From assembly GCA_049287185.1 (NCBI GenBank), contig JBAQFI010000014.1, forward strand, positions 1-56,956: a DNA stretch of 56,956 bases, in the 5' to 3' direction. The stretch's first letter is position 1; every line of letters starts with the position of its first letter. The notes below the pieces were generated by a model. That model ran no database searches. It had not been told where the DNA came from and worked only from the letters and a program-made list of their open reading frames with translations. Source of the stretch: Minisyncoccia bacterium (lineage in GTDB: Bacteria; Patescibacteriota; Minisyncoccia; Phycocordibacterales; GWA1-40-21). Positions 1 through 56,956 of the stretch are shown piece by piece. Made by a program: the position numbers and the translations under genes.

Positions 1-53
1 GCACTCCAACCACGGTAAACCAAACGAGCAGCTTCACGTCTAATCTTGGGCAT
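1..53 (-). CDS. 5' end of an unidentified gene running off the window (MPKIRREAARLVYRGWS...)
   Basis: ATG at 51-53 on the minus strand, open to the window edge. The RBS is weak and no family is recognisable. Confidence 0.2.
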   Translation of the reverse strand, partial: MPKIRREAARLVYRGWS

Positions 54-131
54 ATTCTCATTTGTTGTATATGACATATCTTGATGTTATTACATCAAGT
101 GGTGCCAAGCTATTGAACCTATACGTATTGC

Positions 132-159
132 TTGACAAAATCTATAAAACGTGTATAAT
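132..159 (+). promoter_or_regulatory. sigma70-like promoter for the lipoprotein gene
   Basis: TTGACA (132-137), 16 nt spacer, extended -10 TGTATAAT (152-159), about 55 nt upstream of the ATG at 214. Confidence 0.5.
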
Positions 160-213
160 ATATAGAGAGTAAAATATGTAATTTAACAAAAATAAAAAAC
201 CTTAGGAGGGTTT

Positions 214-801
214 ATGAAGAAGTTAATGTTTTCAAGCGTTTTCGTTTTTATGGTGGTCTTAATGACTGGTTGTTCAAGTCTGCCAGAGAGTCAGTTGAAC
301 AGCATGAACATTTCGACAATAAATTGTCCGGTCAATCCTTCCTGGTTTTTCCCAGGTACGCTGTGCTACGACAATGACAACACAGTAAGTGTGTTTAATT
401 GCACAGATTACTTTGTAAGAATTGAAGGAAGCAATGGACTTTACTTCCCTAGGTTGTCGACTGACAGACAGTGGAGGCTCTTGGCTAATGTGTGGTCTAA
501 AACGCCCATAACCTTGGTTATCAAGGTTTATGATCCTAAAAGCGAAACAGTTCTAAAAACTTTTTCCAAAACAATTGTTTTGGAAAAAGGCGGGGAAAAT
601 CTCTATTCCTACGTAATCACAAAGGAAGACGGAGAAATTATCTGCACGGACAAACACCAGAGAATTGCATCAAACTATACTTCTTATGGTGGCGGAGTAT
701 CTGTTTCGAGTAATAATCACAGGCGCGGCTGGAGTATATTTGGTGGAAATGATCATCACGATCGTGGACACGACAATAACAGACGCGAACATCACCGTTA
801 A
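214..801 (+). CDS. secreted lipoprotein with a His/Arg/Asp-rich C-terminal tail
   Basis: Signal peptide with lipobox (VLMTGC). GGAGG RBS lies just upstream. The C-terminus reads HRRGWSIFGGNDHHDRGHDNNRREHHR. Confidence 0.7.
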   Translation: MKKLMFSSVFVFMVVLMTGCSSLPESQLNSMNISTINCPVNPSWFFPGTLCYDNDNTVSVFNCTDYFVRIEGSNGLYFPRLSTDRQWRLLANVWSKTPITLVIKVYDPKSETVLKTFSKTIVLEKGGENLYSYVITKEDGEIICTDKHQRIASNYTSYGGGVSVSSNNHRRGWSIFGGNDHHDRGHDNNRREHHR

Positions 802-820
802 TATCAGAACTATTAACCAA

Positions 821-850
821 CCGCTTAGCACAATGTGCTAGGCGGTTTTT
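821..850 (+). terminator. intrinsic terminator
   Basis: Hairpin CCGCTTAGCAC/GTGCTAGGCGG followed by TTTTT. Confidence 0.6.
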
Positions 851-876
851 AAATTGAAATATGTTAAAATATAGTT

Positions 877-1311
877 ATGAAAATAGTAAGTAAAAGTCTC
901 AAAGAGACGAGAGACATTGCTAAGGATTATATAGAAAAAGAGTTAAAAGCTGATAAAGATCAGTCATTGGTGGTGTGCTTGTCAGGTGATTTAGGCTCTG
1001 GTAAAACTGCTTTTACTCAAGAAACCTGCAGAATTTTAGGAGTTGAAGATCCTGTTACTAGCCCAACCTTTGTACTACAGAAAAAATATAAAATTAATCA
1101 CCCAGAATTTAATGAGCTAGTGCATATTGATGCTTATCGGTTGAATGATGGAGAGGAACTTAAAAGAATTGGTTGGAAGGAATTATTAACTAATCCTAAA
1201 CGTGTGGTTTTTATTGAGTGGCCAGAAATTGTCGCCGATGTATTAACTGGAAAGGAGAAGAAAATTGGGTTTAAGTTTGTGTCGGAGAATGAGAGAGAAA
1301 TAAATTATTAG
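877..1311 (+). CDS. tsaE: tRNA t6A biosynthesis ATPase TsaE (YjeE)
   Basis: P-loop GDLGSGKT, SPTF motif, size about 145 aa. Confidence 0.8.
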   Translation: MKIVSKSLKETRDIAKDYIEKELKADKDQSLVVCLSGDLGSGKTAFTQETCRILGVEDPVTSPTFVLQKKYKINHPEFNELVHIDAYRLNDGEELKRIGWKELLTNPKRVVFIEWPEIVADVLTGKEKKIGFKFVSENEREINY

Positions 1312-1343
1312 TACGTATCACATTGAAATATCAACCCTCTCAA

Positions 1344-1436
1344 CGTCATTGCGAGGAGGTCGTCCGACGAAGCAATCCAGGATTAATCTTAATTTTAAGA
1401 TGGATTGCCACGGGTGAGTACACCCTCGCAATGACG
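1344..1436. repeat. palindromic intergenic repeat, family A (CGTCATTGCGAGG...CCTCGCAATGACG)
   Basis: Inverted termini GTCATTGCGAGG / CCTCGCAATGAC with an inner AATCCAGG / GGATTGC pair. Related copies lie at 7176-7270 and 42555-42643. Confidence 0.85.
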
Positions 1437-1469
1437 GAAAGGAAACAGCCTTCATAATTTGAATTAAAA

Positions 1470-3887
1470 ATGAGCAAAAATAACAAGACAAAAAGACTGG
1501 TATTGCTAGATGTTCATGCGATTCTTCATCGTGCCTATCATGCTTTGCCAGAATTTACGACAAGCGCCGGTGAACCAACTGGTGGACTCTATGGTTTGTC
1601 CACGATGCTTCTAAAAATCATTGATGATTTGAAGCCAGATTATATTGTGGCGTGTTATGACTTACCAAAACCGACTTATCGTCATGAAGCCTACAAAGAT
1701 TATAAAGCGGGTCGGGCCAAGGCCGATGAAGCATTGATTAGCCAAATTAAACGTTCCTACGATATTTTTAAAGCACTAAACATTCCAATTTTTGCTGAGG
1801 CTGGTTTTGAGGCTGACGATTTGGTGGGAACTTTTGTAGAACAAAATAAAAATAAAAAAGATTTAGATATTGTGATTGCATCAGGCGACATGGACACACT
1901 ACAGCTCGTAGAGGGTGACAAGGTGAGAGTTTATACTTTAAAAAAGGGAATTAAAGACACCATTATTTATAATGAAGATGGTGTTCGTGAGCGTTTTGGT
2001 TTTGATCCAAAACTTTTGACTGATTATAAAGGCCTCCGCGGAGACCCATCGGATAATATTATTGGTATTGCCGGTATTGGAGAAAAAACTGCTACCGATC
2101 TAATTGTAAATTTTGGTTCCATTGAAAGTATTTATAAACAATTGGAAAAGGACCCAAAAGTTTTACTCAAAGCGGGAATCAAAGAAAGAATTGTTAAACT
2201 TTTAGAGGAAGGAAAGGAGGAGGCTTTGTTTTCCAAGATGCTCGGCTCGATTCGTCGAGATGCGCCAGTTAAATATGAACTACCTGAAAAAAGTTGGAGT
2301 GAAGAGGTTTCTGTCGAGACAGTTACTGATTTATGGAACAGTTTAGAATTTAGAACCTTGGCCCAAAGGCTCAAAGATATTTTATTAAAATATAAAACAG
2401 TAGGGGATAAAACTGGAGTTATAAAAGAAAAAAGTCTGGCCGAGGAAAAAGAAAAAGTTGAGGCTTTTTTTGCTGGAGTCAGTGAAAGAGAAATCGAAGA
2501 AACACTGCTCGGTATGTGGCTTATCAATTCCAATATGACGAGTCCTGACAAGGAGGATTTGCTAAATTATGCCAATCGAAAAAGTTTTAAAGAATTAAAA
2601 TCTGAAATTGAAGTGGAATTGGATAAACGAGGACTGAAAAAAGTTTATGAAGAAATAGAAAAACCTTTGATTCCGATTGTGACAGAGATGAATAATCTGG
2701 GTATTTTAATTGATAAGAAAAAGCTAGCGCTTTTAGGTAAGGAATATCATGTGGAGTTGGATAAAAAAGAAAAAGAGATTTGGAAACTAGCCGGTGGAGA
2801 ATTTAATGTTAGTTCACCAAAACAAGTTGGAGAAATAATCTTTGAGCGCCTTGGTTTAAAAGCTAAAGGTCAGAAGAAAACGGGGAGTGGAGCCTTATCT
2901 ACTAAAGAATCAGAACTAGAAAAATTGCGTGATGAGCACCCAATCATTAGTTTGATTTTGGAATATCGTGAATTGGACAAACTTCTTTCGACTTATATTG
3001 ATAACATCCCAAAACTACTTGATGCTAACAATCGTTTACACACCAAGTTTTTACAGGCTGGTACAACAACTGGAAGAATGGCCTCTCAAGAACCAAATCT
3101 ACAGAATATTCCCAACAAAACAGATTTAGGTCGGATGATTCGTCAGTCTTTTATTGCTGACAAAGGTAAGAAATTAGTGGCTTTTGATTATTCCCAGATT
3201 GAACTTCGTATTGCCTCTTTTCTTTCTGGTGATGAAAAACTATTAGATATTTTTCGCAAAGGGCAGGATATTCACACCGCTGTAGCCATGTCGGTTTTCA
3301 ATGTTAAAGCTGAAGAAGTCGATAAAGAAAAACGTCGCCGAGCCAAGGTAATTAACTTCGGTATTATTTACGGCATGGGTATTAATGCCTTGCGCGTGCA
3401 GCTGGGAACAGATCGAGCTGAGGCCCAAGCCTTCTACGACCAATATTTTAAAGAATTTGCCGGTCTAGCTAATTATTTAGACCAAGTAAAAGTTTTTGCC
3501 AACCAGAATGGTTATACGGAAACTTTGTTTGGACGCCGCCGTTATTTTGAAGGTTTGAAGTCTAAATTACCTTTTATTCGAGCTGCTGCTGAAAGAATGG
3601 CTATCAATGCCCCAATTCAAGGCACAGAAGCGGATATTGTTAAGTTGGCGATGATTGCCATAGATAAATATTTAGTCAAAGAAAAGCTGAAGGGAGATGT
3701 GCAAATGGTTTTACAAGTGCATGATGAATTGGTCTACGAAGTAAACGAAAAAATGGTTAAAAAAATAGAACCAGAAATCAAAAAAATAATGGAAAGTGTT
3801 GTCGATTTGAAATTGAGTAAAGGAGTAGTGTGTATTGCTGAAGCTTCAGTGGGAGATAATTGGGGAGAAATGAAAAAAATTAGTTAA
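1470..3887 (+). CDS. polA: DNA polymerase I
   Basis: An N-terminal 5'-3' exonuclease domain is followed by family A polymerase motifs (DYSQIELR, QVHDELV, RRxAKxxNFGxxYG). Confidence 0.95.
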   Translation: MSKNNKTKRLVLLDVHAILHRAYHALPEFTTSAGEPTGGLYGLSTMLLKIIDDLKPDYIVACYDLPKPTYRHEAYKDYKAGRAKADEALISQIKRSYDIFKALNIPIFAEAGFEADDLVGTFVEQNKNKKDLDIVIASGDMDTLQLVEGDKVRVYTLKKGIKDTIIYNEDGVRERFGFDPKLLTDYKGLRGDPSDNIIGIAGIGEKTATDLIVNFGSIESIYKQLEKDPKVLLKAGIKERIVKLLEEGKEEALFSKMLGSIRRDAPVKYELPEKSWSEEVSVETVTDLWNSLEFRTLAQRLKDILLKYKTVGDKTGVIKEKSLAEEKEKVEAFFAGVSEREIEETLLGMWLINSNMTSPDKEDLLNYANRKSFKELKSEIEVELDKRGLKKVYEEIEKPLIPIVTEMNNLGILIDKKKLALLGKEYHVELDKKEKEIWKLAGGEFNVSSPKQVGEIIFERLGLKAKGQKKTGSGALSTKESELEKLRDEHPIISLILEYRELDKLLSTYIDNIPKLLDANNRLHTKFLQAGTTTGRMASQEPNLQNIPNKTDLGRMIRQSFIADKGKKLVAFDYSQIELRIASFLSGDEKLLDIFRKGQDIHTAVAMSVFNVKAEEVDKEKRRRAKVINFGIIYGMGINALRVQLGTDRAEAQAFYDQYFKEFAGLANYLDQVKVFANQNGYTETLFGRRRYFEGLKSKLPFIRAAAERMAINAPIQGTEADIVKLAMIAIDKYLVKEKLKGDVQMVLQVHDELVYEVNEKMVKKIEPEIKKIMESVVDLKLSKGVVCIAEASVGDNWGEMKKIS

Positions 3888-3896
3888 TTAAAATCA

Positions 3897-4643
3897 ATGA
3901 TATATTTTTTAGTAGGCGATAATACTGAAATAGGGATTGCAAAAGCTCAAAAAGTGATTGAAGCTTTGCAAAAAAAGAAACCGGACGCGGCGTATTTTAA
4001 AATTGATGAATTAACTTGGGATGAAAGTAAAATGGAAGAGTGGATTGCTAGCCAAGGTTTGTTTGCTAGTAACTTTTTAATTTATGTTGATAGGGTTTGT
4101 AAAAACAAGGAAGCCAAAAGTTATTTACTAAAGAGACGTAAAGAACTAGCCGAGTCTGAAAATTTCTTTGTTATTCTAGAAGGTAAGTTGGATAAAGATA
4201 CTGAAGGGAAGTTAGCCAAAGTGGCTTGGAAGACTGAAGAATTTAATAAACCAGAAAAAACCAATTTAACTAAAGAAGAAAAACTAGAGGCGATTGGTGA
4301 AAAAATAGACTTTTTTGAGTATGCTGATATTTTTGCTTCAGGTGACAAAAAGAAAATCTGGGTCATGTATCGAGAAGCGGTAGACAAAGGTGTGCCAGCT
4401 GAGGAAATTCATAGTATTTTCTTTTGGCAGGCGAGAACTATGCTTGCGGCTACTTTGGCTAAAAATCAAGCAGAATCAGGCTTAAAACCCTATCCCTATC
4501 AGAAAGGTAAAAGTGCAGCCGAAAATTATGGGGAAGAAAGATTAAGGAAAATTAATAGTCAGTTCGTCTCAATTTATCATGAAGCCCATCGCGGGGAAGT
4601 GGATTTGTATAATGCGTTAGAGAAGTTGATTTTGGAGATGTAG
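3897..4643 (+). CDS. possible DNA polymerase III delta subunit-like protein (short HolA-like)
   Basis: Lies immediately downstream of polA. The N-terminus (IYFLVGDN...GLFASNFLIYV) resembles HolA domain I. Similarity is weak. Confidence 0.4.
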   Translation: MIYFLVGDNTEIGIAKAQKVIEALQKKKPDAAYFKIDELTWDESKMEEWIASQGLFASNFLIYVDRVCKNKEAKSYLLKRRKELAESENFFVILEGKLDKDTEGKLAKVAWKTEEFNKPEKTNLTKEEKLEAIGEKIDFFEYADIFASGDKKKIWVMYREAVDKGVPAEEIHSIFFWQARTMLAATLAKNQAESGLKPYPYQKGKSAAENYGEERLRKINSQFVSIYHEAHRGEVDLYNALEKLILEM

Positions 4644-4702
4644 AGGAAAACCAGTAGGACTATTTATGAAAGTAGGAATCTGTCACAACCATTTTAAAAA
4701 TA

Positions 4703-4853
4703 AGTAGGACCGCTTCGCGTATCTTTTCTTCCTTCGTTTTGTCGTCACAAAACTCAGTCGAAACGCGGTCTCGAATTTCTCGCTGGTGCTCGAAATATAC
4801 TCGACCGTTCTCATCCTACTCGCAAGACACGTAGGTGTCTTGCTTGGGCGCAC
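4703..4853 (-). repeat. tRNA-3'-end-linked structured element, type C body (Lys copy)
   Basis: On the minus strand, GTGCGCCCA is the complement of the tRNA-Lys acceptor 3' strand. A hairpin (AGCAAGACAC/GTGTCTTGCG) follows, then AGTAGGA, the complement of the T-stem 3' strand. Next comes a 47 nt core nearly identical to 11893-11939. The element ends GCGGTCCTACT, echoing tRNA ...TTCCTACT. Confidence 0.8.
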
Positions 4854-4887
4854 AAAATAAAAAACCACTTTCGTTATTTAAAATTGT

Positions 4888-5005
4888 GGTCACAGGTTTT
4901 TTCTTGCTAGAAAAACTCGCGACCCCGCCTCGCGCCGTCGCGCTCCGGCTCGCACACTGCAAACCAAAACCACCAGGTGTCTGGTGGTTTTTAATATTTG
5001 CAGTG
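4888..5005 (-). repeat. tRNA-3'-end-linked structured element, type A body (Lys copy)
   Basis: Directly 3' of tRNA-Lys there is a long hairpin plus T-run, followed by the conserved blocks GGCGGGGTCGCGAG, a hairpin and GTGACC. The same blocks occur in the His, Val and Ser copies. Confidence 0.7.
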
Positions 5006-5078
5006 TGCGCCCAGTAGGAATCGAACCTACGACCAATTGCTTAAAAGGCAACTGCTCTACCAGCTGAGCTATGGGCGC
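5006..5078 (-). tRNA. tRNA-Lys (anticodon UUU)
   Basis: Manual cloverleaf: GCGCCCA acceptor, GCTCAGCTGGTAGAGC D arm, anticodon loop CTTTTAA, T arm GTAGGTTCGATTCCTAC. No CCA is encoded. Confidence 0.9.
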
Positions 5079-5140
5079 ATACTTGAGTAACGCTTGAGAA
5101 TATAACAAGAAAAATGATTTTAGTCCAGTTTTAAAATTAA

Positions 5141-5169
5141 TTGACCCGGCATATTCATTGGAGTAATAT
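5141..5169 (+). promoter_or_regulatory. candidate sigma70-like promoter
   Basis: TTGACC, 17 nt spacer, TAATAT, upstream of the CDS at 5218. Confidence 0.35.
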
Positions 5170-5217
5170 TAATTTAGAATAGAATAATTTAAAAACTCTA
5201 AAAAAGGATGGGGGATA

Positions 5218-5664
5218 ATGAAAAAACTCATTATTGTAAGACACGGTCACTACGGAGACGATTTACGTCTTAATGACTATGGTCGCTCTGCTATTAACAC
5301 ACTGGCTACCAAGTTGGTACCGGAAGTTAATGAAAAATCAAGACTCATTCTCACTTCTACAGCCGATCGGGCTCGTGAAAGTGCGGAAATTATGAGTATT
5401 GTTTTGGGCACGAGATACGAGGAACATAGGGTTCTTTGGTCCGACAGTGAACATAATTGGAATTTGGTTTGGGCATTGAACTTGGTTCATAAGCACGAGC
5501 ATGTTGAAATTCTGACCCTCGTCACTCATTTTGAGTACGCAGAATACTTCCCGTCCTATTTTGGAAAGGAATTTCTAAAAACAGAGTTCAAGTCCCATGA
5601 GATCAATAAAGCTGAGGCATGGATTATTGATTGTCCACTGAAAACCCTGAGACATGTTTGTTAG
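5218..5664 (+). CDS. histidine phosphatase superfamily protein (PGAM-like), short form
   Basis: RHG motif (IIVRHGHYG), second Arg (TADRARESA), distal His (LVTHFE). GGATGGGGG RBS. Confidence 0.7.
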   Translation: MKKLIIVRHGHYGDDLRLNDYGRSAINTLATKLVPEVNEKSRLILTSTADRARESAEIMSIVLGTRYEEHRVLWSDSEHNWNLVWALNLVHKHEHVEILTLVTHFEYAEYFPSYFGKEFLKTEFKSHEINKAEAWIIDCPLKTLRHVC

Positions 5665-5692
5665 TTTAATTCTGAATTTTATGCAAGAGTTG

Positions 5693-5728
5693 ACCCTACT
5701 ATTACAATCGTAATCAGTAGGGTTTTTC
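5693..5728 (+). terminator. intrinsic terminator
   Basis: CCCTACT...AGTAGGG hairpin followed by TTTTT. Confidence 0.6.
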
Positions 5729-5814
5729 TTTTGTTGACTTTTGCATCTCAGAGCGTTAGGGTAATTGCTAGTACTTATAAACATAGTGTTTATTTGTAAA
5801 AGGGAGTTCTTTAC

Positions 5815-6141
5815 ATGAAAGATATAAGTGAAAAAATAGAAAGACTTTTCTGTCTTCCAAATTGTATCCGCTTTATAGTCGTCGCAACTTTTTTGATTGA
5901 TATCCTGCACGCTATATTAGTGCAAGTGTTTTCCGGGTCATTTATAAGCATATTCGAATATCATCTTTATTTTAAGGTGAGCTTCGATAAGTTTCTTGTC
6001 GATTGTTTTTGTTTTATACCCTGGTCGTTTGTCATAGCCGGTTGTCTCTTTGGAATATTTGAAAATTTAATGATGTTTATTAAATTTTTAAACAAGACGT
6101 TTTGTCGGACAAATAAACAATTACGGACAAAAGTTTCTTAA
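5815..6141 (+). CDS. hypothetical membrane protein
   Basis: ORF with hydrophobic segments. A competing antisense ORF (5575-5910) overlaps its start. No family is recognised. Confidence 0.35.
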   Translation: MKDISEKIERLFCLPNCIRFIVVATFLIDILHAILVQVFSGSFISIFEYHLYFKVSFDKFLVDCFCFIPWSFVIAGCLFGIFENLMMFIKFLNKTFCRTNKQLRTKVS

Positions 6142-6151
6142 AACCCAAAAT

Positions 6152-6184
6152 AATACCCACCAAGTTTTTACTTGGTGGGTATTT
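6152..6184. terminator. bidirectional terminator hairpin
   Basis: AATACCCACCAAG/CTTGGTGGGTATT lies between convergent genes and is flanked by A and T runs. Confidence 0.6.
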
Positions 6185-6193
6185 TAATTCATT

Positions 6194-6610
6194 CTATAAC
6201 GGCAAATCCAACGCCAACACACCTGGACCAGTGAGAAGGAGAGACAAACAAATAGCTATAATCATAAAATAAAAAACAAAATCACGTTTAATTAAATCAT
6301 CCTCCAGAGATTCGATAGAAATTTGTATTAAAGCTAGTAATCCAAAAACAATAGCCACTCCTTGGGTGTATAGACCTGCAATTAGCATTAAACCTCCAAT
6401 TATTTCTACCAATCCGATAATTGAATTTACTAATCTTGCTTGAGGGACGCGAACAATTCTTAAAAATCTAACCCAACTTATTCTTTCGCCAGTTAATTTT
6501 AGATAGCCGAGGTTAATAAAAATTAAGCCCAAAACTAAGCGTAAAATCACTGAACTCAGAATGCCAAAATTTAGTAGATCAGGGAACAAACTGTTTACAT
6601 GATAATCCAT
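6194..6610 (-). CDS. DoxX-family small membrane protein
   Basis: Four predicted TM helices, size about 138 aa, typical DoxX-like pattern (GLIFINLGYLKL..., GGLMLIAGLYTQ). Confidence 0.55.
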   Translation of the reverse strand: MDYHVNSLFPDLLNFGILSSVILRLVLGLIFINLGYLKLTGERISWVRFLRIVRVPQARLVNSIIGLVEIIGGLMLIAGLYTQGVAIVFGLLALIQISIESLEDDLIKRDFVFYFMIIAICLSLLLTGPGVLALDLPL

Positions 6611-6691
6611 ACAGAAATTATAACTCTTTTATTTTCTTTGGACAACGGGTAGAGCTTTGCATATTTTTAAATCAACAAGTATATTAGGCTT

Positions 6692-7168
6692 ATGATAAAA
6701 AAGGAGATAGTCGTGGTATTAGATAATGTCCGTAGTGTGTTAAACGCTGGAGCTATTTTCCGTACCTCAGATGCCGCTGGAGTATCTAAAATATACCTAT
6801 GTGGTTACACACCAACTCCAATTGATCGTTTTAATAGAGCGAGAAAAGATTTTGCTAAAACAGCTTTAGGAGCAGAAAAATCTGTTGCCTGGGAGTATAA
6901 AAAAAGAACCACTGATGCTTTACGTAAATTAAAAAATGAAGGGTTTGAAATTATTGCTATTGAATTGGATAAGAGATCTCAGGATTATAAAAAAATAAAA
7001 ATTAAAAACAAAACCGCTATTGTTTTGGGTAACGAAGTCCTGGGGGTTAGTAAAAATATTTTAAAACAGGCTGACGTGATTGCTGAGATACCAATGATGG
7101 GGGAGAAGGAGTCCTTAAATGTTAGTGTAGCCTTCGGGATAGTATTGTTTCGATTATTGAATATATAG
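6692..7168 (+). CDS. SpoU/TrmH-family RNA 2'-O-methyltransferase
   Basis: SPOUT motifs NVRSVLNAGAIFRTSDAAG, LGNEVLGV and SLNVSVAFGI. Confidence 0.8.
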   Translation: MIKKEIVVVLDNVRSVLNAGAIFRTSDAAGVSKIYLCGYTPTPIDRFNRARKDFAKTALGAEKSVAWEYKKRTTDALRKLKNEGFEIIAIELDKRSQDYKKIKIKNKTAIVLGNEVLGVSKNILKQADVIAEIPMMGEKESLNVSVAFGIVLFRLLNI

Positions 7169-7175
7169 TTTCCTC

Positions 7176-7270
7176 CGTCATTGCGAGGAGGTCTGCCGAC
7201 GTGGCAATCCAGGCCTAATTCTAAAAACAGAATCCTGGATTGCTTCGTCAGAGTACTTCCTCGCAATGAC
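7176..7270. repeat. palindromic intergenic repeat, family A
   Basis: CCGTCATTGCGAGGAGG...CCTGGATTGCTTCGTC...CCTCGCAATGAC. Same family as 1344-1436. Confidence 0.85.
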
Positions 7271-7304
7271 AAACAAAAAACCACCCGAGGATGATTTTAA
7301 TTTT

Positions 7305-7505
7305 TTAATACTGACTTTCTTTTAATTCTACAACATTACCATAACGATCTAGAACTTTAGTAGTAATAATTTGATTTTTTGCTGAAGGTAAAAGGTTCAC
7401 AGTATTTTTTGGGACACTCGCTGAGGTTGGAGTGGCAAAATCAAAAAAACGGGAGACAAAAAACATAATTACTACTGCTAACAAAATCCATTTTAAATCA
7501 TCCAT
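7305..7505 (-). CDS. small N-terminally anchored hypothetical protein
   Basis: 66 aa with a single N-terminal TM helix (WILLAVVIMFFVSRFF). Confidence 0.45.
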   Translation of the reverse strand: MDDLKWILLAVVIMFFVSRFFDFATPTSASVPKNTVNLLPSAKNQIITTKVLDRYGNVVELKESQY

Positions 7506-7579
7506 TGGTTATTCTATTAATGTTAAATTTATAGTTAGAGAGTGTAGCATAAGTCATAGAAAAAACAATATTCGTTACA

Positions 7580-7689
7580 AGTATTTAGTATGTAGTATAC
7601 AGTATATAGTATGAGATAAATCGTCACCTACGGTGACGATTTATCTTCTTTTATACTAAATACTATATACCAGATACTACATACTAAAT
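7580..7689. repeat. long imperfect palindrome with TATACTAAATACT-type arms around a terminator hairpin
   Basis: Central hairpin GATAAATCGTCACC/GGTGACGATTTATC. The arms are AGTATTTAGTATGTAGTAT... and ...ATACTACATACTAAAT. Related motifs lie at about 27285-27330 and 52325-52360. Confidence 0.7.
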
Positions 7690-8547
7690 CTGGCACCTCG
7701 TGCAATAGTGAGTGCCACGTCCAGCATGTCTTATTTTAACCAGTTTACCACCACAAACTTTACAAGGGTCTTTTTCACGGCCATAAACATAGAGATGTGG
7801 AACAAAACCACCTTGGCTACCATCACTACGACGATAGTTTCTTGAAGAGGTTCCACCATGTTTTATAGAAAGTTTCAAAACACCGACTAACTTTTCATGA
7901 AGTTTTTTTACATCTTTATCGGTAAGTGATTTAACTTTTCTATCAGGCCTGAGACCGGCTAGGAAGCAGGATTCATCAGCGTAGATATTTCCGATGCCAG
8001 CAATCATAGTTTGATCTAGTAGAAGTTGTTTAATTGTTTTATTTGAGTGCTTCTTAAAAATATTAATCAAATAATCAACGGTAAAGTCTTTTGATAAAGG
8101 TTCAGGACCAGTTTCTTCAGTCATTTTAGCTAAGGCTTGTTTATCAACAAGTTTTGACCAGCCAAACTTTCGCATATCATTAAAATAAAGATGTGAGTTG
8201 TCAGTAAATTCAAAAATAATCCTAGTATGTTTGCCAGGAGCCTGAATATCTGAAGTAGGGTGGCCCCCAGAGATCATTTTTTTACCATTCTTCGGCACAT
8301 AAATTAATTGTCCAGTCATTTTTAGATGAAAAAGTAAAAAATTATCTTTCTTTAGATTCAAAATAATCATTTTCGCCCGACGATCGGCAGAAATTATAGT
8401 TTGACTTTGAAGTTTTTTTATAAAATCAGCAGGGGAAAGGGGAAGAACGGCTTTGTTATACAAAACTTCGACTTTTTTTATAGTGTGGCCAGATAATAGT
8501 TTATCTAGCTCACGGCGTAGGGTTTCAACCTCAGGTAATTCAGGCAT
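7684..8547 (-). CDS. mutM: formamidopyrimidine-DNA glycosylase
   Basis: N-terminal MPELPEVE, H2TH region, C-terminal zinc finger CxxC...CxxC. Confidence 0.9.
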   Translation of the reverse strand: MPELPEVETLRRELDKLLSGHTIKKVEVLYNKAVLPLSPADFIKKLQSQTIISADRRAKMIILNLKKDNFLLFHLKMTGQLIYVPKNGKKMISGGHPTSDIQAPGKHTRIIFEFTDNSHLYFNDMRKFGWSKLVDKQALAKMTEETGPEPLSKDFTVDYLINIFKKHSNKTIKQLLLDQTMIAGIGNIYADESCFLAGLRPDRKVKSLTDKDVKKLHEKLVGVLKLSIKHGGTSSRNYRRSDGSQGGFVPHLYVYGREKDPCKVCGGKLVKIRHAGRGTHYCTRCQI

Positions 8548-8641
8548 GTAATTAACTCAAAAATCAAAACTCAAAGTTCAAAACTAAGATGTTGTGATAG
8601 AAGAGATATTTGAATACTAGGATAAACTAGGACAAAAGAAA

Positions 8642-8672
8642 AGCCTGGCAGGTGCTTTGCACCTGCCAGGCT
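8642..8672 (-). terminator. terminator hairpin after the Mur ligase gene
   Basis: AGCCTGGCAGGTGC/GCACCTGCCAGGCT perfect stem. Confidence 0.55.
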
Positions 8673-8681
8673 AATCAATTT

Positions 8682-9944
8682 CTATTTTTTAAGTTTTCTT
8701 AATTCTTCTCTTGCCACTTCAGCATCATTCCAAGCCTCCTTTTTACCATTTGCTCTCATAATATAAGGATCTGTACCTTTGCCAGTAATTAGTACGGCAT
8801 CGCCCGGTTTGGCCTCTTTGAAGGCGGTAGCTATGGCCTGTCGGCGATCCATGATGATTTCTAAGGGTTTTTCGGTGATTTCTTTGGCCATATCTTCAAC
8901 AATTCCACGTGGATCATCATCATATGGGTCTTCATCAGTTAGAATAATATGTGAAGCATGTTTCTCAGCGATATTAGCCATTTCAATTCTTTTCCATTTA
9001 TCTCGGCCACCACCGGTGTTTCCAAGGACGGCAATAATGCGAGAAGATTGGAAAACCTCATAAAGTTTTTCTAGTGAATCTGGAGTATGAGCATAATCAA
9101 CAATAACAGTAAAATTTTGACCCTCATCGATTTTTTCTACGCGACCACGAATACCAGAGAATTTTTCCACCGCGCGTTTAATAATTTGATCAGAAACATT
9201 TTGACTTTTAGCAAAAGTAGCCGCTGCTAAAATATTATAAATGTTAAATAAACCAGAAAGTGGAGAAGTAATTTTTTGTCCGCCCCAAGTAAACTCACAA
9301 CCCTCTTTTTTAATTTCAAAAGGCTCAACATCCTTGATGGAATAGGGAAGTTTAGTTGGAACATTAATATTTAAAAATTTATTTCCTTCTTTATCATCAC
9401 TATTTGAAACAATTATTCGGTTTGGCTTCTTAGATTTTTCTAAAGCTTTGGCAATTTCCAATTTTGCAGCTAAATAATTTTCATAGGAACCATGAGATTC
9501 AATATGCTCAGGGGCTAAGTTGGTAAAAATTAGAGCATCCAAGTTTATAAACTTATGTCGATATTGAACAACTGCTTGAGAAGTGATTTCTAAAATGACA
9601 TATTCACATTTTGCGTTTACTGCCTGACGAAGAAACTTCTGCACAAAAAAGCGACCAGGTAAGGTCATTTTGTACATATTATTTTTTGAGTCATCACCAA
9701 TTTTGAAACGCAAAGTTCCAGCTAAAGCAGTTTTGAAACCAGCTTCTTCTAAAATAGCATTAATAATCTCGGCAGTTGAAGTCTTGCCCTTGGTACCAGT
9801 GATGGCAATAACCTTTATTTTTCGACTGGGGAAACGATAAATCAGGGCTGCTAGAAAGGCTAATTTCCAATGATATATCGGTTGAAGGGAGGAAAATATC
9901 TTGGTTGGTATAATTTTTTTTATTTGGCGCAAAATTTTATTCAT
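8682..9944 (-). CDS. Mur ligase family protein (MurE-like)
   Basis: ATP-binding motif ITGTKGKTST and DYAHTPDSL. Only 420 aa, and it lacks a long N-terminal domain. Confidence 0.7.
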   Translation of the reverse strand: MNKILRQIKKIIPTKIFSSLQPIYHWKLAFLAALIYRFPSRKIKVIAITGTKGKTSTAEIINAILEEAGFKTALAGTLRFKIGDDSKNNMYKMTLPGRFFVQKFLRQAVNAKCEYVILEITSQAVVQYRHKFINLDALIFTNLAPEHIESHGSYENYLAAKLEIAKALEKSKKPNRIIVSNSDDKEGNKFLNINVPTKLPYSIKDVEPFEIKKEGCEFTWGGQKITSPLSGLFNIYNILAAATFAKSQNVSDQIIKRAVEKFSGIRGRVEKIDEGQNFTVIVDYAHTPDSLEKLYEVFQSSRIIAVLGNTGGGRDKWKRIEMANIAEKHASHIILTDEDPYDDDPRGIVEDMAKEITEKPLEIIMDRRQAIATAFKEAKPGDAVLITGKGTDPYIMRANGKKEAWNDAEVAREELRKLKK

Positions 9945-9957
9945 TTTTTTCTTTTTT

Positions 9958-10035
9958 CTGTCATCCTCGCGAAGGCGGGGATCCAGGTCTTTATTAAATT
10001 AATACTGGATTCCCATCTTCATGGGAATGACAGAG
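9958..10035. repeat. palindromic intergenic repeat, family B (diverged)
   Basis: CTGTCATCCTCGCGAAGGCGGGGATCCAGG...CTGGATTCCCATCTTCATGGGAATGACAG. Confidence 0.75.
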
Positions 10036-10049
10036 GGGAGCAGACCACT

Positions 10050-10628
10050 TTATTTTCCTAATTTTTTTAATGCATAGCGGATTCTTTCCTTGGTATCTTT
10101 AATGTCTGTCGGAATACCTTTCAAAGCCTCTCTAACATCCTCGTGACTATAACCGATTGTCTTCAAAGCTTCAAGGACTTCTACTTCACCTTGGAGACTA
10201 GAATCAGATTCGTCAGTCGTGAGATGAATCTTGTCTTTCAGTTCCAAAACAATTTTTTCTGCTAGTTTTTTTCCTATGCCGGAAACTTTGGTTAAGTGAG
10301 AAGTATCTTCAGTGGCTATTGCCCTTCGTAAAATAGTAACTGGACTGACATTCATAACGCCGAGAGCACTTTTTGGTCCAATGCCAGAGATAGAAATCAA
10401 TTGCTCAAAGAAATCCAAATCATCTTTAGTTTCAAAACCATAAAGGTCTGAAGCATCTTCACGAATAACATGGTGAATCCAAACGGATAGGGAAGTTTGT
10501 TTTTTGTTGGCCTTACGACAGAGTTCGCCAGTGGAAAATACTTTATAGCCAATACCGTTATTCTCTAAAACAAAATAGCGATCACTAGTATCAATCACAG
10601 TTCCGATTAAATGCATTATCATATTCAT
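10050..10628 (-). CDS. ruvA: Holliday junction branch-migration protein RuvA
   Basis: MNMIMHLIGTVI... N-terminus, HhH motifs (GIGPKSA, GIGKKLAEKI). The start was moved to an internal Met because the 22 codon upstream extension of the ORF (to 10694) looks spurious. Confidence 0.85.
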   Translation of the reverse strand: MNMIMHLIGTVIDTSDRYFVLENNGIGYKVFSTGELCRKANKKQTSLSVWIHHVIREDASDLYGFETKDDLDFFEQLISISGIGPKSALGVMNVSPVTILRRAIATEDTSHLTKVSGIGKKLAEKIVLELKDKIHLTTDESDSSLQGEVEVLEALKTIGYSHEDVREALKGIPTDIKDTKERIRYALKKLGK

Positions 10629-10718
10629 ATTATAAAGGTCAAAACTTCTATCCGCAATGCTATGCCATAAGAAAAAGTCTGGTTTGCTAGGCAAACCAGA
10701 CTTTCATTAGTCCAAACT

Positions 10719-10955
10719 TTATTCTGCTTCACAGCCGTTGATAAATCCAGCTATAAACATAGCCTGGACAGGAATTTCCTTGGCGCTGATAGCTGATATT
10801 TCTGTGACCTTTATCACATCAGCGACCAGCTTTGCCTGTTCCTCGGTAATTCTTTTCCTAGGGTTAACCCCCTGAAGAACCCTGTTAATAAGACCTTTGT
10901 GTGCGGTATCCACTGATCCAGCCACATCAACCTTCAAAAAAGTTTCTACAACCAT
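10719..10955 (-). CDS. hypothetical small protein
   Basis: 78 aa ORF with a GGAG-like RBS upstream. No family is recognised. Confidence 0.4.
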   Translation of the reverse strand: MVVETFLKVDVAGSVDTAHKGLINRVLQGVNPRKRITEEQAKLVADVIKVTEISAISAKEIPVQAMFIAGFINGCEAE

Positions 10956-11145
10956 TTTAGTCTCCTTTTGTTTAAGTTGTCTATTTAAAAGTATACTCTA
11001 TATTTTACTATTTGTCAATAAGCGAAATAATCTAAAATTCAGGATATCTCTAATGGCTTGTCTTTTCGAGATTTTGTGCTAGTATGGTTTTACTATCAAT
11101 AAAAAATCCGTGTCAAAAGGTTTTTAAAAAGATAACAATTAACAA

Positions 11146-11409
11146 ATGCCAATAACATCATCAGCCAAAAAAGCTCTAAGAGCTTCAAAACACAAGAAAG
11201 TTTTCAACTTACGCCGTAAGAATGTCTCCAACGATGTGATTAAGGAATTGAGAACTTTGGTAGCCGACAAAAAAATAAAAGAAGCGAAAGCTCTTTTACC
11301 ACGTGCTTATCAAGTTTTGGATAAATCAGTTAAGACCAAATTAATCAAGAAAAATACTGCTTCTCGTTTAAAATCAAGATTGTCCGCACTGATTAAGAAA
11401 AATCAATAA
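11146..11409 (+). CDS. rpsT: 30S ribosomal protein S20
   Basis: Basic 87 aa protein with a MPITSSAKKALRASKHK... N-terminus typical of S20. Confidence 0.9.
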   Translation: MPITSSAKKALRASKHKKVFNLRRKNVSNDVIKELRTLVADKKIKEAKALLPRAYQVLDKSVKTKLIKKNTASRLKSRLSALIKKNQ

Positions 11410-11412
11410 AAG

Positions 11413-11440
11413 AAAAAACCGCCTGAGGGCGGTTTTTTTT
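11413..11440 (+). terminator. intrinsic terminator
   Basis: AAAAAACCGCCTGAGGGCGGTTTTTTTT. The same hairpin sequence recurs at 21744-21771. Confidence 0.8.
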
Positions 11441-11480
11441 GTAGAAAAGAAAACCCCGCACTTAAAGTTTGGGGTTTTGT

Positions 11481-11738
11481 CTACGCGTTTTGTTGTTGAA
11501 GAGTAAAAAAATCTTCCTGCGTAATTTCTTGATAGAGATAGCAACGATCATCTTCTTCTGGTCTACAACAGTCACAGTCCCAATCAGCTTCCCAAGAAAA
11601 ATACTTTCCTTCGGGAGTTAGAAAAACATGGGGTTTAGAGTGATTTACTCTCCTAATACATTCAGGAAGGTATCCGTCATGTCTGTCGCCGAGAATTTCT
11701 TCTCGTCTAGCAACAATAATTCCACAGCGTGTACGCAT
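11481..11738 (-). CDS. Cys-rich hypothetical protein
   Basis: Strong AAAGGAG RBS 5 nt before the ATG at 11738, which is the internal Met of ORF 11481-11753. Contains CDCC and other Cys residues. No family is recognised. Confidence 0.5.
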   Translation of the reverse strand: MRTRCGIIVARREEILGDRHDGYLPECIRRVNHSKPHVFLTPEGKYFSWEADWDCDCCRPEEDDRCYLYQEITQEDFFTLQQQNA

Positions 11739-11829
11739 AATTACTCCTTTCAAGTTTTAAACTATCTATTTAGAGAATATATTAAAAGACAGGGAATATC
11801 AATTAATTTGGAGTTAAGACAAAATAATT

Positions 11830-11985
11830 CACTTGGACCGCTTCGCTTATCTTCCCAGCGCTCGGTTTCGCCGTCGCTTCACCGAGCTGGGACGCGGTCT
11901 CGAATTTCTCGCTGGTACTCGAAATATACTCGACCGTTCGATTCCTAACTTTTGATATACTCATATCAAAAGTTAAGTGGGGGGA
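11830..11985 (-). repeat. tRNA-3'-end-linked structured element, type C body, matched to tRNA-Arg(GCG)
   Basis: On the minus strand: TCCCCCCACTT, a hairpin (AACTTTTGATAT/ATATCAAAAGTT) and AGGAATCGAAC. Joined together these are the reverse complement of the last roughly 22 nt of the tRNA at 20407-20478. The 47 nt core matches 4764-4810 with one mismatch. The element ends GGTCCAAGTG, echoing tRNA ...TTCCAAGTG. Confidence 0.8.
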
Positions 11986-12037
11986 CATTATAAAAATCGG
12001 CTTTTCTTAAAAGAAAGCCGATTTTTATAATGTCCCC
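11981..12037. terminator. 24 bp perfect palindrome (bidirectional terminator-like) containing a displaced tRNA 3'-end remnant
   Basis: GGGGACATTATAAAAATCGGCTTT ... AAAGCCGATTTTTATAATGTCCCC. The arm at 12031-12040 reads GTGGGGACA on the minus strand, resembling the tRNA-Arg(GCG) 3' end GTGGGGGGACA. Confidence 0.7.
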
Positions 12038-12180
12038 ACAACAAGAAATTATTATAACCATTTTGAGTGATAGAAATTATATAGAAAGCTTATATGAGAA
12101 AGTCAGATATATAAGAGAGATGAGTGTGAATTAAATTACTATCTCCACTTAGTATATTAAATTTCTTAAAAACATAAAAA

Positions 12181-14316
12181 TTACCATTTTATTTCGAGTT
12201 CCTTAAATGCATTTTTGATTAATAATCTCCCTTCTCTCTGATAGAAACTATATTTTATTGGGCCAGTGGCTCTTTTGGTCGATTTTGTAAAAGCGTGGGA
12301 CAATTCACTTTCAAGTCTTTTTTCGTGAATACTTTTAGTCATTTTGAATATTAACGGATATTTTCTTTCAAATCGGCTATTTTTACTAGATACTGATCCA
12401 CCAATATTTCCTAAAGTGTAATTACCGATTGTCACATCATGCTTAAATAATGATTTCAGTAACAGATCATTAAAGACGTCCATGTAATTTACCCATGCAG
12501 TAATATCAATACCTGCTTTTCTACAACAATTAAAAGCTTTCTTTCGAGCCTCTTCATAATCTGTCCCGAAGATACTTCGCCAATTAATATTTTTAATTTC
12601 ATTGTTCATCCATTTGTTAAAATAGATTTCTATACTACACCAGTTAGCACCAAAGGGTAGCCTTTCTATTAAACCAGACTCTTTGAGAATATTTGCCGCC
12701 CGCAAATTAATATTTTTTTTAATACCCATAATTGGTAACTCACGTTTAACCATGATTACAGCTGCAACGCAAGCGACATCGTTTGACTTATCTCTTATTT
12801 TTTCATTTATGATTTCAGTGAGTCTTTTTGGGCTCAAATTATCATTATCTAGAGCTTGAACTAAAGAAGATCTTACATACCATTCTTTCGGCCTGAGTGC
12901 AAAATCCATTTGCTTTGAAGTGTTGATTAGGTTTTCTCTTATAATGGGTTTCCCAATTGCTATGTGTAAAGCAACTTCAGACTCTAATACTCTTGGATGC
13001 CACTCTTTTTTTAATAAACGATTAAGGCGATTTTTTTGGTCATGTCTAATTCTTCCATCAAGTGTTTCAAAAAGTCCTGCCGTTATGGTTGTATAGACGG
13101 GTTGGCTGTTTATTTCCTTAATAATTAGATTCACGATTGTTTTCGGAAGAAACTTGTATCGCTGAAAATATTGAAAAACTGCTTCAAAATTAGCTGGGTA
13201 TTCCATAAAAATACGCCAGATACGGTAATTTATTTGAGAAGAGGGAATGATTTGACTAAGCGTGAATTTAAAAAGTGTCTGATTGGTTATTTTATATTCT
13301 TTTGTTAATGAAATTATTTTCTTTCGTAGTTTAGTTTGGTTGGTCACCCTCCATTCAGTGGGTGGATCTGTAGGTCTACTTATAGATTTAAGCTCATTCT
13401 CAATATCTTTCACTTTATGTATTTTGATTTTATTACTTTGTGGAAAAAGACCAATATTTTTACTTAGCCTATCAAAACGGACTAACATTTTACGTAATTC
13501 TTTTTCTGATTTTGCAAATAATCTTATATCATCAACATAACGCATATAGCGTATGTGTGGTCGGCTACCATAACCGACATCAAAATATTTTAATACGACT
13601 TCTGATAGAATTCCTGAACTTAATGGACCTTGAGGAATACCGTGATTATGATAGATTTGAGTTGATTCGTTTCCAGTCCACTTACTTAAACAGTTCGTTA
13701 GTAAATCAATGAATTCATTATCGCAATTTATTTCCTTTAGAAAATGACGTAATACTTTATGATCAATACTGTCGTAACAGGCGGTTAAATCAAAGCTAGC
13801 TGTATACACTAGTCCTTTTTTAAAAGATTCTCTCGCCATCTCATTAAACTGCTGATATCCATCAGACCATTTTCTATAAAACCAAACGCTACTTTTACCA
13901 GCATAAAGATTACCAAAATTTTTCACATAATAGTTAGATTTGATTTTTGGAAAAAGATGTTCGGCAATAACATTAGTCATTGCCTGATAAATAATCTGAT
14001 CTTCAATAGTAAGTAGTGTGTATGGACGAAGAACCCCCGATGGTTTAGGTATAAAAATTTTACATCCATGGCTTGGCTCGTAAATATTTTTCTGGATTTG
14101 TTCTGATAAATCCTTAATGATGTAATCTTCTATTAAAAGATAATTAGAGTAAAGATCACGAAAATACCCTTTATATCTCCTATCAGGGTTACTTTTAATC
14201 CAACGCCAAGCACGTTGGATATTTCTTCTATCAAGAACCTCGTTAATTGTTGAAGTATAATTTGGCATATATAATTGATAATATCCATTTAATACACCAT
14301 AATAAAAGGATATCAA
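12181..14316 (-). CDS. reverse transcriptase with a C-terminal extension of about 400 aa (Abi/UG-like, not a group II intron or retron type)
   Basis: RT motifs are readable: KPSGVLRPYT (1-2), FDLTACYDSIDH (3), GIPQGPLSSGILSEV (4), YMRYVDDIRLF (5) and GLFPQSNKIKI (6-7). The ORF start at 14316 is TTG, with an alternative ATG at 14268. Confidence 0.85.
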   Translation of the reverse strand: MISFYYGVLNGYYQLYMPNYTSTINEVLDRRNIQRAWRWIKSNPDRRYKGYFRDLYSNYLLIEDYIIKDLSEQIQKNIYEPSHGCKIFIPKPSGVLRPYTLLTIEDQIIYQAMTNVIAEHLFPKIKSNYYVKNFGNLYAGKSSVWFYRKWSDGYQQFNEMARESFKKGLVYTASFDLTACYDSIDHKVLRHFLKEINCDNEFIDLLTNCLSKWTGNESTQIYHNHGIPQGPLSSGILSEVVLKYFDVGYGSRPHIRYMRYVDDIRLFAKSEKELRKMLVRFDRLSKNIGLFPQSNKIKIHKVKDIENELKSISRPTDPPTEWRVTNQTKLRKKIISLTKEYKITNQTLFKFTLSQIIPSSQINYRIWRIFMEYPANFEAVFQYFQRYKFLPKTIVNLIIKEINSQPVYTTITAGLFETLDGRIRHDQKNRLNRLLKKEWHPRVLESEVALHIAIGKPIIRENLINTSKQMDFALRPKEWYVRSSLVQALDNDNLSPKRLTEIINEKIRDKSNDVACVAAVIMVKRELPIMGIKKNINLRAANILKESGLIERLPFGANWCSIEIYFNKWMNNEIKNINWRSIFGTDYEEARKKAFNCCRKAGIDITAWVNYMDVFNDLLLKSLFKHDVTIGNYTLGNIGGSVSSKNSRFERKYPLIFKMTKSIHEKRLESELSHAFTKSTKRATGPIKYSFYQREGRLLIKNAFKELEIKW

Positions 14317-14567
14317 CTATAATTCCAAGTTTACCTTTACCTAGAATTAAAGCAAATTATTGTTTTAGTCAGATTAAAAGTAGAGTAGAAAAAATCATGG
14401 AAAATCATGGATTTTATATCTATTCAAAAAGGCGGGAAAAGGTATGAAATTCTAACTTGCTACGTTATCCACCAGATAGCACATAAAGAACGTCAAATTA
14501 GGGCGTTTAGACGCTTAGAAACGATGTTAGTTACCTATTGCTGTTTAGCTTATTCAGTACTTTTAAT

Positions 14568-15194
14568 TTATTCCTTAGGTATCCAATTATAATCTTTATC
14601 TATCTCGCTTAACTGTAATGAAAATTTTTGAATTTCATTTAAAATACAAATCTTAATAAAATCTTCATAACCAGAACCTGAAAGACTACCTATATTTTGA
14701 AGTTCGCAAGCAACCTTTCTGTGTGTACTCCATGAATCCTTATATTTTTTAAGATTATCAATTATATAATCGTATTCCGCTGTGGGAGCAAAATAATCTA
14801 AATTTTCTCTCGTTATTTTCGTATTATTTAAATCCTTGATAAGTTTTTCAAATTGTTGATTTGAAGCTAATTCATTTTTATTAAATAAATTAGACAGACA
14901 TGTTTTATAATGATCTGGACAAATCTCATTGATTTCCTTCAAATACACATCACTGCTTATCAAAAGATTTTCATATACATCTTTTTGTGTTTCTGTGAGT
15001 GTATACATTTTACTCCATTCAAATCCTGCATTTTGGCATTCCTCAATAGTAATATTCTTCTGTAAAGATTTTTGACTATTGAAATAAATAAACAGGGCAA
15101 CTATTACTAGTAAAAATATTATGATGCAAATGGCACCTTTTTTAAAGAGATTTTCCTTCACAAAAGAGAGAGGGTTTTTAATTTTTTTTATCAT
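14568..15194 (-). CDS. N-terminally anchored hypothetical protein with conserved Cys pairs (possibly DUF1311/LprI-like)
   Basis: One TM helix (AICIIIFLLVIVALFIYF) followed by a helical Cys-containing ectodomain. The family assignment is weak. Confidence 0.45.
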   Translation of the reverse strand: MIKKIKNPLSFVKENLFKKGAICIIIFLLVIVALFIYFNSQKSLQKNITIEECQNAGFEWSKMYTLTETQKDVYENLLISSDVYLKEINEICPDHYKTCLSNLFNKNELASNQQFEKLIKDLNNTKITRENLDYFAPTAEYDYIIDNLKKYKDSWSTHRKVACELQNIGSLSGSGYEDFIKICILNEIQKFSLQLSEIDKDYNWIPKE

Positions 15195-15221
15195 ATTTTT
15201 TATTATACTTTTTTAGGTGGT

Positions 15222-15446
15222 CTATATAAGTCTATCGTTAGCATTTTTATCAGCATTATCAACAAAATAATCCGCCGTTAAACTAACATTCTTTGGCATA
15301 TCCCTGTATATATCTTCCGCGAGCCTTTTTGTCTCAAGTAATATGCCATTGTGCTGTCTAATCATTTCAAGCGCTATATAACTCTTCAGTTTGAAGTAGA
15401 AAACGATTATTAAAACTATTATTGTAATGAGGATGGTGTATATCAT
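15222..15446 (-). CDS. small single-pass membrane protein
   Basis: 74 aa with N-terminal TM helix MIYTILITIIVLIIVFYF. Lies 27 nt from the next gene in the same orientation. Confidence 0.45.
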   Translation of the reverse strand: MIYTILITIIVLIIVFYFKLKSYIALEMIRQHNGILLETKRLAEDIYRDMPKNVSLTADYFVDNADKNANDRLI

Positions 15447-15472
15447 AATGTTTTTTATTAAATTATTAAAAC

Positions 15473-16081
15473 CTATTTACGTTTTACCTTACCTAATGAC
15501 CAAATAATAAAATCTAATGCTTTAATATCAGATATTTTTGATTCACTTACATTAAACCTTTTTCTAAACTTTAAAATTACTTTTTTAACCTTACTATCCT
15601 TTAATAAATTTGAGTACATCTGCTTTAAATATTCATATATTTCTATGCAGGATTTGACCTTTTCTCTCTTAGTTTCGCCAGTTCTTTTTTTGTGAATTAC
15701 ATCTGAGACTTCTGCATCAAAAATAGGATTATTATTATCCAGTGTGTGTAATAGTTTAGTGGCGAAGCTAAATTGAATTGTATTTTGACCTTTCCGGTTG
15801 GGAAATTTATATAACTCTAATAAAATAGACCCTAAATCGTTTTTCTTTTTAGTTAATAATTTAAAGTAAAAATCTTTTATATCGTCACCTAACCCAGCGT
15901 TATCTAATTTATAATAGGACCTGAAAACAAATTGGAATAATGTATTGTTTTTAATGTTATCTTTTTCGTGTTCATTTTTTAAAAATAAATAAATGCAAAT
16001 ACTCTCACAATTTATATTGGATAATATTTTGTCCTGATTGCCTAGGATCTCCTTTATTATTCTTTCTAATTCTTGAAGCAT
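15473..16081 (-). CDS. hypothetical protein (first gene of the minus-strand island cassette)
   Basis: 202 aa soluble Lys-rich ORF. No family is recognised. Confidence 0.45.
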   Translation of the reverse strand: MLQELERIIKEILGNQDKILSNINCESICIYLFLKNEHEKDNIKNNTLFQFVFRSYYKLDNAGLGDDIKDFYFKLLTKKKNDLGSILLELYKFPNRKGQNTIQFSFATKLLHTLDNNNPIFDAEVSDVIHKKRTGETKREKVKSCIEIYEYLKQMYSNLLKDSKVKKVILKFRKRFNVSESKISDIKALDFIIWSLGKVKRK

Positions 16082-16326
16082 TTGGTCGTATCTAAACGAC
16101 CTAGTAGTAAGGCACGAAAAATCCTCACACTAGGAAGGTTTTTAAGCCTATGTATCAGTTTCCCAATACAACGCACGATACGCCCTAATATGAGGGTTTT
16201 CTGTATCGTGCGATTATTGACCGTGCCACCAGCAAAAGCTAATGGGTTAGGTCCTACGGAATATTCAGTTGTCCATTAATATTAACATTTACAGGGCTTT
16301 CTGCAATAAATAAGTTACCAACTGCA

Positions 16327-17232
16327 TTGAGTTGTATGAGAATTAGTGAAATACTATATATTATGGTTAAAATTAGCAAGAAACAAAAAGGTGAGATAAA
16401 ACCGTATTTGGCGAATTTGGGTCTTATATTGGCGGTATACAATAAACTACTACAAACCCATAAAAATATAATTAATGATTTCGATAAAAAATACAGATTT
16501 TTGAGCTCTAAAAAAATGAGGAAGGAGAAACCTTATATATGGACACCAGATGGAAATATTATTATAGACACTAAATTTTTAAATAAACTCGACGACAAAA
16601 GTAGAAAAGACCTACTATTTATTAAAGATGAAATGACTAAAGACTTTAAAGAGAAAATATTACCTTTAGTTAATTTACCACTACATTTTCTTCCTTATTA
16701 TTGGAACTATATATTGTACAGAGATATAGACGCGCCAAAGAAAAACTTTTCTATAAATTTTCATCCAATTGATCCTAAATATGATTTAATAAAAAAAATG
16801 GACAGAGGCACACAGTATATTACTCTTAATATATATAAACCTCTCTCTACTAATGAAAAGAAAAAAGCACTTAGTCTAGTTGAGAGTATGGGAAAAAAGG
16901 CTTTTCCAAAATATATAAAAGATAAACTTAAGTTTGTTAATGATATAACTCGTGATCTTAGATTATATAATGATGCATCTGAAAGAAAACGTTCAAAAAC
17001 AACGATAGAATATACAGACTACTTAAAATTTTTAAAAAAAGAGGTGGAAAAAGGACGTTGCTCTGAAACTTCATTTAAACATACAGTATCTTTAAATCCC
17101 CATGATATTGATATAAAAAAAGAAAAAAGTATAACAAGTAAAGAGATTGGCAAGAAATTTAATTTAAAGGAAGCAAATGTAAAAAAGATTATAGAAAGAT
17201 ATAACAAAAAAATGTCACTTTATATCAACTAG
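16327..17232 (+). CDS. hypothetical Lys-rich protein (island)
   Basis: 301 aa ORF divergent from the RT cassette. No family is recognised, and the true start may be the internal Met of MVKISKKQKGE. Confidence 0.45.
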   Translation: MSCMRISEILYIMVKISKKQKGEIKPYLANLGLILAVYNKLLQTHKNIINDFDKKYRFLSSKKMRKEKPYIWTPDGNIIIDTKFLNKLDDKSRKDLLFIKDEMTKDFKEKILPLVNLPLHFLPYYWNYILYRDIDAPKKNFSINFHPIDPKYDLIKKMDRGTQYITLNIYKPLSTNEKKKALSLVESMGKKAFPKYIKDKLKFVNDITRDLRLYNDASERKRSKTTIEYTDYLKFLKKEVEKGRCSETSFKHTVSLNPHDIDIKKEKSITSKEIGKKFNLKEANVKKIIERYNKKMSLYIN

Positions 17233-17506
17233 TACCGTGACACTTTTTTAACAAGAGGATGTCACGATGATTTAAATACTAGTTTTATATTGAGCCCAGA
17301 GTCAAAGTGATTCTGGGTGATGCTTTTTAACAAAGCCCCAACATCACCTTTGGGGCTTTATTATGGATTCAAAAGAAGAAATAAAAAAAGAAGAAGAGAT
17401 AATAAGCGATGCGGCCGAATCGCTCGCTTCAATTTTTGTTTCTTTATTTGACCAACAATTTGAGAGAAAAAACAAAGACTCCCAAATCACTAATTAATTT
17501 ACAAAT

Positions 17507-17719
17507 ATGTTAAAAAAAAATATAACTAAGAATGGGTGTTTATCAGATACTGAGTGGATGCTTTGGTTCGATATGGATGATGCTGCGAGAGAAATATTAC
17601 GGGGTAGAACGATAGATTCTAAGAGAGTTCATGAGGATTCAAATTTTACTATTTTGTATGATTGTAAAACCAGCGATTTTACCCTCACATATACTCTTAA
17701 AGGGAAACACGCTAATTAG
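17507..17719 (+). CDS. hypothetical small protein (island)
   Basis: 70 aa ORF. No family is recognised. Confidence 0.35.
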   Translation: MLKKNITKNGCLSDTEWMLWFDMDDAAREILRGRTIDSKRVHEDSNFTILYDCKTSDFTLTYTLKGKHAN

Positions 17720-17787
17720 CAGGTTAATTTAGTTTTTAGTTTTTTAAACCCTGGGGTATTAGAAACTGAAAACTAATAAAAAAGTAT

Positions 17788-18861
17788 ATGGAAATTGCAA
17801 AAATAATCGAAGGAATGACAAAAGACCTAGAAAGTAAGACTAACTCGCTTGTCTCTGTTGAACAGATATTGAAGCACGACTTTGGTCCTGAATTATGGAC
17901 TGTGGCTGAATTAATACCCCAAGAATCAATTACTGCCATTACGGGAGCACCAAAATCATTCAAAACATGGCTTGTGCTAGATATTGCCAAATGTATCGCT
18001 AAGGGCACGGATTTCTTAGGAAAATTTAAGACTAGTCAGGGTCGAGTACTTATTATCGATAGAGATAATAATTTACGCCACATTCAAAAACGGCTCAAAA
18101 TGCTCGGATTTGAAAAGGAAGAAATTCTATACCATGTAGGAGAGGGTGAGTTTCAGATTGATAAGGATAAAGACTTCCAGGAGTTATTAAAGACAGTAAG
18201 TGAACAAAAAATTAGTTTGGTGATATTAGATTCTCTCGTGCGGATTCATTCAGGAGATGAGAATGAGTCACGATACATTAACAAGCTAATGACTGCCTTT
18301 AGAAAAGTAACAACTTTGGGTGCCACAATTATTTTTCTACATCATAACCGTAAGGAAAGTCTAAATACACAAAGCACAACCAATAGCGTACGTGGTTCGT
18401 CAGATATTTTTGCCGGTCTTGATTGTCTTCTACAAGTAACCAAGCCAGAAAAGGATTCTCTGTACATCACCCAATCGAAACTAAGAACCGGAGAAGAAAT
18501 GGAACCTTTTAAGGTTCAGATAAATAAAACTGAAGAGTCTATGGAGCTTGTATATGCTGGTAAAAGTGATTTTGGAAGTAAGGACACCTATGAAGTAAAG
18601 ATTATTATTGCTGAGCTATTAGAAGACAAAAAAGAAATGACACGTGAAGAAATAATTAAAGAATTTTCTGAACAATACAAGCCAGTAATAATTAATCTTT
18701 CACTAAAAGAACTTGAATTGTCAGAGAAAATTATTAAAAAGATAGGACCTCATAATAAACATTCTTATGTATTAAACGCAAATTCTACACTAAAAAGTGA
18801 AAAGATTGAAGTTAAAGTGCATAACCCTGTTGATATGAATTTATTAAAAAAGGATAATTAA
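17788..18861 (+). CDS. RecA-superfamily ATPase (RepA / AAA_25-like) typical of integrative and plasmid replication modules
   Basis: Walker A ITGAPKSFKTW, Walker B LVILDSL, sensor region FLHHNRK. Confidence 0.7.
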   Translation: MEIAKIIEGMTKDLESKTNSLVSVEQILKHDFGPELWTVAELIPQESITAITGAPKSFKTWLVLDIAKCIAKGTDFLGKFKTSQGRVLIIDRDNNLRHIQKRLKMLGFEKEEILYHVGEGEFQIDKDKDFQELLKTVSEQKISLVILDSLVRIHSGDENESRYINKLMTAFRKVTTLGATIIFLHHNRKESLNTQSTTNSVRGSSDIFAGLDCLLQVTKPEKDSLYITQSKLRTGEEMEPFKVQINKTEESMELVYAGKSDFGSKDTYEVKIIIAELLEDKKEMTREEIIKEFSEQYKPVIINLSLKELELSEKIIKKIGPHNKHSYVLNANSTLKSEKIEVKVHNPVDMNLLKKDN

Positions 18862-18870
18862 AATTAAATT

Positions 18871-20511
18871 ATGAATCAAAATAAAGTTGCAGTTATATAT
18901 TGTAGAGTTTCCACGGACGAACAAGCCAAGGAAGGTTTGTCTATTGAATCGCAGGAACTTACTTGTCGAAGAAAAGCTGAAGAGGAGGGATATTCCGTTA
19001 TTGAAGTAATAAAAGATGAAGGTAAGAGTGGAAAAAATATTAATCGAGAGGGAATGAAAAATATTTTAAGGTTAGTGAATGAGAAAAAAATAAATGCTAT
19101 CTATTTGGTAAATACCGACAGGCTTTCCAGAAATGTAGCCGACCATATATATCTTACTGACCTCTTTAGAAAGAATAAAGTGTTGTTAAGATCAATAAAT
19201 CAACCAACATTAGATAGTTCAGCCACTTCCATAACTATGGATTTAATGATGGCAACAATGAACCAGTTTCAAAGATTGAATACAGCAGAAAAAGTTAAAT
19301 CGACAATGCATGAAAAAGCTAAAGCTGGTTATTACCCCAGTAAGGCTCCTGTCGGCTACAAGAATGTCCAAGACTTAAATAAGTCGGAAAGATTTGCTAG
19401 AAAAACAATTATTATTGATGAAAAAGCAGCGGTCTTTGTTAGGGAAATTTTTAGACTGTATGCCACTGGCGAACACAATGCGGTTGAAGTCAGCGATATT
19501 GTCTACGATAAAGGATTTAGGAGTAGAGGTGGAAAGAAAGTATCGGACTCCAAAATCTATATGATGTTAAAAAATCGATTCTATATTGGAGAGATAAACT
19601 GGGGAGAAATACATATTCCTAAAGCTAAGCATGAGCCCTTAATTGAAAGAGTGGTATTTGATCAAGTTCAAAGTGTTTTGAATTCCCACAATAAGCATTC
19701 TTGTCGGCGGCGAAAGTACAAATGGTTGCTTAGTGGATTCCTTAGGTGCCATAAACATAATTCTAGATATACGGCTGAATGGCATTTAAACAAAAAGATT
19801 GCTTACTATCACTGTACGGTTAATGGTTGCGGTAAATTCTCCGAACAGGTAAAACTTGAAAATGCTATCGCTGAAAAGTTTAAGGACCTTGAGTTCAGCC
19901 CAGATTTTATTGAATTAGTTATTAGTAAGGCAAAAAACATCTTCTATGAACGAAGAGAGGTGTATGAAAGCAAGAGACAGGGTTTGATTAATCAAAAAAG
20001 TGCCTTCGAAGCCAAATTAAAGGTAGCGGAAACCAAATTACTATCAGGCACCTTAAAAGACGAGGACTTCAAAAGGATCCGAGAGGAAATTAAAAAAGAA
20101 ATTGACCTAATTGATAATAGGATAGTTGAAGTTCAGAAGGGTAAGGAGATAAATGTTGATATGACAAGGGAAATAATTGGGCTAACTAAGAATATTTTTG
20201 AAACATATCAAAAGGCTTTACCTGAGCTAAAAAGGTTATTTCTGGGTTTCTTTTGGGAAAGGTTTGAAGTATCTGAAGGTATTATAATAAATTCCATTCC
20301 CTCTATATTATTTAGCCAATTAATCAAACTTGAGAAGGCATATCAAAAAAGCCAAAATACTAATAAACCCAGTGATTTTGCTAATGTTATAAGTTCTACT
20401 GACTTGTCCCCCCACTTGGAATCGAACCAAGATTTTGAGTTCCGCAAACTCATGTCCTATCCATTGAACGATGAGGAGATGAACGGGAAGACTATAGCAC
20501 ACTTTTTTTAA
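18871..20511 (+). CDS. large serine recombinase (integrase)
   Basis: Resolvase catalytic motif VIYCRVSTDEQ, recombinase domain, Cys-rich zinc ribbon (CHKHN...YYHCTVNGC), coiled-coil region. The last roughly 35 codons run antisense through the tRNA at 20407-20478. Confidence 0.9.
   Translation: MNQNKVAVIYCRVSTDEQAKEGLSIESQELTCRRKAEEEGYSVIEVIKDEGKSGKNINREGMKNILRLVNEKKINAIYLVNTDRLSRNVADHIYLTDLFRKNKVLLRSINQPTLDSSATSITMDLMMATMNQFQRLNTAEKVKSTMHEKAKAGYYPSKAPVGYKNVQDLNKSERFARKTIIIDEKAAVFVREIFRLYATGEHNAVEVSDIVYDKGFRSRGGKKVSDSKIYMMLKNRFYIGEINWGEIHIPKAKHEPLIERVVFDQVQSVLNSHNKHSCRRRKYKWLLSGFLRCHKHNSRYTAEWHLNKKIAYYHCTVNGCGKFSEQVKLENAIAEKFKDLEFSPDFIELVISKAKNIFYERREVYESKRQGLINQKSAFEAKLKVAETKLLSGTLKDEDFKRIREEIKKEIDLIDNRIVEVQKGKEINVDMTREIIGLTKNIFETYQKALPELKRLFLGFFWERFEVSEGIIINSIPSILFSQLIKLEKAYQKSQNTNKPSDFANVISSTDLSPHLESNQDFEFRKLMSYPLNDEEMNGKTIAHFF
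20407..20478 (-). tRNA. tRNA-Arg (anticodon GCG), atypical C1-G72 acceptor
   Basis: Manual cloverleaf: CTCCTCA acceptor paired with TGGGGGG (two G-U pairs), D arm GTTC/GGAC, anticodon stem TGAGT/ACTCA with loop TTGCGGA, T arm CTTGGTTCGATTCCAAG, discriminator A. No CCA is encoded. Confidence 0.65.
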
Positions 20512-20978
20512 AAACCCAATATCTCGGCCAGTTTTACCCAGACAGATTCCTCCATTTTATCCTCTTTTAATTTCTTAAGTAATGAAAGGTGAATTAACTC
20601 TGGATCTTGTCCGTCAGCTGGCACAATAATCAAGGGTGATAACAACTTTTGGGATCTAATCAAAATTTTGTGTTTCTGGTTTTCAGTATGATCAATTTCT
20701 ACAAAAAAAGCTTCTAAATTGTCGTATGGTAAAAGATGTTCTCCTAAAATGATACCGCGGTTAGTAATTTCACAATTAATCATTCGAGGTTTAACATTTC
20801 CTCTAAAAATTAAAATTAAACCAGCTAGAAAAATAAAAACAGCAAAAAGATAATTATCAATAAGTATCGCAAAGATAACAATAAAGAGGGTAATGAGCCC
20901 GACTGCCCAAAACCAATCCACACTTCTTATTTTATGTTCATGTTCTAATGCTTGCCATTTCAAATGTGAAACATTCAT
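20508..20978 (-). CDS. conserved hypothetical membrane protein
   Basis: 156 aa with two TM helices near the N-terminus followed by a soluble domain. Confidence 0.5.
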   Translation of the reverse strand: MNVSHLKWQALEHEHKIRSVDWFWAVGLITLFIVIFAILIDNYLFAVFIFLAGLILIFRGNVKPRMINCEITNRGIILGEHLLPYDNLEAFFVEIDHTENQKHKILIRSQKLLSPLIIVPADGQDPELIHLSLLKKLKEDKMEESVWVKLAEILGF

Positions 20979-21052
20979 GCCTAAAATTATAGCATACTTT
21001 TTTTACTTGAAAAAATATCAAAATTATGCGACTATTGAAAGCGCTAGAATAT

Positions 21053-21140
21053 GGAGAGGTGGCAGAGTGGTCTAATGCACCGGTCTTGAAAACCGGAACC
21101 TGGGCAACCGGGTCGCGAGTTCGAATCTCGCCTTCTCCGC
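21053..21140 (+). tRNA. tRNA-Ser (anticodon UGA)
   Basis: GGAGAGG acceptor, anticodon stem-loop CCGGT CTTGAAA ACCGG, long variable arm, T arm GCGAGTTCGAATCTCGC. No CCA is encoded. Confidence 0.9.
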
Positions 21141-21324
21141 AACGATAAAATAACGCGAAAGCGTTATTTTTGTTGTGGAGAAGGAGTAATGTGTTTGAAC
21201 ACATTACGTCGAGATTCGAAAGGAATTTTGATATTTTGTTAGTAAACAAAATCAAAATTCCGGGGTCGAGGAAAAAATATGTGACGACATATTTTTGAGG
21301 TGACCGAACAGCCTTCTCCGCAAC
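21141..21324 (+). repeat. tRNA-3'-end-linked structured element (Ser copy, type A-like)
   Basis: The order is terminator hairpin, TGTGGAGAAGG (complement of the acceptor 3' strand), hairpin AGTAATGTGT/ACACATTACGT, then CGAGATTCGAA (21210-21220), the exact complement of T-loop plus stem. The body carries CGGGGTCGAG and GTGACC. A 14 nt perfect direct repeat GCCTTCTCCGCAAC lies at 21130-21143 and 21311-21324. Confidence 0.85.
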
Positions 21325-21325
21325 A

Positions 21326-21357
21326 ATACCCAACAACTGTAAGTTGCTGGGTATTTT
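21326..21357 (+). terminator. terminator hairpin after the Ser element
   Basis: ACCCAACA/TGCTGGGT stem followed by ATTTT. Confidence 0.45.
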
Positions 21358-21381
21358 ACATTTAGAAAGATATTACAAAAT

Positions 21382-21672
21382 TTATTTCAGGAAAAAAGCA
21401 ATTAAAATGATAATTATTTCAATTAGTGCAGACCAAAATGAAATCATATTTGATTTCCTTGCTTTTGCTGGTAATCTATTCTTCCATCCATAATACAGAA
21501 TTGCTCCACCTAATATTGGATTAAAAAGACAGATTATCCACACATATATTTTTTCGACTTTAGTAAGGGGTTCTTGAGATACTTGACCACTAGGAACTTT
21601 TGATAATTTGTAATACATTAAAATAAAACAAATAATTGTAGAAACCGTCATTATTTCTCCTGGTCCAATCAT
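21382..21672 (-). CDS. small membrane protein
   Basis: 96 aa with three hydrophobic helices. Confidence 0.45.
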   Translation of the reverse strand: MIGPGEIMTVSTIICFILMYYKLSKVPSGQVSQEPLTKVEKIYVWIICLFNPILGGAILYYGWKNRLPAKARKSNMISFWSALIEIIIILIAFFLK

Positions 21673-21743
21673 TTGGAAATTATATCAATATTATATTTAT
21701 AAGTTAAGATTACTCCAACTTCATCCCATGTCATTCGCACAAT

Positions 21744-21771
21744 AAAAAAACCGCCTGAGGGCGGTTTTTTT
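21744..21771. terminator. intrinsic terminator (same hairpin as 11413-11440)
   Basis: AAAAAAACCGCCTGAGGGCGGTTTTTTT. Confidence 0.75.
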
Positions 21772-21779
21772 ATTGTTTA

Positions 21780-22058
21780 TTATTTCTTCTCTTCCGTCTC
21801 ACTCACACAAACACACTTGGTATCACAAACACAAACTTCATCATCACCCTTATCTAATAAGTAGTAATAAATTAGTTCTAAAATACCGAAAGTATTAATA
21901 ACGAGAAGAATAACAAACCAAATTCTACTTTCATTGTGAGAAGATTTCCAAAGAGCGAGTCCTTTCCAAGTTAATGACCAGATTGTTAAAGCAATGATAA
22001 TAACTATCATCAAAGGACTCATTTCTCCAGGTCTAAACATATAATCAGCTAGTGGCAT
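21780..22058 (-). CDS. DUF5652-like small membrane protein with a Cys-rich tail
   Basis: Two TM helices (LMIVIIIALTIWSL, WFVILLVINTFGILELIYYYLL). The C-terminus reads CVCDTKCVCV. Confidence 0.55.
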   Translation of the reverse strand: MPLADYMFRPGEMSPLMIVIIIALTIWSLTWKGLALWKSSHNESRIWFVILLVINTFGILELIYYYLLDKGDDEVCVCDTKCVCVSETEEKK

Positions 22059-22190
22059 ATTTTTTTACCCGTTAAAGTTTTGACTAGTTAAAAATCAGAG
22101 ATTTTTCAGTCAAAATTTTTGCGGGTGAATTAATTAATAATTGACTACATTAATTATAACACTTTTATAATTCTGTGATAATATGTTTGT

Positions 22191-22580
22191 ATGCGATATA
22201 TGGGAATAGATTATGGTAAGAAAAGGGTAGGGATTGCAATTTCTGATGAGGACGGAAAAATGGCCTTTCCTAAGGATGTTTTGACAAATGATGCCAAATT
22301 ATTGGCAAGAATAAAGAAATATTGTGATGAACAAAAAATCGGGATGATTGTCTTGGGCGAGTCAAATAATTTTCAAGGTCAGCCAAATAAAATAATGAAA
22401 GACGTTGAACCCTTTAAAATAGATTTATGGGAAGAAACTGGGCTACCTATAGAATATGAGTTGGAATATCTAACCAGTCATCAAGTAGAAAATATTTTTG
22501 GTAAAACTAAAATGTTAGATGCTTCAGCGGCTTCAATCATCTTGCAGTCTTATTTAGATAAAATTAACTTAAAAAAATAA
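22191..22580 (+). CDS. ruvX: Holliday junction resolvase-like protein RuvX/YqgF
   Basis: N-terminal MGIDYGKKRVGIAISD motif, size 129 aa. Confidence 0.85.
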   Translation: MRYMGIDYGKKRVGIAISDEDGKMAFPKDVLTNDAKLLARIKKYCDEQKIGMIVLGESNNFQGQPNKIMKDVEPFKIDLWEETGLPIEYELEYLTSHQVENIFGKTKMLDASAASIILQSYLDKINLKK

Positions 22581-22581
22581 T

Positions 22582-23010
22582 ATGATTAACTACGACGAAT
22601 TTAAAAAAGTAGAAATAACCATCGGTAAAATTATTAGTGCAGAAAAGATGCCTAATGCTGACAAACTTTTAATATTAAAAGTTGATTTTGGTAACAAGGC
22701 ATTACCAGTTGTCGAGGAACCAAAGGTAAAAGAAGGTGAATCAGAAGAAAAGCCAATTGAAAATGCTATTCCTGTTGTCACCACACCTGAGCGAGACATT
22801 CGTCAGATTGTTTCCGGTATTTCCGCTTTTTTCCCAGAACCAGAAAAATTAATTGGAACTCAGTGTGCTTTTGTCACAAATTTGGAACCAAGAATGATTA
22901 GAGGATATCAAAGCAATGGAATGATTTTGGCCGTTGGGGGAGAAAATGGTGAACCTTTTTCACTATTTAGAATGGGAGAAGAGATAGCTCCTGGCGCTCA
23001 GGCTAGATAA
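22582..23010 (+). CDS. tRNA-binding domain protein (CsaA/Trbp111-like OB fold)
   Basis: KVEITIGKIISAEKMPNADKLLILKVDFG and NGMILA motifs. Carries an acidic insertion. Confidence 0.7.
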   Translation: MINYDEFKKVEITIGKIISAEKMPNADKLLILKVDFGNKALPVVEEPKVKEGESEEKPIENAIPVVTTPERDIRQIVSGISAFFPEPEKLIGTQCAFVTNLEPRMIRGYQSNGMILAVGGENGEPFSLFRMGEEIAPGAQAR

Positions 23011-23018
23011 TTCTTCTT

Positions 23019-23102
23019 CTGTCATTCCCGCGAAGGCGGGAACCCAGAATTAATTTAAAAAAGTAAAAAAGACTGGATTCCCGCCTTCGCGGGAATGACA
23101 GA
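23019..23102. repeat. palindromic intergenic repeat, family B
   Basis: CTGTCATTCCCGCGAAGGCGGGAACCCAG ... CTGGATTCCCGCCTTCGCGGGAATGACAG, nearly perfect arms. Confidence 0.85.
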
Positions 23103-23122
23103 CATAAAATATTGATATTAAA

Positions 23123-23737
23123 ATGCTTGATTTAATTAAACACATTCTCGATCCCATGTTACTAATCCAAACTTTAGGATTTTTAGGAATTATCGCCATC
23201 GTTTTTGCTGAAACGGGATTATTTTTTGGTTTCTTCTTGCCAGGTGATTCTTTATTATTTGTGGCTGGAGTTCTAGCTTCACAGGATATTCTCTCTCTAA
23301 ACTATTTGTTGGTTTTTGTTTTTTGTGCCGCCGTCTTAGGGGATACAGTAGGGTATTCCTTCGGTTTTCGAGTTGGTAGAAGATTTTTTCAACATGATGA
23401 ATCAATCTTTTTTAAGAAAAAATACTTAACCCAGACTGAACAATTCTTTGTAAAATACGGCCCGAAAGCTGTGGTTTTGGCTCGTTTTGTGCCGATTGTT
23501 AGAACTTTTATGCCTATTTTAGCGGGTATCGGTAAAATGAGTTATAAGACTTTTCTCTCCTATAATATTTTCGGTGGCTTTTTATGGTCTTTTGGTCTCA
23601 TTCTTTTGGGTTTTTTCTTCGGTCAACTAATCCCCAACGCCGAAAAATATATCCTATTAATCGTTATCATTATTATCATAGTATCTTTTATCCCAGCCGT
23701 TCTTGAGCTTTGGAAAAATCGTCGAAAGGAGTTATAA
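23123..23737 (+). CDS. DedA-family membrane protein
   Basis: PGDSLLFVAG motif, multiple TM helices, size 204 aa. Confidence 0.8.
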   Translation: MLDLIKHILDPMLLIQTLGFLGIIAIVFAETGLFFGFFLPGDSLLFVAGVLASQDILSLNYLLVFVFCAAVLGDTVGYSFGFRVGRRFFQHDESIFFKKKYLTQTEQFFVKYGPKAVVLARFVPIVRTFMPILAGIGKMSYKTFLSYNIFGGFLWSFGLILLGFFFGQLIPNAEKYILLIVIIIIIVSFIPAVLELWKNRRKEL

Positions 23738-23757
23738 TATAGTGGAACATTATTTCC

Positions 23758-24831
23758 ATGAATTCTTTTTCTAGTTTTTTAACTCCGCCTACTTTTCTAA
23801 CTATGACGCCACTTGGTGTCAGTATTTCCGATACGTCAATTCATTATGTTGGTCTAAAGAGTAATGATTCAAAGAATACTCTCAGTATTTTTGGAAAAAG
23901 AGATTTAGCTGATGGAATTATTATTAACGGTGAAATAAAAAAACCAGTAAATCTCATTGCTATTTTAAAAGAAATACAGACCGAGACTAAAGCTCAATTT
24001 GTCAAAGTTTCCTTGCCAGAAGAAGAAACCTACGTTTTTCAGATGCAAATTCCTGGTAATATAAAAACTCAGGAGGAAGTTCGTCAAAGCATTGAATTTA
24101 GACTAGAAGAGAATGTTCCGCTACCGGTTAAGGATTTGGTTTTTGATTACGAAATAATTAAATTCTCCCAAGATGAAACAATTTTGGAAGTCAGTGTTTC
24201 TGCTGTAGCCTCACATATTATTGAGAGTTATAGCGAAGCTTTTAAAACAGCCGGTTTTTTACCCGTGGGTTTTGGAGTGGAGTCAAAATTAGTAGCCAGA
24301 GCCGTTGTACCAAATGATGACAAAGATACTTATATTTTAGTTAATATAAAAGAGCATGCCACAACAATTTCTATTGTTGATGATGGGATTGTCCAATTTA
24401 CCTCCACCGCGGCAATTGGAGGAAAAGCTATCGATGAGTCAGTTTCACGTCATATTAACGCAACAATCAAAGAGGCTAAAAAAATAAAAGAAGATCATTT
24501 ATATCAAGAAGGCTTTGATAGTATGAAGGTTTTTCCATCATTAATAAATTTTGTTTCAGCAATCAAGGATGAAGTTGAGCGTTTTTATTCTTTCTGGAGT
24601 AAAAATAAAAGCATTCCACTATCCGAGTCAAAAATTAAAAGAATAATCTTGTGTGGACACAATTCTTCCATCGCGGGCTTTGAAAGATATTTTTATTTGT
24701 CGCTTAAAAAAGATGTTAAATTAGCTAATGTTTGGATAAATGCTTTTTCCTTAGATGAATATACACCTAAAGTTGATTTTACTGAGTCACTAGACTATGC
24801 CGCAGCCGTTGGTGCTGTTCTAATTAAATAA
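23758..24831 (+). CDS. pilM: type IV pilus assembly protein PilM-like (actin-fold ATPase)
   Basis: Size and position at the head of a PilN/PilO-like trio. The actin-like fold pattern is weak at the motif level. Confidence 0.6.
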   Translation: MNSFSSFLTPPTFLTMTPLGVSISDTSIHYVGLKSNDSKNTLSIFGKRDLADGIIINGEIKKPVNLIAILKEIQTETKAQFVKVSLPEEETYVFQMQIPGNIKTQEEVRQSIEFRLEENVPLPVKDLVFDYEIIKFSQDETILEVSVSAVASHIIESYSEAFKTAGFLPVGFGVESKLVARAVVPNDDKDTYILVNIKEHATTISIVDDGIVQFTSTAAIGGKAIDESVSRHINATIKEAKKIKEDHLYQEGFDSMKVFPSLINFVSAIKDEVERFYSFWSKNKSIPLSESKIKRIILCGHNSSIAGFERYFYLSLKKDVKLANVWINAFSLDEYTPKVDFTESLDYAAAVGAVLIK

Positions 24832-24834
24832 ACT

Positions 24835-25377
24835 ATGTTTTCTTTATTAACAAAAAAATATGAACAAGAAGTTAAAAGAGAATATTCCCTAAGATTGATT
24901 TTTATTATTGTCATTCTTTTGCTAGGTACTTCAATCACTCTCTTCTTGTCTTTAATACCTTTTTATTATTTTTCATCTTTGCGGGCGGATGCTTTAACTG
25001 AGCAGTTAAATGTCTTAAAGAAAAATAATAGCTTACGTAATGAAACACAAATGCTTGAAGTAGTGAAAAATTTTAAGGACACAACTGAGATTTTGGCGCC
25101 AGAGTTAGCAGATCTACCGATTAGAAACAAATTACTCGAAATAATCGACTTAAAAGGAACTGGTATTTCTCTAAATAATTTGTCTTGGGCAAAAGATCCA
25201 GTTCCAGCTGGTAAATTCTTTCTTCGAGGCATTGCTCTTAATAGGGAAAGCCTCCAAAAATATATTCAAACCCTACAAATGGAAAAAACTTTTACCAATG
25301 TAGAATTTTCGCGAATTTCATATTACACCAAGGATACCAATATAGATTTCTCTGTTAGTTTAAATTATAAACCATAA
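24835..25377 (+). CDS. pilN: PilN-like bitopic pilus assembly protein
   Basis: Single N-terminal TM helix followed by a coiled coil. Lies immediately after pilM with a 3 nt gap. Confidence 0.5.
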   Translation: MFSLLTKKYEQEVKREYSLRLIFIIVILLLGTSITLFLSLIPFYYFSSLRADALTEQLNVLKKNNSLRNETQMLEVVKNFKDTTEILAPELADLPIRNKLLEIIDLKGTGISLNNLSWAKDPVPAGKFFLRGIALNRESLQKYIQTLQMEKTFTNVEFSRISYYTKDTNIDFSVSLNYKP

Positions 25378-25913
25378 TGTTTGGAACAAGAAAAAAAATA
25401 TTAATAGTTGTTGGTTTGATGACACTAATTTTCATTTTAGATGGCTACCTTGTTTGGTCAATTAATTCATATGGTAATAATAGCGAAAAAATTATTTCAA
25501 ATATTGATATTGAGATTACCAAGGAAGCTGAAAAAACGATGATTCAAGCCTCGATTCAAACTACCAAAGAAGATCGTCAATTATTAGACAATTTTTTCAT
25601 TGGGAAGGAAGGAGAGGTTGATTTCGTTAATAATTTAAAGACAATGGGGGACAAGGCTGGAGTTATTTTGAATATTGAGTCGGCTACTTTTGAAAACTAT
25701 CAAAATTCATCTTCATCTATTTCTGCCGAATTAGTCCATGTGCGACTGAAATCATCTGGTACTTGGTCTGAAGTTGTTGGTTTCTGGACACTTCTTGAAG
25801 CTATGCCATATCGTATTGCAATTGACAGAGTAAATCTAAGTAAGAGTACAGATAAAAAGGGATCCCCAATATGGAGTCAGCAAATAGATATAACTGCTTT
25901 TAAAAAGAAATAA
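25377..25913 (+). CDS. pilO: PilO-like bitopic pilus assembly protein
   Basis: Single N-terminal TM helix. Translationally coupled (overlapping stop and start). Confidence 0.45.
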   Translation: MFGTRKKILIVVGLMTLIFILDGYLVWSINSYGNNSEKIISNIDIEITKEAEKTMIQASIQTTKEDRQLLDNFFIGKEGEVDFVNNLKTMGDKAGVILNIESATFENYQNSSSSISAELVHVRLKSSGTWSEVVGFWTLLEAMPYRIAIDRVNLSKSTDKKGSPIWSQQIDITAFKKK

Positions 25914-25914
25914 T

Positions 25915-26235
25915 ATGATTTTTAAAAATAATAAACAAAATTTATATCAAATTTTAACCACCCATAAAACTGGTTATAAGAAAATTTTTGACAATTGGTT
26001 GATTGTTATTTTTACAAGCATTATATTAAATATTGCCATAATAATTTTAGCAATTTATTTTTGGACAATAATTAATAATCAAGAAATTACGATCCCAAGA
26101 CCTGAAACACTCGGTAATTTTGAAATGATTGATAAAAACCTCTTAGAAAAAATCATCAATCATTTTGATGAACAAGTAAAAATTAGTGATAATTGGGTAA
26201 AAGCGAGTCATTTATTGATTGACCCATCTCTCTGA
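25915..26235 (+). CDS. small bitopic membrane protein in the pilus operon
   Basis: One TM helix (WLIVIFTSIILNIAIIILAIYFW). Coupled to the preceding gene. Confidence 0.45.
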   Translation: MIFKNNKQNLYQILTTHKTGYKKIFDNWLIVIFTSIILNIAIIILAIYFWTIINNQEITIPRPETLGNFEMIDKNLLEKIINHFDEQVKISDNWVKASHLLIDPSL

Positions 26236-26257
26236 TAATGTTATATTTTTAGCGCTC

Positions 26258-26329
26258 GCCCTCGTAGCTTAATGGATAAAGCAGAGCTCTTCTAAGGCTT
26301 TGATGTGGGTTCGATTCCTGCCGAGGGCG
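26258..26329 (+). tRNA. tRNA-Arg (anticodon UCU)
   Basis: GCCCTCG acceptor, anticodon loop CTTCTAA, T arm GTGGGTTCGATTCCTGC. No CCA is encoded. Confidence 0.9.
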
Positions 26330-26562
26330 CAAAAATTAAAACCGCTAAAAGCGGTTTTAATTTGCCTGCCCTCGAGAAGCCGTGGAGACGGCTTCGTGCA
26401 GGAATCGAAGCCCCATTGAGTGTATTTTGTGAGTCCTTCGAAACAAAATACCCAATGGGGGTACTGAAGCTGTAAGTTTCGATAAATGTACTCATGGCCC
26501 TGCCGTCTTAATTCTTTGAGTGACGACGAGTAAAATATCTGTGACAGATTCCTGTCGAGCCC
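26330..26562 (+). repeat. tRNA-3'-end-linked structured element (Arg-UCU copy, type B body)
   Basis: The order is terminator hairpin, GCCCTCGA, hairpin GAAGCCGT/ACGGCTTC, then GCAGGAATCGAA, the exact complement of TTCGATTCCTGC. The body has the 8 bp helix CCCCATTG (26411-26418) / CAATGGGG (26453-26460). A degenerate terminal copy GATTCCTGTCGAGCCC follows. Confidence 0.8.
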
Positions 26563-26873
26563 TATTTTTTCTTCATCATTACCACCATAATTATCGTTCC
26601 AATCGTCCAAAGTGGTAAAACATCAACAAGAGGAATTAACTCCCCAAGAGAACTGACTGATATAGTCGCCAATTGTTTAGGATGATGGGTCAGAGGTATT
26701 TTTAATAGACTAAACCAAATCCAGAAAATAATTGTTGTAATCAGAGTGATTATGGGCACAACATATGTTCCTAATATAAAGGTCGTTAAAATTAATTGTG
26801 TCAGGTCAATTATCATTGCAAAAGCAATCATCAAAAATGCAGTCAGGTTTGTTATTTTTTGTGTATTTTCCAT
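26562..26873 (-). CDS. small polytopic membrane protein
   Basis: 103 aa with three hydrophobic helices. Confidence 0.5.
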   Translation of the reverse strand: MENTQKITNLTAFLMIAFAMIIDLTQLILTTFILGTYVVPIITLITTIIFWIWFSLLKIPLTHHPKQLATISVSSLGELIPLVDVLPLWTIGTIIMVVMMKKK

Positions 26874-26954
26874 AAAATAGATTGTAGCAATAAGTAAAAA
26901 GGAAGGGAAGCTTTCTTGATTATTGAAGTAATTTAAGCTATATTTTTCCTATAT

Positions 26955-27027
26955 GGGCGGTTAGCTCAGTTGGTAGAGCGCAACATTGACGTTGTTGATG
27001 TCAGAGGTTCGAATCCTCTACCGCCCA
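26955..27027 (+). tRNA. tRNA-Val (anticodon GAC)
   Basis: GGGCGGT acceptor, GCTCAGTTGGTAGAGC D arm, anticodon loop TTGACGT, T arm AGAGGTTCGAATCCTCT. No CCA is encoded. Confidence 0.9.
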
Positions 27028-27275
27028 CAAAAAATACGAAGTAGTTTTTTTGTGGGCGGTAAGTAAGGTCTGGAGAGACCTTACGTGAGGATTCGAAGTC
27101 CGATTGAGTATTTTTTCTAGCTGACTAGCGAAGAAAAAATCCAGAGGGGTTGAATTGCGAATACTTAGAGTAATTCAAAGACGGAGGCTGACGAGCCGAG
27201 TCGGGGTCGCGTAAATTTTCAATAGAAAATTATATGTGACCTGACCGTGTAACGGTCGAAATTCCTCTACCTACG
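27028..27275 (+). repeat. tRNA-3'-end-linked structured element (Val copy, chimeric type B/A body)
   Basis: TGTGGGCGGTA (27051-27061) is the exact complement of TACCGCCCACA. The hairpin AGTAAGGTCT/AGACCTTACGT follows. GAGGATTCGAA (27087-27097) is the exact complement of TTCGAATCCTC. The body has AGACGGAGG, GAGTCGGGGTCGCG and GTGACC, and a degenerate terminal copy AATTCCTCTACCTACG follows. Confidence 0.85.
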
Positions 27276-27332
27276 TACTGATAATTTTTCTTATACTATA
27301 TACATAATACCCTATACTAAATACTAATTTTC

Positions 27333-28112
27333 ATGCTAGTCTATAATCACACTATGAAAATCCCAATCCTCTATGAAGACAAAGATATAGCTATCATCAA
27401 CAAACCAGCCGGTTTAATGGTGCACCCTGATGGAAAATCTAAACCCGCCCGACCGAATGATTCTGGTCATTCGGGCGGGGAAAAAACTTTAGTGGATTGG
27501 GTATTACAGAAATTTCCCGCTACTAAAAAAGTGGGGGAGCCAATAACTTTAACAGATGGAACAGTGATTATTCGTCCTGGTATTGTTCATCGCTTAGATA
27601 AAGAAACTTCCGGAGTCATGATTGTAGCCAAGACTAAAGCTGGTTTTGAATTTTATAAAGATAAATTTCAAAATCGCGAGATGAAAAAAGTTTATCATGC
27701 TTTTGTTTGGGGAGAAGTAAAAGAAGATGATGGTAAAATAAACCGTCCAATCGGCAGAAGTAGTACTGATTTTCGTCTTTATTCCGCTCAGCGTGGAGCT
27801 CGTGGTGAGATTCGTGAAGCCTTAACCGAGTATAATGTCTTATTCCGTGGCAAGGGTTATTCATTTGTTTCTGCTATGCCTAGAACCGGACGAACACACC
27901 AGATTCGTGTCCATTTTAAGGCTGTAAACCATCCGATTATTGGCGATGCTCTTTATGCTCCAAAATACAGAAAAGCCCTCGGATTCAAACGAGTTGCCCT
28001 ACATTCATACGCTATAAATTTTATTGATCGCCAAGGTAAGGAGATTACAGTGAAGGCACCTGATCCAGAAGACTTTAAAATAGCGGCCAAGAAAATCGGC
28101 CTAATTAAGTAG
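27333..28112 (+). CDS. RluA-family pseudouridine synthase
   Basis: HRLDKETSGVMIV catalytic motif and GRTHQIR motif. The probable true start is the Met at 27354 (MKIPILYED). Confidence 0.85.
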   Translation: MLVYNHTMKIPILYEDKDIAIINKPAGLMVHPDGKSKPARPNDSGHSGGEKTLVDWVLQKFPATKKVGEPITLTDGTVIIRPGIVHRLDKETSGVMIVAKTKAGFEFYKDKFQNREMKKVYHAFVWGEVKEDDGKINRPIGRSSTDFRLYSAQRGARGEIREALTEYNVLFRGKGYSFVSAMPRTGRTHQIRVHFKAVNHPIIGDALYAPKYRKALGFKRVALHSYAINFIDRQGKEITVKAPDPEDFKIAAKKIGLIK

Positions 28113-28159
28113 ATATAACGTTTGCTTTTATTAGAAACCTGTGCTAAATTGTCCACATT

Positions 28160-28555
28160 ATGGAAATCAAGATGTCACCAGTAAATATTGAAGAAAGAAA
28201 GAAAATGGATATTCGCGCAGGCGATACTATTTGTGTTTGGCAAAAAATTATTGAAGGAGATAAGTCTCGTTTGCAGGCTTTTGAAGGAATTGTTTTAGCT
28301 CGTAAACATGGTACTGAAGCTGGTGGAACTTTCACCGTTCGTAAAGTTATTGATGGTATTGGTGTAGAAAAGATTTTCCCATTGTATTCTCCTAATGTTG
28401 ATAAAATTGACATCATCCGCCGTTCAAAAGTTCGTCGTGCAAAACTTTATTACATTCGTGACAAAGCTACCAAAGAAATCAAACGTCACATGCGCAAGAT
28501 TATGGGTACCAACGAAGTTAAGGAAGATAAAGTTGCTGATAAGAAAGCTGAATAA
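28160..28555 (+). CDS. rplS: 50S ribosomal protein L19
   Basis: [25 protein letters not shown]...[10 protein letters not shown] pattern. Confidence 0.9.
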
Positions 28556-28560
28556 AATTA

Positions 28561-28587
28561 AAAAAACCGCTCATCGCGGTTTTTTTG
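28561..28587 (+). terminator. intrinsic terminator
   Basis: AAAAAACCGCTCATCGCGGTTTTTTT. Confidence 0.75.
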
Positions 28588-28651
28588 TTTAATACTAATT
28601 GGTATACGCTATATCCTTGAGCACTAATTATATATATGATAAAATAAGGTA

Positions 28652-29314
28652 ATGGGAAAGAGGGGAACAAAGCCAAAGAATAAAGTAAAAATTAAGTGGT
28701 CCGGTAATTTTGCTTATGCAATGGGACTGATTGCTACTGATGGTAATTTATCTCCAGATGGACGCCATATTAATTTTACTTCTAAGGATATCGAACAGAT
28801 AGCAAATTTTATGAAGGCACTAGAAATAGAATGCAATATTGGAAAAAAATCAAATGGCCACGTTAAACATAAAAAATACTTTGTAATTCAGTTTGGAGAC
28901 GTTAATTTCTATTCGTTTCTCAATTCGATTGGACTAAAACCTAATAAGTCTAAAACTATCGGTAGTATTAAACTGCCAAGCAAATATTTTTTTGATTTCT
29001 TGAGGGGATGCTTTGATGGGGATGGTTGTTTCTATTCATATTGGGATAAACGCTGGAAATCTAGTTTTATGTTTTACACTGAATTCGTATCGGCCAGTCA
29101 AAAACACATTTTATGGCTACAAGATGAAATATTTAGAAGGATAAATATTAAGGGACATATAACAAAGGGCGGAAATAATTCTTGTTATCAATTAAAATAT
29201 GCCAAATCTGATTCTCTAAAATTATTAAAAAAAATTTATTATAAAGGTGATTTAATCTGTCTAGATAGGAAGAAGTTGAAAATTAGAAAAATATTAGGTA
29301 ATATTGCCAAGTAG
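28652..29314 (+). CDS. LAGLIDADG-family homing endonuclease (two-motif, free-standing)
   Basis: Two LAGLIDADG-like motifs, YAMGLIATDGNL and FLRGCFDGDGCF, about 100 aa apart. Confidence 0.8.
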   Translation: MGKRGTKPKNKVKIKWSGNFAYAMGLIATDGNLSPDGRHINFTSKDIEQIANFMKALEIECNIGKKSNGHVKHKKYFVIQFGDVNFYSFLNSIGLKPNKSKTIGSIKLPSKYFFDFLRGCFDGDGCFYSYWDKRWKSSFMFYTEFVSASQKHILWLQDEIFRRINIKGHITKGGNNSCYQLKYAKSDSLKLLKKIYYKGDLICLDRKKLKIRKILGNIAK

Positions 29315-29335
29315 CTCGGTTTAATAGGAGTTAAT

Positions 29336-29419
29336 GCACGGGTGTCGAAACTGGTAGACGATCTGCCTTGAGGTGGCAGCGCCCGCAAGGGCATGGAGGT
29401 TCAAGTCCTCTCCCGTGCA
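29336..29419 (+). tRNA. tRNA-Leu (anticodon GAG)
   Basis: GCACGGG acceptor, anticodon stem-loop CTGCC TTGAGGT GGCAG, long variable arm, T arm GGAGGTTCAAGTCCTCT. No CCA is encoded. Confidence 0.9.
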
Positions 29420-29588
29420 CAAAAAATACCCTAAGAAGGGTATTTTTTCTGCGCGGAGCAAGCCATGGGGATGGCTTGCGAGAGAGGACTTGAAGCCTGT
29501 TTGAGTATTTTATCGAGCTTTCTTAAGCGAAGAAAAAATCCAAACAGGATACTGGTCATGTAATGACCAAGATTCCTCTCCCGTGCAA
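29420..29588 (+). repeat. tRNA-3'-end-linked structured element (Leu copy, type B body)
   Basis: The order is terminator hairpin, TGCGCGGAG, hairpin CAAGCCAT/ATGGCTTG, then GAGAGGACTTGAA, the exact complement of TTCAAGTCCTCTC. The body has the helix CCTGTTTG (29496-29503) / CAAACAGG (29541-29548). A 14 nt perfect direct repeat TCCTCTCCCGTGCA lies at 29406-29419 and 29574-29587. Confidence 0.85.
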
Positions 29589-29723
29589 CACTATTTCATC
29601 TTACCCCTTTACAAACAAACAATACTATGCTAGATTATACATGTAACCGCCAGAAGCGGTTTTGTTCTTTAAGTGGCTTAAATACTAAGCTAAAATCAAA
29701 ATAAATCAAAAAAGGGGGAAGAC

Positions 29724-29963
29724 ATGCTAAGAATGCAATGTACCAAGAAACAATGCGAAAAGTGCATCAGTTGCACGTGTTCGGTGCGAGATTTAGTTCG
29801 CGAAAAAACTGGATACGAGGGTAAGATTAGTCCGAGGAATTGGACTAGGCTTATAAGGCTGGGAATCTTTGATGCTTTGGTGTCAGAAAAAAAAGGTGAC
29901 CCGATTGTTGGGGACACCTTGAAAAAAATCGCCAATAAAGTATTGGCCGGTCAGTCACTTTAA
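29724..29963 (+). CDS. small Cys-rich hypothetical protein
   Basis: AAGGGGG RBS 5 nt upstream, N-terminal CxxxxCxxCxxCxC pattern. Preferred over the overlapping antisense ORF 29696-29935. Confidence 0.5.
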   Translation: MLRMQCTKKQCEKCISCTCSVRDLVREKTGYEGKISPRNWTRLIRLGIFDALVSEKKGDPIVGDTLKKIANKVLAGQSL

Positions 29964-30033
29964 TTTATTTTGACTAGCGAGGAGCGGATGGAAGAGTACT
30001 CTCTTACATCACGTCCGAGCGAAGTCAAACTAT
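29964..30033. repeat. 70 nt repeat, copy 1 of an inverted pair
   Basis: The reverse complement of 29964-30033 matches 43587-43657 with a single mismatch by manual alignment. Confidence 0.9.
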
Positions 30034-30064
30034 GAGGTTTACGCTCTTAATTTTTGATTAACAA

Positions 30065-30095
30065 AAGTCCACATCTAAAGATGCGGACTTTTTCT
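30065..30095 (+). terminator. intrinsic terminator
   Basis: AAGTCCACATC/GATGCGGACTT hairpin followed by TTTT. Confidence 0.55.
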
Positions 30096-30126
30096 TTTGT
30101 ATTTTTTCTGATGTATAATTTGTGAC

Positions 30127-30660
30127 ATGTATACTCGAAAAGGTGATGATGGTAAAACCACTTTATTTCATTGTGATCAGCGCTTATCAAAAAGCTCTAT
30201 TATTGCTGAGGCTCTAGGCACGCTTGATGAACTAAATTCTTTTTTAGGAATTTGTCGTACCAAAGCCAGTGGTGAAGAAAATAACGATTTAGCAAAACAA
30301 ATTTTACTGGTGCAAAATGATTTATTTATTATTCAGGCTAGTTTGGCTGGTGCTGATAAACATATTAATCTAGAGAGGGTAGAGTGGTTAGAAAATATAA
30401 TTGGAGGAATTGAAAAAGAAATTCCACCCATTAAAAATTTTATTATTCCAGGTAGTGATGAGGTAACCGCACATATAGATTATGCTCGAACACTAGCTCG
30501 CAAAGCTGAAAGGAGAGCGGTCGCAGTTTTCGATGAAGGAAAAGTTCAAGTGGAAAAAAATACTTTAATTTATTTAAATCGTTTATCCTCATTTTTGTTT
30601 GCTTTAGGTAGACAAAAGGCCTATAAGTCTGGTATAAATGAGGAGCATCCAAATTACTAG
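30127..30660 (+). CDS. PduO-type ATP:cob(I)alamin adenosyltransferase family protein
   Basis: N-terminal YTRKGDDGKTTL motif, size 177 aa. Confidence 0.8.
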   Translation: MYTRKGDDGKTTLFHCDQRLSKSSIIAEALGTLDELNSFLGICRTKASGEENNDLAKQILLVQNDLFIIQASLAGADKHINLERVEWLENIIGGIEKEIPPIKNFIIPGSDEVTAHIDYARTLARKAERRAVAVFDEGKVQVEKNTLIYLNRLSSFLFALGRQKAYKSGINEEHPNY

Positions 30661-30692
30661 GATGCAATATCTGTTAATCTAGCAGAACTAAT

Positions 30693-30764
30693 GGTGCCTA
30701 TAGTTTAGTGGTAAAACTCCGGTTTGTGGAACCGGTATCGAGAGTTCGATTCTCTCTAGGCACC
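30693..30764 (+). tRNA. tRNA-His (anticodon GUG) with encoded G-1
   Basis: G-1 at 30693 pairs with C73. Anticodon stem-loop CCGGT TTGTGGA ACCGG, T arm GAGAGTTCGATTCTCTC. No CCA is encoded. Confidence 0.9.
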
Positions 30765-30963
30765 CAAAAATAACGAGCTAAACACAATAGTGTTTAGCGA
30801 TTATATTTTTGTAGTACCTAGAGAGAATCGAAAGACGGAGGCCGCGAAGCCAGTCGAACGTAGTGAGACTGTGGCCGAGTCGGGGTCGAGAGTACTTAGG
30901 CTTTTAGAAATTCATATTTTTAAAAGACTTAGTAACTCGTGACCGATTCTCTCTAGGCACCCA
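30765..30963 (+). repeat. tRNA-3'-end-linked structured element (His copy 1, type A body, unsplit guide)
   Basis: Terminator hairpin first. GTACCTAGAGAGAATCGAA (30814-30832) is the complement of TTCGATTCTCTCTAGGCAC with one mismatch. The body has AGACGGAGG, GAGTCGGGGTCGAG and GTGACC. The element ends in a perfect 20 nt copy of the tRNA 3' end (30944-30963). Confidence 0.85.
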
Positions 30964-31197
30964 TGAAAAAAGCGGCGTAAGCCGTTTTTGTCATGGGTGC
31001 CTAAGCAAACAAAAGTATTTGTTTGCGTGGAGAATCGAAAGACGGAGCCAATGATTTTCAGTAGAAAATCATGTGAGTCGGGGTCGCGACTTTTTCTGAA
31101 CGACGGTGAAGAAAAAAGCCGTGACCGATTCTCTCGTTTTCCTAATAAAATTTAATTGGGACTGCTCCTGTAATGGTCGATTCTCTCTAGGCACCCA
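30964..31197 (+). repeat. tRNA-3'-end-linked structured element (His copy 2 plus a short third stub)
   Basis: The order is terminator hairpin, TGGGTGCCTA (30994-31003), hairpin AGCAAACAAA/TTTGTTTGCGT, GGAGAATCGAA. The body has AGACGGAG, GAGTCGGGGTCGCG and GTGACCGATTCTCTCG. A stub of about 55 nt follows, ending in a third perfect 20 nt copy (31178-31197). Confidence 0.85.
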
Positions 31198-31260
31198 CAT
31201 TTCAAAAACTTGTAATCCGAAATCAATCCCTTCTCTTATATTTTTTGCTATAATATTTCT

Positions 31261-32181
31261 ATGCTAGCTTTATTATCTTCAATTTTTGGAGCAGTCGGTT
31301 CATTAGCCCTATTTATTTTTAGTATATTATCCTTTGACAGACTAATCCGAAAACATACCAGTAGTAAAATAAAGGAATTATTAACATCATTAACTTCAAA
31401 TCCTGTTAAGGGTCTAATTTTTGGTTTTATTACTTCAGCTATAATACAATCCAGCTCGGCTCTAACTACCTTACTTGCGTCGCTAGCTGATGCTGGAATG
31501 ATTTCTATTTATAACAGTCTGGGTGTTATTTTCGGAGCCAACATTGGTACTACTATCACTGCTCAATTAATAGCCTTCAATTTTGCTAGCATCTCACCTT
31601 TAATAATTATTATTGGTGTTATATTTTTACTTTGGGGTGGACGATTTCGTAATTATGGAAAGCCAATAATTTATTTTGGTCTGTTATTTTTTTCAATTTA
31701 TTTAATCTCCTATTTTGTTTCCAAAGTAGACAGTGTTTTCTTTATAGATTACATTGCTTTAATTTCTAATTTATACATTGCTATTTTTGTTGGTATTATT
31801 GCTTCAACTCTATCTCAATCAAGCAGTGTCGTAACCGGAATAGTGCTCGTTATGGCGGGCATGGGGCATTTCGATTTGATGCAGTCTGTCGGTTTGATTC
31901 TGGGAGCAAACATTGGTACTACCACAACAGTTTTAATTGCTTCCTTGGTAATGGGTAAAGAAGCAAAAAAAGTTGCTGTTGCTCAATTTCTCTTTAACTT
32001 TTTAGGCGTTATTATTGTTTTACCTATTATTAATATTTTTTATTATGTTGTCGATTGGCTTGACGGTGACATCGTCCATCAGGTCGCAAATATTCATTTA
32101 CTATTTAATGTTTTTTGTGCCGCGGTCTTTATAATTGCGATTAAACCTTTTGCCTGGTTAGTCAATAGAATTGTAAAATAA
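31261..32181 (+). CDS. Na/Pi cotransporter family protein (short, no PhoU domain)
   Basis: Duplicated QSSSA(L/V)T...GANIGTT motifs in a polytopic membrane protein. Confidence 0.8.
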   Translation: MLALLSSIFGAVGSLALFIFSILSFDRLIRKHTSSKIKELLTSLTSNPVKGLIFGFITSAIIQSSSALTTLLASLADAGMISIYNSLGVIFGANIGTTITAQLIAFNFASISPLIIIIGVIFLLWGGRFRNYGKPIIYFGLLFFSIYLISYFVSKVDSVFFIDYIALISNLYIAIFVGIIASTLSQSSSVVTGIVLVMAGMGHFDLMQSVGLILGANIGTTTTVLIASLVMGKEAKKVAVAQFLFNFLGVIIVLPIINIFYYVVDWLDGDIVHQVANIHLLFNVFCAAVFIIAIKPFAWLVNRIVK

Positions 32182-32291
32182 TACACCGATTGCTTTTTTA
32201 TCGATAAATGCTAGGCTAAAAATAGAAAATTTAAAGTTATTTAAACAATACATAACAAGTAATTTTGTTGTGAAAAAAGGGGAGAAGGATT

Positions 32292-33281
32292 ATGAGTATG
32301 AAAGTTTATCTTGGTTTTGATGTCGGTGGCACTAAGATTGCCATATCTCTAGGTACCGCTCATGGTGAACTTATTGGCAGTAGCAGGGTGACTTCTAAGG
32401 ATAGGTCACCTAATGAAGTTTTGCCAGAAATCGTGGCCGCTGGTAAAAAATTGATCAGTGACCATGGTTACTCAGGTCTGGATTTGCAGGCGATTGGTAT
32501 TGGGGCACCAGCTCCGATGGATATTTGGAAAGGCACGATCAGTCCTTGCAACATGCCAGCCTGGAAGAATGTGGCTATTCGGGATTATCTATTCAGAAGT
32601 TTTGGAGTTGAAGCATTTTTTGATAATGATGCTAACGCTGGGGCTCTGGCTGAATGGTTTTTCGGTTCTGGAATTGGTTGTCAAGATATTGTCTATTTGA
32701 CCTTGAGTACTGGTATCGGTGGTGGAATAATTGCCAATGGCAAACTGGTTATCGGTAATAGCCTTTTGGCTGGAGAAATGGGTCATGTGATTCTTGATAT
32801 TGATGGCCCGTTATGCAGCTGTGGCAATCGAGGGTGTTACGAAGCTTTTTGCGGTGGTTTAGCTATTGCCAACCATATCAAAAAAGAAATGCATAAATTT
32901 CCCGATTGCCCCATAGCCCAATTGGCCGGAGGTTTGGACAAAGTGGATTTGATTGCCCTGGAAAAAGGAGTCAGAGAGAACGATCCATATTCTCTTGGAA
33001 TTTGGCAGAAAATGTGTCTGAGGCATGCGCAGGCTATCGGTGGTATTATAAACACTCTTAGTCCAAAGCGTATTGTTCTCGGCACACTAGCCAACGCAGC
33101 CGGAGAATTATTTATGAATCCGGTAAGAGAATATTTACCAAGATTCGTTTTTCCGGCAATGCGTGGAAGTTATGAATTAACTACCAGCAAACTCGGTAAA
33201 CAACTCGGAGAGTATTCCGGCATAGCGGTAGCTTTGTATGGTTTGCACAAACGTGGAGAATGGCCTTTACCCTGGAGGTGA
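32292..33281 (+). CDS. ROK-family sugar kinase (glucokinase-like)
   Basis: GFDVGGTK ATP motif and ROK zinc motif CSCGNRGCYEAFCGG. Confidence 0.85.
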   Translation: MSMKVYLGFDVGGTKIAISLGTAHGELIGSSRVTSKDRSPNEVLPEIVAAGKKLISDHGYSGLDLQAIGIGAPAPMDIWKGTISPCNMPAWKNVAIRDYLFRSFGVEAFFDNDANAGALAEWFFGSGIGCQDIVYLTLSTGIGGGIIANGKLVIGNSLLAGEMGHVILDIDGPLCSCGNRGCYEAFCGGLAIANHIKKEMHKFPDCPIAQLAGGLDKVDLIALEKGVRENDPYSLGIWQKMCLRHAQAIGGIINTLSPKRIVLGTLANAAGELFMNPVREYLPRFVFPAMRGSYELTTSKLGKQLGEYSGIAVALYGLHKRGEWPLPWR

Positions 33282-33338
33282 AATGATCTAAAACAAAACG
33301 CTCTCAATTTATTGAGAGCGTTTTTTCTATATCAAATT

Positions 33339-34088
33339 CTATTTCTTCCAATTATCCATAATCACAGCTGTCGCAATTGAGACATTTAGTGACTCAGCCT
33401 GGCCAAAGCGGGGAATAGTGATTTTGTCGGTAATTAATTTTTCGATTTCCGCACTCACGCCATTTGATTCGTTACCCATAACTAAAATACCGGATTTTGG
33501 AAATTTAAAAGTGTGAACATTTTCTCCAGACATGAGAGCACCGAGAATTGGCAGTTTGGTTTTTGAAAGAAAATCTGCCAAATCAGTATAAAAAATATTC
33601 GCTCTAATAAAAGAACCCATAGATGCCGAAATAGTTTTACTATTATAGAAATCTGCAGTATTTTTTGAAACAATAATATTTTTGACTCCATACCAGTCGG
33701 CAATTCGAATGATTGTACCTAGGTTTCCTGGGTCTCTAACATCATCAAGAACAATAACAATTTCGTCGTCTTTAATGACAGGTGCGGTATTTTCTTTTTG
33801 TTTAACCACAGCGAGCGCGGCGTTGTTACTTTCTAAAGTACTCAATTTCTCTAAATCTTCCTGAGTAATAATTTCAAAGGGCACACCCTTTATTTCAGTT
33901 AGCGGGCGAATCAAATCAAGATTTTTACCATAAAAATCATCGGTCACTAATAAATGTTCTATTTTAAAATCGGAAGATAGTAGTTCAGCCACGCTTTTAG
34001 CTCCTTCCACTAAAAACAACCCCAATTCTTGGCGGTTTTTCTTTTCGTGTAGAGATTTTATAAGTTTTATTTGATTTTTGGTTAACAT
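33339..34088 (-). CDS. TrmH/SpoU-family RNA methyltransferase (RlmB-like, with N-terminal substrate-binding domain)
   Basis: SPOUT motifs DPGNLGTIIRIADWYG, GNESNGVS and ESLNVSIATAV. Confidence 0.8.
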   Translation of the reverse strand: MLTKNQIKLIKSLHEKKNRQELGLFLVEGAKSVAELLSSDFKIEHLLVTDDFYGKNLDLIRPLTEIKGVPFEIITQEDLEKLSTLESNNAALAVVKQKENTAPVIKDDEIVIVLDDVRDPGNLGTIIRIADWYGVKNIIVSKNTADFYNSKTISASMGSFIRANIFYTDLADFLSKTKLPILGALMSGENVHTFKFPKSGILVMGNESNGVSAEIEKLITDKITIPRFGQAESLNVSIATAVIMDNWKK

Positions 34089-34128
34089 CTTATATCCATA
34101 ATAGCATAATATTTGCTATAATTTACAT

Positions 34129-35283
34129 ATGAAAAATGTTTACAAAAAATCTTTGGCCCTACACAAAAAGCATGGAGGTAAGATTGAAGTTTGTAGTAAA
34201 GTTAGGGTTAAAAATCGTGATGACTTATCATTAGCATATACGCCAGGCGTTGGACAAGTATGTTTAGAAATTGCCAAAAAACCAGAACTCGCCTATACCT
34301 ATACGATTAAAAAAAATACTATCGCTGTAGTCTCAGACGGTTCAGCTGTTTTAGGACTAGGTAATCTTGGGGCCAAAGGTGCGATTCCCGTGATGGAAGG
34401 CAAGGCTCTGCTATTTAAAGAATTTGGTAATGTGGATGCCTTTCCGATTTGTTTAGATACCCAAGATACTGAAGAAATTATCAAAGCGGTTAAACAACTC
34501 GCCCCAGTTTTTGGCGGAATAAATTTAGAAGATATTTCGGCACCGCGCTGTTTCGAAATTGAAAGACGTTTGCGAGCAGAATTAGATATTCCAGTGATGC
34601 ACGATGATCAACATGGTACAGCCATGGTAGTTTTGGCCGGACTTATTAATGCTATTAAGCTGAGAAAAATAAAAAAGGAAGAAGCTAAAATTTTGATTAA
34701 CGGAACTGGAGCGGCGGGCACAGCCATTGCCAGAATTCTCGTTTCAGCCGGATTCAAAAAAATAATTCTTTGTGATAGTCAGGGATCGATTACAGAAAAT
34801 CGAGTCGGACTTAATTCAGAAAAAAAAGATTTGTTAAATTTTATTAAAGCTAAAACTGGTAGTTATGAAAATGTAGAAGGGGACTTAGAGAAAGTAATAA
34901 AAAACCGAGATATTTTTATTGGAGTTAGTAAGGCTGGAGTTTTAACCAAAGACCTGGTTAAAAGTATGAATGAGAAACCAATAATCTTTGCCATGGCCAA
35001 TCCAATACCCGAAATTATGCCTGATGAAGCCATTTTGGCTGGAGCTTTTATTGTCGCGACCGGGCGCTCGGATTTTGCCAATCAAGTGAACAATGTTTTA
35101 GGTTTCCCAGGAATTTTCCGTGGAGCTTTTGATAATAAAATTAAACAATTTAACGATGCGATGTTTGCTCGCGGGGCTGAAGCCCTGGCTAGTTGTGTAA
35201 AGAAGCCAACCAAAGACAATATTTTACCAAAACCATTTGATAAAAAAGTAGTTAAAGCGGTAGCGAAAGCCTTCAAGGAGTAA
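34129..35283 (+). CDS. NAD(P)-dependent malic enzyme (short bacterial form)
   Basis: LAYTPGVG, VVSDGSAVLGLGNLG and NGTGAAGTAI Rossmann motifs. Confidence 0.9.
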   Translation: MKNVYKKSLALHKKHGGKIEVCSKVRVKNRDDLSLAYTPGVGQVCLEIAKKPELAYTYTIKKNTIAVVSDGSAVLGLGNLGAKGAIPVMEGKALLFKEFGNVDAFPICLDTQDTEEIIKAVKQLAPVFGGINLEDISAPRCFEIERRLRAELDIPVMHDDQHGTAMVVLAGLINAIKLRKIKKEEAKILINGTGAAGTAIARILVSAGFKKIILCDSQGSITENRVGLNSEKKDLLNFIKAKTGSYENVEGDLEKVIKNRDIFIGVSKAGVLTKDLVKSMNEKPIIFAMANPIPEIMPDEAILAGAFIVATGRSDFANQVNNVLGFPGIFRGAFDNKIKQFNDAMFARGAEALASCVKKPTKDNILPKPFDKKVVKAVAKAFKE

Positions 35284-35336
35284 AGTTTAAAAATGTGTTA
35301 TAATTGCTGTAATTATTAGTAATCTAAAATAAATAT

Positions 35337-35720
35337 ATGTCAGGCTTTGTCACAAACATCGAGAAGAAAACCTTAGAAAATAAATATTTCCGTGAAGTGC
35401 TTTTTACTTCTAAACATTGTCAGTTGGTGGTCATGTCACTTAAACCTTTGGAGGAAATCGGTATGGAAGTTCATGAAACTACCGATCAGTTTTTCCGCGT
35501 AGATGGTGGAAAGGGCAAAGTGATTATTGGAGGTGTTGAATCAAACATTGAGAACGGTTCTGCTGTAGTAGTGCCAGCCGGTAGTAATCATAATGTTATC
35601 AATACTTCAGCGTCTGAAGATTTGAAACTTTACACAATCTACATGCCACCACATCACCGCGATGGTACAATTCACAAGACAAAAGCTGAAGCTGAAGCCG
35701 ACACAGAGGACCATATATAA
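35337..35720 (+). CDS. cupin domain protein
   Basis: Cupin motifs (GMEVHETTDQFFRV, VVVPAGSNHNVIN). Confidence 0.7.
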   Translation: MSGFVTNIEKKTLENKYFREVLFTSKHCQLVVMSLKPLEEIGMEVHETTDQFFRVDGGKGKVIIGGVESNIENGSAVVVPAGSNHNVINTSASEDLKLYTIYMPPHHRDGTIHKTKAEAEADTEDHI

Positions 35721-35740
35721 GAAGAATTTTTTGAATTGTT

Positions 35741-36607
35741 ATGAAGCCTGATAATTTAGAACATCTGAAACTTGGGGGAATTGGTATCATACCCACTGAT
35801 ACTATCTATGGTGTTGTCGGGCAAGCATTGCGCCCTAAAGTTGTAGAAAGAATTTATAATCTTAAAGGTAGGACAGCCAGCAAACCTTTTATTATTTTAA
35901 TTTCTTCTTTAGAAGATTTACAAAAATTTAAAGTTTATCTTACTCCAGACGAAAAAAAATTCTTAAATAAATATTGGCCTGGAGCTATTAGTGTAATTCT
36001 GCCTGTTCCGTATGATGAATTACAGTATTTGCATCGGGGTGAAAAAACCCTAGCTTTTCGTTTTCCAAATAAGCCAGATTTAGTCGAGGTTATTAAAGAG
36101 GTTGGACCATTAGTCGCACCTAGCGCTAATCCTGAAGGTGCCACGCCAGCCACCAATATTTACGAAGCCAAAGATTATTTTGGTATAGGTGTTGATTTTT
36201 ATGAAGATGGTGGAACACTAGAATCTACACCATCAACTTTAGTTTTTCTGGCCAATGGTGAAGTTGAAGTTATAAGACAAGGGAAAGTAGTTATTTCAGA
36301 AGCAATTAACGAAGAGAAAAAACCAGAAAATGAAATTATTGAGGAAAAAGTTGAAATAAGGAAAATTGATAATTCTGATTATCATCCTCGTGAAGACGGC
36401 CTGCCTGCCGGCGAGGCAAAGGATCCAGTCTTAGTAAAAACCTTACCAGATGAAGAAAAAATAGTTGAACCATCGAAAATAGATTACCCAATAGGTGAAA
36501 TAACTGAAAGATTAGAAACACAAATGACCACCAAGGAGAAGATACTTTACGCCAGCCTTTTTCTAGCATCTTTGCTTATTTTAGTGATTTGTATTTTAAT
36601 AAGATAA
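35741..36607 (+). CDS. Sua5/YrdC/TsaC-family threonylcarbamoyl-AMP synthase with acidic linker and C-terminal membrane anchor
   Basis: YrdC motifs PTDTIYGV, KGRTASKPFIILI and APSANPEG in residues about 1-185. These are followed by a Glu/Lys/Pro-rich segment and a terminal hydrophobic helix LYASLFLASLLILVICILI. Confidence 0.75.
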   Translation: MKPDNLEHLKLGGIGIIPTDTIYGVVGQALRPKVVERIYNLKGRTASKPFIILISSLEDLQKFKVYLTPDEKKFLNKYWPGAISVILPVPYDELQYLHRGEKTLAFRFPNKPDLVEVIKEVGPLVAPSANPEGATPATNIYEAKDYFGIGVDFYEDGGTLESTPSTLVFLANGEVEVIRQGKVVISEAINEEKKPENEIIEEKVEIRKIDNSDYHPREDGLPAGEAKDPVLVKTLPDEEKIVEPSKIDYPIGEITERLETQMTTKEKILYASLFLASLLILVICILIR

Positions 36608-36609
36608 CA

Positions 36610-37482
36610 ATGAAGAATTTAAAGATAGAAACAGTGGTGCCTTGTGCAGGTTATGAGTTAATAGACAGTGGTGATGGAGAAAAATTGGAGCGTTATGGCG
36701 AATTTGTTTTGTCGCGTCCAGATCCTCAGGCTCTGTGGTCTCGTAGTTTACCCATTGAAGATTGGAAAAAAGCTGACGCCTATTTCTATCGCACTGGAGA
36801 GAAGTCTGGCTGGAAAATTAAAATGGGATTACCAAAAGAATGGGAAATCGAGATGGAAGGATTAAAATTTCAAATTCGCCCAACTTCTTTTAAACATACC
36901 GGCTTGTTTCCTGAGCAGGCAGCCAATTGGAAATGGATCAAACAAAAAATTTCTAGTGCGCAGAGACCAATAAAAGTTCTGAATCTTTTTGGATATACTG
37001 GTGGAGCGACGCTAGCAGCTTTACTCGGTGGGGCAGAGGTTACTCATGTTGATGGTTCAAAAACAGCTGTAAATTGGGCTCAAAAAAATATGGAGTTGTC
37101 TGGTCTCAAAGATAAGCCAGCGAGATTCCTGGTAGATGACGCCAGAGCTTTTGTTCAGAGAGAAATTCGTCGGGGTAGTAAATACGATGCTATTATTATG
37201 GACCCGCCAGCTTTTGGTCGGGGAGCTAAAGATGAAATTTGGAAAATTGAAGAAGATCTAATCCCATTACTGGAATCATGTCAAAAAATTCTTTCTGATA
37301 ATCCTTTGTTTATAATTATTAATGGTTACTCAGCCGGCTATTCAGCTTTGGCCTATGAAAATGTTTTGGAGCCAATTGTTAAAAAATATGGCGGGGAGAT
37401 TGAAATAGGGGAACTAACTTTAGCCGAAAATTCTGGACGATTGTTACCAGCTGGAATTTTTGCGAGATGGGAAGTGAAATAA
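36610..37482 (+). CDS. class I SAM-dependent RNA methyltransferase (RlmI/RlmK-like)
   Basis: LNLFGYTGGATLAA SAM motif and DPPAFGRG motif. The start is set at MKNLKIE just after the upstream stop. Confidence 0.75.
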   Translation: MKNLKIETVVPCAGYELIDSGDGEKLERYGEFVLSRPDPQALWSRSLPIEDWKKADAYFYRTGEKSGWKIKMGLPKEWEIEMEGLKFQIRPTSFKHTGLFPEQAANWKWIKQKISSAQRPIKVLNLFGYTGGATLAALLGGAEVTHVDGSKTAVNWAQKNMELSGLKDKPARFLVDDARAFVQREIRRGSKYDAIIMDPPAFGRGAKDEIWKIEEDLIPLLESCQKILSDNPLFIIINGYSAGYSALAYENVLEPIVKKYGGEIEIGELTLAENSGRLLPAGIFARWEVK

Positions 37483-37484
37483 AA

Positions 37485-37608
37485 AATCAAAACTCAAAAG
37501 TTAAACTCAAAAATAAAATTATGGCCACAGATTTCGCGAAGCGAAACCTGTGGCTTTGATTTTGACTTTTTACATCTAGTTTTGATATTTTAGTTTTAAC
37601 TTTTGAGT
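37485..37608. repeat. long imperfect palindrome around a terminator hairpin (AAAACTCAAAAGTTAAA arms)
   Basis: Central hairpin GGCCACAG...CTGTGGC, outer arms AAAACTCAAAAGTTAAAC / TTTTAACTTTTGAGTT. Similar low-complexity strings lie at about 8556-8590 and 56890-56930. Confidence 0.6.
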
Positions 37609-37654
37609 TATTTCAATACTTTACAAGTTAACTATCCAATGCTAACATATAATT

Positions 37655-38089
37655 ATGAAAGTTTTTTATAAGATTCATCAGTTCATGTTAGCACTTGAAC
37701 GATCATTACAAAGGGAACTCGCTCAAAATTGCCCCCAGGTAACCTTTTCTCAATTTATGTTCCTGCTGGTTATTCAAAAACATCCAGAATCTTCTCAAAA
37801 AATTATAGCCGATGCTAGGCAACTTACCCCGGCTGCTATTAGTAGACAAATTGAGATACTAATTAAAAAAGGTTGGGTTGTGAGGGAAAAAACTAGTTAC
37901 TCAAAAAGAGAATATATATTAAGTCTAACTCCTCAAGGAAAAAAACTTCTTGAGCAAGCTAAAAAGGTTTTAGATAAACAAAGAAATAGGATTTTTGAAG
38001 ATGTCGATTACAAGGAACTAGATCAGGTAGAGAAAATAATCGATAAATGGTTAAAAAAAATAATCGGTGATAATATTAAGACAAAGTAA
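37655..38089 (+). CDS. MarR-family transcriptional regulator
   Basis: Winged-helix pattern. Its size and position upstream of the efflux operon fit. Confidence 0.7.
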   Translation: MKVFYKIHQFMLALERSLQRELAQNCPQVTFSQFMFLLVIQKHPESSQKIIADARQLTPAAISRQIEILIKKGWVVREKTSYSKREYILSLTPQGKKLLEQAKKVLDKQRNRIFEDVDYKELDQVEKIIDKWLKKIIGDNIKTK

Positions 38090-38100
38090 ACATAAAAAAC

Positions 38101-39675
38101 ATGAAAAATATATACTCTAAAAGCAAACATTTTATTGTTAAATATAAGTGGTGGTCAGTAATTATTTTGACCTTAATTTTAGTTGCTTCTTATTATGTTT
38201 GGAGTAGCTTTGAAAATGTTAACTACCAGTTAATTGAGGTTGTTAAAACTAACCTCTCGGAAGAAGTAAGTATTACCGGTAGAGTAAAAGCTATCCAAAA
38301 TATTGATTTAGCTTTTGAAAAGAGTGGCACAGTGGGAAGTATAAAGGTTAATGTTGGTGATAAAGTTGTGACCGGCCAACCGTTAGTCTCCTTAACCAAT
38401 AGTGATTTGTTGGCTCAATACGACCAAACTTTGGCTGCTCTACAAAAAGAAGAGGTTCGTTTATCTGAACTTAAGCGAGGAACTAGACTAGAGGAAATTA
38501 CTTTGCAAGAAACTCAAGTAGAGAAGTCATCCTTGGATTTAGCTCAGGCTAAAACCAATCTCATAAATACTTTGAAAGATTCATATACCAAAGCTGACGA
38601 TGCTTTAAAAAATAAAATTTATTCATTGTTTACTGACCCTGCTAAATATGGAGCTGGATTAACTTTTTCAACAGATTCTTTTCTTCAGGAAGATATTGAG
38701 GATGGTAAGGACACAATAAGCGATGACCTTTATGCTTGGTACAAGGAGTTATCCGAATTAAATACTACTTCAGATTTAGAAATATACTACAGTGCAGCAA
38801 AATTAAATATGACGTCAATAAAATCACTACTTGATAAGTGTGCCACAGCCGTGAATGGTTTGAACGCTGATTCAAATATTTCTCAGACCCAGATTGATAC
38901 TTGGAAATCAAACATTTCTACTGCCAGAACTAATATTGATTTAGCTATAAGCAGTTTAACCACTAGTTATGACACCTATAAAACCAGTGTTTCAGCTTTA
39001 AAAATTTCTCAAGACCAGCTGGCTATTAAAAAAGCGGGTTCATCAGCAGAAGAAATCTATGGTCAAGAAGCCCAATTAGCTCAAGCTCGAGCAAACGTCG
39101 GAGTAACTTTAGCTCAATTAAATAAAAATACTCTCTATGCTCCTTTTTCCGGTTTGGTTGCTAAACAAGAAGTTAAAATTGGGCAAATAGTTTCACCGGG
39201 AGAAATGGTAGTTTCCATAATCTCCTCTGGACAATATGAGATAGAAGCTTTTATTCCCGAGGCGGATATTGCTAAGGTCGCCTTAGGTAATGAAGCTGTG
39301 GTTACTCTCGATGCTTATGGCTCGAATGTTAAATTTACAGCCACTATTTTCCAAATTGATCCAACCGAGACTCTTACTGAAGGTGTAGCTACTTATAAGA
39401 CTATAATTCGCTTCAATAATGAGGATACAAGAATAAAATCTGGTATGACCGCCAATATAGATATTTTAACTGCCTCAAGGAAAAACGTTCTAGCTATTCC
39501 AATGCGGTATTTAATCAGTAAAGATGGTGTTAAATTAGTAAAAGTTTTAGACCAGAATGATCCAAGTGATTTTATAGAAAAAGAAATCGAGGTTGGTCTA
39601 AAAGGTTCTGATGGAAATATAGAAGTTATCTCTGGTTTAGAAGAAGGCGCTAGAATTATTATTCCAACTATATAA
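38101..39675 (+). CDS. HlyD/MacA-family periplasmic adaptor with a long coiled coil
   Basis: N-terminal anchor, lipoyl-like motif GDKVVTGQPLV, long helical hairpin, beta-barrel C-terminus. Confidence 0.8.
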   Translation: MKNIYSKSKHFIVKYKWWSVIILTLILVASYYVWSSFENVNYQLIEVVKTNLSEEVSITGRVKAIQNIDLAFEKSGTVGSIKVNVGDKVVTGQPLVSLTNSDLLAQYDQTLAALQKEEVRLSELKRGTRLEEITLQETQVEKSSLDLAQAKTNLINTLKDSYTKADDALKNKIYSLFTDPAKYGAGLTFSTDSFLQEDIEDGKDTISDDLYAWYKELSELNTTSDLEIYYSAAKLNMTSIKSLLDKCATAVNGLNADSNISQTQIDTWKSNISTARTNIDLAISSLTTSYDTYKTSVSALKISQDQLAIKKAGSSAEEIYGQEAQLAQARANVGVTLAQLNKNTLYAPFSGLVAKQEVKIGQIVSPGEMVVSIISSGQYEIEAFIPEADIAKVALGNEAVVTLDAYGSNVKFTATIFQIDPTETLTEGVATYKTIIRFNNEDTRIKSGMTANIDILTASRKNVLAIPMRYLISKDGVKLVKVLDQNDPSDFIEKEIEVGLKGSDGNIEVISGLEEGARIIIPTI

Positions 39676-40394
39676 TGATTACATTTGAAGTAAAAAAATT
39701 AGGTAAAATCTACGATAATGATGGTGTAAAAACCGAGGCTCTTAAAGAAATCTCTTTTGAAATTAAAAAAGGAGAGTTCGTAGCTATCATGGGTCCTTCT
39801 GGTTCTGGTAAATCCACTCTACTTCAAATTCTGGGTTTGCTTGATGATTATTCTCACGGTACTTATAATTTTTTAGGTAAAAGTATTAAATCTTATAATC
39901 AAAAAGAAATTGCCAAGATTCGTAATGAAAAAATGGGTTTTGTTTTTCAAGCTTTTAATCTTTTACCACGGGCTACTGTGTTAGAAAATGTTAAATTGCC
40001 ACTACTTTATTCTGATAAACCTGAAAGCGATTGGGAGAAACTAGCCAAAGATGCCGTGATTGCGGTTGGATTGGAACATCGAATGTTTCATGAAGCTAAA
40101 CAATTATCTGGTGGTGAAAAACAAAGAGTGGCCATCGCTCGAGCCCTAGTCAATTCTCCAGAAGTGATTTTTGCTGACGAACCAACAGGAAATTTGGATT
40201 CTAAATCTGGTCAAGCAGTTATCGAGATAATTCAAAAATTAAATAAAGAAATGGGACATACTGTTGTTCTAATTACTCATGAAACCTACACTGCTGAATA
40301 CGCTGAGAGAATCATCCGTTTACTTGATGGGGAAATCGAAAGTGATAAGAAAGTTCTTGAGAGAAGAGTGGATTGTAAAACATTCATAAAATAA
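39675..40394 (+). CDS. ABC transporter ATP-binding protein (MacB/LolD type)
   Basis: Walker [10 protein letters not shown], signature LSGGEKQR, Walker B IFADEPTG. Confidence 0.9.
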
Positions 40395-40395
40395 A

Positions 40396-41640
40396 ATGAT
40401 TTTAAGATATAGTATAAAAACAGCACTAAATGGACTTAAGACGCACAAATCGCGTTCCGCTCTGACAATTTTGGGAATTGTTATTGGCATTTCTTCCATC
40501 ATTGTTATTATGTCTCTTGGTGCTGGTGCTAAAAATTTAATATTAGGAGAAATACAAGGAACTATAGGTTCAAAAGTTATTGAAATTCGACCTGGCAAGG
40601 AACCGAAAGGGCCAACAGACGTAATGAGTGTAATGTTTCTTGATTCCCTAAAACAAAAGGATGTTGATGCTCTTCGAAAAAAAACTAATGCCCCGACTAT
40701 TAGTGGGGTGATGCCTTTAGCAGTGGGAAGCGAAACAATTTCCTATGGTAGCGAAACATATTCTGCTGCTTATTATGGTGTAAATGAATTGGCTGTCAGA
40801 ATGTATAGTATGGTGCCATCCGAGGGAAGATTTATGACTGAAGATGAAGTTAAAAGTTTTGCCGATGTTGCCATCATTGGAAATGAAATTAAGAAAGAAC
40901 TTTTTGCTGATCAGGATAACGTTCTTGGTGAGAAAATTAAAATCAAAGGGAAAAATTTTAAAATCATTGGTATCTTACCAGAAAAAGGGCAGGGTATTAT
41001 TAGTTTTGATACTGTAGTTATTATTCCTTACACTACGGCCCAGCAATATCTAACAGGTAAAAAATATTTTCAACATATTGTAGTCGAAGCGGATTCTGAA
41101 GAAAATGTTTTAAGGACTATCGAGGATATTAAAACTACAATAAGAGATTCTCATAATATTACTGACCCCGAAGAAGATGATTTTAGTATTGGTAGTCAGG
41201 CTGATGCCCTAAAAATGGTGGGCTCGGTTATGAGTATTCTCACTTTATTTTTAGCGGCTGTAGCGGCCATCTCTCTAATAGTTGGTGGAGTAGGAATTAT
41301 GAATATTATGTTGGTATCTGTAACGGAAAGAACTAAAGAAATTGGTTTACGTAAGGCATTGGGTGCTACCGATAATGATATTTTAGTTCAATTCTTGTTA
41401 GAAGCAGTAATCTTGACGGCCACTGGAGGACTGATTGGAATTATTTTAGGATCAAGTACCGCCTTCGTAACATCAATTCTTATTAATCAGTTTGGTGGTT
41501 TTGATTGGCAATTTACTTTTCCAATCAGTGGAGCCGTTCTCGGTTTGGGGGTTTCCAGTTTGATCGGTCTAATTTTCGGTATTTATCCTGCTCGTCAGGC
41601 TGCCAAGAAGAGCCCAATGGAAGCATTGCGTTACGAGTAA
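40396..41640 (+). CDS. ABC transporter permease (MacB/FtsX type)
   Basis: MacB periplasmic domain plus a C-terminal FtsX four-helix module (RTKEIGLRKALGA). Confidence 0.85.
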   Translation: MILRYSIKTALNGLKTHKSRSALTILGIVIGISSIIVIMSLGAGAKNLILGEIQGTIGSKVIEIRPGKEPKGPTDVMSVMFLDSLKQKDVDALRKKTNAPTISGVMPLAVGSETISYGSETYSAAYYGVNELAVRMYSMVPSEGRFMTEDEVKSFADVAIIGNEIKKELFADQDNVLGEKIKIKGKNFKIIGILPEKGQGIISFDTVVIIPYTTAQQYLTGKKYFQHIVVEADSEENVLRTIEDIKTTIRDSHNITDPEEDDFSIGSQADALKMVGSVMSILTLFLAAVAAISLIVGGVGIMNIMLVSVTERTKEIGLRKALGATDNDILVQFLLEAVILTATGGLIGIILGSSTAFVTSILINQFGGFDWQFTFPISGAVLGLGVSSLIGLIFGIYPARQAAKKSPMEALRYE

Positions 41641-41660
41641 AAATATTATATAAATTCTGG

Positions 41661-42512
41661 ATGCTTAAAATATTAGATGGCAAGGTGGTTCGAAATAAAA
41701 TAATGGCTGATTTAAAAAAGAAAATCAGTGATTTTAATTTGTCACCAAATCTGGCTATTATTAAAATAGGGGATAATCCTGATTCAGATATCTATGTAAA
41801 AATGAAAATTGATTTTGCTAAGAAAATCGGGGCCAAAGCTCAGGTTGTAAGTTTTTCAGAAAAAAAAGTTACTCAGGAAATGCTTTTAGCAGAAATAGAA
41901 AAATTAAATAATGATAAAAAAGTAAATGGAATTATTGTTCAGTCTCCATTACCATCTCCACTCAATTGGGCAGAAGCAGTAGAGAAAGTTGTCCCAGAAA
42001 AAGATGTTGACGGACTATGTTCAGCAAATGTTAAAAAACTTTTAGATAATGATAAGACTGCTTTGATCCCGGCTACTGCCAGAGGTATATTGTCACTTTT
42101 AAATTATTATAAAATTCCAATAAAAGATAAAAAAGTTGTAGTCATGGGCAGATCGGCTCTTGTGGGGAAACCAGTGGCCACTCTTATGACAAATAATGGT
42201 GCCAAGGTAACGGTTTGTCACAGCCAGACGATTGATCCAGATAAAATAACCAGAGAAGCAGATATTTTAATTGTGGCTATCGGTAAATCAGAATTAATTG
42301 GTGCCGAATACGTTAAATCCGGTCAGGTAGTTATAGATGTCGGTATTAGTACGATAATAAATAGCGATGGTACTAGGAAGGTTCATGGGGACGTCGATTT
42401 TGATTCTGTAAAAAATATCGTTTCGGCCATATCTCCAGTCCCGGGTGGAGTTGGACCAATGACTGTCGCTTCTTTGTTTGAAAATTTGGTGCAGCAAACT
42501 AAAATTAACTAA
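41661..42512 (+). CDS. folD: bifunctional methylenetetrahydrofolate dehydrogenase/cyclohydrolase
   Basis: MLKILDGK start, GRSALVGKP and PVPGGVGPMT motifs. The longer ORF from 41505 overlaps the permease gene and was rejected. Confidence 0.9.
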   Translation: MLKILDGKVVRNKIMADLKKKISDFNLSPNLAIIKIGDNPDSDIYVKMKIDFAKKIGAKAQVVSFSEKKVTQEMLLAEIEKLNNDKKVNGIIVQSPLPSPLNWAEAVEKVVPEKDVDGLCSANVKKLLDNDKTALIPATARGILSLLNYYKIPIKDKKVVVMGRSALVGKPVATLMTNNGAKVTVCHSQTIDPDKITREADILIVAIGKSELIGAEYVKSGQVVIDVGISTIINSDGTRKVHGDVDFDSVKNIVSAISPVPGGVGPMTVASLFENLVQQTKIN

Positions 42513-42554
42513 AAATCAGTATATTATTTTAAGTAACCCATAACACCATTCCTC

Positions 42555-42643
42555 TGTCATTGCGAGAGAAGCGAAGCAATCCAGACTTAAATCTTAGAGA
42601 CAGGAGTCTGGATTGCTTCGTCGTAAAACTCCTCGCAATGACG
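42555..42643. repeat. palindromic intergenic repeat, family A
   Basis: CTGTCATTGCGAGAGAAGCGAAGCAATCCAG ... CTGGATTGCTTCGTC...CCTCGCAATGACGG. Confidence 0.85.
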
Positions 42644-42728
42644 GGGTGTGAAGGGCCATACCCTATACCATTTCCTTATGCTGTTCTTTATGGTATATTG
42701 TCCTTAATTAATAATTTAATAAAAATAT

Positions 42729-43541
42729 ATGTTTTTTCAAAAAATGATGGAACACGTGCAAACTTGTAAGAGAACCACTATGATTGTAGTTTCAATTTTT
42801 GTGGTGTTGGTACTTATGATTATGGCTTTAGTAGTTATCAAAGATATTAAGGATCTTGGGACTAAAGATGTTAATTCAATTCAAAATACTATTACTGTCA
42901 GTGGTAAAGGTGAAATCATGGTAAAACCAGATATTGCTCTAATTTCATTTGGAGTGACTGAGGATGAAAAAACCGTTGTAGCCGCACAAGATTTAGCCAC
43001 CAAAAAAATGAATGAGGCTATTCAAATTTTGAAGGACAATGGCGTTCTAGAAAAAGATATCAAGACTACAAATTACAATATCTCACCACGTTACGAATAT
43101 GTCAGAGCTAGTCAATTTGATTACCCAACCATCTACCCATATGGCAAGCAGGTTCTTGCCGGATACACCGTTAGTCAAAACATTGAAGTTAAAATCCGTG
43201 ATTTAACCAAGGCTGGAGATTTGTTAACTCAGGTTGGTAAAGTTGGATTAGACAATGTCAGTGGTTTACAATTTATGGTTGATAATGAGGAAGTTATCAA
43301 GGTTCAAGCTCGTGATCAAGCTATTACTGATGCTAAAGCTAATGCTAAAAAATTGGCACAAGCTCTAGGTGTAAAAATTGGTGATCTAGTTAGTTTTAAT
43401 GAAAATGGTTATTACCCAATTTATGCCAGAATGGATTCAATAGCAGGAAAGGGAGGAATGGAATCATCTGTCACTCCAGAAATTCCAACTGGTGAAAATA
43501 CCATCACTAGTAATGTCACTTTAATTTACGAAATAAAATAA
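42729..43541 (+). CDS. SIMPL/DUF541-family periplasmic protein
   Basis: N-terminal anchor followed by a typical SIMPL pattern (ITVSGKGE..., NYNISPRYEY, QARDQAITDAKANAKKLA). Confidence 0.75.
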   Translation: MFFQKMMEHVQTCKRTTMIVVSIFVVLVLMIMALVVIKDIKDLGTKDVNSIQNTITVSGKGEIMVKPDIALISFGVTEDEKTVVAAQDLATKKMNEAIQILKDNGVLEKDIKTTNYNISPRYEYVRASQFDYPTIYPYGKQVLAGYTVSQNIEVKIRDLTKAGDLLTQVGKVGLDNVSGLQFMVDNEEVIKVQARDQAITDAKANAKKLAQALGVKIGDLVSFNENGYYPIYARMDSIAGKGGMESSVTPEIPTGENTITSNVTLIYEIK

Positions 43542-43586
43542 CCCCGTTGTAGAATCCCGAAGCAAATAGAAGCAGTCAGAACTCTT

Positions 43587-43657
43587 ATAGTTTGACTTTG
43601 CTCGGACGTGATGTAAGAGAGTACTCTTCCATCCGCTCCTCGCTAGTCAAAATAAAT
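43587..43657. repeat. 70 nt repeat, copy 2 of the inverted pair
   Basis: Matches the reverse complement of 29964-30033 with one mismatch. Confidence 0.9.
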
Positions 43658-43764
43658 AAGAATTTATTGCAACGGGACAGGTTTGGCTTAAACGTGCCAA
43701 AATATATCCCGTAGTGAGCTTTGCTCTACTACAGGACTCACAACCGGGTAAGTTACTCTTTTTT

Positions 43765-43795
43765 CTGTCATTCCCGCGTAGGCGGGAATCCAGGA
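43765..43795. repeat. half copy of palindromic repeat family B
   Basis: CTGTCATTCCCGCGTAGGCGGGAATCCAGG with no matching right arm. Confidence 0.7.
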
Positions 43796-43800
43796 TTAAA

Positions 43801-43846
43801 CAAAACAAAAGGTCGGGCTGTTATAACAGCCCGACCTTTTGTTTTG
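43801..43846. terminator. long terminator-like hairpin
   Basis: CAAAACAAAAGGTCGGGCTGTT/AACAGCCCGACCTTTTGTTTTG. Confidence 0.6.
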
Positions 43847-43928
43847 CACATATTTTTCTTGTCTCTTCTGATTAAAAAATGTTATAATTTCCCCTAGTAA
43901 CTGATTTGCAAAAATTAGTTTTAATTTC

Positions 43929-46900
43929 ATGATAAAAGTTTCTAAAATCTACAAAAAATTCAGTACTTTCACTAGATTTCTAGCCTTTTCGTTTCTCCTA
44001 GGCTTGGTAGTTTCTGTCTCTGTTTTTTCAATTATTCCCATTTTCGCTTCTGCCCTCTCTAACCCTTACAATCCTGGAGAAACTCTGGATCCAGATTGTC
44101 TACCTGGAGACTTAAATTGTACAGTAGCCACCCTTTGGTCTAACTCAGGTTCAGATGTTGTCTTTGGTCAGACTGGTAATATTGGTATCGGCACTTCAAG
44201 CCCAGCTTACAAACTCACTACTATCGGTGATAGTTATTTTGCCGGTAATCTAATAGCTACTGGTACTTTGTCATCTTTAAACTTTACTGGTACCTCAACA
44301 GGAACAAATACTGGTGATCAAGACTTGAGCGGTCTTTTGCCATATGCTTATGCTTCTTCCACCTACCTTTCCATTTCCAATGCTTCCTCCACCTATTTAC
44401 CACTCTCGGCTTCTACTTCTTTGAACTATATTTCTGTTGAATCTGATCCTGTTTTTATGGCGGCTTCTTCTTCTTTCTACCGCGCTTCCAATCCCGCTGG
44501 TTACATTTCTTCTTTCTCCGAATCTGATCCACTCTTTATGGCTGCCTCAACTTCTCTCCCATATCTTTCTTCTTTTGTGGAGTCTGATCCCTTATGGAAC
44601 GCGGCTTCTTCTTCTTACCTCACCACCGCTTCCGCTTCTTCCACTTACTATCGCTCATCAAATCCCGCTGGTTACATTTCTTCTTTCTCCGAACTCGATC
44701 CTGTCTTTACCGCTAGCTCCTGGTCCACCACTACCAACAACTCTACTAACTGGAACACTGCTTACAGCACTATCGCCGCTTCTTCTACCTACTGGGACAC
44801 AGCTTACTCTTGGAGTAATCATGCTAACGCTGGTTATTTAACTTCTGCTCTAGCGAGCTCAACCTATCTTTCTACTTCTACAGCTTCTTCAGCTTATGCC
44901 AAATTAATTTCCCCATTATTTACTACTCCATCACTTGGCGTGGCTTCAGCAACTAGTATAAATAATTTAGTTTTAAGTACAGGTGCCGGAAATAAATATG
45001 GAAGTATAGCTCTCGGCGCATCAAATCTTGGTGTTATTACCACCGGAAGTTCCAATATTGGTTTAGGTGGAGATGTTCTCACATCAGTTACTTCCGGTTC
45101 ATACAATATAGGTATTGGATCATCAAATTTACCTGTTCTTACAACTGGTTCGAATAATATAGCTCTAGGAACATTTTCCGGCAGAGTCAATGTTTCCGGT
45201 GGTGACAATATCTCTATCGGCCGTAACAGTTTATATAATTTATATACCGGTTCATATAATGTTGCTGTTGGACAGTCAGCTATGTATGGAAACACTAGTA
45301 GTGGGTTTAACACTGCCGTAGGTGCTCAAACTTTAGTTGGTGCGGAAATAGGAACTGGTAACGTTGCCCTGGGATATGGTGCTGGTTATGACGAGACAGG
45401 CTCGAACAATTTTTATGTAGATAACCAGGTAAGAGGGAGTCTGGGATTAGGTAAGGCTGGTTCATTACTTTATGGAACATTCAATGCCACTCCAGCCAAC
45501 CAAACCCTGAAAGCCAACGCTACTTTTTCCGCTTTAAACTTCACTGGTACCTCCACGGGGAATAATACCGGCGATGTTACACTCGCCGGCGCCACCACTG
45601 TAAACGGTCTCACCATTTCCAACCAAGCTCTTACTCTTGGTCTTGCCGGTGCCTCCGCTACCGGTACACTTTCGGCGACCGACTGGAATACTTTTAATAA
45701 TAAATTAAATTCCACTTCTGCAGATTTAACTTATCTCTCTATTGCTTCTGCCCAAACCAATTATCTTTCTACATCTTCCGCTGCTTCAACTTATGCTCCA
45801 CTTTCAAATGTCTTAGCTTTAAACAATGTCACTTCTTTTACACCATCCGCCAATTATCATCCAGCCACAAAAAAATATGTTGATGATTTGTTTGCTACCT
45901 TAGGCAGTTCTGGCACCAGTTCTTCTGGTGGATTATCTTTAGAAACTATCACCGCTTCTGGTACAGCTGCTGTTGGAAAACTTTATACCAATGCCAGTAG
46001 TTCTGTTGATTATACAATGACCTTACCGGCTGGAAGTGCCGATGGAAGTACGATTGGATTTATGAATATTGTTGGAGTTAATACTAAAGCGACCGGAGGA
46101 ACAATTACCTCTGAAGGCAATTATATAATTCACACCTTTACGGCGGGTGGCACATTCACAGCTCTTGAAGATATATCTGGTGCCGAAGTATTAATTGTAG
46201 CTGGAGGTGGTGGTGGTGGTGGAGGAAGTTTGTCTATGGATTCCGGTGGCGGTGGTGGTGCGGGTGGTCTTATTTATAGTGCATCATCCACAATAACCTC
46301 AGGTGCAAAAACGGTTGTTATTGGTGGCGGTGGAAACGGAGGAACTGGCCGATCAGGAACAGCTTCTAATGGCGAAAATTCTACTTTTAACGGACTAAGT
46401 GCAATTGGTGGTGGTGGTGGTGGAAATTGGGCAAATAATGGAGCTGCTGGTGGTTCTGGTGGTGGTTCATCCGGTGCTTCTGGTTCTTCTTATTCTGGTG
46501 GTGCCGGAACATCTGGTCAAGGAAATGCTGGTGGTAATAATACTAGCTCACCTAATTATGGTGGACCGGGTGGCGGTGGCGCTGGGGAAGCTGGACATAA
46601 TGGTACAACTATAGCTAATGGAAATGGTGGTGATGGTTTGGCATACTCAATTTCTGGAACTTCTACTTATTATGCTGGTGGTGGAGGACACGGAGCTGGT
46701 TATTTAACCCCAAGTAGTGGTGGTCTTGGAGGAGGTGGTCTTGGGGGAGGCGAAACTGGTAGTGCCGGTACTGCTAACACTGGTGGTGGTGGAGGAGGTG
46801 GAAGTTCAGCTTCCGGAGCTTCAACTGGCGGTGCCGGAGGAAGTGGAATTGTGATTGTAAGATATTTGTCAGGAGGTAATAATAGTAGAATTACTGTCAC

Positions 46901-49900
46901 CCCCGCTTCTGGTGAACAAATTTATGGATATGCTGTTGACGAATCTGTCACTCTCTCCACCGAAGGCTCCAAACTCTCCCTCATAAAAAACAACGGCAAA
47001 TGGTACGACGCCGCCTTTGGTATTGGTGGCGGTGGAACTCTTTCCATTCCATCACTGACTGGCAATGTTGGAAAATATTTAACTATTGATGCTAGTAGTA
47101 CTTTATCTTGGGGTACCGTTTCGGGAACTTCCGGAACTTCTAGTGGTTTAACTTTAACAACGATTACTGCATCAGGCACAGCTGCGGTGGGGAATTTGTA
47201 TACTAACGCCAGTAGTACTGTTGATTACACCATGACCTTACCGGCTGGAAGTGCCGATGGTAGTACGATTGCTTTTTTAAACATAGTCGGCTCAGGTGAA
47301 TGTGCTGGAGGAACTAAAACCTATGATGGAAACTATGTTATACACACTTTTAATTCTTCGGGAACATTAAGTTGTCTGAATACTATAACCGCCGAGGTTC
47401 TAGTTGTTGGTGGTGGTGGAGCCAGCGGAACCCATCAGAGTGGTGACGGCGGAGCTAGCGGTGGTGGTGGAGGAGGTATACAGTATGATGCATCATTTTC
47501 TATAGCTAGTGATACTTACACAGTTACAGTTGGTAATGGTGGTATTGTAAATCCATCAAGGGGTCCAGGAGGTAGTGGAAGCAGCTCATCATTTTCGACT
47601 TTTACATCTGGCGGCGGTGGAGGCGGAAGTGTTTATAATAACAATGCTGGTGGGGGAACGTCCGGTTCACCTCAGTCTAATGCCGGGGGGCCTATCTCAG
47701 GTGGTGATTGGGGCGGTGGCGGAGGAGGTGCTGGAGGCGTTGGTCTAGTTGGAAATAGCTATAGTTCAGATACTCGTGGTGGACCAGGATTATCATATTC
47801 TATAAGCGGTACATCAACTACCTACGCGAAAGGTGGAACTACATCAGCTACAGCTAATAGGCCAGGAACTGCAAACACAGGAAACGGCGGTGAATCTATG
47901 TATGGTAATCATCCTGGCCAAGCTGGTGCAACGGGCGTAGTAATTGTCAAATACTTAAGAGAAAATTCTAGCGTAATTACCGTTACTCCAGCAGCTAATG
48001 AAGCAATTTACCCATATGATAATGGTGAATCTGTCAGTATTGGTTCTCAGGGTGGAAAACTCTCTCTCATAAAAAACAATGGCAAATGGTACGACGCCGC
48101 CTTCGGTATTGGTGGAGGTTCCACTGCTTCAACTACTATCACCTCGGCCACCACTTTCGCTATCGGTACCACTACATCACTCGCTACTCTCACTGTCTCT
48201 GGTAATACCTATATATCAGACGTTCTCACCGTCGCTTCTACTACAGGTGTTTCTAGTATTCTCGGAAAACTCTCCATTGGTACTTCAACTTCACTAGCTA
48301 CTCTTACTGTCGCAGGTGATCTATCTCTGTCCGGTAAAATCTTTGATACCAATTATTCCGCTGGTACGGCTGGCATGATTTTACAATCCACTGGTACTAG
48401 TACTCGTTGGGTCTCCACCTCATCACTTGGCATCTCTGGCGGTTCTAGTGTTCCGGAGCTTGTCACTATTACTTCTGGTACTACCACCATTGACTCAACA
48501 TACAATGGGAAATTGATTACGAATGCTGGAGCGACGGAAGATATCATATTAGAATTACCAAGTCGAGCGAGTGTTGGAAATAATTTTGAAATTGGAATAA
48601 TAAATGAGGCTGGAGTTACAATTGATGGTGGTACTGCCACCACCAGTGGAGCCGACACAATTCATACTTTTACTTCTGGCGGAACTTTTACAACTACAGT
48701 ACCATTAACAGCGGAAGTTTTAGTGGTTGGCGGTGGAGGTGCAACAGCTAGAGGTCAGTGTGGAGACGGAGTGCAAGGTGGTGGTGGTGGAGGAGGTGTT
48801 CAATATTCATCTGATTTTTCTATACCAGCTGGAACATATACTGTAACTGTTGGATCTGGTGGACCGAATCGAGATGATAGAGGTCAAGGACTTCCTGGCT
48901 CAGCGTCTACTTTTAGTACCTTAACTGCCGGCGGTGGCCTTGGTGGAAATCTTTGGAATGTTGGACCTGGTGGAAATTCTGGAACACCACAGTCTAACGC
49001 CGGTGCTTGGTTAGGGGGTGATTATTCTGGTGGTGGCGGTGGAGCTGGTGGAGCCGCCTCCGGAGTTACTGGGGGAATAGGTTTATCTTATTCAACCGGT
49101 GGAGCAACTTCAACATATGCAGTAGGAGGTACTATAGGTGGTCCTAATACTAATGGGGAACCAAATACTGGTAACGGTGGCGGTGGAGCTAGTACCTGTA
49201 CCAATCAAGCTTCCGGTGGTTCTGGAATTGTAATTATTAGACATCCAACCTATAGTACTGGTATTACTTTGGTTCCAGCTTCTGGAGATCAATTACCCGG
49301 AACTGCAGTAGAAGATACTCCAATAAAATCAACTTCAAGAAATAATTATATTAAATTGCGCACCACTGATACTGGTTGGATTGCCGAGTCAGCTTATTCA
49401 ACCGCCTCTCAATGGGCAGAATTAACATACAACCCCTCCTCCCGCTCAGTCAAAGAAAACTTTGCTGAGCTCGACAAACAAGATATTTTAAACAAAATTG
49501 CTAAATTAGACATGACAGAGTGGAACTACATTGCTCAAGACGATGGTATCAAACACATTGGTCCAATTGCCGAAGACTTCTACACTCTCTTCGGTCTCGG
49601 AGGCACAGATAAAGCGATCTCCACTATTGATCCAGCTGGTATTGCTCTCGTTGGTATCCAAGCTATGAGCAAAAACCTTCAATATATATTTGGTACAACC
49701 TCTATTGAAACTCTAGCCAACTCCACTACCACTTTAGAAACCTACACTGTCACCGATTTATTTACCGGTATGGTGAAGTCGGCACTTCAGAAACTTTCTT
49801 CAACCTTTATTGATACCATATTGTCAGTGAAGGGAATGGTGATTGGTTCCGCTTCTCAACCAAGTGGTCTCACTATTTATGACCAAACCACCAAGGAACC

Positions 49901-50399
49901 TTACTGTCTGAAAATGAATAATGGTGCAATGGTCACCATCCCAGGTATCTGTTCCGATTCCAGTCAAGGACAGTCCTTAACGGATGAAGAAACCACTGAC
50001 CCTGGTCCAGGCCCGGCCTCGACCGAGGAAGTCACCATTTCAACCGAGACTTCAACCACGACCGAAGAAACGGCTACCTCGACTGAGGATACTACCACCT
50101 CAACCGAAACCGCCACCACCACTGAACCAGTAGCCGAAGACACCGCTACCACCACTCCACCAACTCCTGAATCAGAAACTACCCCAGCCACTTCCGAAAC
50201 CCCACCAGTCGAACCAGAACCAATAGTAGAACCAACGCCCGAGCCGACCCCGACCGAATCTGTAGTGGAACCTGCTCTCGAACCGGTCGTAGAAGAACCA
50301 GCTGTTGAAGAACCTCCAGTCGAAACACCTCCCGCTGAGGAAACTCCTGCTCCCGAACCTACACCAGAACCACCGCCAGCCGAGACTCCAGTAATTTAA
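43929..50399 (+). CDS. giant (2156 aa) secreted or anchored surface protein
   Basis: N-terminal hydrophobic anchor. ESDP(V/L)F and SSTYL repeats, and YadA-head-like NIALG/NVAVG repeats. Three modules end GIVIVRY, GVVIVKY and GIVIIRH. An S74-like segment reads SSRSVKENF...HIGPIAEDF. The C-terminal tail is rich in P, T and E. Confidence 0.85.
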   Translation: MIKVSKIYKKFSTFTRFLAFSFLLGLVVSVSVFSIIPIFASALSNPYNPGETLDPDCLPGDLNCTVATLWSNSGSDVVFGQTGNIGIGTSSPAYKLTTIGDSYFAGNLIATGTLSSLNFTGTSTGTNTGDQDLSGLLPYAYASSTYLSISNASSTYLPLSASTSLNYISVESDPVFMAASSSFYRASNPAGYISSFSESDPLFMAASTSLPYLSSFVESDPLWNAASSSYLTTASASSTYYRSSNPAGYISSFSELDPVFTASSWSTTTNNSTNWNTAYSTIAASSTYWDTAYSWSNHANAGYLTSALASSTYLSTSTASSAYAKLISPLFTTPSLGVASATSINNLVLSTGAGNKYGSIALGASNLGVITTGSSNIGLGGDVLTSVTSGSYNIGIGSSNLPVLTTGSNNIALGTFSGRVNVSGGDNISIGRNSLYNLYTGSYNVAVGQSAMYGNTSSGFNTAVGAQTLVGAEIGTGNVALGYGAGYDETGSNNFYVDNQVRGSLGLGKAGSLLYGTFNATPANQTLKANATFSALNFTGTSTGNNTGDVTLAGATTVNGLTISNQALTLGLAGASATGTLSATDWNTFNNKLNSTSADLTYLSIASAQTNYLSTSSAASTYAPLSNVLALNNVTSFTPSANYHPATKKYVDDLFATLGSSGTSSSGGLSLETITASGTAAVGKLYTNASSSVDYTMTLPAGSADGSTIGFMNIVGVNTKATGGTITSEGNYIIHTFTAGGTFTALEDISGAEVLIVAGGGGGGGGSLSMDSGGGGGAGGLIYSASSTITSGAKTVVIGGGGNGGTGRSGTASNGENSTFNGLSAIGGGGGGNWANNGAAGGSGGGSSGASGSSYSGGAGTSGQGNAGGNNTSSPNYGGPGGGGAGEAGHNGTTIANGNGGDGLAYSISGTSTYYAGGGGHGAGYLTPSSGGLGGGGLGGGETGSAGTANTGGGGGGGSSASGASTGGAGGSGIVIVRYLSGGNNSRITVTPASGEQIYGYAVDESVTLSTEGSKLSLIKNNGKWYDAAFGIGGGGTLSIPSLTGNVGKYLTIDASSTLSWGTVSGTSGTSSGLTLTTITASGTAAVGNLYTNASSTVDYTMTLPAGSADGSTIAFLNIVGSGECAGGTKTYDGNYVIHTFNSSGTLSCLNTITAEVLVVGGGGASGTHQSGDGGASGGGGGGIQYDASFSIASDTYTVTVGNGGIVNPSRGPGGSGSSSSFSTFTSGGGGGGSVYNNNAGGGTSGSPQSNAGGPISGGDWGGGGGGAGGVGLVGNSYSSDTRGGPGLSYSISGTSTTYAKGGTTSATANRPGTANTGNGGESMYGNHPGQAGATGVVIVKYLRENSSVITVTPAANEAIYPYDNGESVSIGSQGGKLSLIKNNGKWYDAAFGIGGGSTASTTITSATTFAIGTTTSLATLTVSGNTYISDVLTVASTTGVSSILGKLSIGTSTSLATLTVAGDLSLSGKIFDTNYSAGTAGMILQSTGTSTRWVSTSSLGISGGSSVPELVTITSGTTTIDSTYNGKLITNAGATEDIILELPSRASVGNNFEIGIINEAGVTIDGGTATTSGADTIHTFTSGGTFTTTVPLTAEVLVVGGGGATARGQCGDGVQGGGGGGGVQYSSDFSIPAGTYTVTVGSGGPNRDDRGQGLPGSASTFSTLTAGGGLGGNLWNVGPGGNSGTPQSNAGAWLGGDYSGGGGGAGGAASGVTGGIGLSYSTGGATSTYAVGGTIGGPNTNGEPNTGNGGGGASTCTNQASGGSGIVIIRHPTYSTGITLVPASGDQLPGTAVEDTPIKSTSRNNYIKLRTTDTGWIAESAYSTASQWAELTYNPSSRSVKENFAELDKQDILNKIAKLDMTEWNYIAQDDGIKHIGPIAEDFYTLFGLGGTDKAISTIDPAGIALVGIQAMSKNLQYIFGTTSIETLANSTTTLETYTVTDLFTGMVKSALQKLSSTFIDTILSVKGMVIGSASQPSGLTIYDQTTKEPYCLKMNNGAMVTIPGICSDSSQGQSLTDEETTDPGPGPASTEEVTISTETSTTTEETATSTEDTTTSTETATTTEPVAEDTATTTPPTPESETTPATSETPPVEPEPIVEPTPEPTPTESVVEPALEPVVEEPAVEEPPVETPPAEETPAPEPTPEPPPAETPVI

Positions 50400-50433
50400 T
50401 TTAAAAACCAATCCGCCAGATTGGTTTTTCTTT

Positions 50434-50488
50434 TCTGTCATTCTCGCCGGAGTTTATCCTCGACCTGATCGGGGATGGGAATGACAGA
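50434..50488. repeat. short diverged palindromic repeat related to family B
   Basis: CTGTCATTCTCGCC...GGGGATGGGAATGACAG. Confidence 0.6.
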
Positions 50489-50537
50489 ATAAAAAAGGAA
50501 GCTAGTTTCATAATTTAATATTTGCTATGATATAAAA

Positions 50538-52313
50538 ATGACAAATATGAAGAAACAACTAGAAAAAAGTATTTCACAAGCACTAAAAAAACTTAGTGTA
50601 GCACATAGTGTTTTTTCTCTTGAGCATCCTGATGACCTAAACCATGGTGACTATTCAACCAATGTAGCTCTAGTCTATTCTAAAGATTTAAAGACCTCAC
50701 CACGACAATCAGCTGAAAAAATTCTCGTAGAACTCCAAAAAACTAAAATTCCTAATGTCTCAAAAATTGAAATTGCTGGCCCAGGTTTTATCAATTTCTT
50801 TTTAATGCCTGATTTTTTTACCAAAGAAATAAATAAAATTGCTAAAATTGGAAAAAACTACGGTGCTAACAAAAGCCGAGCAGGGGAGAAGATAATGATT
50901 GAATATACTGATCCGAATGCTTTTAAACAGTTTCATATTGGGCACTTAATGGCTAACTCAGTTGGGGAAACTATTTCTCGTTTGTTAGATTTTTCTGGCG
51001 CTAAAGTTATTCGTGCTTGTTATTCTGGGGACATCGGTCTCCATGTAGCTAAAGCCATCTGGGGTTATCAAAATCTAGATAAAAAAATAGTAAACAAAGA
51101 AACAAAAGCACGTATTTATGAAGAAGATAAAGAAATTCTCACACACGACGATGAATTAAAATTCTGGGGACTAGCCTATGCCTTTGGTTCTTCGGAATAT
51201 GACGGTAACGAAACAGCCAAGTCAGAAATTGACGAATTAAATAGAAAACTATATTCCAAACCAGAAGGAGAGATTAAAAGACTCTATGATCAAGGTCGGG
51301 AAATAAGTTACAGACATCTCAATGAAATATACACTTTACTCGGCACAAAATTCAATATTTTTTTCTTTGAGTCGGAAGTTCAGGGAAGAGGTTTGTTTTT
51401 AGTAAATAATAATTTGGAGGATGGTATCTTTGAAAAGAGTGACGGAGCTATTGTTTTTCGAGGTGAAAATTATGGCTTACACACTCGAGTTTTTGTCAAT
51501 AAATTGGGTTTACCGACTTATGAAGCTAAAGAGCTGGCTCTAAATATTAAAAAATTTGAATTAGAAAAAGATTTAAAGCAGTCTATTATCGTGACCGCTC
51601 ATGAACAATCGGATTATTTTAAAGTAGTTTTGAAAGCTTTGTCTCTCATAAACCCAAATGTTGCTGAAAAGACTAAACATGTTGCTCACGGTATGTTGCG
51701 TTTTTCTACTGGTAAAATGTCTTCTCGAAAAGGAAATATCGTAACCGGTGAATCCATGATTGAGGACGTCGAGGCTTTGGTAACTCAAAAAATAAAAGAT
51801 CGAGAATTGAATGAAAAGGAGAAAAAAGAAATTACTGAGAAGGTAGCCGTGGGAGCCATCCGCTACTCCATTCTAAAACAACAAGCTGGTAGCGATATTA
51901 TTTTTGATTTTGATAAATCTATCTCTTTTGAAGGTGATTCTGGTCCATATCTGCAGTACACCACTGTCCGAGCTAAATCTATTTTACAAAAAGCTAAACA
52001 AGAAGGTCTAAAATTTGGTCTGTCTGCTAAGATTCTGGGAGTAAAAAATACCGAGGAAACCTGTAAACTAGAAAAAATGTTATATCGTTTCCCTGAAGTC
52101 GTTGAACGCTCACAGAAAGAATATTCATCACACTATTTAGCAACATTTCTCACCGAAATCGCTTCGGAATTTAATTCTTATTACGCGAACCACAAGATTG
52201 TGGAAAAAGGGGAGAAGAAGAGTTTATATCGTTTACAGTTAACCAGGTCTGTCTCTATTGTTTTAGAAAATGGTCTTAATTTGTTGGGAATTGAAGTACC
52301 GGTGAAGATGTAA
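50538..52313 (+). CDS. argS: arginine--tRNA ligase
   Basis: Class I HIGH-like FHIGHLM, anticodon-binding DALR-type C-terminus, overall ArgS layout. Confidence 0.9.
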   Translation: MTNMKKQLEKSISQALKKLSVAHSVFSLEHPDDLNHGDYSTNVALVYSKDLKTSPRQSAEKILVELQKTKIPNVSKIEIAGPGFINFFLMPDFFTKEINKIAKIGKNYGANKSRAGEKIMIEYTDPNAFKQFHIGHLMANSVGETISRLLDFSGAKVIRACYSGDIGLHVAKAIWGYQNLDKKIVNKETKARIYEEDKEILTHDDELKFWGLAYAFGSSEYDGNETAKSEIDELNRKLYSKPEGEIKRLYDQGREISYRHLNEIYTLLGTKFNIFFFESEVQGRGLFLVNNNLEDGIFEKSDGAIVFRGENYGLHTRVFVNKLGLPTYEAKELALNIKKFELEKDLKQSIIVTAHEQSDYFKVVLKALSLINPNVAEKTKHVAHGMLRFSTGKMSSRKGNIVTGESMIEDVEALVTQKIKDRELNEKEKKEITEKVAVGAIRYSILKQQAGSDIIFDFDKSISFEGDSGPYLQYTTVRAKSILQKAKQEGLKFGLSAKILGVKNTEETCKLEKMLYRFPEVVERSQKEYSSHYLATFLTEIASEFNSYYANHKIVEKGEKKSLYRLQLTRSVSIVLENGLNLLGIEVPVKM

Positions 52314-52367
52314 GTCTAAAGATAAGTATATGGTATCTGGTATACAGTATTTAGTATAAAGAACAAC

Positions 52368-52406
52368 AAACAGCTAGGTTTCGCCTTGAGAAACCTAGCT
52401 GTTTTC
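52368..52406 (+). terminator. intrinsic terminator after argS
   Basis: AAACAGCTAGGTTTC/GAAACCTAGCTGTTT followed by a T-rich run. Confidence 0.7.
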
Positions 52407-52507
52407 TTGCTATCTATAGATATATCAGAACAAGGTTAAACCTTGTTCTGACATGCGAAGGGTAGTCCTTCACGAAGCTATATTCTGACCCATAATGTAA
52501 TAACACA

Positions 52508-52536
52508 TTGACAAATATGCCTTTTGGGTGTATAAT
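52508..52536 (+). promoter_or_regulatory. near-consensus sigma70 promoter
   Basis: TTGACA (52508-52513), 17 nt spacer, TATAAT (52531-52536) with TG at -14/-15. Confidence 0.6.
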
Positions 52537-52592
52537 TTTATGAGAGTTTGAAACTTTAAAACGGCAAAAACCTAAAAAAAGGAAAAAATGCC

Positions 52593-53174
52593 ATGAATGA
52601 ACAGAAACAGATTGCGAAGCTACACGCTATTGTATTGGAAAATCTTCCGGAGATGACTAGCGAGCTGAGACAGGGATTAATCGTTAATCCAAAAAGGGTG
52701 AAGATTTTTCTTTCCGGTATAACCGATGTTGCTCTTGAAAAGATAGTTATTGTTACCCACAAATTTAATGACCGGATCGACTACAACCGTTTTTTTGATG
52801 ACTTTGTTAAAGCCGGAATGTACACTGGTGTAAGTGAGGATATGATTGACAAAAACTTTCCTTCTGTTGAAACCGGAAAAGGAGAAATTGAGTATGTTCT
52901 GTTTCACTTTAATCGCAGTATTTCTGAAGATGAAGTGATTGAAAAAATGGCATTGTCGGGTTGTGTGCGGCCAACAATGAAAGAATTTCTGAATTTTGGG
53001 GAAAAACACCCAGAAATTCAGAAGGAATTTACTATTATAGCTTCTGGCATTGTTTTTCGAGACTGTTCTCGAAAAAATTGTTTCATCAGTCATAGATTCT
53101 TAGGAATGAGTAAAATCAATGGTGGCCGTTGGAATGGTGACTGTCGTTTCCTCGCCGTCAAAATCAGTAAATGA
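52593..53174 (+). CDS. hypothetical protein
   Basis: 193 aa ORF downstream of a strong promoter with an AAGGAAAAAA RBS-like tract. No family is recognised. Confidence 0.5.
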   Translation: MNEQKQIAKLHAIVLENLPEMTSELRQGLIVNPKRVKIFLSGITDVALEKIVIVTHKFNDRIDYNRFFDDFVKAGMYTGVSEDMIDKNFPSVETGKGEIEYVLFHFNRSISEDEVIEKMALSGCVRPTMKEFLNFGEKHPEIQKEFTIIASGIVFRDCSRKNCFISHRFLGMSKINGGRWNGDCRFLAVKISK

Positions 53175-53290
53175 TCTTTGTTTCAACGTAGGCCCTTCGT
53201 ATATCTTGCCTTGGCAAGCTCTATATTGAAGGGTCTTTTTTATTTCCATTTCTAATGACTTTTTTTGGTTTTTTTGCTATCTTTAGACGT

Positions 53291-56200
53291 ATGAGCGCCG
53301 AAATAGAAAAGAAAGATATCAAGAGTCAGATTGCGGAAAAGGAAGAAAAAATTCTGGAATTTTGGAATAAAGAGAAAATTTTTCAGCAAACTTTAGATAA
53401 AAAATCTCCTAAAGGCGAGTATGTTTTTTACGATGGTCCACCTTTTGCCACTGGCACACCACATTATGGTCATCTTCTCGCTGGAACTATCAAAGATGTT
53501 ATTCCACGTTATAAAACTATGTGCGGTTTTCACGTTCGTCGTCAATGGGGCTGGGATACACACGGATTGCCAGTCGAAAACTTGGTAGAAAAGGAATTTG
53601 GTTTAAAAAACAAAAAAGATATTGAAGATTTTGGAGTAAAGAAATTTAATGAGGCCGCGCGCGCCAGTGTTTTGCGTTATGCCGAAGATTGGAAAAAAGT
53701 CGTGCCAAGAATGGGACGTTTTATTGATATGGAAAATGATTACCGCACCATGAACTCTTCTTACATGGAAACAGTAATGTGGATTTTCAAGCAATTACAC
53801 AGCAAGGGTTTAGTTTATGAAGGTTTTAAATCTATGCACCTCTGTCCGCACTGTGGTACTACACTATCAAACTTTGAAGTGGCCCAAGGCTATAAAGATA
53901 TAACCGATATTTCTGCGACCGCCAAGTTTGAATTGATTGATGAACCTGGGACTTTCTTCCTCGCTTGGACAACTACTCCTTGGACCTTACCTGGTAACGT
54001 TGCTCTCGCCGTAAATCCCGATATTGATTACGTAAAAATTAAAGTCGGAGAAGTTTTTTATATTTTAGCCGAAAAACGCTTGTCGGTTATTAAAGATACA
54101 TACGAAATTGTAAATAAAGTTCAAGGTAGTGAACTGATTGGCAAAAGCTATAAACCACTTTTTGATTATTACACAAAAGCTCAACCGCCAATTGAAAATA
54201 TCGGTAATGGTTACAAAGTTTACCCAGCCGAATTTGTCACCACTGAAGATGGAACGGGTATCGTGCACATCGCCCCAGCTTTTGGTGAGGATGATTTGAA
54301 ACTTGGACAAAAATTTAAATTGCCGTTTATTCAGCATGTCAGCTTTGATGGCAAGATGAAGCCAGAAGTAACGGATTTTGCAGGGCTAATGGTCAAACCA
54401 GCTACCAAAGAGGGAGAAAAGGACTCGCAACAAAAAACTGATATTGAAGTGATTAAATATTTAGCTGGTAAAGGTACTCTTTTTGCTAAAGAAAAATTTA
54501 TTCACTCCTATCCGCATTGTTGGCGTTGTGAAACTCCACTATTAAATTACGCGACCTCATCTTGGTTTGTAGAAGTGACGAAAATTAAAGACCAGCTAGT
54601 AAAAATAAATAGTAAAATCGGTTGGGTACCACCAGAAATAGGTGATGGACGTTTCGGTAAGTGGTTAGAAGGGGCTAGGGACTGGGCGATTTCTCGCTCA
54701 CGTTATTGGGGAGCACCGTTACCAATTTGGCGCTGTGCCGATTGTGAAAAAACGGAAGTTTTTGGCAGTATTAAAGAAATTAAAGAAAAGATTGGTGCAA
54801 AAAACAAATATTTTGTAGCTCGTCATGGCCAAGCTGAGAATAATGTTTTGGGTATTTTAAGTTGTGATCCGAAAAGACCACATCACTTGACTGAACTGGG
54901 CAAAAAACAAGTTAAGAATAACGCTGATTCTCTAAAGAAAAAAGGAGTCAAAATTGACCTCATTATTTATTCTCCATTTGTTCGTACAGAAGAAACCGCT
55001 GAAATTTTTGCTAAAGAACTTGATGTAAATAAAGAAAGCATGATTGAAGATAATCGCTTGCATGAGGTTAATGCTGGAATCTTGGATATGCATTCCGATG
55101 CCGAATATCAGGCCTTTTTTGGTACCAGAGAGGAAAAGTTTTATAAAGTGCCAGAAGGTGGCGAGAGTCATACAGACGTAAAAAATCGCATGACCTCGGT
55201 TCTCTATGATTTACACGAGAAATATTCTGGTAAAAATATTTTGCTTGTGACTCACAATACACCAGCTTGGCTTATGTTTGCCGGAGCGGAAGGTGATACA
55301 CCAGAAAAAGCGATTGAACTTCGTCATGAAGCTCATGACTTTATCAAAAACACGGAAATAAAAGATTTGGAATTTGTACCATTACCACATAATGATAATT
55401 ATGAATTGGATTTTCATCGCCCATATATCGATGAAGTAAATATTCCTTGTCAGTGTGGTGGCACAATGAAGCGAGTTAAAGAAGTTTTTGATTGTTGGTT
55501 TGAATCCGGATCTATGCCTTATGCCCAATATCATTATCCATTTGAAAATTTGGATAAGTTTAATCCAGAAAAGGGAATTGGTTTCCCGGCTGAGTTCATT
55601 GGTGAAGGGTTGGACCAGACTCGAGGTTGGTTTTATTCCATGCTCATTATTGCAGTTGGACTTTTTGAACAAACATCATACAAAAATGTTATCGTTAACG
55701 GAATTATTTTAGGTGAAGATGGACAAAAGATGTCCAAACGTTTGAAAAATTATCCTGACCCGATGTATGTCGTTTCCAAATATGGTGCCGATGCTTTGCG
55801 TTACTCATTATTGGCTAGCCCAGTGGTGAAAGCCGAGGACATGATTTTTTCTGAAAAGGGAGTAGACGAAGTAGTGAAGAAATTAATCATGAGACTAAAT
55901 AATGTTTACACTTTTTACGAAACCTATAAATCAGAGGAAGAAAAAATTGCTAATCCAAAATCCAGGAATGTTTTAGACGTCTGGATTGCCGTTCGTCTAA
56001 AAGAATTAGCAGTAACAGTTTCTTCAGCGCTCGATCGCTATGAATTAGATAAAGCGTCTCGACCTTTTGCCGATTTTATTGATGATCTTTCTACCTGGTA
56101 CTTGCGCCGTTCCCGTGACCGTTTCAAGTCGGATGATTTGAAGGATAAAAAACTAGCCGTAGAAACTAGCCGTTGGGTTCTGTTTGAAACCGCCAAGGTT

Positions 56201-56815
56201 CTAGCACCTTTTATGCCTTTTCTGGCTGAATCCCTATGGCAAAACCTAAAGACAAGCAAAGATGAGGTCAGTGTTCATTTAACCAATTGGACAGAATTTG
56301 TTGAACTTACGAAAGACGAAAAAGACATCCTGACCCAGATGGCCGAAGTTCGTAAAGCGGTTTCCCTCGGTTTAGAAGCACGAGCCAAATCTCAAATTAA
56401 AGTGCGTCAACCACTTTCCAAATTAACTCTTAAGGATAAATCTTTAGCTAATGAAAAAGAATTAATCGATTTAATTATTGCGGAAGTAAATGTTAAGGAA
56501 GTTAATTTTGACGAAAAAATTCCAGAGGCGGTTATTCTTAATACAGAAATTACTCCAGAATTAAAGGCCGAGGGAATGTTTAGAGATTTGGTTCGAGCGG
56601 TCCAAGATTTGCGTAAGACCAAAGGCTTGGCAGTGGGGGAAGAAGCTATCTTAACAATCGGAACCGACAATACCGGACGCCAATTTGTGGAGAAAAATTT
56701 AACAGAGTTATCTAAAGTTGCCTCACTAACTAAAGTTGAGTTTAAAGAAAAAGGGGAAATGGAAGTAATCGCTATTGAAGATTTAATTTTCGAATTAAAT
56801 TTGATGAAGAATTAA
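53291..56815 (+). CDS. ileS: isoleucine--tRNA ligase (type 2) carrying an inserted histidine-phosphatase domain
   Basis: HYGHLL (HIGH), KMSKRL (KMSKS), editing CP1 domain, zinc-binding CxxC pairs. The start is set at MSAEIEKK (the ORF opens at 53255). An extra domain of about 190 aa sits at 54805-55370. Confidence 0.95.
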   Translation: MSAEIEKKDIKSQIAEKEEKILEFWNKEKIFQQTLDKKSPKGEYVFYDGPPFATGTPHYGHLLAGTIKDVIPRYKTMCGFHVRRQWGWDTHGLPVENLVEKEFGLKNKKDIEDFGVKKFNEAARASVLRYAEDWKKVVPRMGRFIDMENDYRTMNSSYMETVMWIFKQLHSKGLVYEGFKSMHLCPHCGTTLSNFEVAQGYKDITDISATAKFELIDEPGTFFLAWTTTPWTLPGNVALAVNPDIDYVKIKVGEVFYILAEKRLSVIKDTYEIVNKVQGSELIGKSYKPLFDYYTKAQPPIENIGNGYKVYPAEFVTTEDGTGIVHIAPAFGEDDLKLGQKFKLPFIQHVSFDGKMKPEVTDFAGLMVKPATKEGEKDSQQKTDIEVIKYLAGKGTLFAKEKFIHSYPHCWRCETPLLNYATSSWFVEVTKIKDQLVKINSKIGWVPPEIGDGRFGKWLEGARDWAISRSRYWGAPLPIWRCADCEKTEVFGSIKEIKEKIGAKNKYFVARHGQAENNVLGILSCDPKRPHHLTELGKKQVKNNADSLKKKGVKIDLIIYSPFVRTEETAEIFAKELDVNKESMIEDNRLHEVNAGILDMHSDAEYQAFFGTREEKFYKVPEGGESHTDVKNRMTSVLYDLHEKYSGKNILLVTHNTPAWLMFAGAEGDTPEKAIELRHEAHDFIKNTEIKDLEFVPLPHNDNYELDFHRPYIDEVNIPCQCGGTMKRVKEVFDCWFESGSMPYAQYHYPFENLDKFNPEKGIGFPAEFIGEGLDQTRGWFYSMLIIAVGLFEQTSYKNVIVNGIILGEDGQKMSKRLKNYPDPMYVVSKYGADALRYSLLASPVVKAEDMIFSEKGVDEVVKKLIMRLNNVYTFYETYKSEEEKIANPKSRNVLDVWIAVRLKELAVTVSSALDRYELDKASRPFADFIDDLSTWYLRRSRDRFKSDDLKDKKLAVETSRWVLFETAKVLAPFMPFLAESLWQNLKTSKDEVSVHLTNWTEFVELTKDEKDILTQMAEVRKAVSLGLEARAKSQIKVRQPLSKLTLKDKSLANEKELIDLIIAEVNVKEVNFDEKIPEAVILNTEITPELKAEGMFRDLVRAVQDLRKTKGLAVGEEAILTIGTDNTGRQFVEKNLTELSKVASLTKVEFKEKGEMEVIAIEDLIFELNLMKN
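54805..55370 (+). other. histidine phosphatase (PGAM-like) domain embedded in IleS
   Basis: YFVARHGQAENN (RHG), YSPFVRTEETA (second Arg), GGESHTDV and LLVTHNTP (distal His). The flanks are canonical IleS sequence: WRCADCEK upstream and DFHRPYIDE...DCWFESG downstream. Confidence 0.8.
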
Positions 56816-56824
56816 GTCAGAGAG

Positions 56825-56862
56825 TCAAAGCCGGCGCCCAAAGGGCGCCGGCTTTGAGTTTT
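56825..56862 (+). terminator. intrinsic terminator after ileS
   Basis: GC-rich hairpin TCAAAGCCGGCGCCC/GGGCGCCGGCTTTGA followed by GTTTT. Confidence 0.8.
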
Positions 56863-56956
56863 AATCATTATTCTTTATAATTGTCTTAATTCATCAATTT
56901 TGAATTTTAATTTTTAAATTTTGAATTATTTCAATGTCCCACCACATCTACCACAC

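Follow-up and report, generated by a model that had tools for sequence, protein, structure and literature searches.

Short, protein-less units with tRNA-matched arms stacked behind a tRNA-His gene of Patescibacteria: candidate site-specific insertions

How did three perfect copies of the 3' end of a tRNA gene come to lie one behind the other, with different DNA between them? We addressed this question at the tRNA-His gene of a Minisyncoccia bacterium, in a 56,956-nt stretch of contig JBAQFI010000014.1 (the whole stretch that was analysed is called the window). The 20-nt sequence CGATTCTCTCTAGGCACCCA is present exactly three times in the window, each time on the + strand. Allowing up to three mismatches gave no extra match, and there was none in 100 dinucleotide-preserving shuffles. 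The features of the locus are as follows.

30693-30765, + strand: tRNA-His (GUG) gene, with G-1 encoded at 30693 and CCA not encoded
30747-30766, + strand: repeat copy 1, from C56 in the T-loop of tRNA-His to the discriminator plus CA; exact match
30767-30816, + strand: trailer of unit 1, with a terminator-like hairpin (30777-30798, found by scan) and a T-rich run
30817-30832, + strand: guide arm of unit 1, unsplit, a 16-nt perfect complement of tRNA nt 54-69
30831-30943, + strand: type-A core 1, a three-way junction with a GTGAC end (30939-30943); 95.8 bits with covariance model R1
30944-30963, + strand: repeat copy 2, which supplies core 1 with the 3' strand of its P1 and begins unit 2
30964-30993, + strand: trailer of unit 2, with the hairpin GCGGC-GTAA-GCCGT and a T run (read by eye; absent from the terminator scan list)
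30994-31039, + strand: split guide of unit 2, made of TGGGTGCCTA (30994-31003), a hairpin (31004-31027) and TGGAGAATCGAA (31028-31039)
31038-31125, + strand: type-A core 2, of the other subfamily, with a GTGAC end (31121-31125); 77.6 bits with covariance model R1
31126-31136, + strand: truncated repeat CGATTCTCTC(G), directly after the GTGAC of core 2 (GTGAC, CGATTCTCTC and G together are 31121-31136)
31137-31177, + strand: stub with a small hairpin and a decayed type-B 3' module, GGGACTG-CTCC-TGTAA-TGGT (31158-31177), which abuts repeat copy 3
31178-31197, + strand: repeat copy 3, exact match; the next gene's promoter region lies behind it

ARAGORN called the tRNA-His gene at 30694-30765, and the Rfam tRNA model matched 30694-30764 with 68.1 bits (gathering score 29). 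The genes alongside the array encode a cobalamin adenosyltransferase (CobAT, upstream) and a Na/Pi cotransporter. We found that unit 1 (30767-30943) and unit 2 (30964-31125) have their parts in the same order: an A-rich trailer, a terminator-like hairpin with a T run, a guide, a core and the next repeat. The order within the core is also the same. That is, AAAGACGGAG, a hairpin, GAGTCGGGGTCG, a second hairpin and GTGAC are followed at once by the repeat. Counted from the start of one repeat to the start of the next, the units are 197 and 234 nt, and there is no ORF in either.

The two units differ in trailer, terminator, guide architecture and the types of the two core hairpins, hp1 and hp2. 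The guide of unit 2 is split at the boundary between acceptor and T-stem, TGGGTGCCTA corresponding to the acceptor part and TGGAGAATCGAA to the T-stem and T-loop part, and the hairpin inserted between them is a conserved one. Core 2 has a simple, AU-rich hp1, and the apex of its hp2 is CGACGG. The trailer type of unit 1 is also found with tRNA-His elements of other genomes (L106, L142 and L152), and the hp1, hp2 and guide types of each unit recur in other genomes and at other tRNAs. Typing of these modules suggests that the two units belong to separate clades. Because they represent different subfamilies (by hp1 and hp2 types and by split or unsplit guide), they are not a recent tandem duplicate.

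Most of the anatomy given in an earlier note on this DNA was confirmed. The note had described three perfect 20-nt direct repeats, one of them inside the tRNA, that span from the T-loop to 2 nt past the discriminator. It had also described a hairpin-split complement and a truncated end in unit 2, a terminator hairpin for each unit, and units that are non-identical and unlike the products of recent tandem duplication; the two units are indeed different subfamilies of one conserved family. The complement in unit 1 is unsplit, as claimed, but it is perfect over 16 nt and reaches the claimed 19 nt only when two mismatches are allowed. Two descriptions had to be replaced. The array is not three nested insertions; it is a tandem arrangement of two type-A units and the remnant of a type-B module. 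The stub, previously put at about 55 nt, is 41 nt long. The module in the stub is a weakened version of the one that closes the type-B elements at tRNA-Arg (26462) and tRNA-Leu (29550), and in 10 other loci the type-B 3' module abuts the tRNA copy at C56.

We found that the type-A core and its arms fold as a three-way junction in which P1 forms between the guide and the downstream copy of the tRNA 3' end. The strand J12 is AAA. P2 (GAC/GUC) leads through a bulged G and tandem G·A pairs to hp1, and J23 is GGG. P3 (GGUCG/UGAC) continues to a long hp2 with an invariant bulged A, and there are zero nucleotides between P3 and P1. Among 41 sequences, 85.7% of cells were paired, compared to ~40% when the partners were slid by 1-3 columns. 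The covariation score was 0.49 for the fold and 0.10-0.16 for the slid partners, and none of 500 shuffles reached the observed value. A covariance model built on this fold detected five copies in the window (95.8, 77.6, 57.6, 50.9 and 16.3 bits) and 142 copies in 100 loci. We separately examined the covariation in 38 copies that do not match the search pattern, which removes the ascertainment bias. In these off-pattern copies the middle pair of P2 occurs in all four Watson-Crick forms, the first pair of hp1 alternates between G-C and A-U, and P3 has variants of the GGCC/GGCC type and GCCC/GGGC. Read on the tRNA strand, the core helices contain 231 G·U and 24 A·C combinations, indicating that the fold is selected on the tRNA-sense strand.

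The fold matched no Rfam family. A scan of the window with Rfam 15 at gathering thresholds reported tRNAs and LOOT alone, and no family for the units. At E<=10, the region 30600-31300 gave sub-threshold noise of the miRNA and snoRNA type from its hairpins and nothing else; self-cleaving ribozymes (hammerhead, twister, twister-sister, pistol, hatchet, HDV-like and hairpin) had no match. By direct reading, junction strands of AAA, GGG and none are incompatible with the hammerhead core. We rejected a known family on these grounds. The LOOT RNA is also present in the window, and its fold is unrelated to that of the element core. A search for core promoters gave one weak consensus match, below the shuffle expectation.

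The same design is present behind other tRNA genes. Six of the seven tRNAs in the window (His, Val, Lys, Ser, Arg-UCU and Leu) carry one or more modules downstream. Each of these tRNAs is followed by a terminator hairpin, a complement of its own 3' end, at least one conserved module and a copy of its own 3' end that is decayed to a variable degree. A conserved hairpin often interrupts the complement precisely where its acceptor and T-stem parts meet. Type-A cores are at His (two), Val and Lys, with a reduced form at Ser. Type B, which consists of a long hairpin, RUACUG and a small UGUAA-loop hairpin, is at Arg, Leu and Val. Type C is found as the second Lys unit and as an orphan at about 11,840-12,050 (- strand). 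The elements at the other five tRNAs are:

27029-27275, + strand: tRNA-Val element, with a split guide, type-B long hairpin, type-A core (57.6 bits), UGUAA hairpin and decayed copy of the tRNA-Val 3' end
4700-5004, - strand: tRNA-Lys element, with a type-A core (50.9 bits), an acceptor-end junction and the P2 variant GCC/GGC, then a type-C unit
21141-21355, + strand: tRNA-Ser element, reduced type A (covariance model, 16.3 bits)
26331-26560, + strand: tRNA-Arg(UCU), type-B element and decayed type-A remnant
29421-29590, + strand: tRNA-Leu(GAG), type-B element

The family extends well beyond this genome. An exact-pattern scan that sampled one genome per species found the type-A core in at least 120 genome loci, nearly all in Patescibacteria. 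The matches listed include Saccharibacteria, Nomurabacteria, Paceibacterota, Kaiserbacteria, Yonathbacteria and others, and the few matches in high-GC sequence are probably due to chance. In 73 of the 124 core matches listed, there is a tRNA on the same strand within 400 nt upstream, typically 45-85 nt away, and these tRNAs represent 18 specificities. The nucleotides of the junction are extremely conserved across the lineages of these bacteria (the CPR). Decayed and truncated copies exist, as do orphan elements that have no tRNA.

The arms follow the local tRNA. Among the matches listed there are 39 clear cases of the T-loop type, and in these GTGAC is followed, at offset 0, by the sequence of the local tRNA from nt 56 onward. 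In 18 of the 39 the downstream copy is identical up to the tRNA 3' end, and in 24 the identity is 90% or more. Over positions 61-72, which are tRNA-specific, the copy matched its own tRNA at a median of 12 of 12 positions and other tRNAs at 5 of 12 (p=3e-17). The guide behaved similarly: the predicted duplex was -13.1 kcal/mol with its own tRNA and -8.9 kcal/mol with others (p=6e-9). There is a second class of junction, in which the copy starts at the acceptor end (nt 72-74). It is found in the Lys unit of the window, in L039 and L104, and in unit 1 of L148.

Which segment constitutes one unit? The guide is complementary to the tRNA 3' segment plus the trailer behind the upstream copy, and in 37 of 39 cases its pairing with the upstream copy and trailer is more stable than that with the downstream copy (for unit 2 at tRNA-His, -41.4 kcal/mol upstream and -37.7 kcal/mol downstream). 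This preference defines the unit as nt 56 to the tRNA 3' end, trailer, hairpin, guide and core to GTGAC. A self-contained unit therefore occupies the position between nt 55 and 56 of the tRNA gene. The duplicated segment spans 19-25 nt or more, and its distal end is variable. The repeat usually shares 1-5 trailer bases of the gene itself, and CCA is present in 5 of 26 downstream copies and in 4 of 26 genes. Because trailer bases of the gene are shared and CCA is not enriched, the source of the repeat was the gene itself and not mature tRNA, and we rejected an origin as a retro-copy of mature tRNA.

Every tRNA-linked unit is preceded by an intact tRNA. We rejected the notion of an intron in the T-loop: splicing in silico of 14 units without a nearby tRNA revealed no interrupted tRNA, and the positive control worked. 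The helix between guide and copy reproduces the acceptor and T stems of a tRNA, with hairpin insertions at the 7/49 junction; it departs from a tRNA in its replaced T-loop, in 5 additional base pairs and in having no encoded CCA. By prediction, a read-through transcript can fold as a tRNA whose 3' strand comes from the downstream copy.

We compared the tRNA-His locus between genomes. The tRNA-His 3' end is shared by 67 metagenome contigs. Most of these are empty downstream of it, and the empty ones include tRNAs that are identical to that of the window at 53 of the 54 nt upstream of the repeat. CobAT is conserved next to tRNA-His in ~19 contigs, indicating that these loci are orthologous. Among the loci in which CobAT is followed by tRNA-His, eight are empty (L133, L173, L163, L126, L168, L131, L140 and L162), two contain remnants (L124 and L167), three contain one element (L047, L171 and L157) and two contain two elements (L152 and L148); the window contains two and a remnant. 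These states of occupancy are intermixed on a tree of flanking proteins. The nearest relatives of the window, L157 and L148, hold different elements, and their sister pair, L133 and L173, is empty. Cores are present elsewhere on the contigs of L133, L154, L158 and L173. The polymorphism in unit number suggested by the earlier note was thus found between orthologous loci (0, remnant, 1 or 2). Alleles that differ within one population, and circular or excised junctions, were not found in these comparisons, which are between species or genera. Searches for exact sibling contigs found none: the proteins that flank the array are not on record, and the 39-nt 3' half of tRNA-His had no exact match in metagenomes.

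Two comparisons at other tRNAs also revealed differences in content. L013 and L105 are syntenic and differ by a precise 92-nt indel that is one non-identical unit, bounded by CCTGCCGAT[G/A]AATCGAAAGACTTTTC. Their tRNA and type-A element are 100% identical and their flanks 60-90% identical. This identity, together with the strong conservation of the core, could equally mean a host function. L003 (at tRNA-Lys) and L013/L105 (at tRNA-Arg) have in common an interior of ~150 nt that is ~94% identical, their outer flanks are unrelated, and in each case the flanking repeats match the local tRNA (22 of 22 positions in L003). Gene conversion between pre-existing copies, instead of transposition, could account for how similar the Lys and Arg elements are.

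There is also a gradient within arrays. Among 16 pairs of adjacent cores, tallied by hand, the one nearer the tRNA had the higher score in 12 (one-sided binomial ~0.04), as expected if new insertions land beside the tRNA. The window follows this gradient from tRNA-His outward, with 95.8 bits, 77.6 bits and a remnant. The gradient suggests that only the genuine tRNA copy is used as a target, and not every downstream repeat as the earlier note proposed. Some elements have persisted for a long time by vertical descent, as indicated by L157, whose arms match another version of the T-stem.

Based on these results, we consider the chances about even that the array at tRNA-His is a stack of ~200-nt, protein-less elements that insert site-specifically at the tRNA 3' ends of Patescibacteria. 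Insertion would occur in the T-loop, between tRNA nt 55 and 56, with the unit bringing a replacement 3' segment and its own terminator; the catalyst could be a host or trans-acting protein or the RNA itself. Because the unit supplies the 3' segment, the tRNA would stay intact and terminated. The original 3' segment would be displaced downstream, and repeat copy 3 is probably this displaced segment of tRNA-His. Repeated insertion beside the tRNA would yield tandem, non-identical units with perfect repeats between them, the youngest nearest the tRNA, and unequal recombination may add to arrays. At tRNA-His we infer that a type-B element, of which the 3' stub is left, arrived first, followed by type-A unit 2 and then type-A unit 1. 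The covarying arms make it plausible that the target is chosen by pairing of the guide with the tRNA gene or its transcript. The mobility claimed in the earlier note is consistent with the differences in unit number, the switch between Lys and Arg and the gradient. On the other side, searches found no enzyme and no excised or circular junction, duplication also occurs in the family and some elements are inherited vertically.

Mobility could also be of a more specific kind. The units may be RNA-guided, self-targeting elements in which a reprogrammable guide of ~20 nt pairs across the bond between nt 55 and 56 (2 nt upstream and ~18 nt downstream) and directs a copy of the element there, either alone as a small ribozyme (a strand transfer like reverse splicing) or with a host enzyme. 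We regard this as an improbable extension. If true, the units would be a minimal programmable "homing RNA", unrelated to group I and II introns, CRISPR, OMEGA and bridge RNA.

We looked for a coding partner of the elements. The units encode nothing, and a mobilising enzyme was not found in these searches. A UG19 reverse transcriptase (711 aa, E=2e-165; 12181-14316, - strand) is encoded directly upstream of the orphan type-C element. We rejected it as a partner: its closest homologues (54-68% identity) have ordinary genes at the position of the element and no element motifs, and no homologue of the reverse transcriptase is present in 187 element or tRNA loci. We also rejected a coding, "autonomous" version of the element, for which a 2.7-kb gap in L029 had been a candidate; the gap consists of IS3 transposases that landed inside.

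The main alternative, though a somewhat unlikely one, is that the units are host-functional RNAs that serve the tRNA gene. They could act in termination or insulation, in the handling of read-through, or as mimics of the acceptor/T-arm that recruit RNase P, RNase Z or another factor, and arrays would arise by duplication and by unequal crossing-over at the 20-nt repeats. A function in the transcript would fit the selection of the structure on the transcribed strand and the extreme conservation of its junction across CPR lineages. The terminator between tRNA and core, however, should make co-transcription of the two inefficient. Modules at six of the seven tRNAs in the window would be expected of an RNA that serves tRNA genes. 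Nevertheless, most orthologous tRNA-His genes, even some that are identical at 53 of 54 nt, lack a module, also in genomes that hold modules elsewhere, the number of units differs between relatives, and there are orphans without any tRNA. The tRNA-like position of the guide hairpins, exactly at the acceptor/T-stem boundary, the possible folding of a read-through transcript as a tRNA with the downstream copy as 3' strand, and the 100% identity of tRNA and element across species with diverged flanks all favor a host RNA, whereas the decay or truncation of many copies does not.

The two remaining explanations fit less well than either site-specific insertion or a host RNA. One, to which we assign little probability, is that a single ancestral unit at tRNA-His was duplicated locally in tandem and the copies then diverged, while gene conversion or selection preserved the identity of the 20-nt repeats to the tRNA. 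Such duplication is clearly seen elsewhere in the family: the units of L011 are ~95% identical, those of L152 are a paralogous pair, and L106 is a further example. In L106, L037 and L035 the repeat runs through the terminator, also as expected from duplication. But the decayed, duplicated array in L152 has degraded repeats and the three at tRNA-His are all perfect, units 1 and 2 are each closer to elements of other genomes than to one another, and a module of a different type precedes the third repeat.

Integrase sites of the T-loop class are classically recognised by direct repeats that start in the T-loop and end shortly beyond the tRNA 3' end, and the window has a large serine recombinase gene that overlaps tRNA-Arg(GCG). 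It is nonetheless very unlikely that the repeats are attL/attR scars of integrase islands or phages whose interiors were nearly all deleted (cis-mobilisable relics), a view to which the array of L011, 6.6 kb away from its tRNA, lends something. There is no integrase inside or beside the units, and instead of random remnants their interiors hold a guide and an RNA fold that is conserved and covaries. In addition, one interior occurs at different tRNAs, each time between repeats that both match the local tRNA, which is impossible for an att copy borne by the element. A link to phages was rejected, as viral contigs contained zero matches to the core.

The consequences depend on which explanation is correct. 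If the units are mobile, they would be a new class of non-coding element in which the choice of target is written in a replaceable arm of ~20 nt. They would bear on how selfish elements survive in the smallest, most gene-dense bacterial genomes, by sitting behind tRNAs and repairing what they disrupt, and they could point to a new programmable chemistry of insertion. If they are host RNAs, they would represent a hidden, CPR-specific layer of tRNA gene expression or processing. Under either reading the family accounts for much of the "empty" DNA behind CPR tRNA genes, a covariance model is available for annotating these regions, and the copies are natural fossils of past T-stem sequences of tRNAs.

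How do the elements compare to known systems? Integrative elements at tRNA genes (those of tyrosine integrases that use the T-loop sublocation) and the tandem arrays of dif-using IMEX (CTX-type) resemble them in occupying tRNA 3' ends site-specifically, in having repeats from the T-loop to past the 3' end, in regenerating the gene with sequence borne by the element and in forming tandem arrays by successive integrations. CTX-type elements mimic the target duplex with a folded strand that carries the site twice, in inverted orientation, a role comparable to that of guide and copy here. Unlike those elements, the units are ~200 nt, contain no recombinase gene, have a conserved core of the RNA type and have arms that follow the local tRNA. 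The units are bounded, as such elements are, by directly repeated copies of the tRNA 3' end, and an internal recombinase gene is absent. Nor is there a fixed att copy borne by the element: the interiors of L003 and L013 are the same and both repeats of each match the local tRNA.

Group I and II introns are also structured RNAs with no obligatory coding capacity and a patchy, homing-like distribution, and their internal-guide or EBS-type sequences are comparable to the complement here, which covers 2 nt upstream and ~18 nt downstream of the insertion point. In contrast to introns, the core is only 60-110 nt, the gene product is not interrupted, and an intact tRNA and a terminator precede the core. 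Neither Intron_gpI nor Intron_gpII of Rfam matched, in the gathering scan of the window or at E<=10 in 30600-31300.

MITEs, SINEs and the retroelements that target tRNA genes (Ty3, TRE5-A) are likewise small, non-coding and multi-copy, with decayed copies, and use tRNA genes as a safe harbour in a compact genome; a long target duplication with variable ends is also produced by target-primed insertion. Here, however, the inverted arms are copies of the target and not fixed transposase sites, they vary with the adjacent tRNA, and the duplication (19-25 nt or longer) is not of fixed length. There is no poly-A and no internal promoter, a partner transposase or reverse transcriptase was not identified, and the repeat comes from the gene and not from mature tRNA.

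The ωRNAs of IS200/605 elements (TnpB/IscB) and the bridge RNA of IS110 have a conserved scaffold beside a 16-20 nt match to the insertion site, as do the units. The units differ in that no tnpB, iscB or IS110 gene is adjacent (the neighbours at tRNA-His are CobAT and the Na/Pi transporter), Rfam gave no match, a hairpin divides many of the guides, and the elements hold both a complement and a copy of the site. The conserved adjacency to a reverse transcriptase that characterizes retrons and DRT systems is absent, as none of the 187 loci has a homologue.

Full-text literature searches, which included the paper that defined LOOT (subscription journals were outside their scope), returned no description of this element family. 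A design of stacked RNA junctions with arms matched to the local tRNA has no counterpart among the kinds compared and no match in Rfam or in the publications searched. Although they fail the defining tests of each, the elements work most like integrative elements and IMEX arrays on the one hand and guide-bearing introns on the other.

Downstream of tRNA-His in one compared locus (L157), the element arms carry T-arm parts that fit the CAACTCCCGAT T-stem, as found in L106, rather than that of the resident tRNA; in the guide arm, which is complementary to the tRNA 3' end, the acceptor part agrees with the resident tRNA-His. Either an earlier T-stem has been preserved here as a fossil, or the mismatch points to horizontal transfer. 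The tRNA-His gene also varies in six other loci (L122, L142, L145, L168, L170 and L186), where a C replaces the normally invariant U55 in the T-loop (GAGAGTCCGATTC) and the rest of the gene is identical to tRNA-His of the window.

Two loci have elements that are separated from their tRNA. In L011 (reverse strand 380 and 6950-7310), a two-unit array lies ~6.6 kb from the tRNA whose 3' end it copies, a gene that is partly masked. Something may have integrated between the two. In L029 (1270-3793), IS3-family transposase genes are inserted with tRNA-Ser on one side and its type-A element on the other.

An orphan type-C element in the window (11840-12050, minus strand) has no tRNA close to it. It contains a long hairpin and a guide split into CCACTTAAC and TTAGGAATCGAA, and is ~130 nt downstream of, and on the same strand as, a gene (12181-14316, minus strand) that encodes a UG19-group reverse transcriptase of 711 aa (PADLOC E=2e-165). 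The closest homologues of this reverse transcriptase have no type-C-like neighbour beside them.

Three further features of the window involve another RNA, a recombinase and a tRNA:

16135-16253, minus strand: LOOT RNA (RF03000), 74.9 bits
18871-20511, plus strand: large serine recombinase ORF with Resolvase and Recombinase domains, CcrB-like
20406-20478, minus strand: tRNA-Arg(GCG), overlapped by the recombinase ORF

Of the tRNAs in the window, this tRNA-Arg alone is free of elements, and the recombinase ORF may mark an integrated island that uses it. A free-standing LAGLIDADG-like ORF (220 aa; 28652-29314, plus strand) is immediately 5' of tRNA-Leu. In a 1186-aa aminoacyl-tRNA synthetase of class I (53255-56815, plus strand), a histidine-phosphatase domain (His_Phos_1) is inserted, with the catalytic and anticodon-binding domains on either side.

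Beyond Patescibacteria, the exact pattern for the type-A core matched L002 and L049 (Elusimicrobia) and L017 (a Patiriisocius MAG). L017, which was also scanned with the covariance model of that core (R1), gave four model matches; it may represent a CPR contig that was misbinned.

The LOOT RNA has a fold unrelated to that of the elements. A 2156-aa protein of the window (43929-50399, plus strand), with Gly_rich_2 repeats and an intramolecular chaperone domain (Peptidase_S74), resembles a phage tail-fibre or surface-fibre protein.

Follow-up and report, generated by a model that had tools for sequence, protein, structure and literature searches.

Aminoacyl-tRNA synthetases are among the best-studied enzymes, and the accessory domains of their eukaryotic forms are well known. 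The isoleucyl-tRNA synthetase (IleRS) encoded in the window (the whole analysed stretch of DNA, 56,956 nucleotides) shares its fold with the solved type-2 enzymes, the mupirocin-resistant type, of Priestia megaterium (IleRS2, 8C8V), T. thermophilus (1ILE) and yeast (8WND), with TMt values of 0.83-0.92. Its identity to the solved type-2 IleRS is ~31-35%, and it has in common with them the HIGH, KMSKS and CP1 editing motifs and the DUF5915-type C-terminal domains; the zinc knuckle of CP3 also occurs in T. thermophilus IleRS (PMC7191050). In the solved IleRS the tip of CP3 is bare, whereas in the window IleRS it bears a second enzyme domain of ~196-202 residues.

This additional domain resembles PspA (4IJ5/4IJ6), PhoE/YhfR (1H2E), Rv2419c (4QIH), CobC (6E4B) and the Aquifex HFP (9MMH), with TM values of 0.74-0.77. 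It shares with these proteins a size of ~200 aa, the Arg-His...Arg...Glu...His set and a capped pocket, but is merely 20-25% identical to them, the phosphoserine phosphatase PspA included. The PspA/PhoE-type enzymes are free-standing and metabolic, while the subfamily of the insert is located in or beside IleRS (3 of the 32 assessable stand-alone genes lie elsewhere). The joint-best NCBIfam match of the insert is NF005567, the bifunctional RNase H/acid phosphatase of the Rv2228c type (E 3e-20, approximately equal to an archaeal dPGM model). However, NF005567 enzymes are end-to-end fusions with another partner, while the insert is internal and scores 73 bits against a cut-off of 326. A curated precedent for IleRS with an extra enzymatic domain is NF040702 ("ileS_w_GNAT"), although its guest is an N-acetyltransferase and not a phosphatase; on the window protein this model gives 307 bits against a cut-off of 1999, through the IleRS parts alone.

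The synthetase gene and its inserted domain

The features of the gene are as follows (conservation refers to a sample of 89 homologues with 38-86% identity):

53255..56815, + strand: ileS, predicted type-2 (eukaryote/archaeal-like) isoleucyl-tRNA synthetase with inserted domain; continuous ORF, 1186 aa
53462..53473, + strand: HIGH motif (HYGH), aa 70-73; H73 at least 90% conserved in the 89 homologues
53855..54514, + strand: CP1 editing domain, approximately aa 201-420; limits by analogy with ScIleRS and CaIleRS (PMC7955072, PMC7191050)
54734..54745, + strand: CP3 zinc knuckle, first half, C494-x2-C497; Cys in 76/89 and 72/89 homologues
54791..55378, + strand: predicted inserted histidine-phosphatase domain (branch 1, PhoE/PspA-like), aa 513-708; from PF00300, AF2 and Foldseek
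54821..54829, + strand: RHG motif, with R523, H524 (predicted phospho-accepting nucleophile) and G525; R523 and H524 in 89/89, G525 in 84/89
54983..54985, + strand: R577, second phosphate-binding arginine (SPFVRTEETA); 88/89
55064..55066, + strand: E604, predicted general acid; E in 86/89, D in 3/89
55253..55255, + strand: H667, second catalytic histidine (LVTHNTP); 89/89
55448..55456, + strand: CP3 zinc knuckle, second half, C732-x-C734; Cys in 76/89 and 73/89 homologues
55727..55741, + strand: KMSKS-type motif (KMSKR), aa 825-829; K825 and K828 invariant

Judged by its sequence, ORF 53255-56815 is a type-2 IleRS without the bacterial type-1 zinc-binding C-terminus. The ileS equivalog model TIGR00392 scores 863.4 bits (cut-off 621.4) in two stretches flanking the insert; Pfam assigns PF00133, PF08264 and PF19302, and a PF00300 match splits PF00133 in two. 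The closest PDB matches in both sequence and structure are eukaryotic IleRS and IleRS2, type-1 enzymes scoring far lower. The AF2 model of the full-length protein (pLDDT 92.8, pTM 0.87) has IleRS2 8c8v as its best Foldseek match (TMt 0.83), and the linkers to the insert are short and ordered in it. The CP1 editing motifs have the layout W238-TTTP-T244 (Thr-rich) and G333-x-G-x-x-H338, where W238, T239-T241, P242, T244, G333, G335 and H338 are invariant in the homologue alignment; D347 is conserved in at least 90%. With two Cys4 zinc knuckles kept besides HYGH, KMSKR and the CP1 motifs, the synthetase parts flanking the insert are intact, as the sequence-only reading had maintained. The strings quoted in that reading all lie in this one continuous ORF: PIWRCADCEKTEVFGSIKEIKEK (aa 490-512), ARHGQAENN (522-530), SPFVRTEETA (573-582), GGESHTD (635-641), LVTHNTP (664-670), DFHRPYIDE (719-727) and EVFDCWFESGSMPYA (743-757).

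CP3 spans residues 459-526 in ScIleRS (PMC7955072) and 473-534 in CaIleRS (PMC7191050), and it has a zinc motif in T. thermophilus IleRS (PMC7191050). In the alignment to human and yeast IleRS, query residues 516/517 correspond to chain residues 495/496 and query residue 719 to 498/499, which reveals a clean in-frame insertion of ~202 aa between residues adjacent in those enzymes. In ScIleRS numbering, the insertion falls at residues ~496-499, within CP3. A comparison with the homologue P0372, which is without an insert at CP3, puts the domain at ~aa 513-708 (nt 54791-55378); its size is ~196-202 residues, with the upper end at 708 or 718 depending on the comparison used. Within the second half of the Rossmann fold, the CP3 zinc hairpin carries the phosphatase domain at its tip. 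The coordinates proposed earlier (54805-55370) fall within this range, though shifted by one base relative to the reading frame.

The Pfam model PF00300 (His_Phos_1) matches aa 520-692 of the full protein with E 8.7e-28 and 97.7 bits (cut-off 21.7), and the excised insert segment with E 2.7e-29 and 102.7 bits. The insert alone is modelled by AF2 at pLDDT 96.8, and Foldseek aligns this model to 4ij6, 9mmh, 6s2q, 1h2e and 4qih within the TM range given above, the probability being 1.00 for 4ij6, 1h2e, 4qih and 6e4b. The best matches are all small-molecule histidine phosphatases, and the insert carries a two-helix cap, as they do. Both the HMM search and the predicted structure, suggested earlier as checks, back the fold.

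The full catalytic signature of histidine phosphatases, also claimed from the sequence, is present: R523/H524, R577, E604 and H667 are conserved in 86-89 of the 89 homologues. R523, H524, G549, S573, E637 and H667 are invariant (89/89), and the strictly conserved positions of the insert are all generic to the superfamily. Mean identity to the window protein is 0.44 for the insert, 0.46 for the anticodon-binding domain and 0.35 for the C-terminal domain. On the grounds of sequence and modelled structure, the insert is a member of the histidine phosphatase superfamily, branch 1, and its conserved residues suggest that the domain is apparently active.

Assignment to a narrower family was less successful, since the NCBIfam equivalog models (dPGM, CobC, SixA, PspA, PhoE-like) are all far below cut-off on the insert. 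For phosphoglycerate mutase (dPGM), the best model, NF038349, reaches 72.8 bits against a cut-off of 225, the others being lower, and the domain has ~196 aa versus ~250 aa; the earlier term "PGAM-like" fits the fold only. The SixA phosphohistidine phosphatase model TIGR00249 gives 50-54 bits versus 74.5 and aligns to the N-terminal ~80 residues and nothing more. A true CobC or PspA is rejected because the curated cut-offs are far from reached, and an anti-phage defence component because PADLOC yields no meaningful match.

An intein can be dismissed too, in agreement with the sequence-only reading: Pfam detects PF00300 alone in the insert, with no Hint or endonuclease domain, and the junction residues are not intein-like. 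The insert begins with I513 rather than Cys/Ser; after PHN (aa 711-713) comes D714, and a similar LPRND occurs in P0372, which has no insert there. An assembly chimera or a pseudogene is contradicted by the continuous frame and by identical junctions recurring in hundreds of independent assemblies. Since the arrangement recurs in hundreds of independent genomes, the insertion is not a chance feature.

Distribution and linkage to ileS

The IleRS with an inserted phosphatase is widespread in Patescibacteria, contrary to the rarity implied by the sequence-only reading. PF00300 is present in all 120 of the best 90%-identity clusters. Among the 50%-identity clusters, 234 representatives were obtained with E<=1e-30 and the architecture occurs in more than 150; nearly all of the best 150 representatives match across both junctions in one stretch. 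A scan of GTDB genomes with a profile built from a 7-sequence alignment revealed at least 80 species genomes with full coverage, mainly Paceibacteria/Parcubacteria, and 553 stretches were confirmed as relatives. In public databases both Pfam domains are automatically attached to the architecture. Full-text literature searches for any description of an IleRS-phosphatase architecture returned nothing relevant. For a bacterial synthetase it is unusual, and apparently undescribed, to hold a second catalytic domain within its Rossmann-fold body and to conserve it over a very large clade.

The insert has relatives at a second position of IleRS, "site B", which is empty in the window:

55928..55954, + strand: loop aa 892-900 before the anticodon-binding domain (site B); AF2 pLDDT dips to 76

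In P0372, the phosphatase domain lies between the counterparts of window aa 891 and 901, and some IleRS have the phosphatase in both places or in tandem. Sister lineages encode a stand-alone ~190-aa phosphatase directly upstream of an insert-less ileS in 29 of the 32 assessable cases. Altogether, the 80 metagenome loci comprise 41 with the embedded form, 29 with the gene directly upstream of ileS, 3 with the gene elsewhere and 7 that are unassessable. The stand-alone homologues of loci L083-L089, situated directly upstream of insert-less ileS, are 40-42% identical and share the KNKYFxxRHG start. In 12 of 13 distinct pairs, ileS starts -29 to +15 nt from the phosphatase stop; three ATGA overlaps occur. 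In a neighbour-joining tree, the ileS-adjacent stand-alone phosphatases nest among the inserts, generic phosphatases being outside. The embedded and stand-alone states appear to have been switched several times. Each insert-bearing locus has a single copy of the IleRS-linked phosphatase, and so does the whole window. As an indicator of RNA binding, net charge gives no consistent signal, since the pI of the domain ranges widely (5.3-10.0); the stand-alone forms are basic (pI 8.5-10.4), while the inserted ones are near neutral or acidic (5.9 in the window).

The phosphatase subfamily is tied to IleRS in three ways: insertion into CP3, insertion before the anticodon-binding domain and operon adjacency. 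The occurrence of second-site, tandem and adjacent-gene forms marks the phosphatase as a dedicated genomic partner of IleRS.

Three further genes of the window bear on this linkage:

50538..52313, + strand: argS (arginyl-tRNA synthetase), conserved upstream neighbour; found by tblastn in 44/82 related loci
52593..53174, + strand: 193-aa ORF at the position of the relatives' stand-alone phosphatase; not a phosphatase
5218..5664, + strand: 148-aa ORF, remote SixA-like candidate member of the histidine-phosphatase superfamily; PF00300 sub-threshold

The conserved neighbours of ileS are the housekeeping genes recO, argS and glyS and a gene for a DUF7619 membrane protein; a conserved kinase was sought in this neighbourhood and none was found. 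The synteny argS-[phosphatase]-ileS-recO also occurs in the loci with a stand-alone phosphatase, and the adjacent argS and glyS never carry a phosphatase domain. We rejected ORF 52593-53174 as a degenerate stand-alone phosphatase because it has no Pfam match and no homologue in the 82 related loci; PADLOC gives no match to it either. ORF 5218-5664, proposed earlier as a stand-alone paralogue of the insert, proved to be at most a remote relative outside the IleRS-linked subfamily: it scores 18.9 bits with PF00300 (cut-off 21.7) and E 0.73 in BLASTP against the insert, has no PDB sequence match and is missed by tblastn with the IleRS-linked phosphatases, while an hhalign comparison with the insert profile yields 95% over 61 columns. 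In related genomes, it is the ~190-aa gene directly preceding ileS that represents the true stand-alone counterpart of the insert.

Possible role of the phosphatase

We consider it probable that the window encodes a functional type-2 IleRS with a complete ~196-residue histidine phosphatase which was internalised from an upstream gene and is a partner of IleRS. The inserted domain would be a small phosphatase that in related Patescibacteria is still a separate, ileS-coupled gene upstream. Presumably, it removes phosphate from a phosphomonoester via a phospho-His524 intermediate, where R523, R577 and H667 may hold the phosphate and E604 may act as the acid. As the separate gene directly precedes ileS in related bacteria, IleRS and the phosphatase probably work together, and the latter may be a stoichiometric module of IleRS instead of an unrelated passenger. 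On this view, a tRNA end bound in the synthetic site is a less likely substrate than a small phosphorylated metabolite or nucleotide, because the domain has the two-helix cap typical of small-molecule members and tolerates two distant positions in IleRS or existence as a separate protein. The roles put forward in the sequence-only reading (alarmone hydrolysis, tRNA end repair and regulation) are hypothetical.

In an unlikely scenario, the IleRS reaction itself would supply the substrate of the phosphatase, which might, for example, take a 3'- or 2'-phosphate (or the product of an opened cyclic phosphate) off the ends of damaged or toxin-modified tRNA(Ile) prior to charging, or hydrolyse a nucleotide by-product at the enzyme. 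We know of no member of the histidine-phosphatase family that repairs RNA ends, and the capped small-molecule architecture, with close structural neighbours that are all metabolite phosphatases, points away from such a role. Yet all three configurations link the phosphatase specifically to IleRS, the stand-alone forms are basic, and the RNase H/acid phosphatase match is an example of such a domain fused to an enzyme of nucleic acids. Short ordered linkers in the AF2 model suggest a fixed geometry of the phosphatase, and the insert starts ~35 residues past the CP2-CP3 linker, which lines the tRNA A76 pocket in ScIleRS (PMC7955072). Conversely, the inserted forms are near neutral or acidic, the yeast IleRS-tRNA paper describes no CP3-tRNA contact, and site B lies at the start of the anticodon-binding domain, distant from the acceptor end; the cap and this distant second site make the tRNA 3' end held in the synthetic site a somewhat less likely target.

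The metabolic nature of the structural neighbours (PspA, PhoE, Rv2419c, CobC and HFP) would equally suit an ordinary phosphatase with a function unrelated to IleRS, moved from the neighbouring gene into permissive loops by local rearrangements in a compact operon and kept as a cost-free fusion. Neighbours in an operon of a compact genome need not be functionally related, and their proximity makes a local rearrangement into ileS more likely; the fusions might thus stem from mutational opportunity and not from a shared function. Both insertion sites are surface loops (the CP3 tip and the low-pLDDT loop 892-900), the argS, recO and glyS neighbours form a mixed housekeeping cluster, and three of the assessable stand-alone genes are away from ileS. 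However, internal insertions that spare both enzymes are rare, while here they recur at two sites, in tandem and in double forms, persist across lineages with IleRS identity down to ~38%, and leave the neighbouring argS and glyS untouched; the switches between the two states apparently also stayed with ileS. We regard such an unrelated passenger as quite improbable. Least plausible, indeed very improbable, is a regulatory or non-catalytic domain which senses a phosphorylated metabolite, dephosphorylates a protein (IleRS or its partner) or is purely structural. SixA, PGAM5 and Sts-1 are protein phosphatases of the same superfamily, and the packing predicted by AF2 is rigid; but SixA-type protein phosphatases have no cap, unlike the insert, the SixA model remains sub-threshold, the neighbourhood offers no conserved kinase, and full conservation of the catalytic set speaks against a purely structural role.

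A bolder form of the partner hypothesis, in which IleRS of Patescibacteria has the phosphatase as its obligate catalytic partner for a previously unknown step of isoleucine-tRNA metabolism, appears rather doubtful to us. If it were true, the candidates would be conditioning or repair of the tRNA(Ile) end, or hydrolysis of a phosphorylated compound that poisons or misdirects IleRS, and the switching between separate subunit and inserted domain would reflect selection keeping both active sites together. The separate-gene form represents a natural split system, which makes the role of the phosphatase for IleRS directly testable.

Annotation and protein engineering

At NCBI these proteins are named merely "class I tRNA ligase family protein". 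Phosphoglycerate-mutase-type HMMs match the insert below threshold, so that it could mislead them at permissive thresholds. When the metabolism of Patescibacteria is reconstructed, vague naming and possible mutase-type miscalls can both introduce distortions. Of interest to protein engineering, IleRS tolerates the insertion of a domain at CP3 and in the loop preceding the anticodon-binding domain.

Host synthetase and inserted phosphatase

The ileS product in the window is a type-2 (eukaryote/archaeal-like) isoleucyl-tRNA synthetase (IleRS). In sequence and structure it resembles eukaryotic IleRS, T. thermophilus IleRS and Priestia IleRS2 most closely, whereas type-1 bacterial IleRS score far lower on both counts. 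In Pfam, the catalytic class-I domain is split in two by PF00300 and followed by Anticodon_1 and DUF5915, and the NCBIfam ileS equivalog is matched in two pieces (863 bits, cut-off 621). Both the CP1 editing motifs and two Cys4 clusters (C197/C200/C422/C425 and C494/C497/C732/C734) are preserved intact, and the two groups are scored as invariant or at least 90% conserved in 89 homologues; the sequence-only reading, which had described the HIGH, KMSKS-type, CP1 and zinc motifs as intact, was right on this point, and every peptide string it quotes is encoded by this frame, in the place it indicated.

Features and catalytic residues of the window IleRS (A1, alignment of 89 full-length homologues, 38-86% identity)
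53255-56815, +: ileS, 1186 aa, single uninterrupted frame
aa 70-73, +: HIGH motif (HYGH), intact; invariant or at least 90% conserved in 89 homologues
aa 825-829, +: KMSKR, intact; invariant or at least 90% conserved in 89 homologues
R523, H524, G549, S573, E637, H667: invariant in A1 (n = 89)
R577: 88/89 in A1
E604: 86/89 in A1, plus three Asp

In the alignment to solved structures, query 516/517 corresponds to residue 495/496 and query 719 to 498/499 of human/yeast IleRS; since these are neighbouring positions, about 202 residues have been inserted. Comparison with P0372, a relative lacking the CP3 insert, assigns the “LPxND..E.D.HRP” segment to IleRS itself, which limits the actual guest domain to aa 513-708 (nt 54791-55378). 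The earlier coordinates, 54805-55370, fall within this feature, although one base out of frame. In yeast IleRS, CP3 has been delimited as residues 459-526 (PMC7955072), and in Candida IleRS as 473-534, with a zinc motif in T. thermophilus CP3 (PMC7191050). This places the insertion point (yeast ~496-499) within CP3, where it separates the CxxC half of the zinc knuckle from the CxC half. In the full-length AF2 model (pLDDT 92.8, pTM 0.87) both flanking linkers are ordered, which suggests that the predicted attachment is fixed rather than floppy.

The insert matches His_Phos_1 (PF00300) at aa 520-692 with E 8.7e-28. Modelled alone (pLDDT 96.8), it aligns in Foldseek at TM 0.74-0.77 to small monomeric/dimeric members of branch 1 of the histidine-phosphatase superfamily, including Hydrogenobacter PspA, Aquifex HFP, mycobacterial hydrolases and Rv2419c, PhoE/YhfR and CobC; similar phosphatases are matched at the sequence level. 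The catalytic set is complete (R523-H524-G525, R577, E604, H667). The core of the initial reading, an in-frame histidine-phosphatase insertion, is right and agrees with Pfam, NCBIfam and the structure alignment, and its exclusion of an intein is borne out by the absence of a Hint or endonuclease domain in Pfam and by junctions that are not intein-like. The label “PGAM-like” holds for the fold only: the curated NCBIfam models for phosphoglycerate mutase, SixA, CobC and PspA all score far under their cut-offs. Host and guest show every testable mark of their families, type-2 IleRS and branch-1 histidine phosphatase respectively, and each is a bona fide member.

Mean identity to the window is 0.44 for the insert and 0.46 for the anticodon-binding domain, which we regard as equal, and lower (0.35) for the C-terminal domain. 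Judged from these sequences, such conservation is what one would expect of an active enzyme rather than of a passenger in decay.

The separate gene and the second insertion site

Searching with the insert alone retrieved free phosphatases of ~190 aa, which are 40-42% identical to it, share its “KNKYFxxRHG” start and are as near to it as the inserts of distant IleRS. All four examined (P0387, P0389, P0390, P0391) lie directly upstream of ileS on the same strand, and the downstream ileS is insert-less (949-968 aa). The order argS – phosphatase – ileS – recO – membrane protein – glyS-like is common to these four loci and the window, while remoter free phosphatases (32-38% identical) occur in unrelated gene contexts.

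State of the phosphatase in 80 metagenome loci (scan seeded with free forms)
41/80: embedded in ileS
29/80: free, immediately upstream of ileS
3/80: free, other gene follows; one of the three still adjoins argS
7/80: not assessable

Of 13 distinct pairs, 12 have -29 to +15 nt between the stop codon of the phosphatase and the start of ileS, and three show ATGA overlaps. Besides the insert, no further copy was detectable within ~6 kb of 82 insert-bearing loci or in the whole 57-kb window, and at none of these was the domain present in neighbouring argS or glyS. Free phosphatases that adjoin ileS are nested among the inserts in a neighbour-joining tree, with generic phosphatases outside.

With the insert columns removed, “separate” and “embedded” lineages interleave in the IleRS tree (loci L083-L171). 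For example, the separate-type IleRS of L115 is 66-67% identical to embedded-type enzymes and only ~45% to the separate-type clade L083/L085. Pairwise identities of phosphatase and IleRS are modestly correlated (Spearman 0.38). These data, with neighbour-joining trees that carry no support values, tentatively suggest several switches of state, the phosphatase always staying with ileS. Such switches would have moved an upstream gene into or out of one and the same CP3 position.

In some IleRS, this phosphatase type is found at another place, a loop leading from the stem-contact region to the first helix of the anticodon-binding domain (the second site; window aa 892-900).

Multi-domain and second-site variants
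P0372: phosphatase at second site only
P0313, P0358, P0341: phosphatase at CP3 and second site
P0323: tandem phosphatase pair in CP3

Loci of such variants include L081 and L082 (the latter that of P0358); the called neighbours at L082 include DAHP synthase and an SLH-domain protein, which are unexpected in a Patescibacteria genome.

Possible working of the inserted enzyme

Fold, insertion site and conservation of the catalytic set are shown here, together with genomic links to IleRS of three independent kinds. The insert would be an active phosphomonoesterase with H524 as phospho-acceptor, by the established mechanism of the superfamily, and would serve IleRS as a module or partner. That its role is purely structural is unlikely, as the catalytic residues are invariant, and the idea of a pure passenger enzyme functioning apart from IleRS is weakened by fusions that recur and persist.

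As to the substrate, we lean towards a small molecule or nucleotide rather than the tRNA end in the synthetic site, since the models and Foldseek give the domain a two-helix cap as in metabolite phosphatases, it occurs at two distant IleRS positions or on its own as a separate protein, the inserted copies show no consistent basic charge, and the paper on yeast IleRS-tRNA describes no contact of CP3 with the tRNA. A role at the tRNA end or coupled to the reaction is possible: the free forms are basic, and the insert starts ~35 residues past the CP2-CP3 linker, which lines the A76 pocket (PMC7955072). The pI is 8.5-10.4 in the free phosphatases P0387-P0393 and near neutral in the inserts (median 6.6, window 5.9); this difference could mean that binding to the acidic IleRS body, or to RNA, is no longer needed once the domain is tethered.

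Distribution and neighbouring observations

The architecture had been assumed to be rare, yet a search with the full protein gave PF00300 in 120/120 of the best clusters at 90% identity. When one genome per GTDB species was scanned, at least 553 related stretches were confirmed, the best 80 of which all span the whole insert and both junctions. Exhaustive scanning of 1.84 billion representatives yielded 234 clusters at E<=1e-30; in almost every one of the top 150, a single stretch of match runs through both junctions. Where a source is named, it belongs to Paceibacterota, Minisyncoccia, the Parcubacteria lineages Wolfe-, Nomura-, Taylor-, Lloyd-, Vogel-, Zambryski- and Campbellbacteria or, in one case, Peregrinibacteria. 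Some carrier genomes have designations from early series of groundwater metagenomes (“GW2011” Wolfebacteria, for example), which means that the sequence was already in databases, where the proteins are named “class I tRNA ligase family protein” (NCBI) or “isoleucyl-tRNA synthetase” (JGI). Full-text literature searches found no description of IleRS with an inserted phosphatase. The combination is real, widespread, unremarked in databases and without a described counterpart. Among the nearest precedents, RNase H/acid phosphatase (NF005567) is fused end to end, and the NCBI “ileS_w_GNAT” model represents IleRS with a different extra enzyme.

Three short proteins (P0023, P0021, P0034; 195-249 aa), encoded on long contigs of up to 733 kb, combine PF00133 with PF00300 and may represent frameshifted or naturally split ileS, broken inside the insert.

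Other features of the window
5218-5664, +: 148-aa ORF with N-terminal RHG motif, adjoining tRNA-Lys (5005-5078, -)
52593-53174, +: 193-aa ORF between argS and ileS
16135-16253, -: full-length match to the LOOT RNA family (RF03000)

The ORF at 5218-5664, previously taken for the free paralogue, is under the Pfam threshold (hhalign 95% over 61 columns) and is probably a remote SixA-like histidine phosphatase; the real counterpart of the insert is the ~190-aa gene upstream of ileS in relatives. The 193-aa ORF occupies the exact place of that gene, and has no Pfam or PADLOC match and no homologue in 82 related loci. On the contig of P0122, the closest homologue (IleRS 86% identical), a reverse-transcriptase (RVT_1) gene lies directly upstream of ileS, replacing argS or the 193-aa ORF at this position. 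At 74.9 bits, the LOOT match exceeds the gathering score of 46.4.
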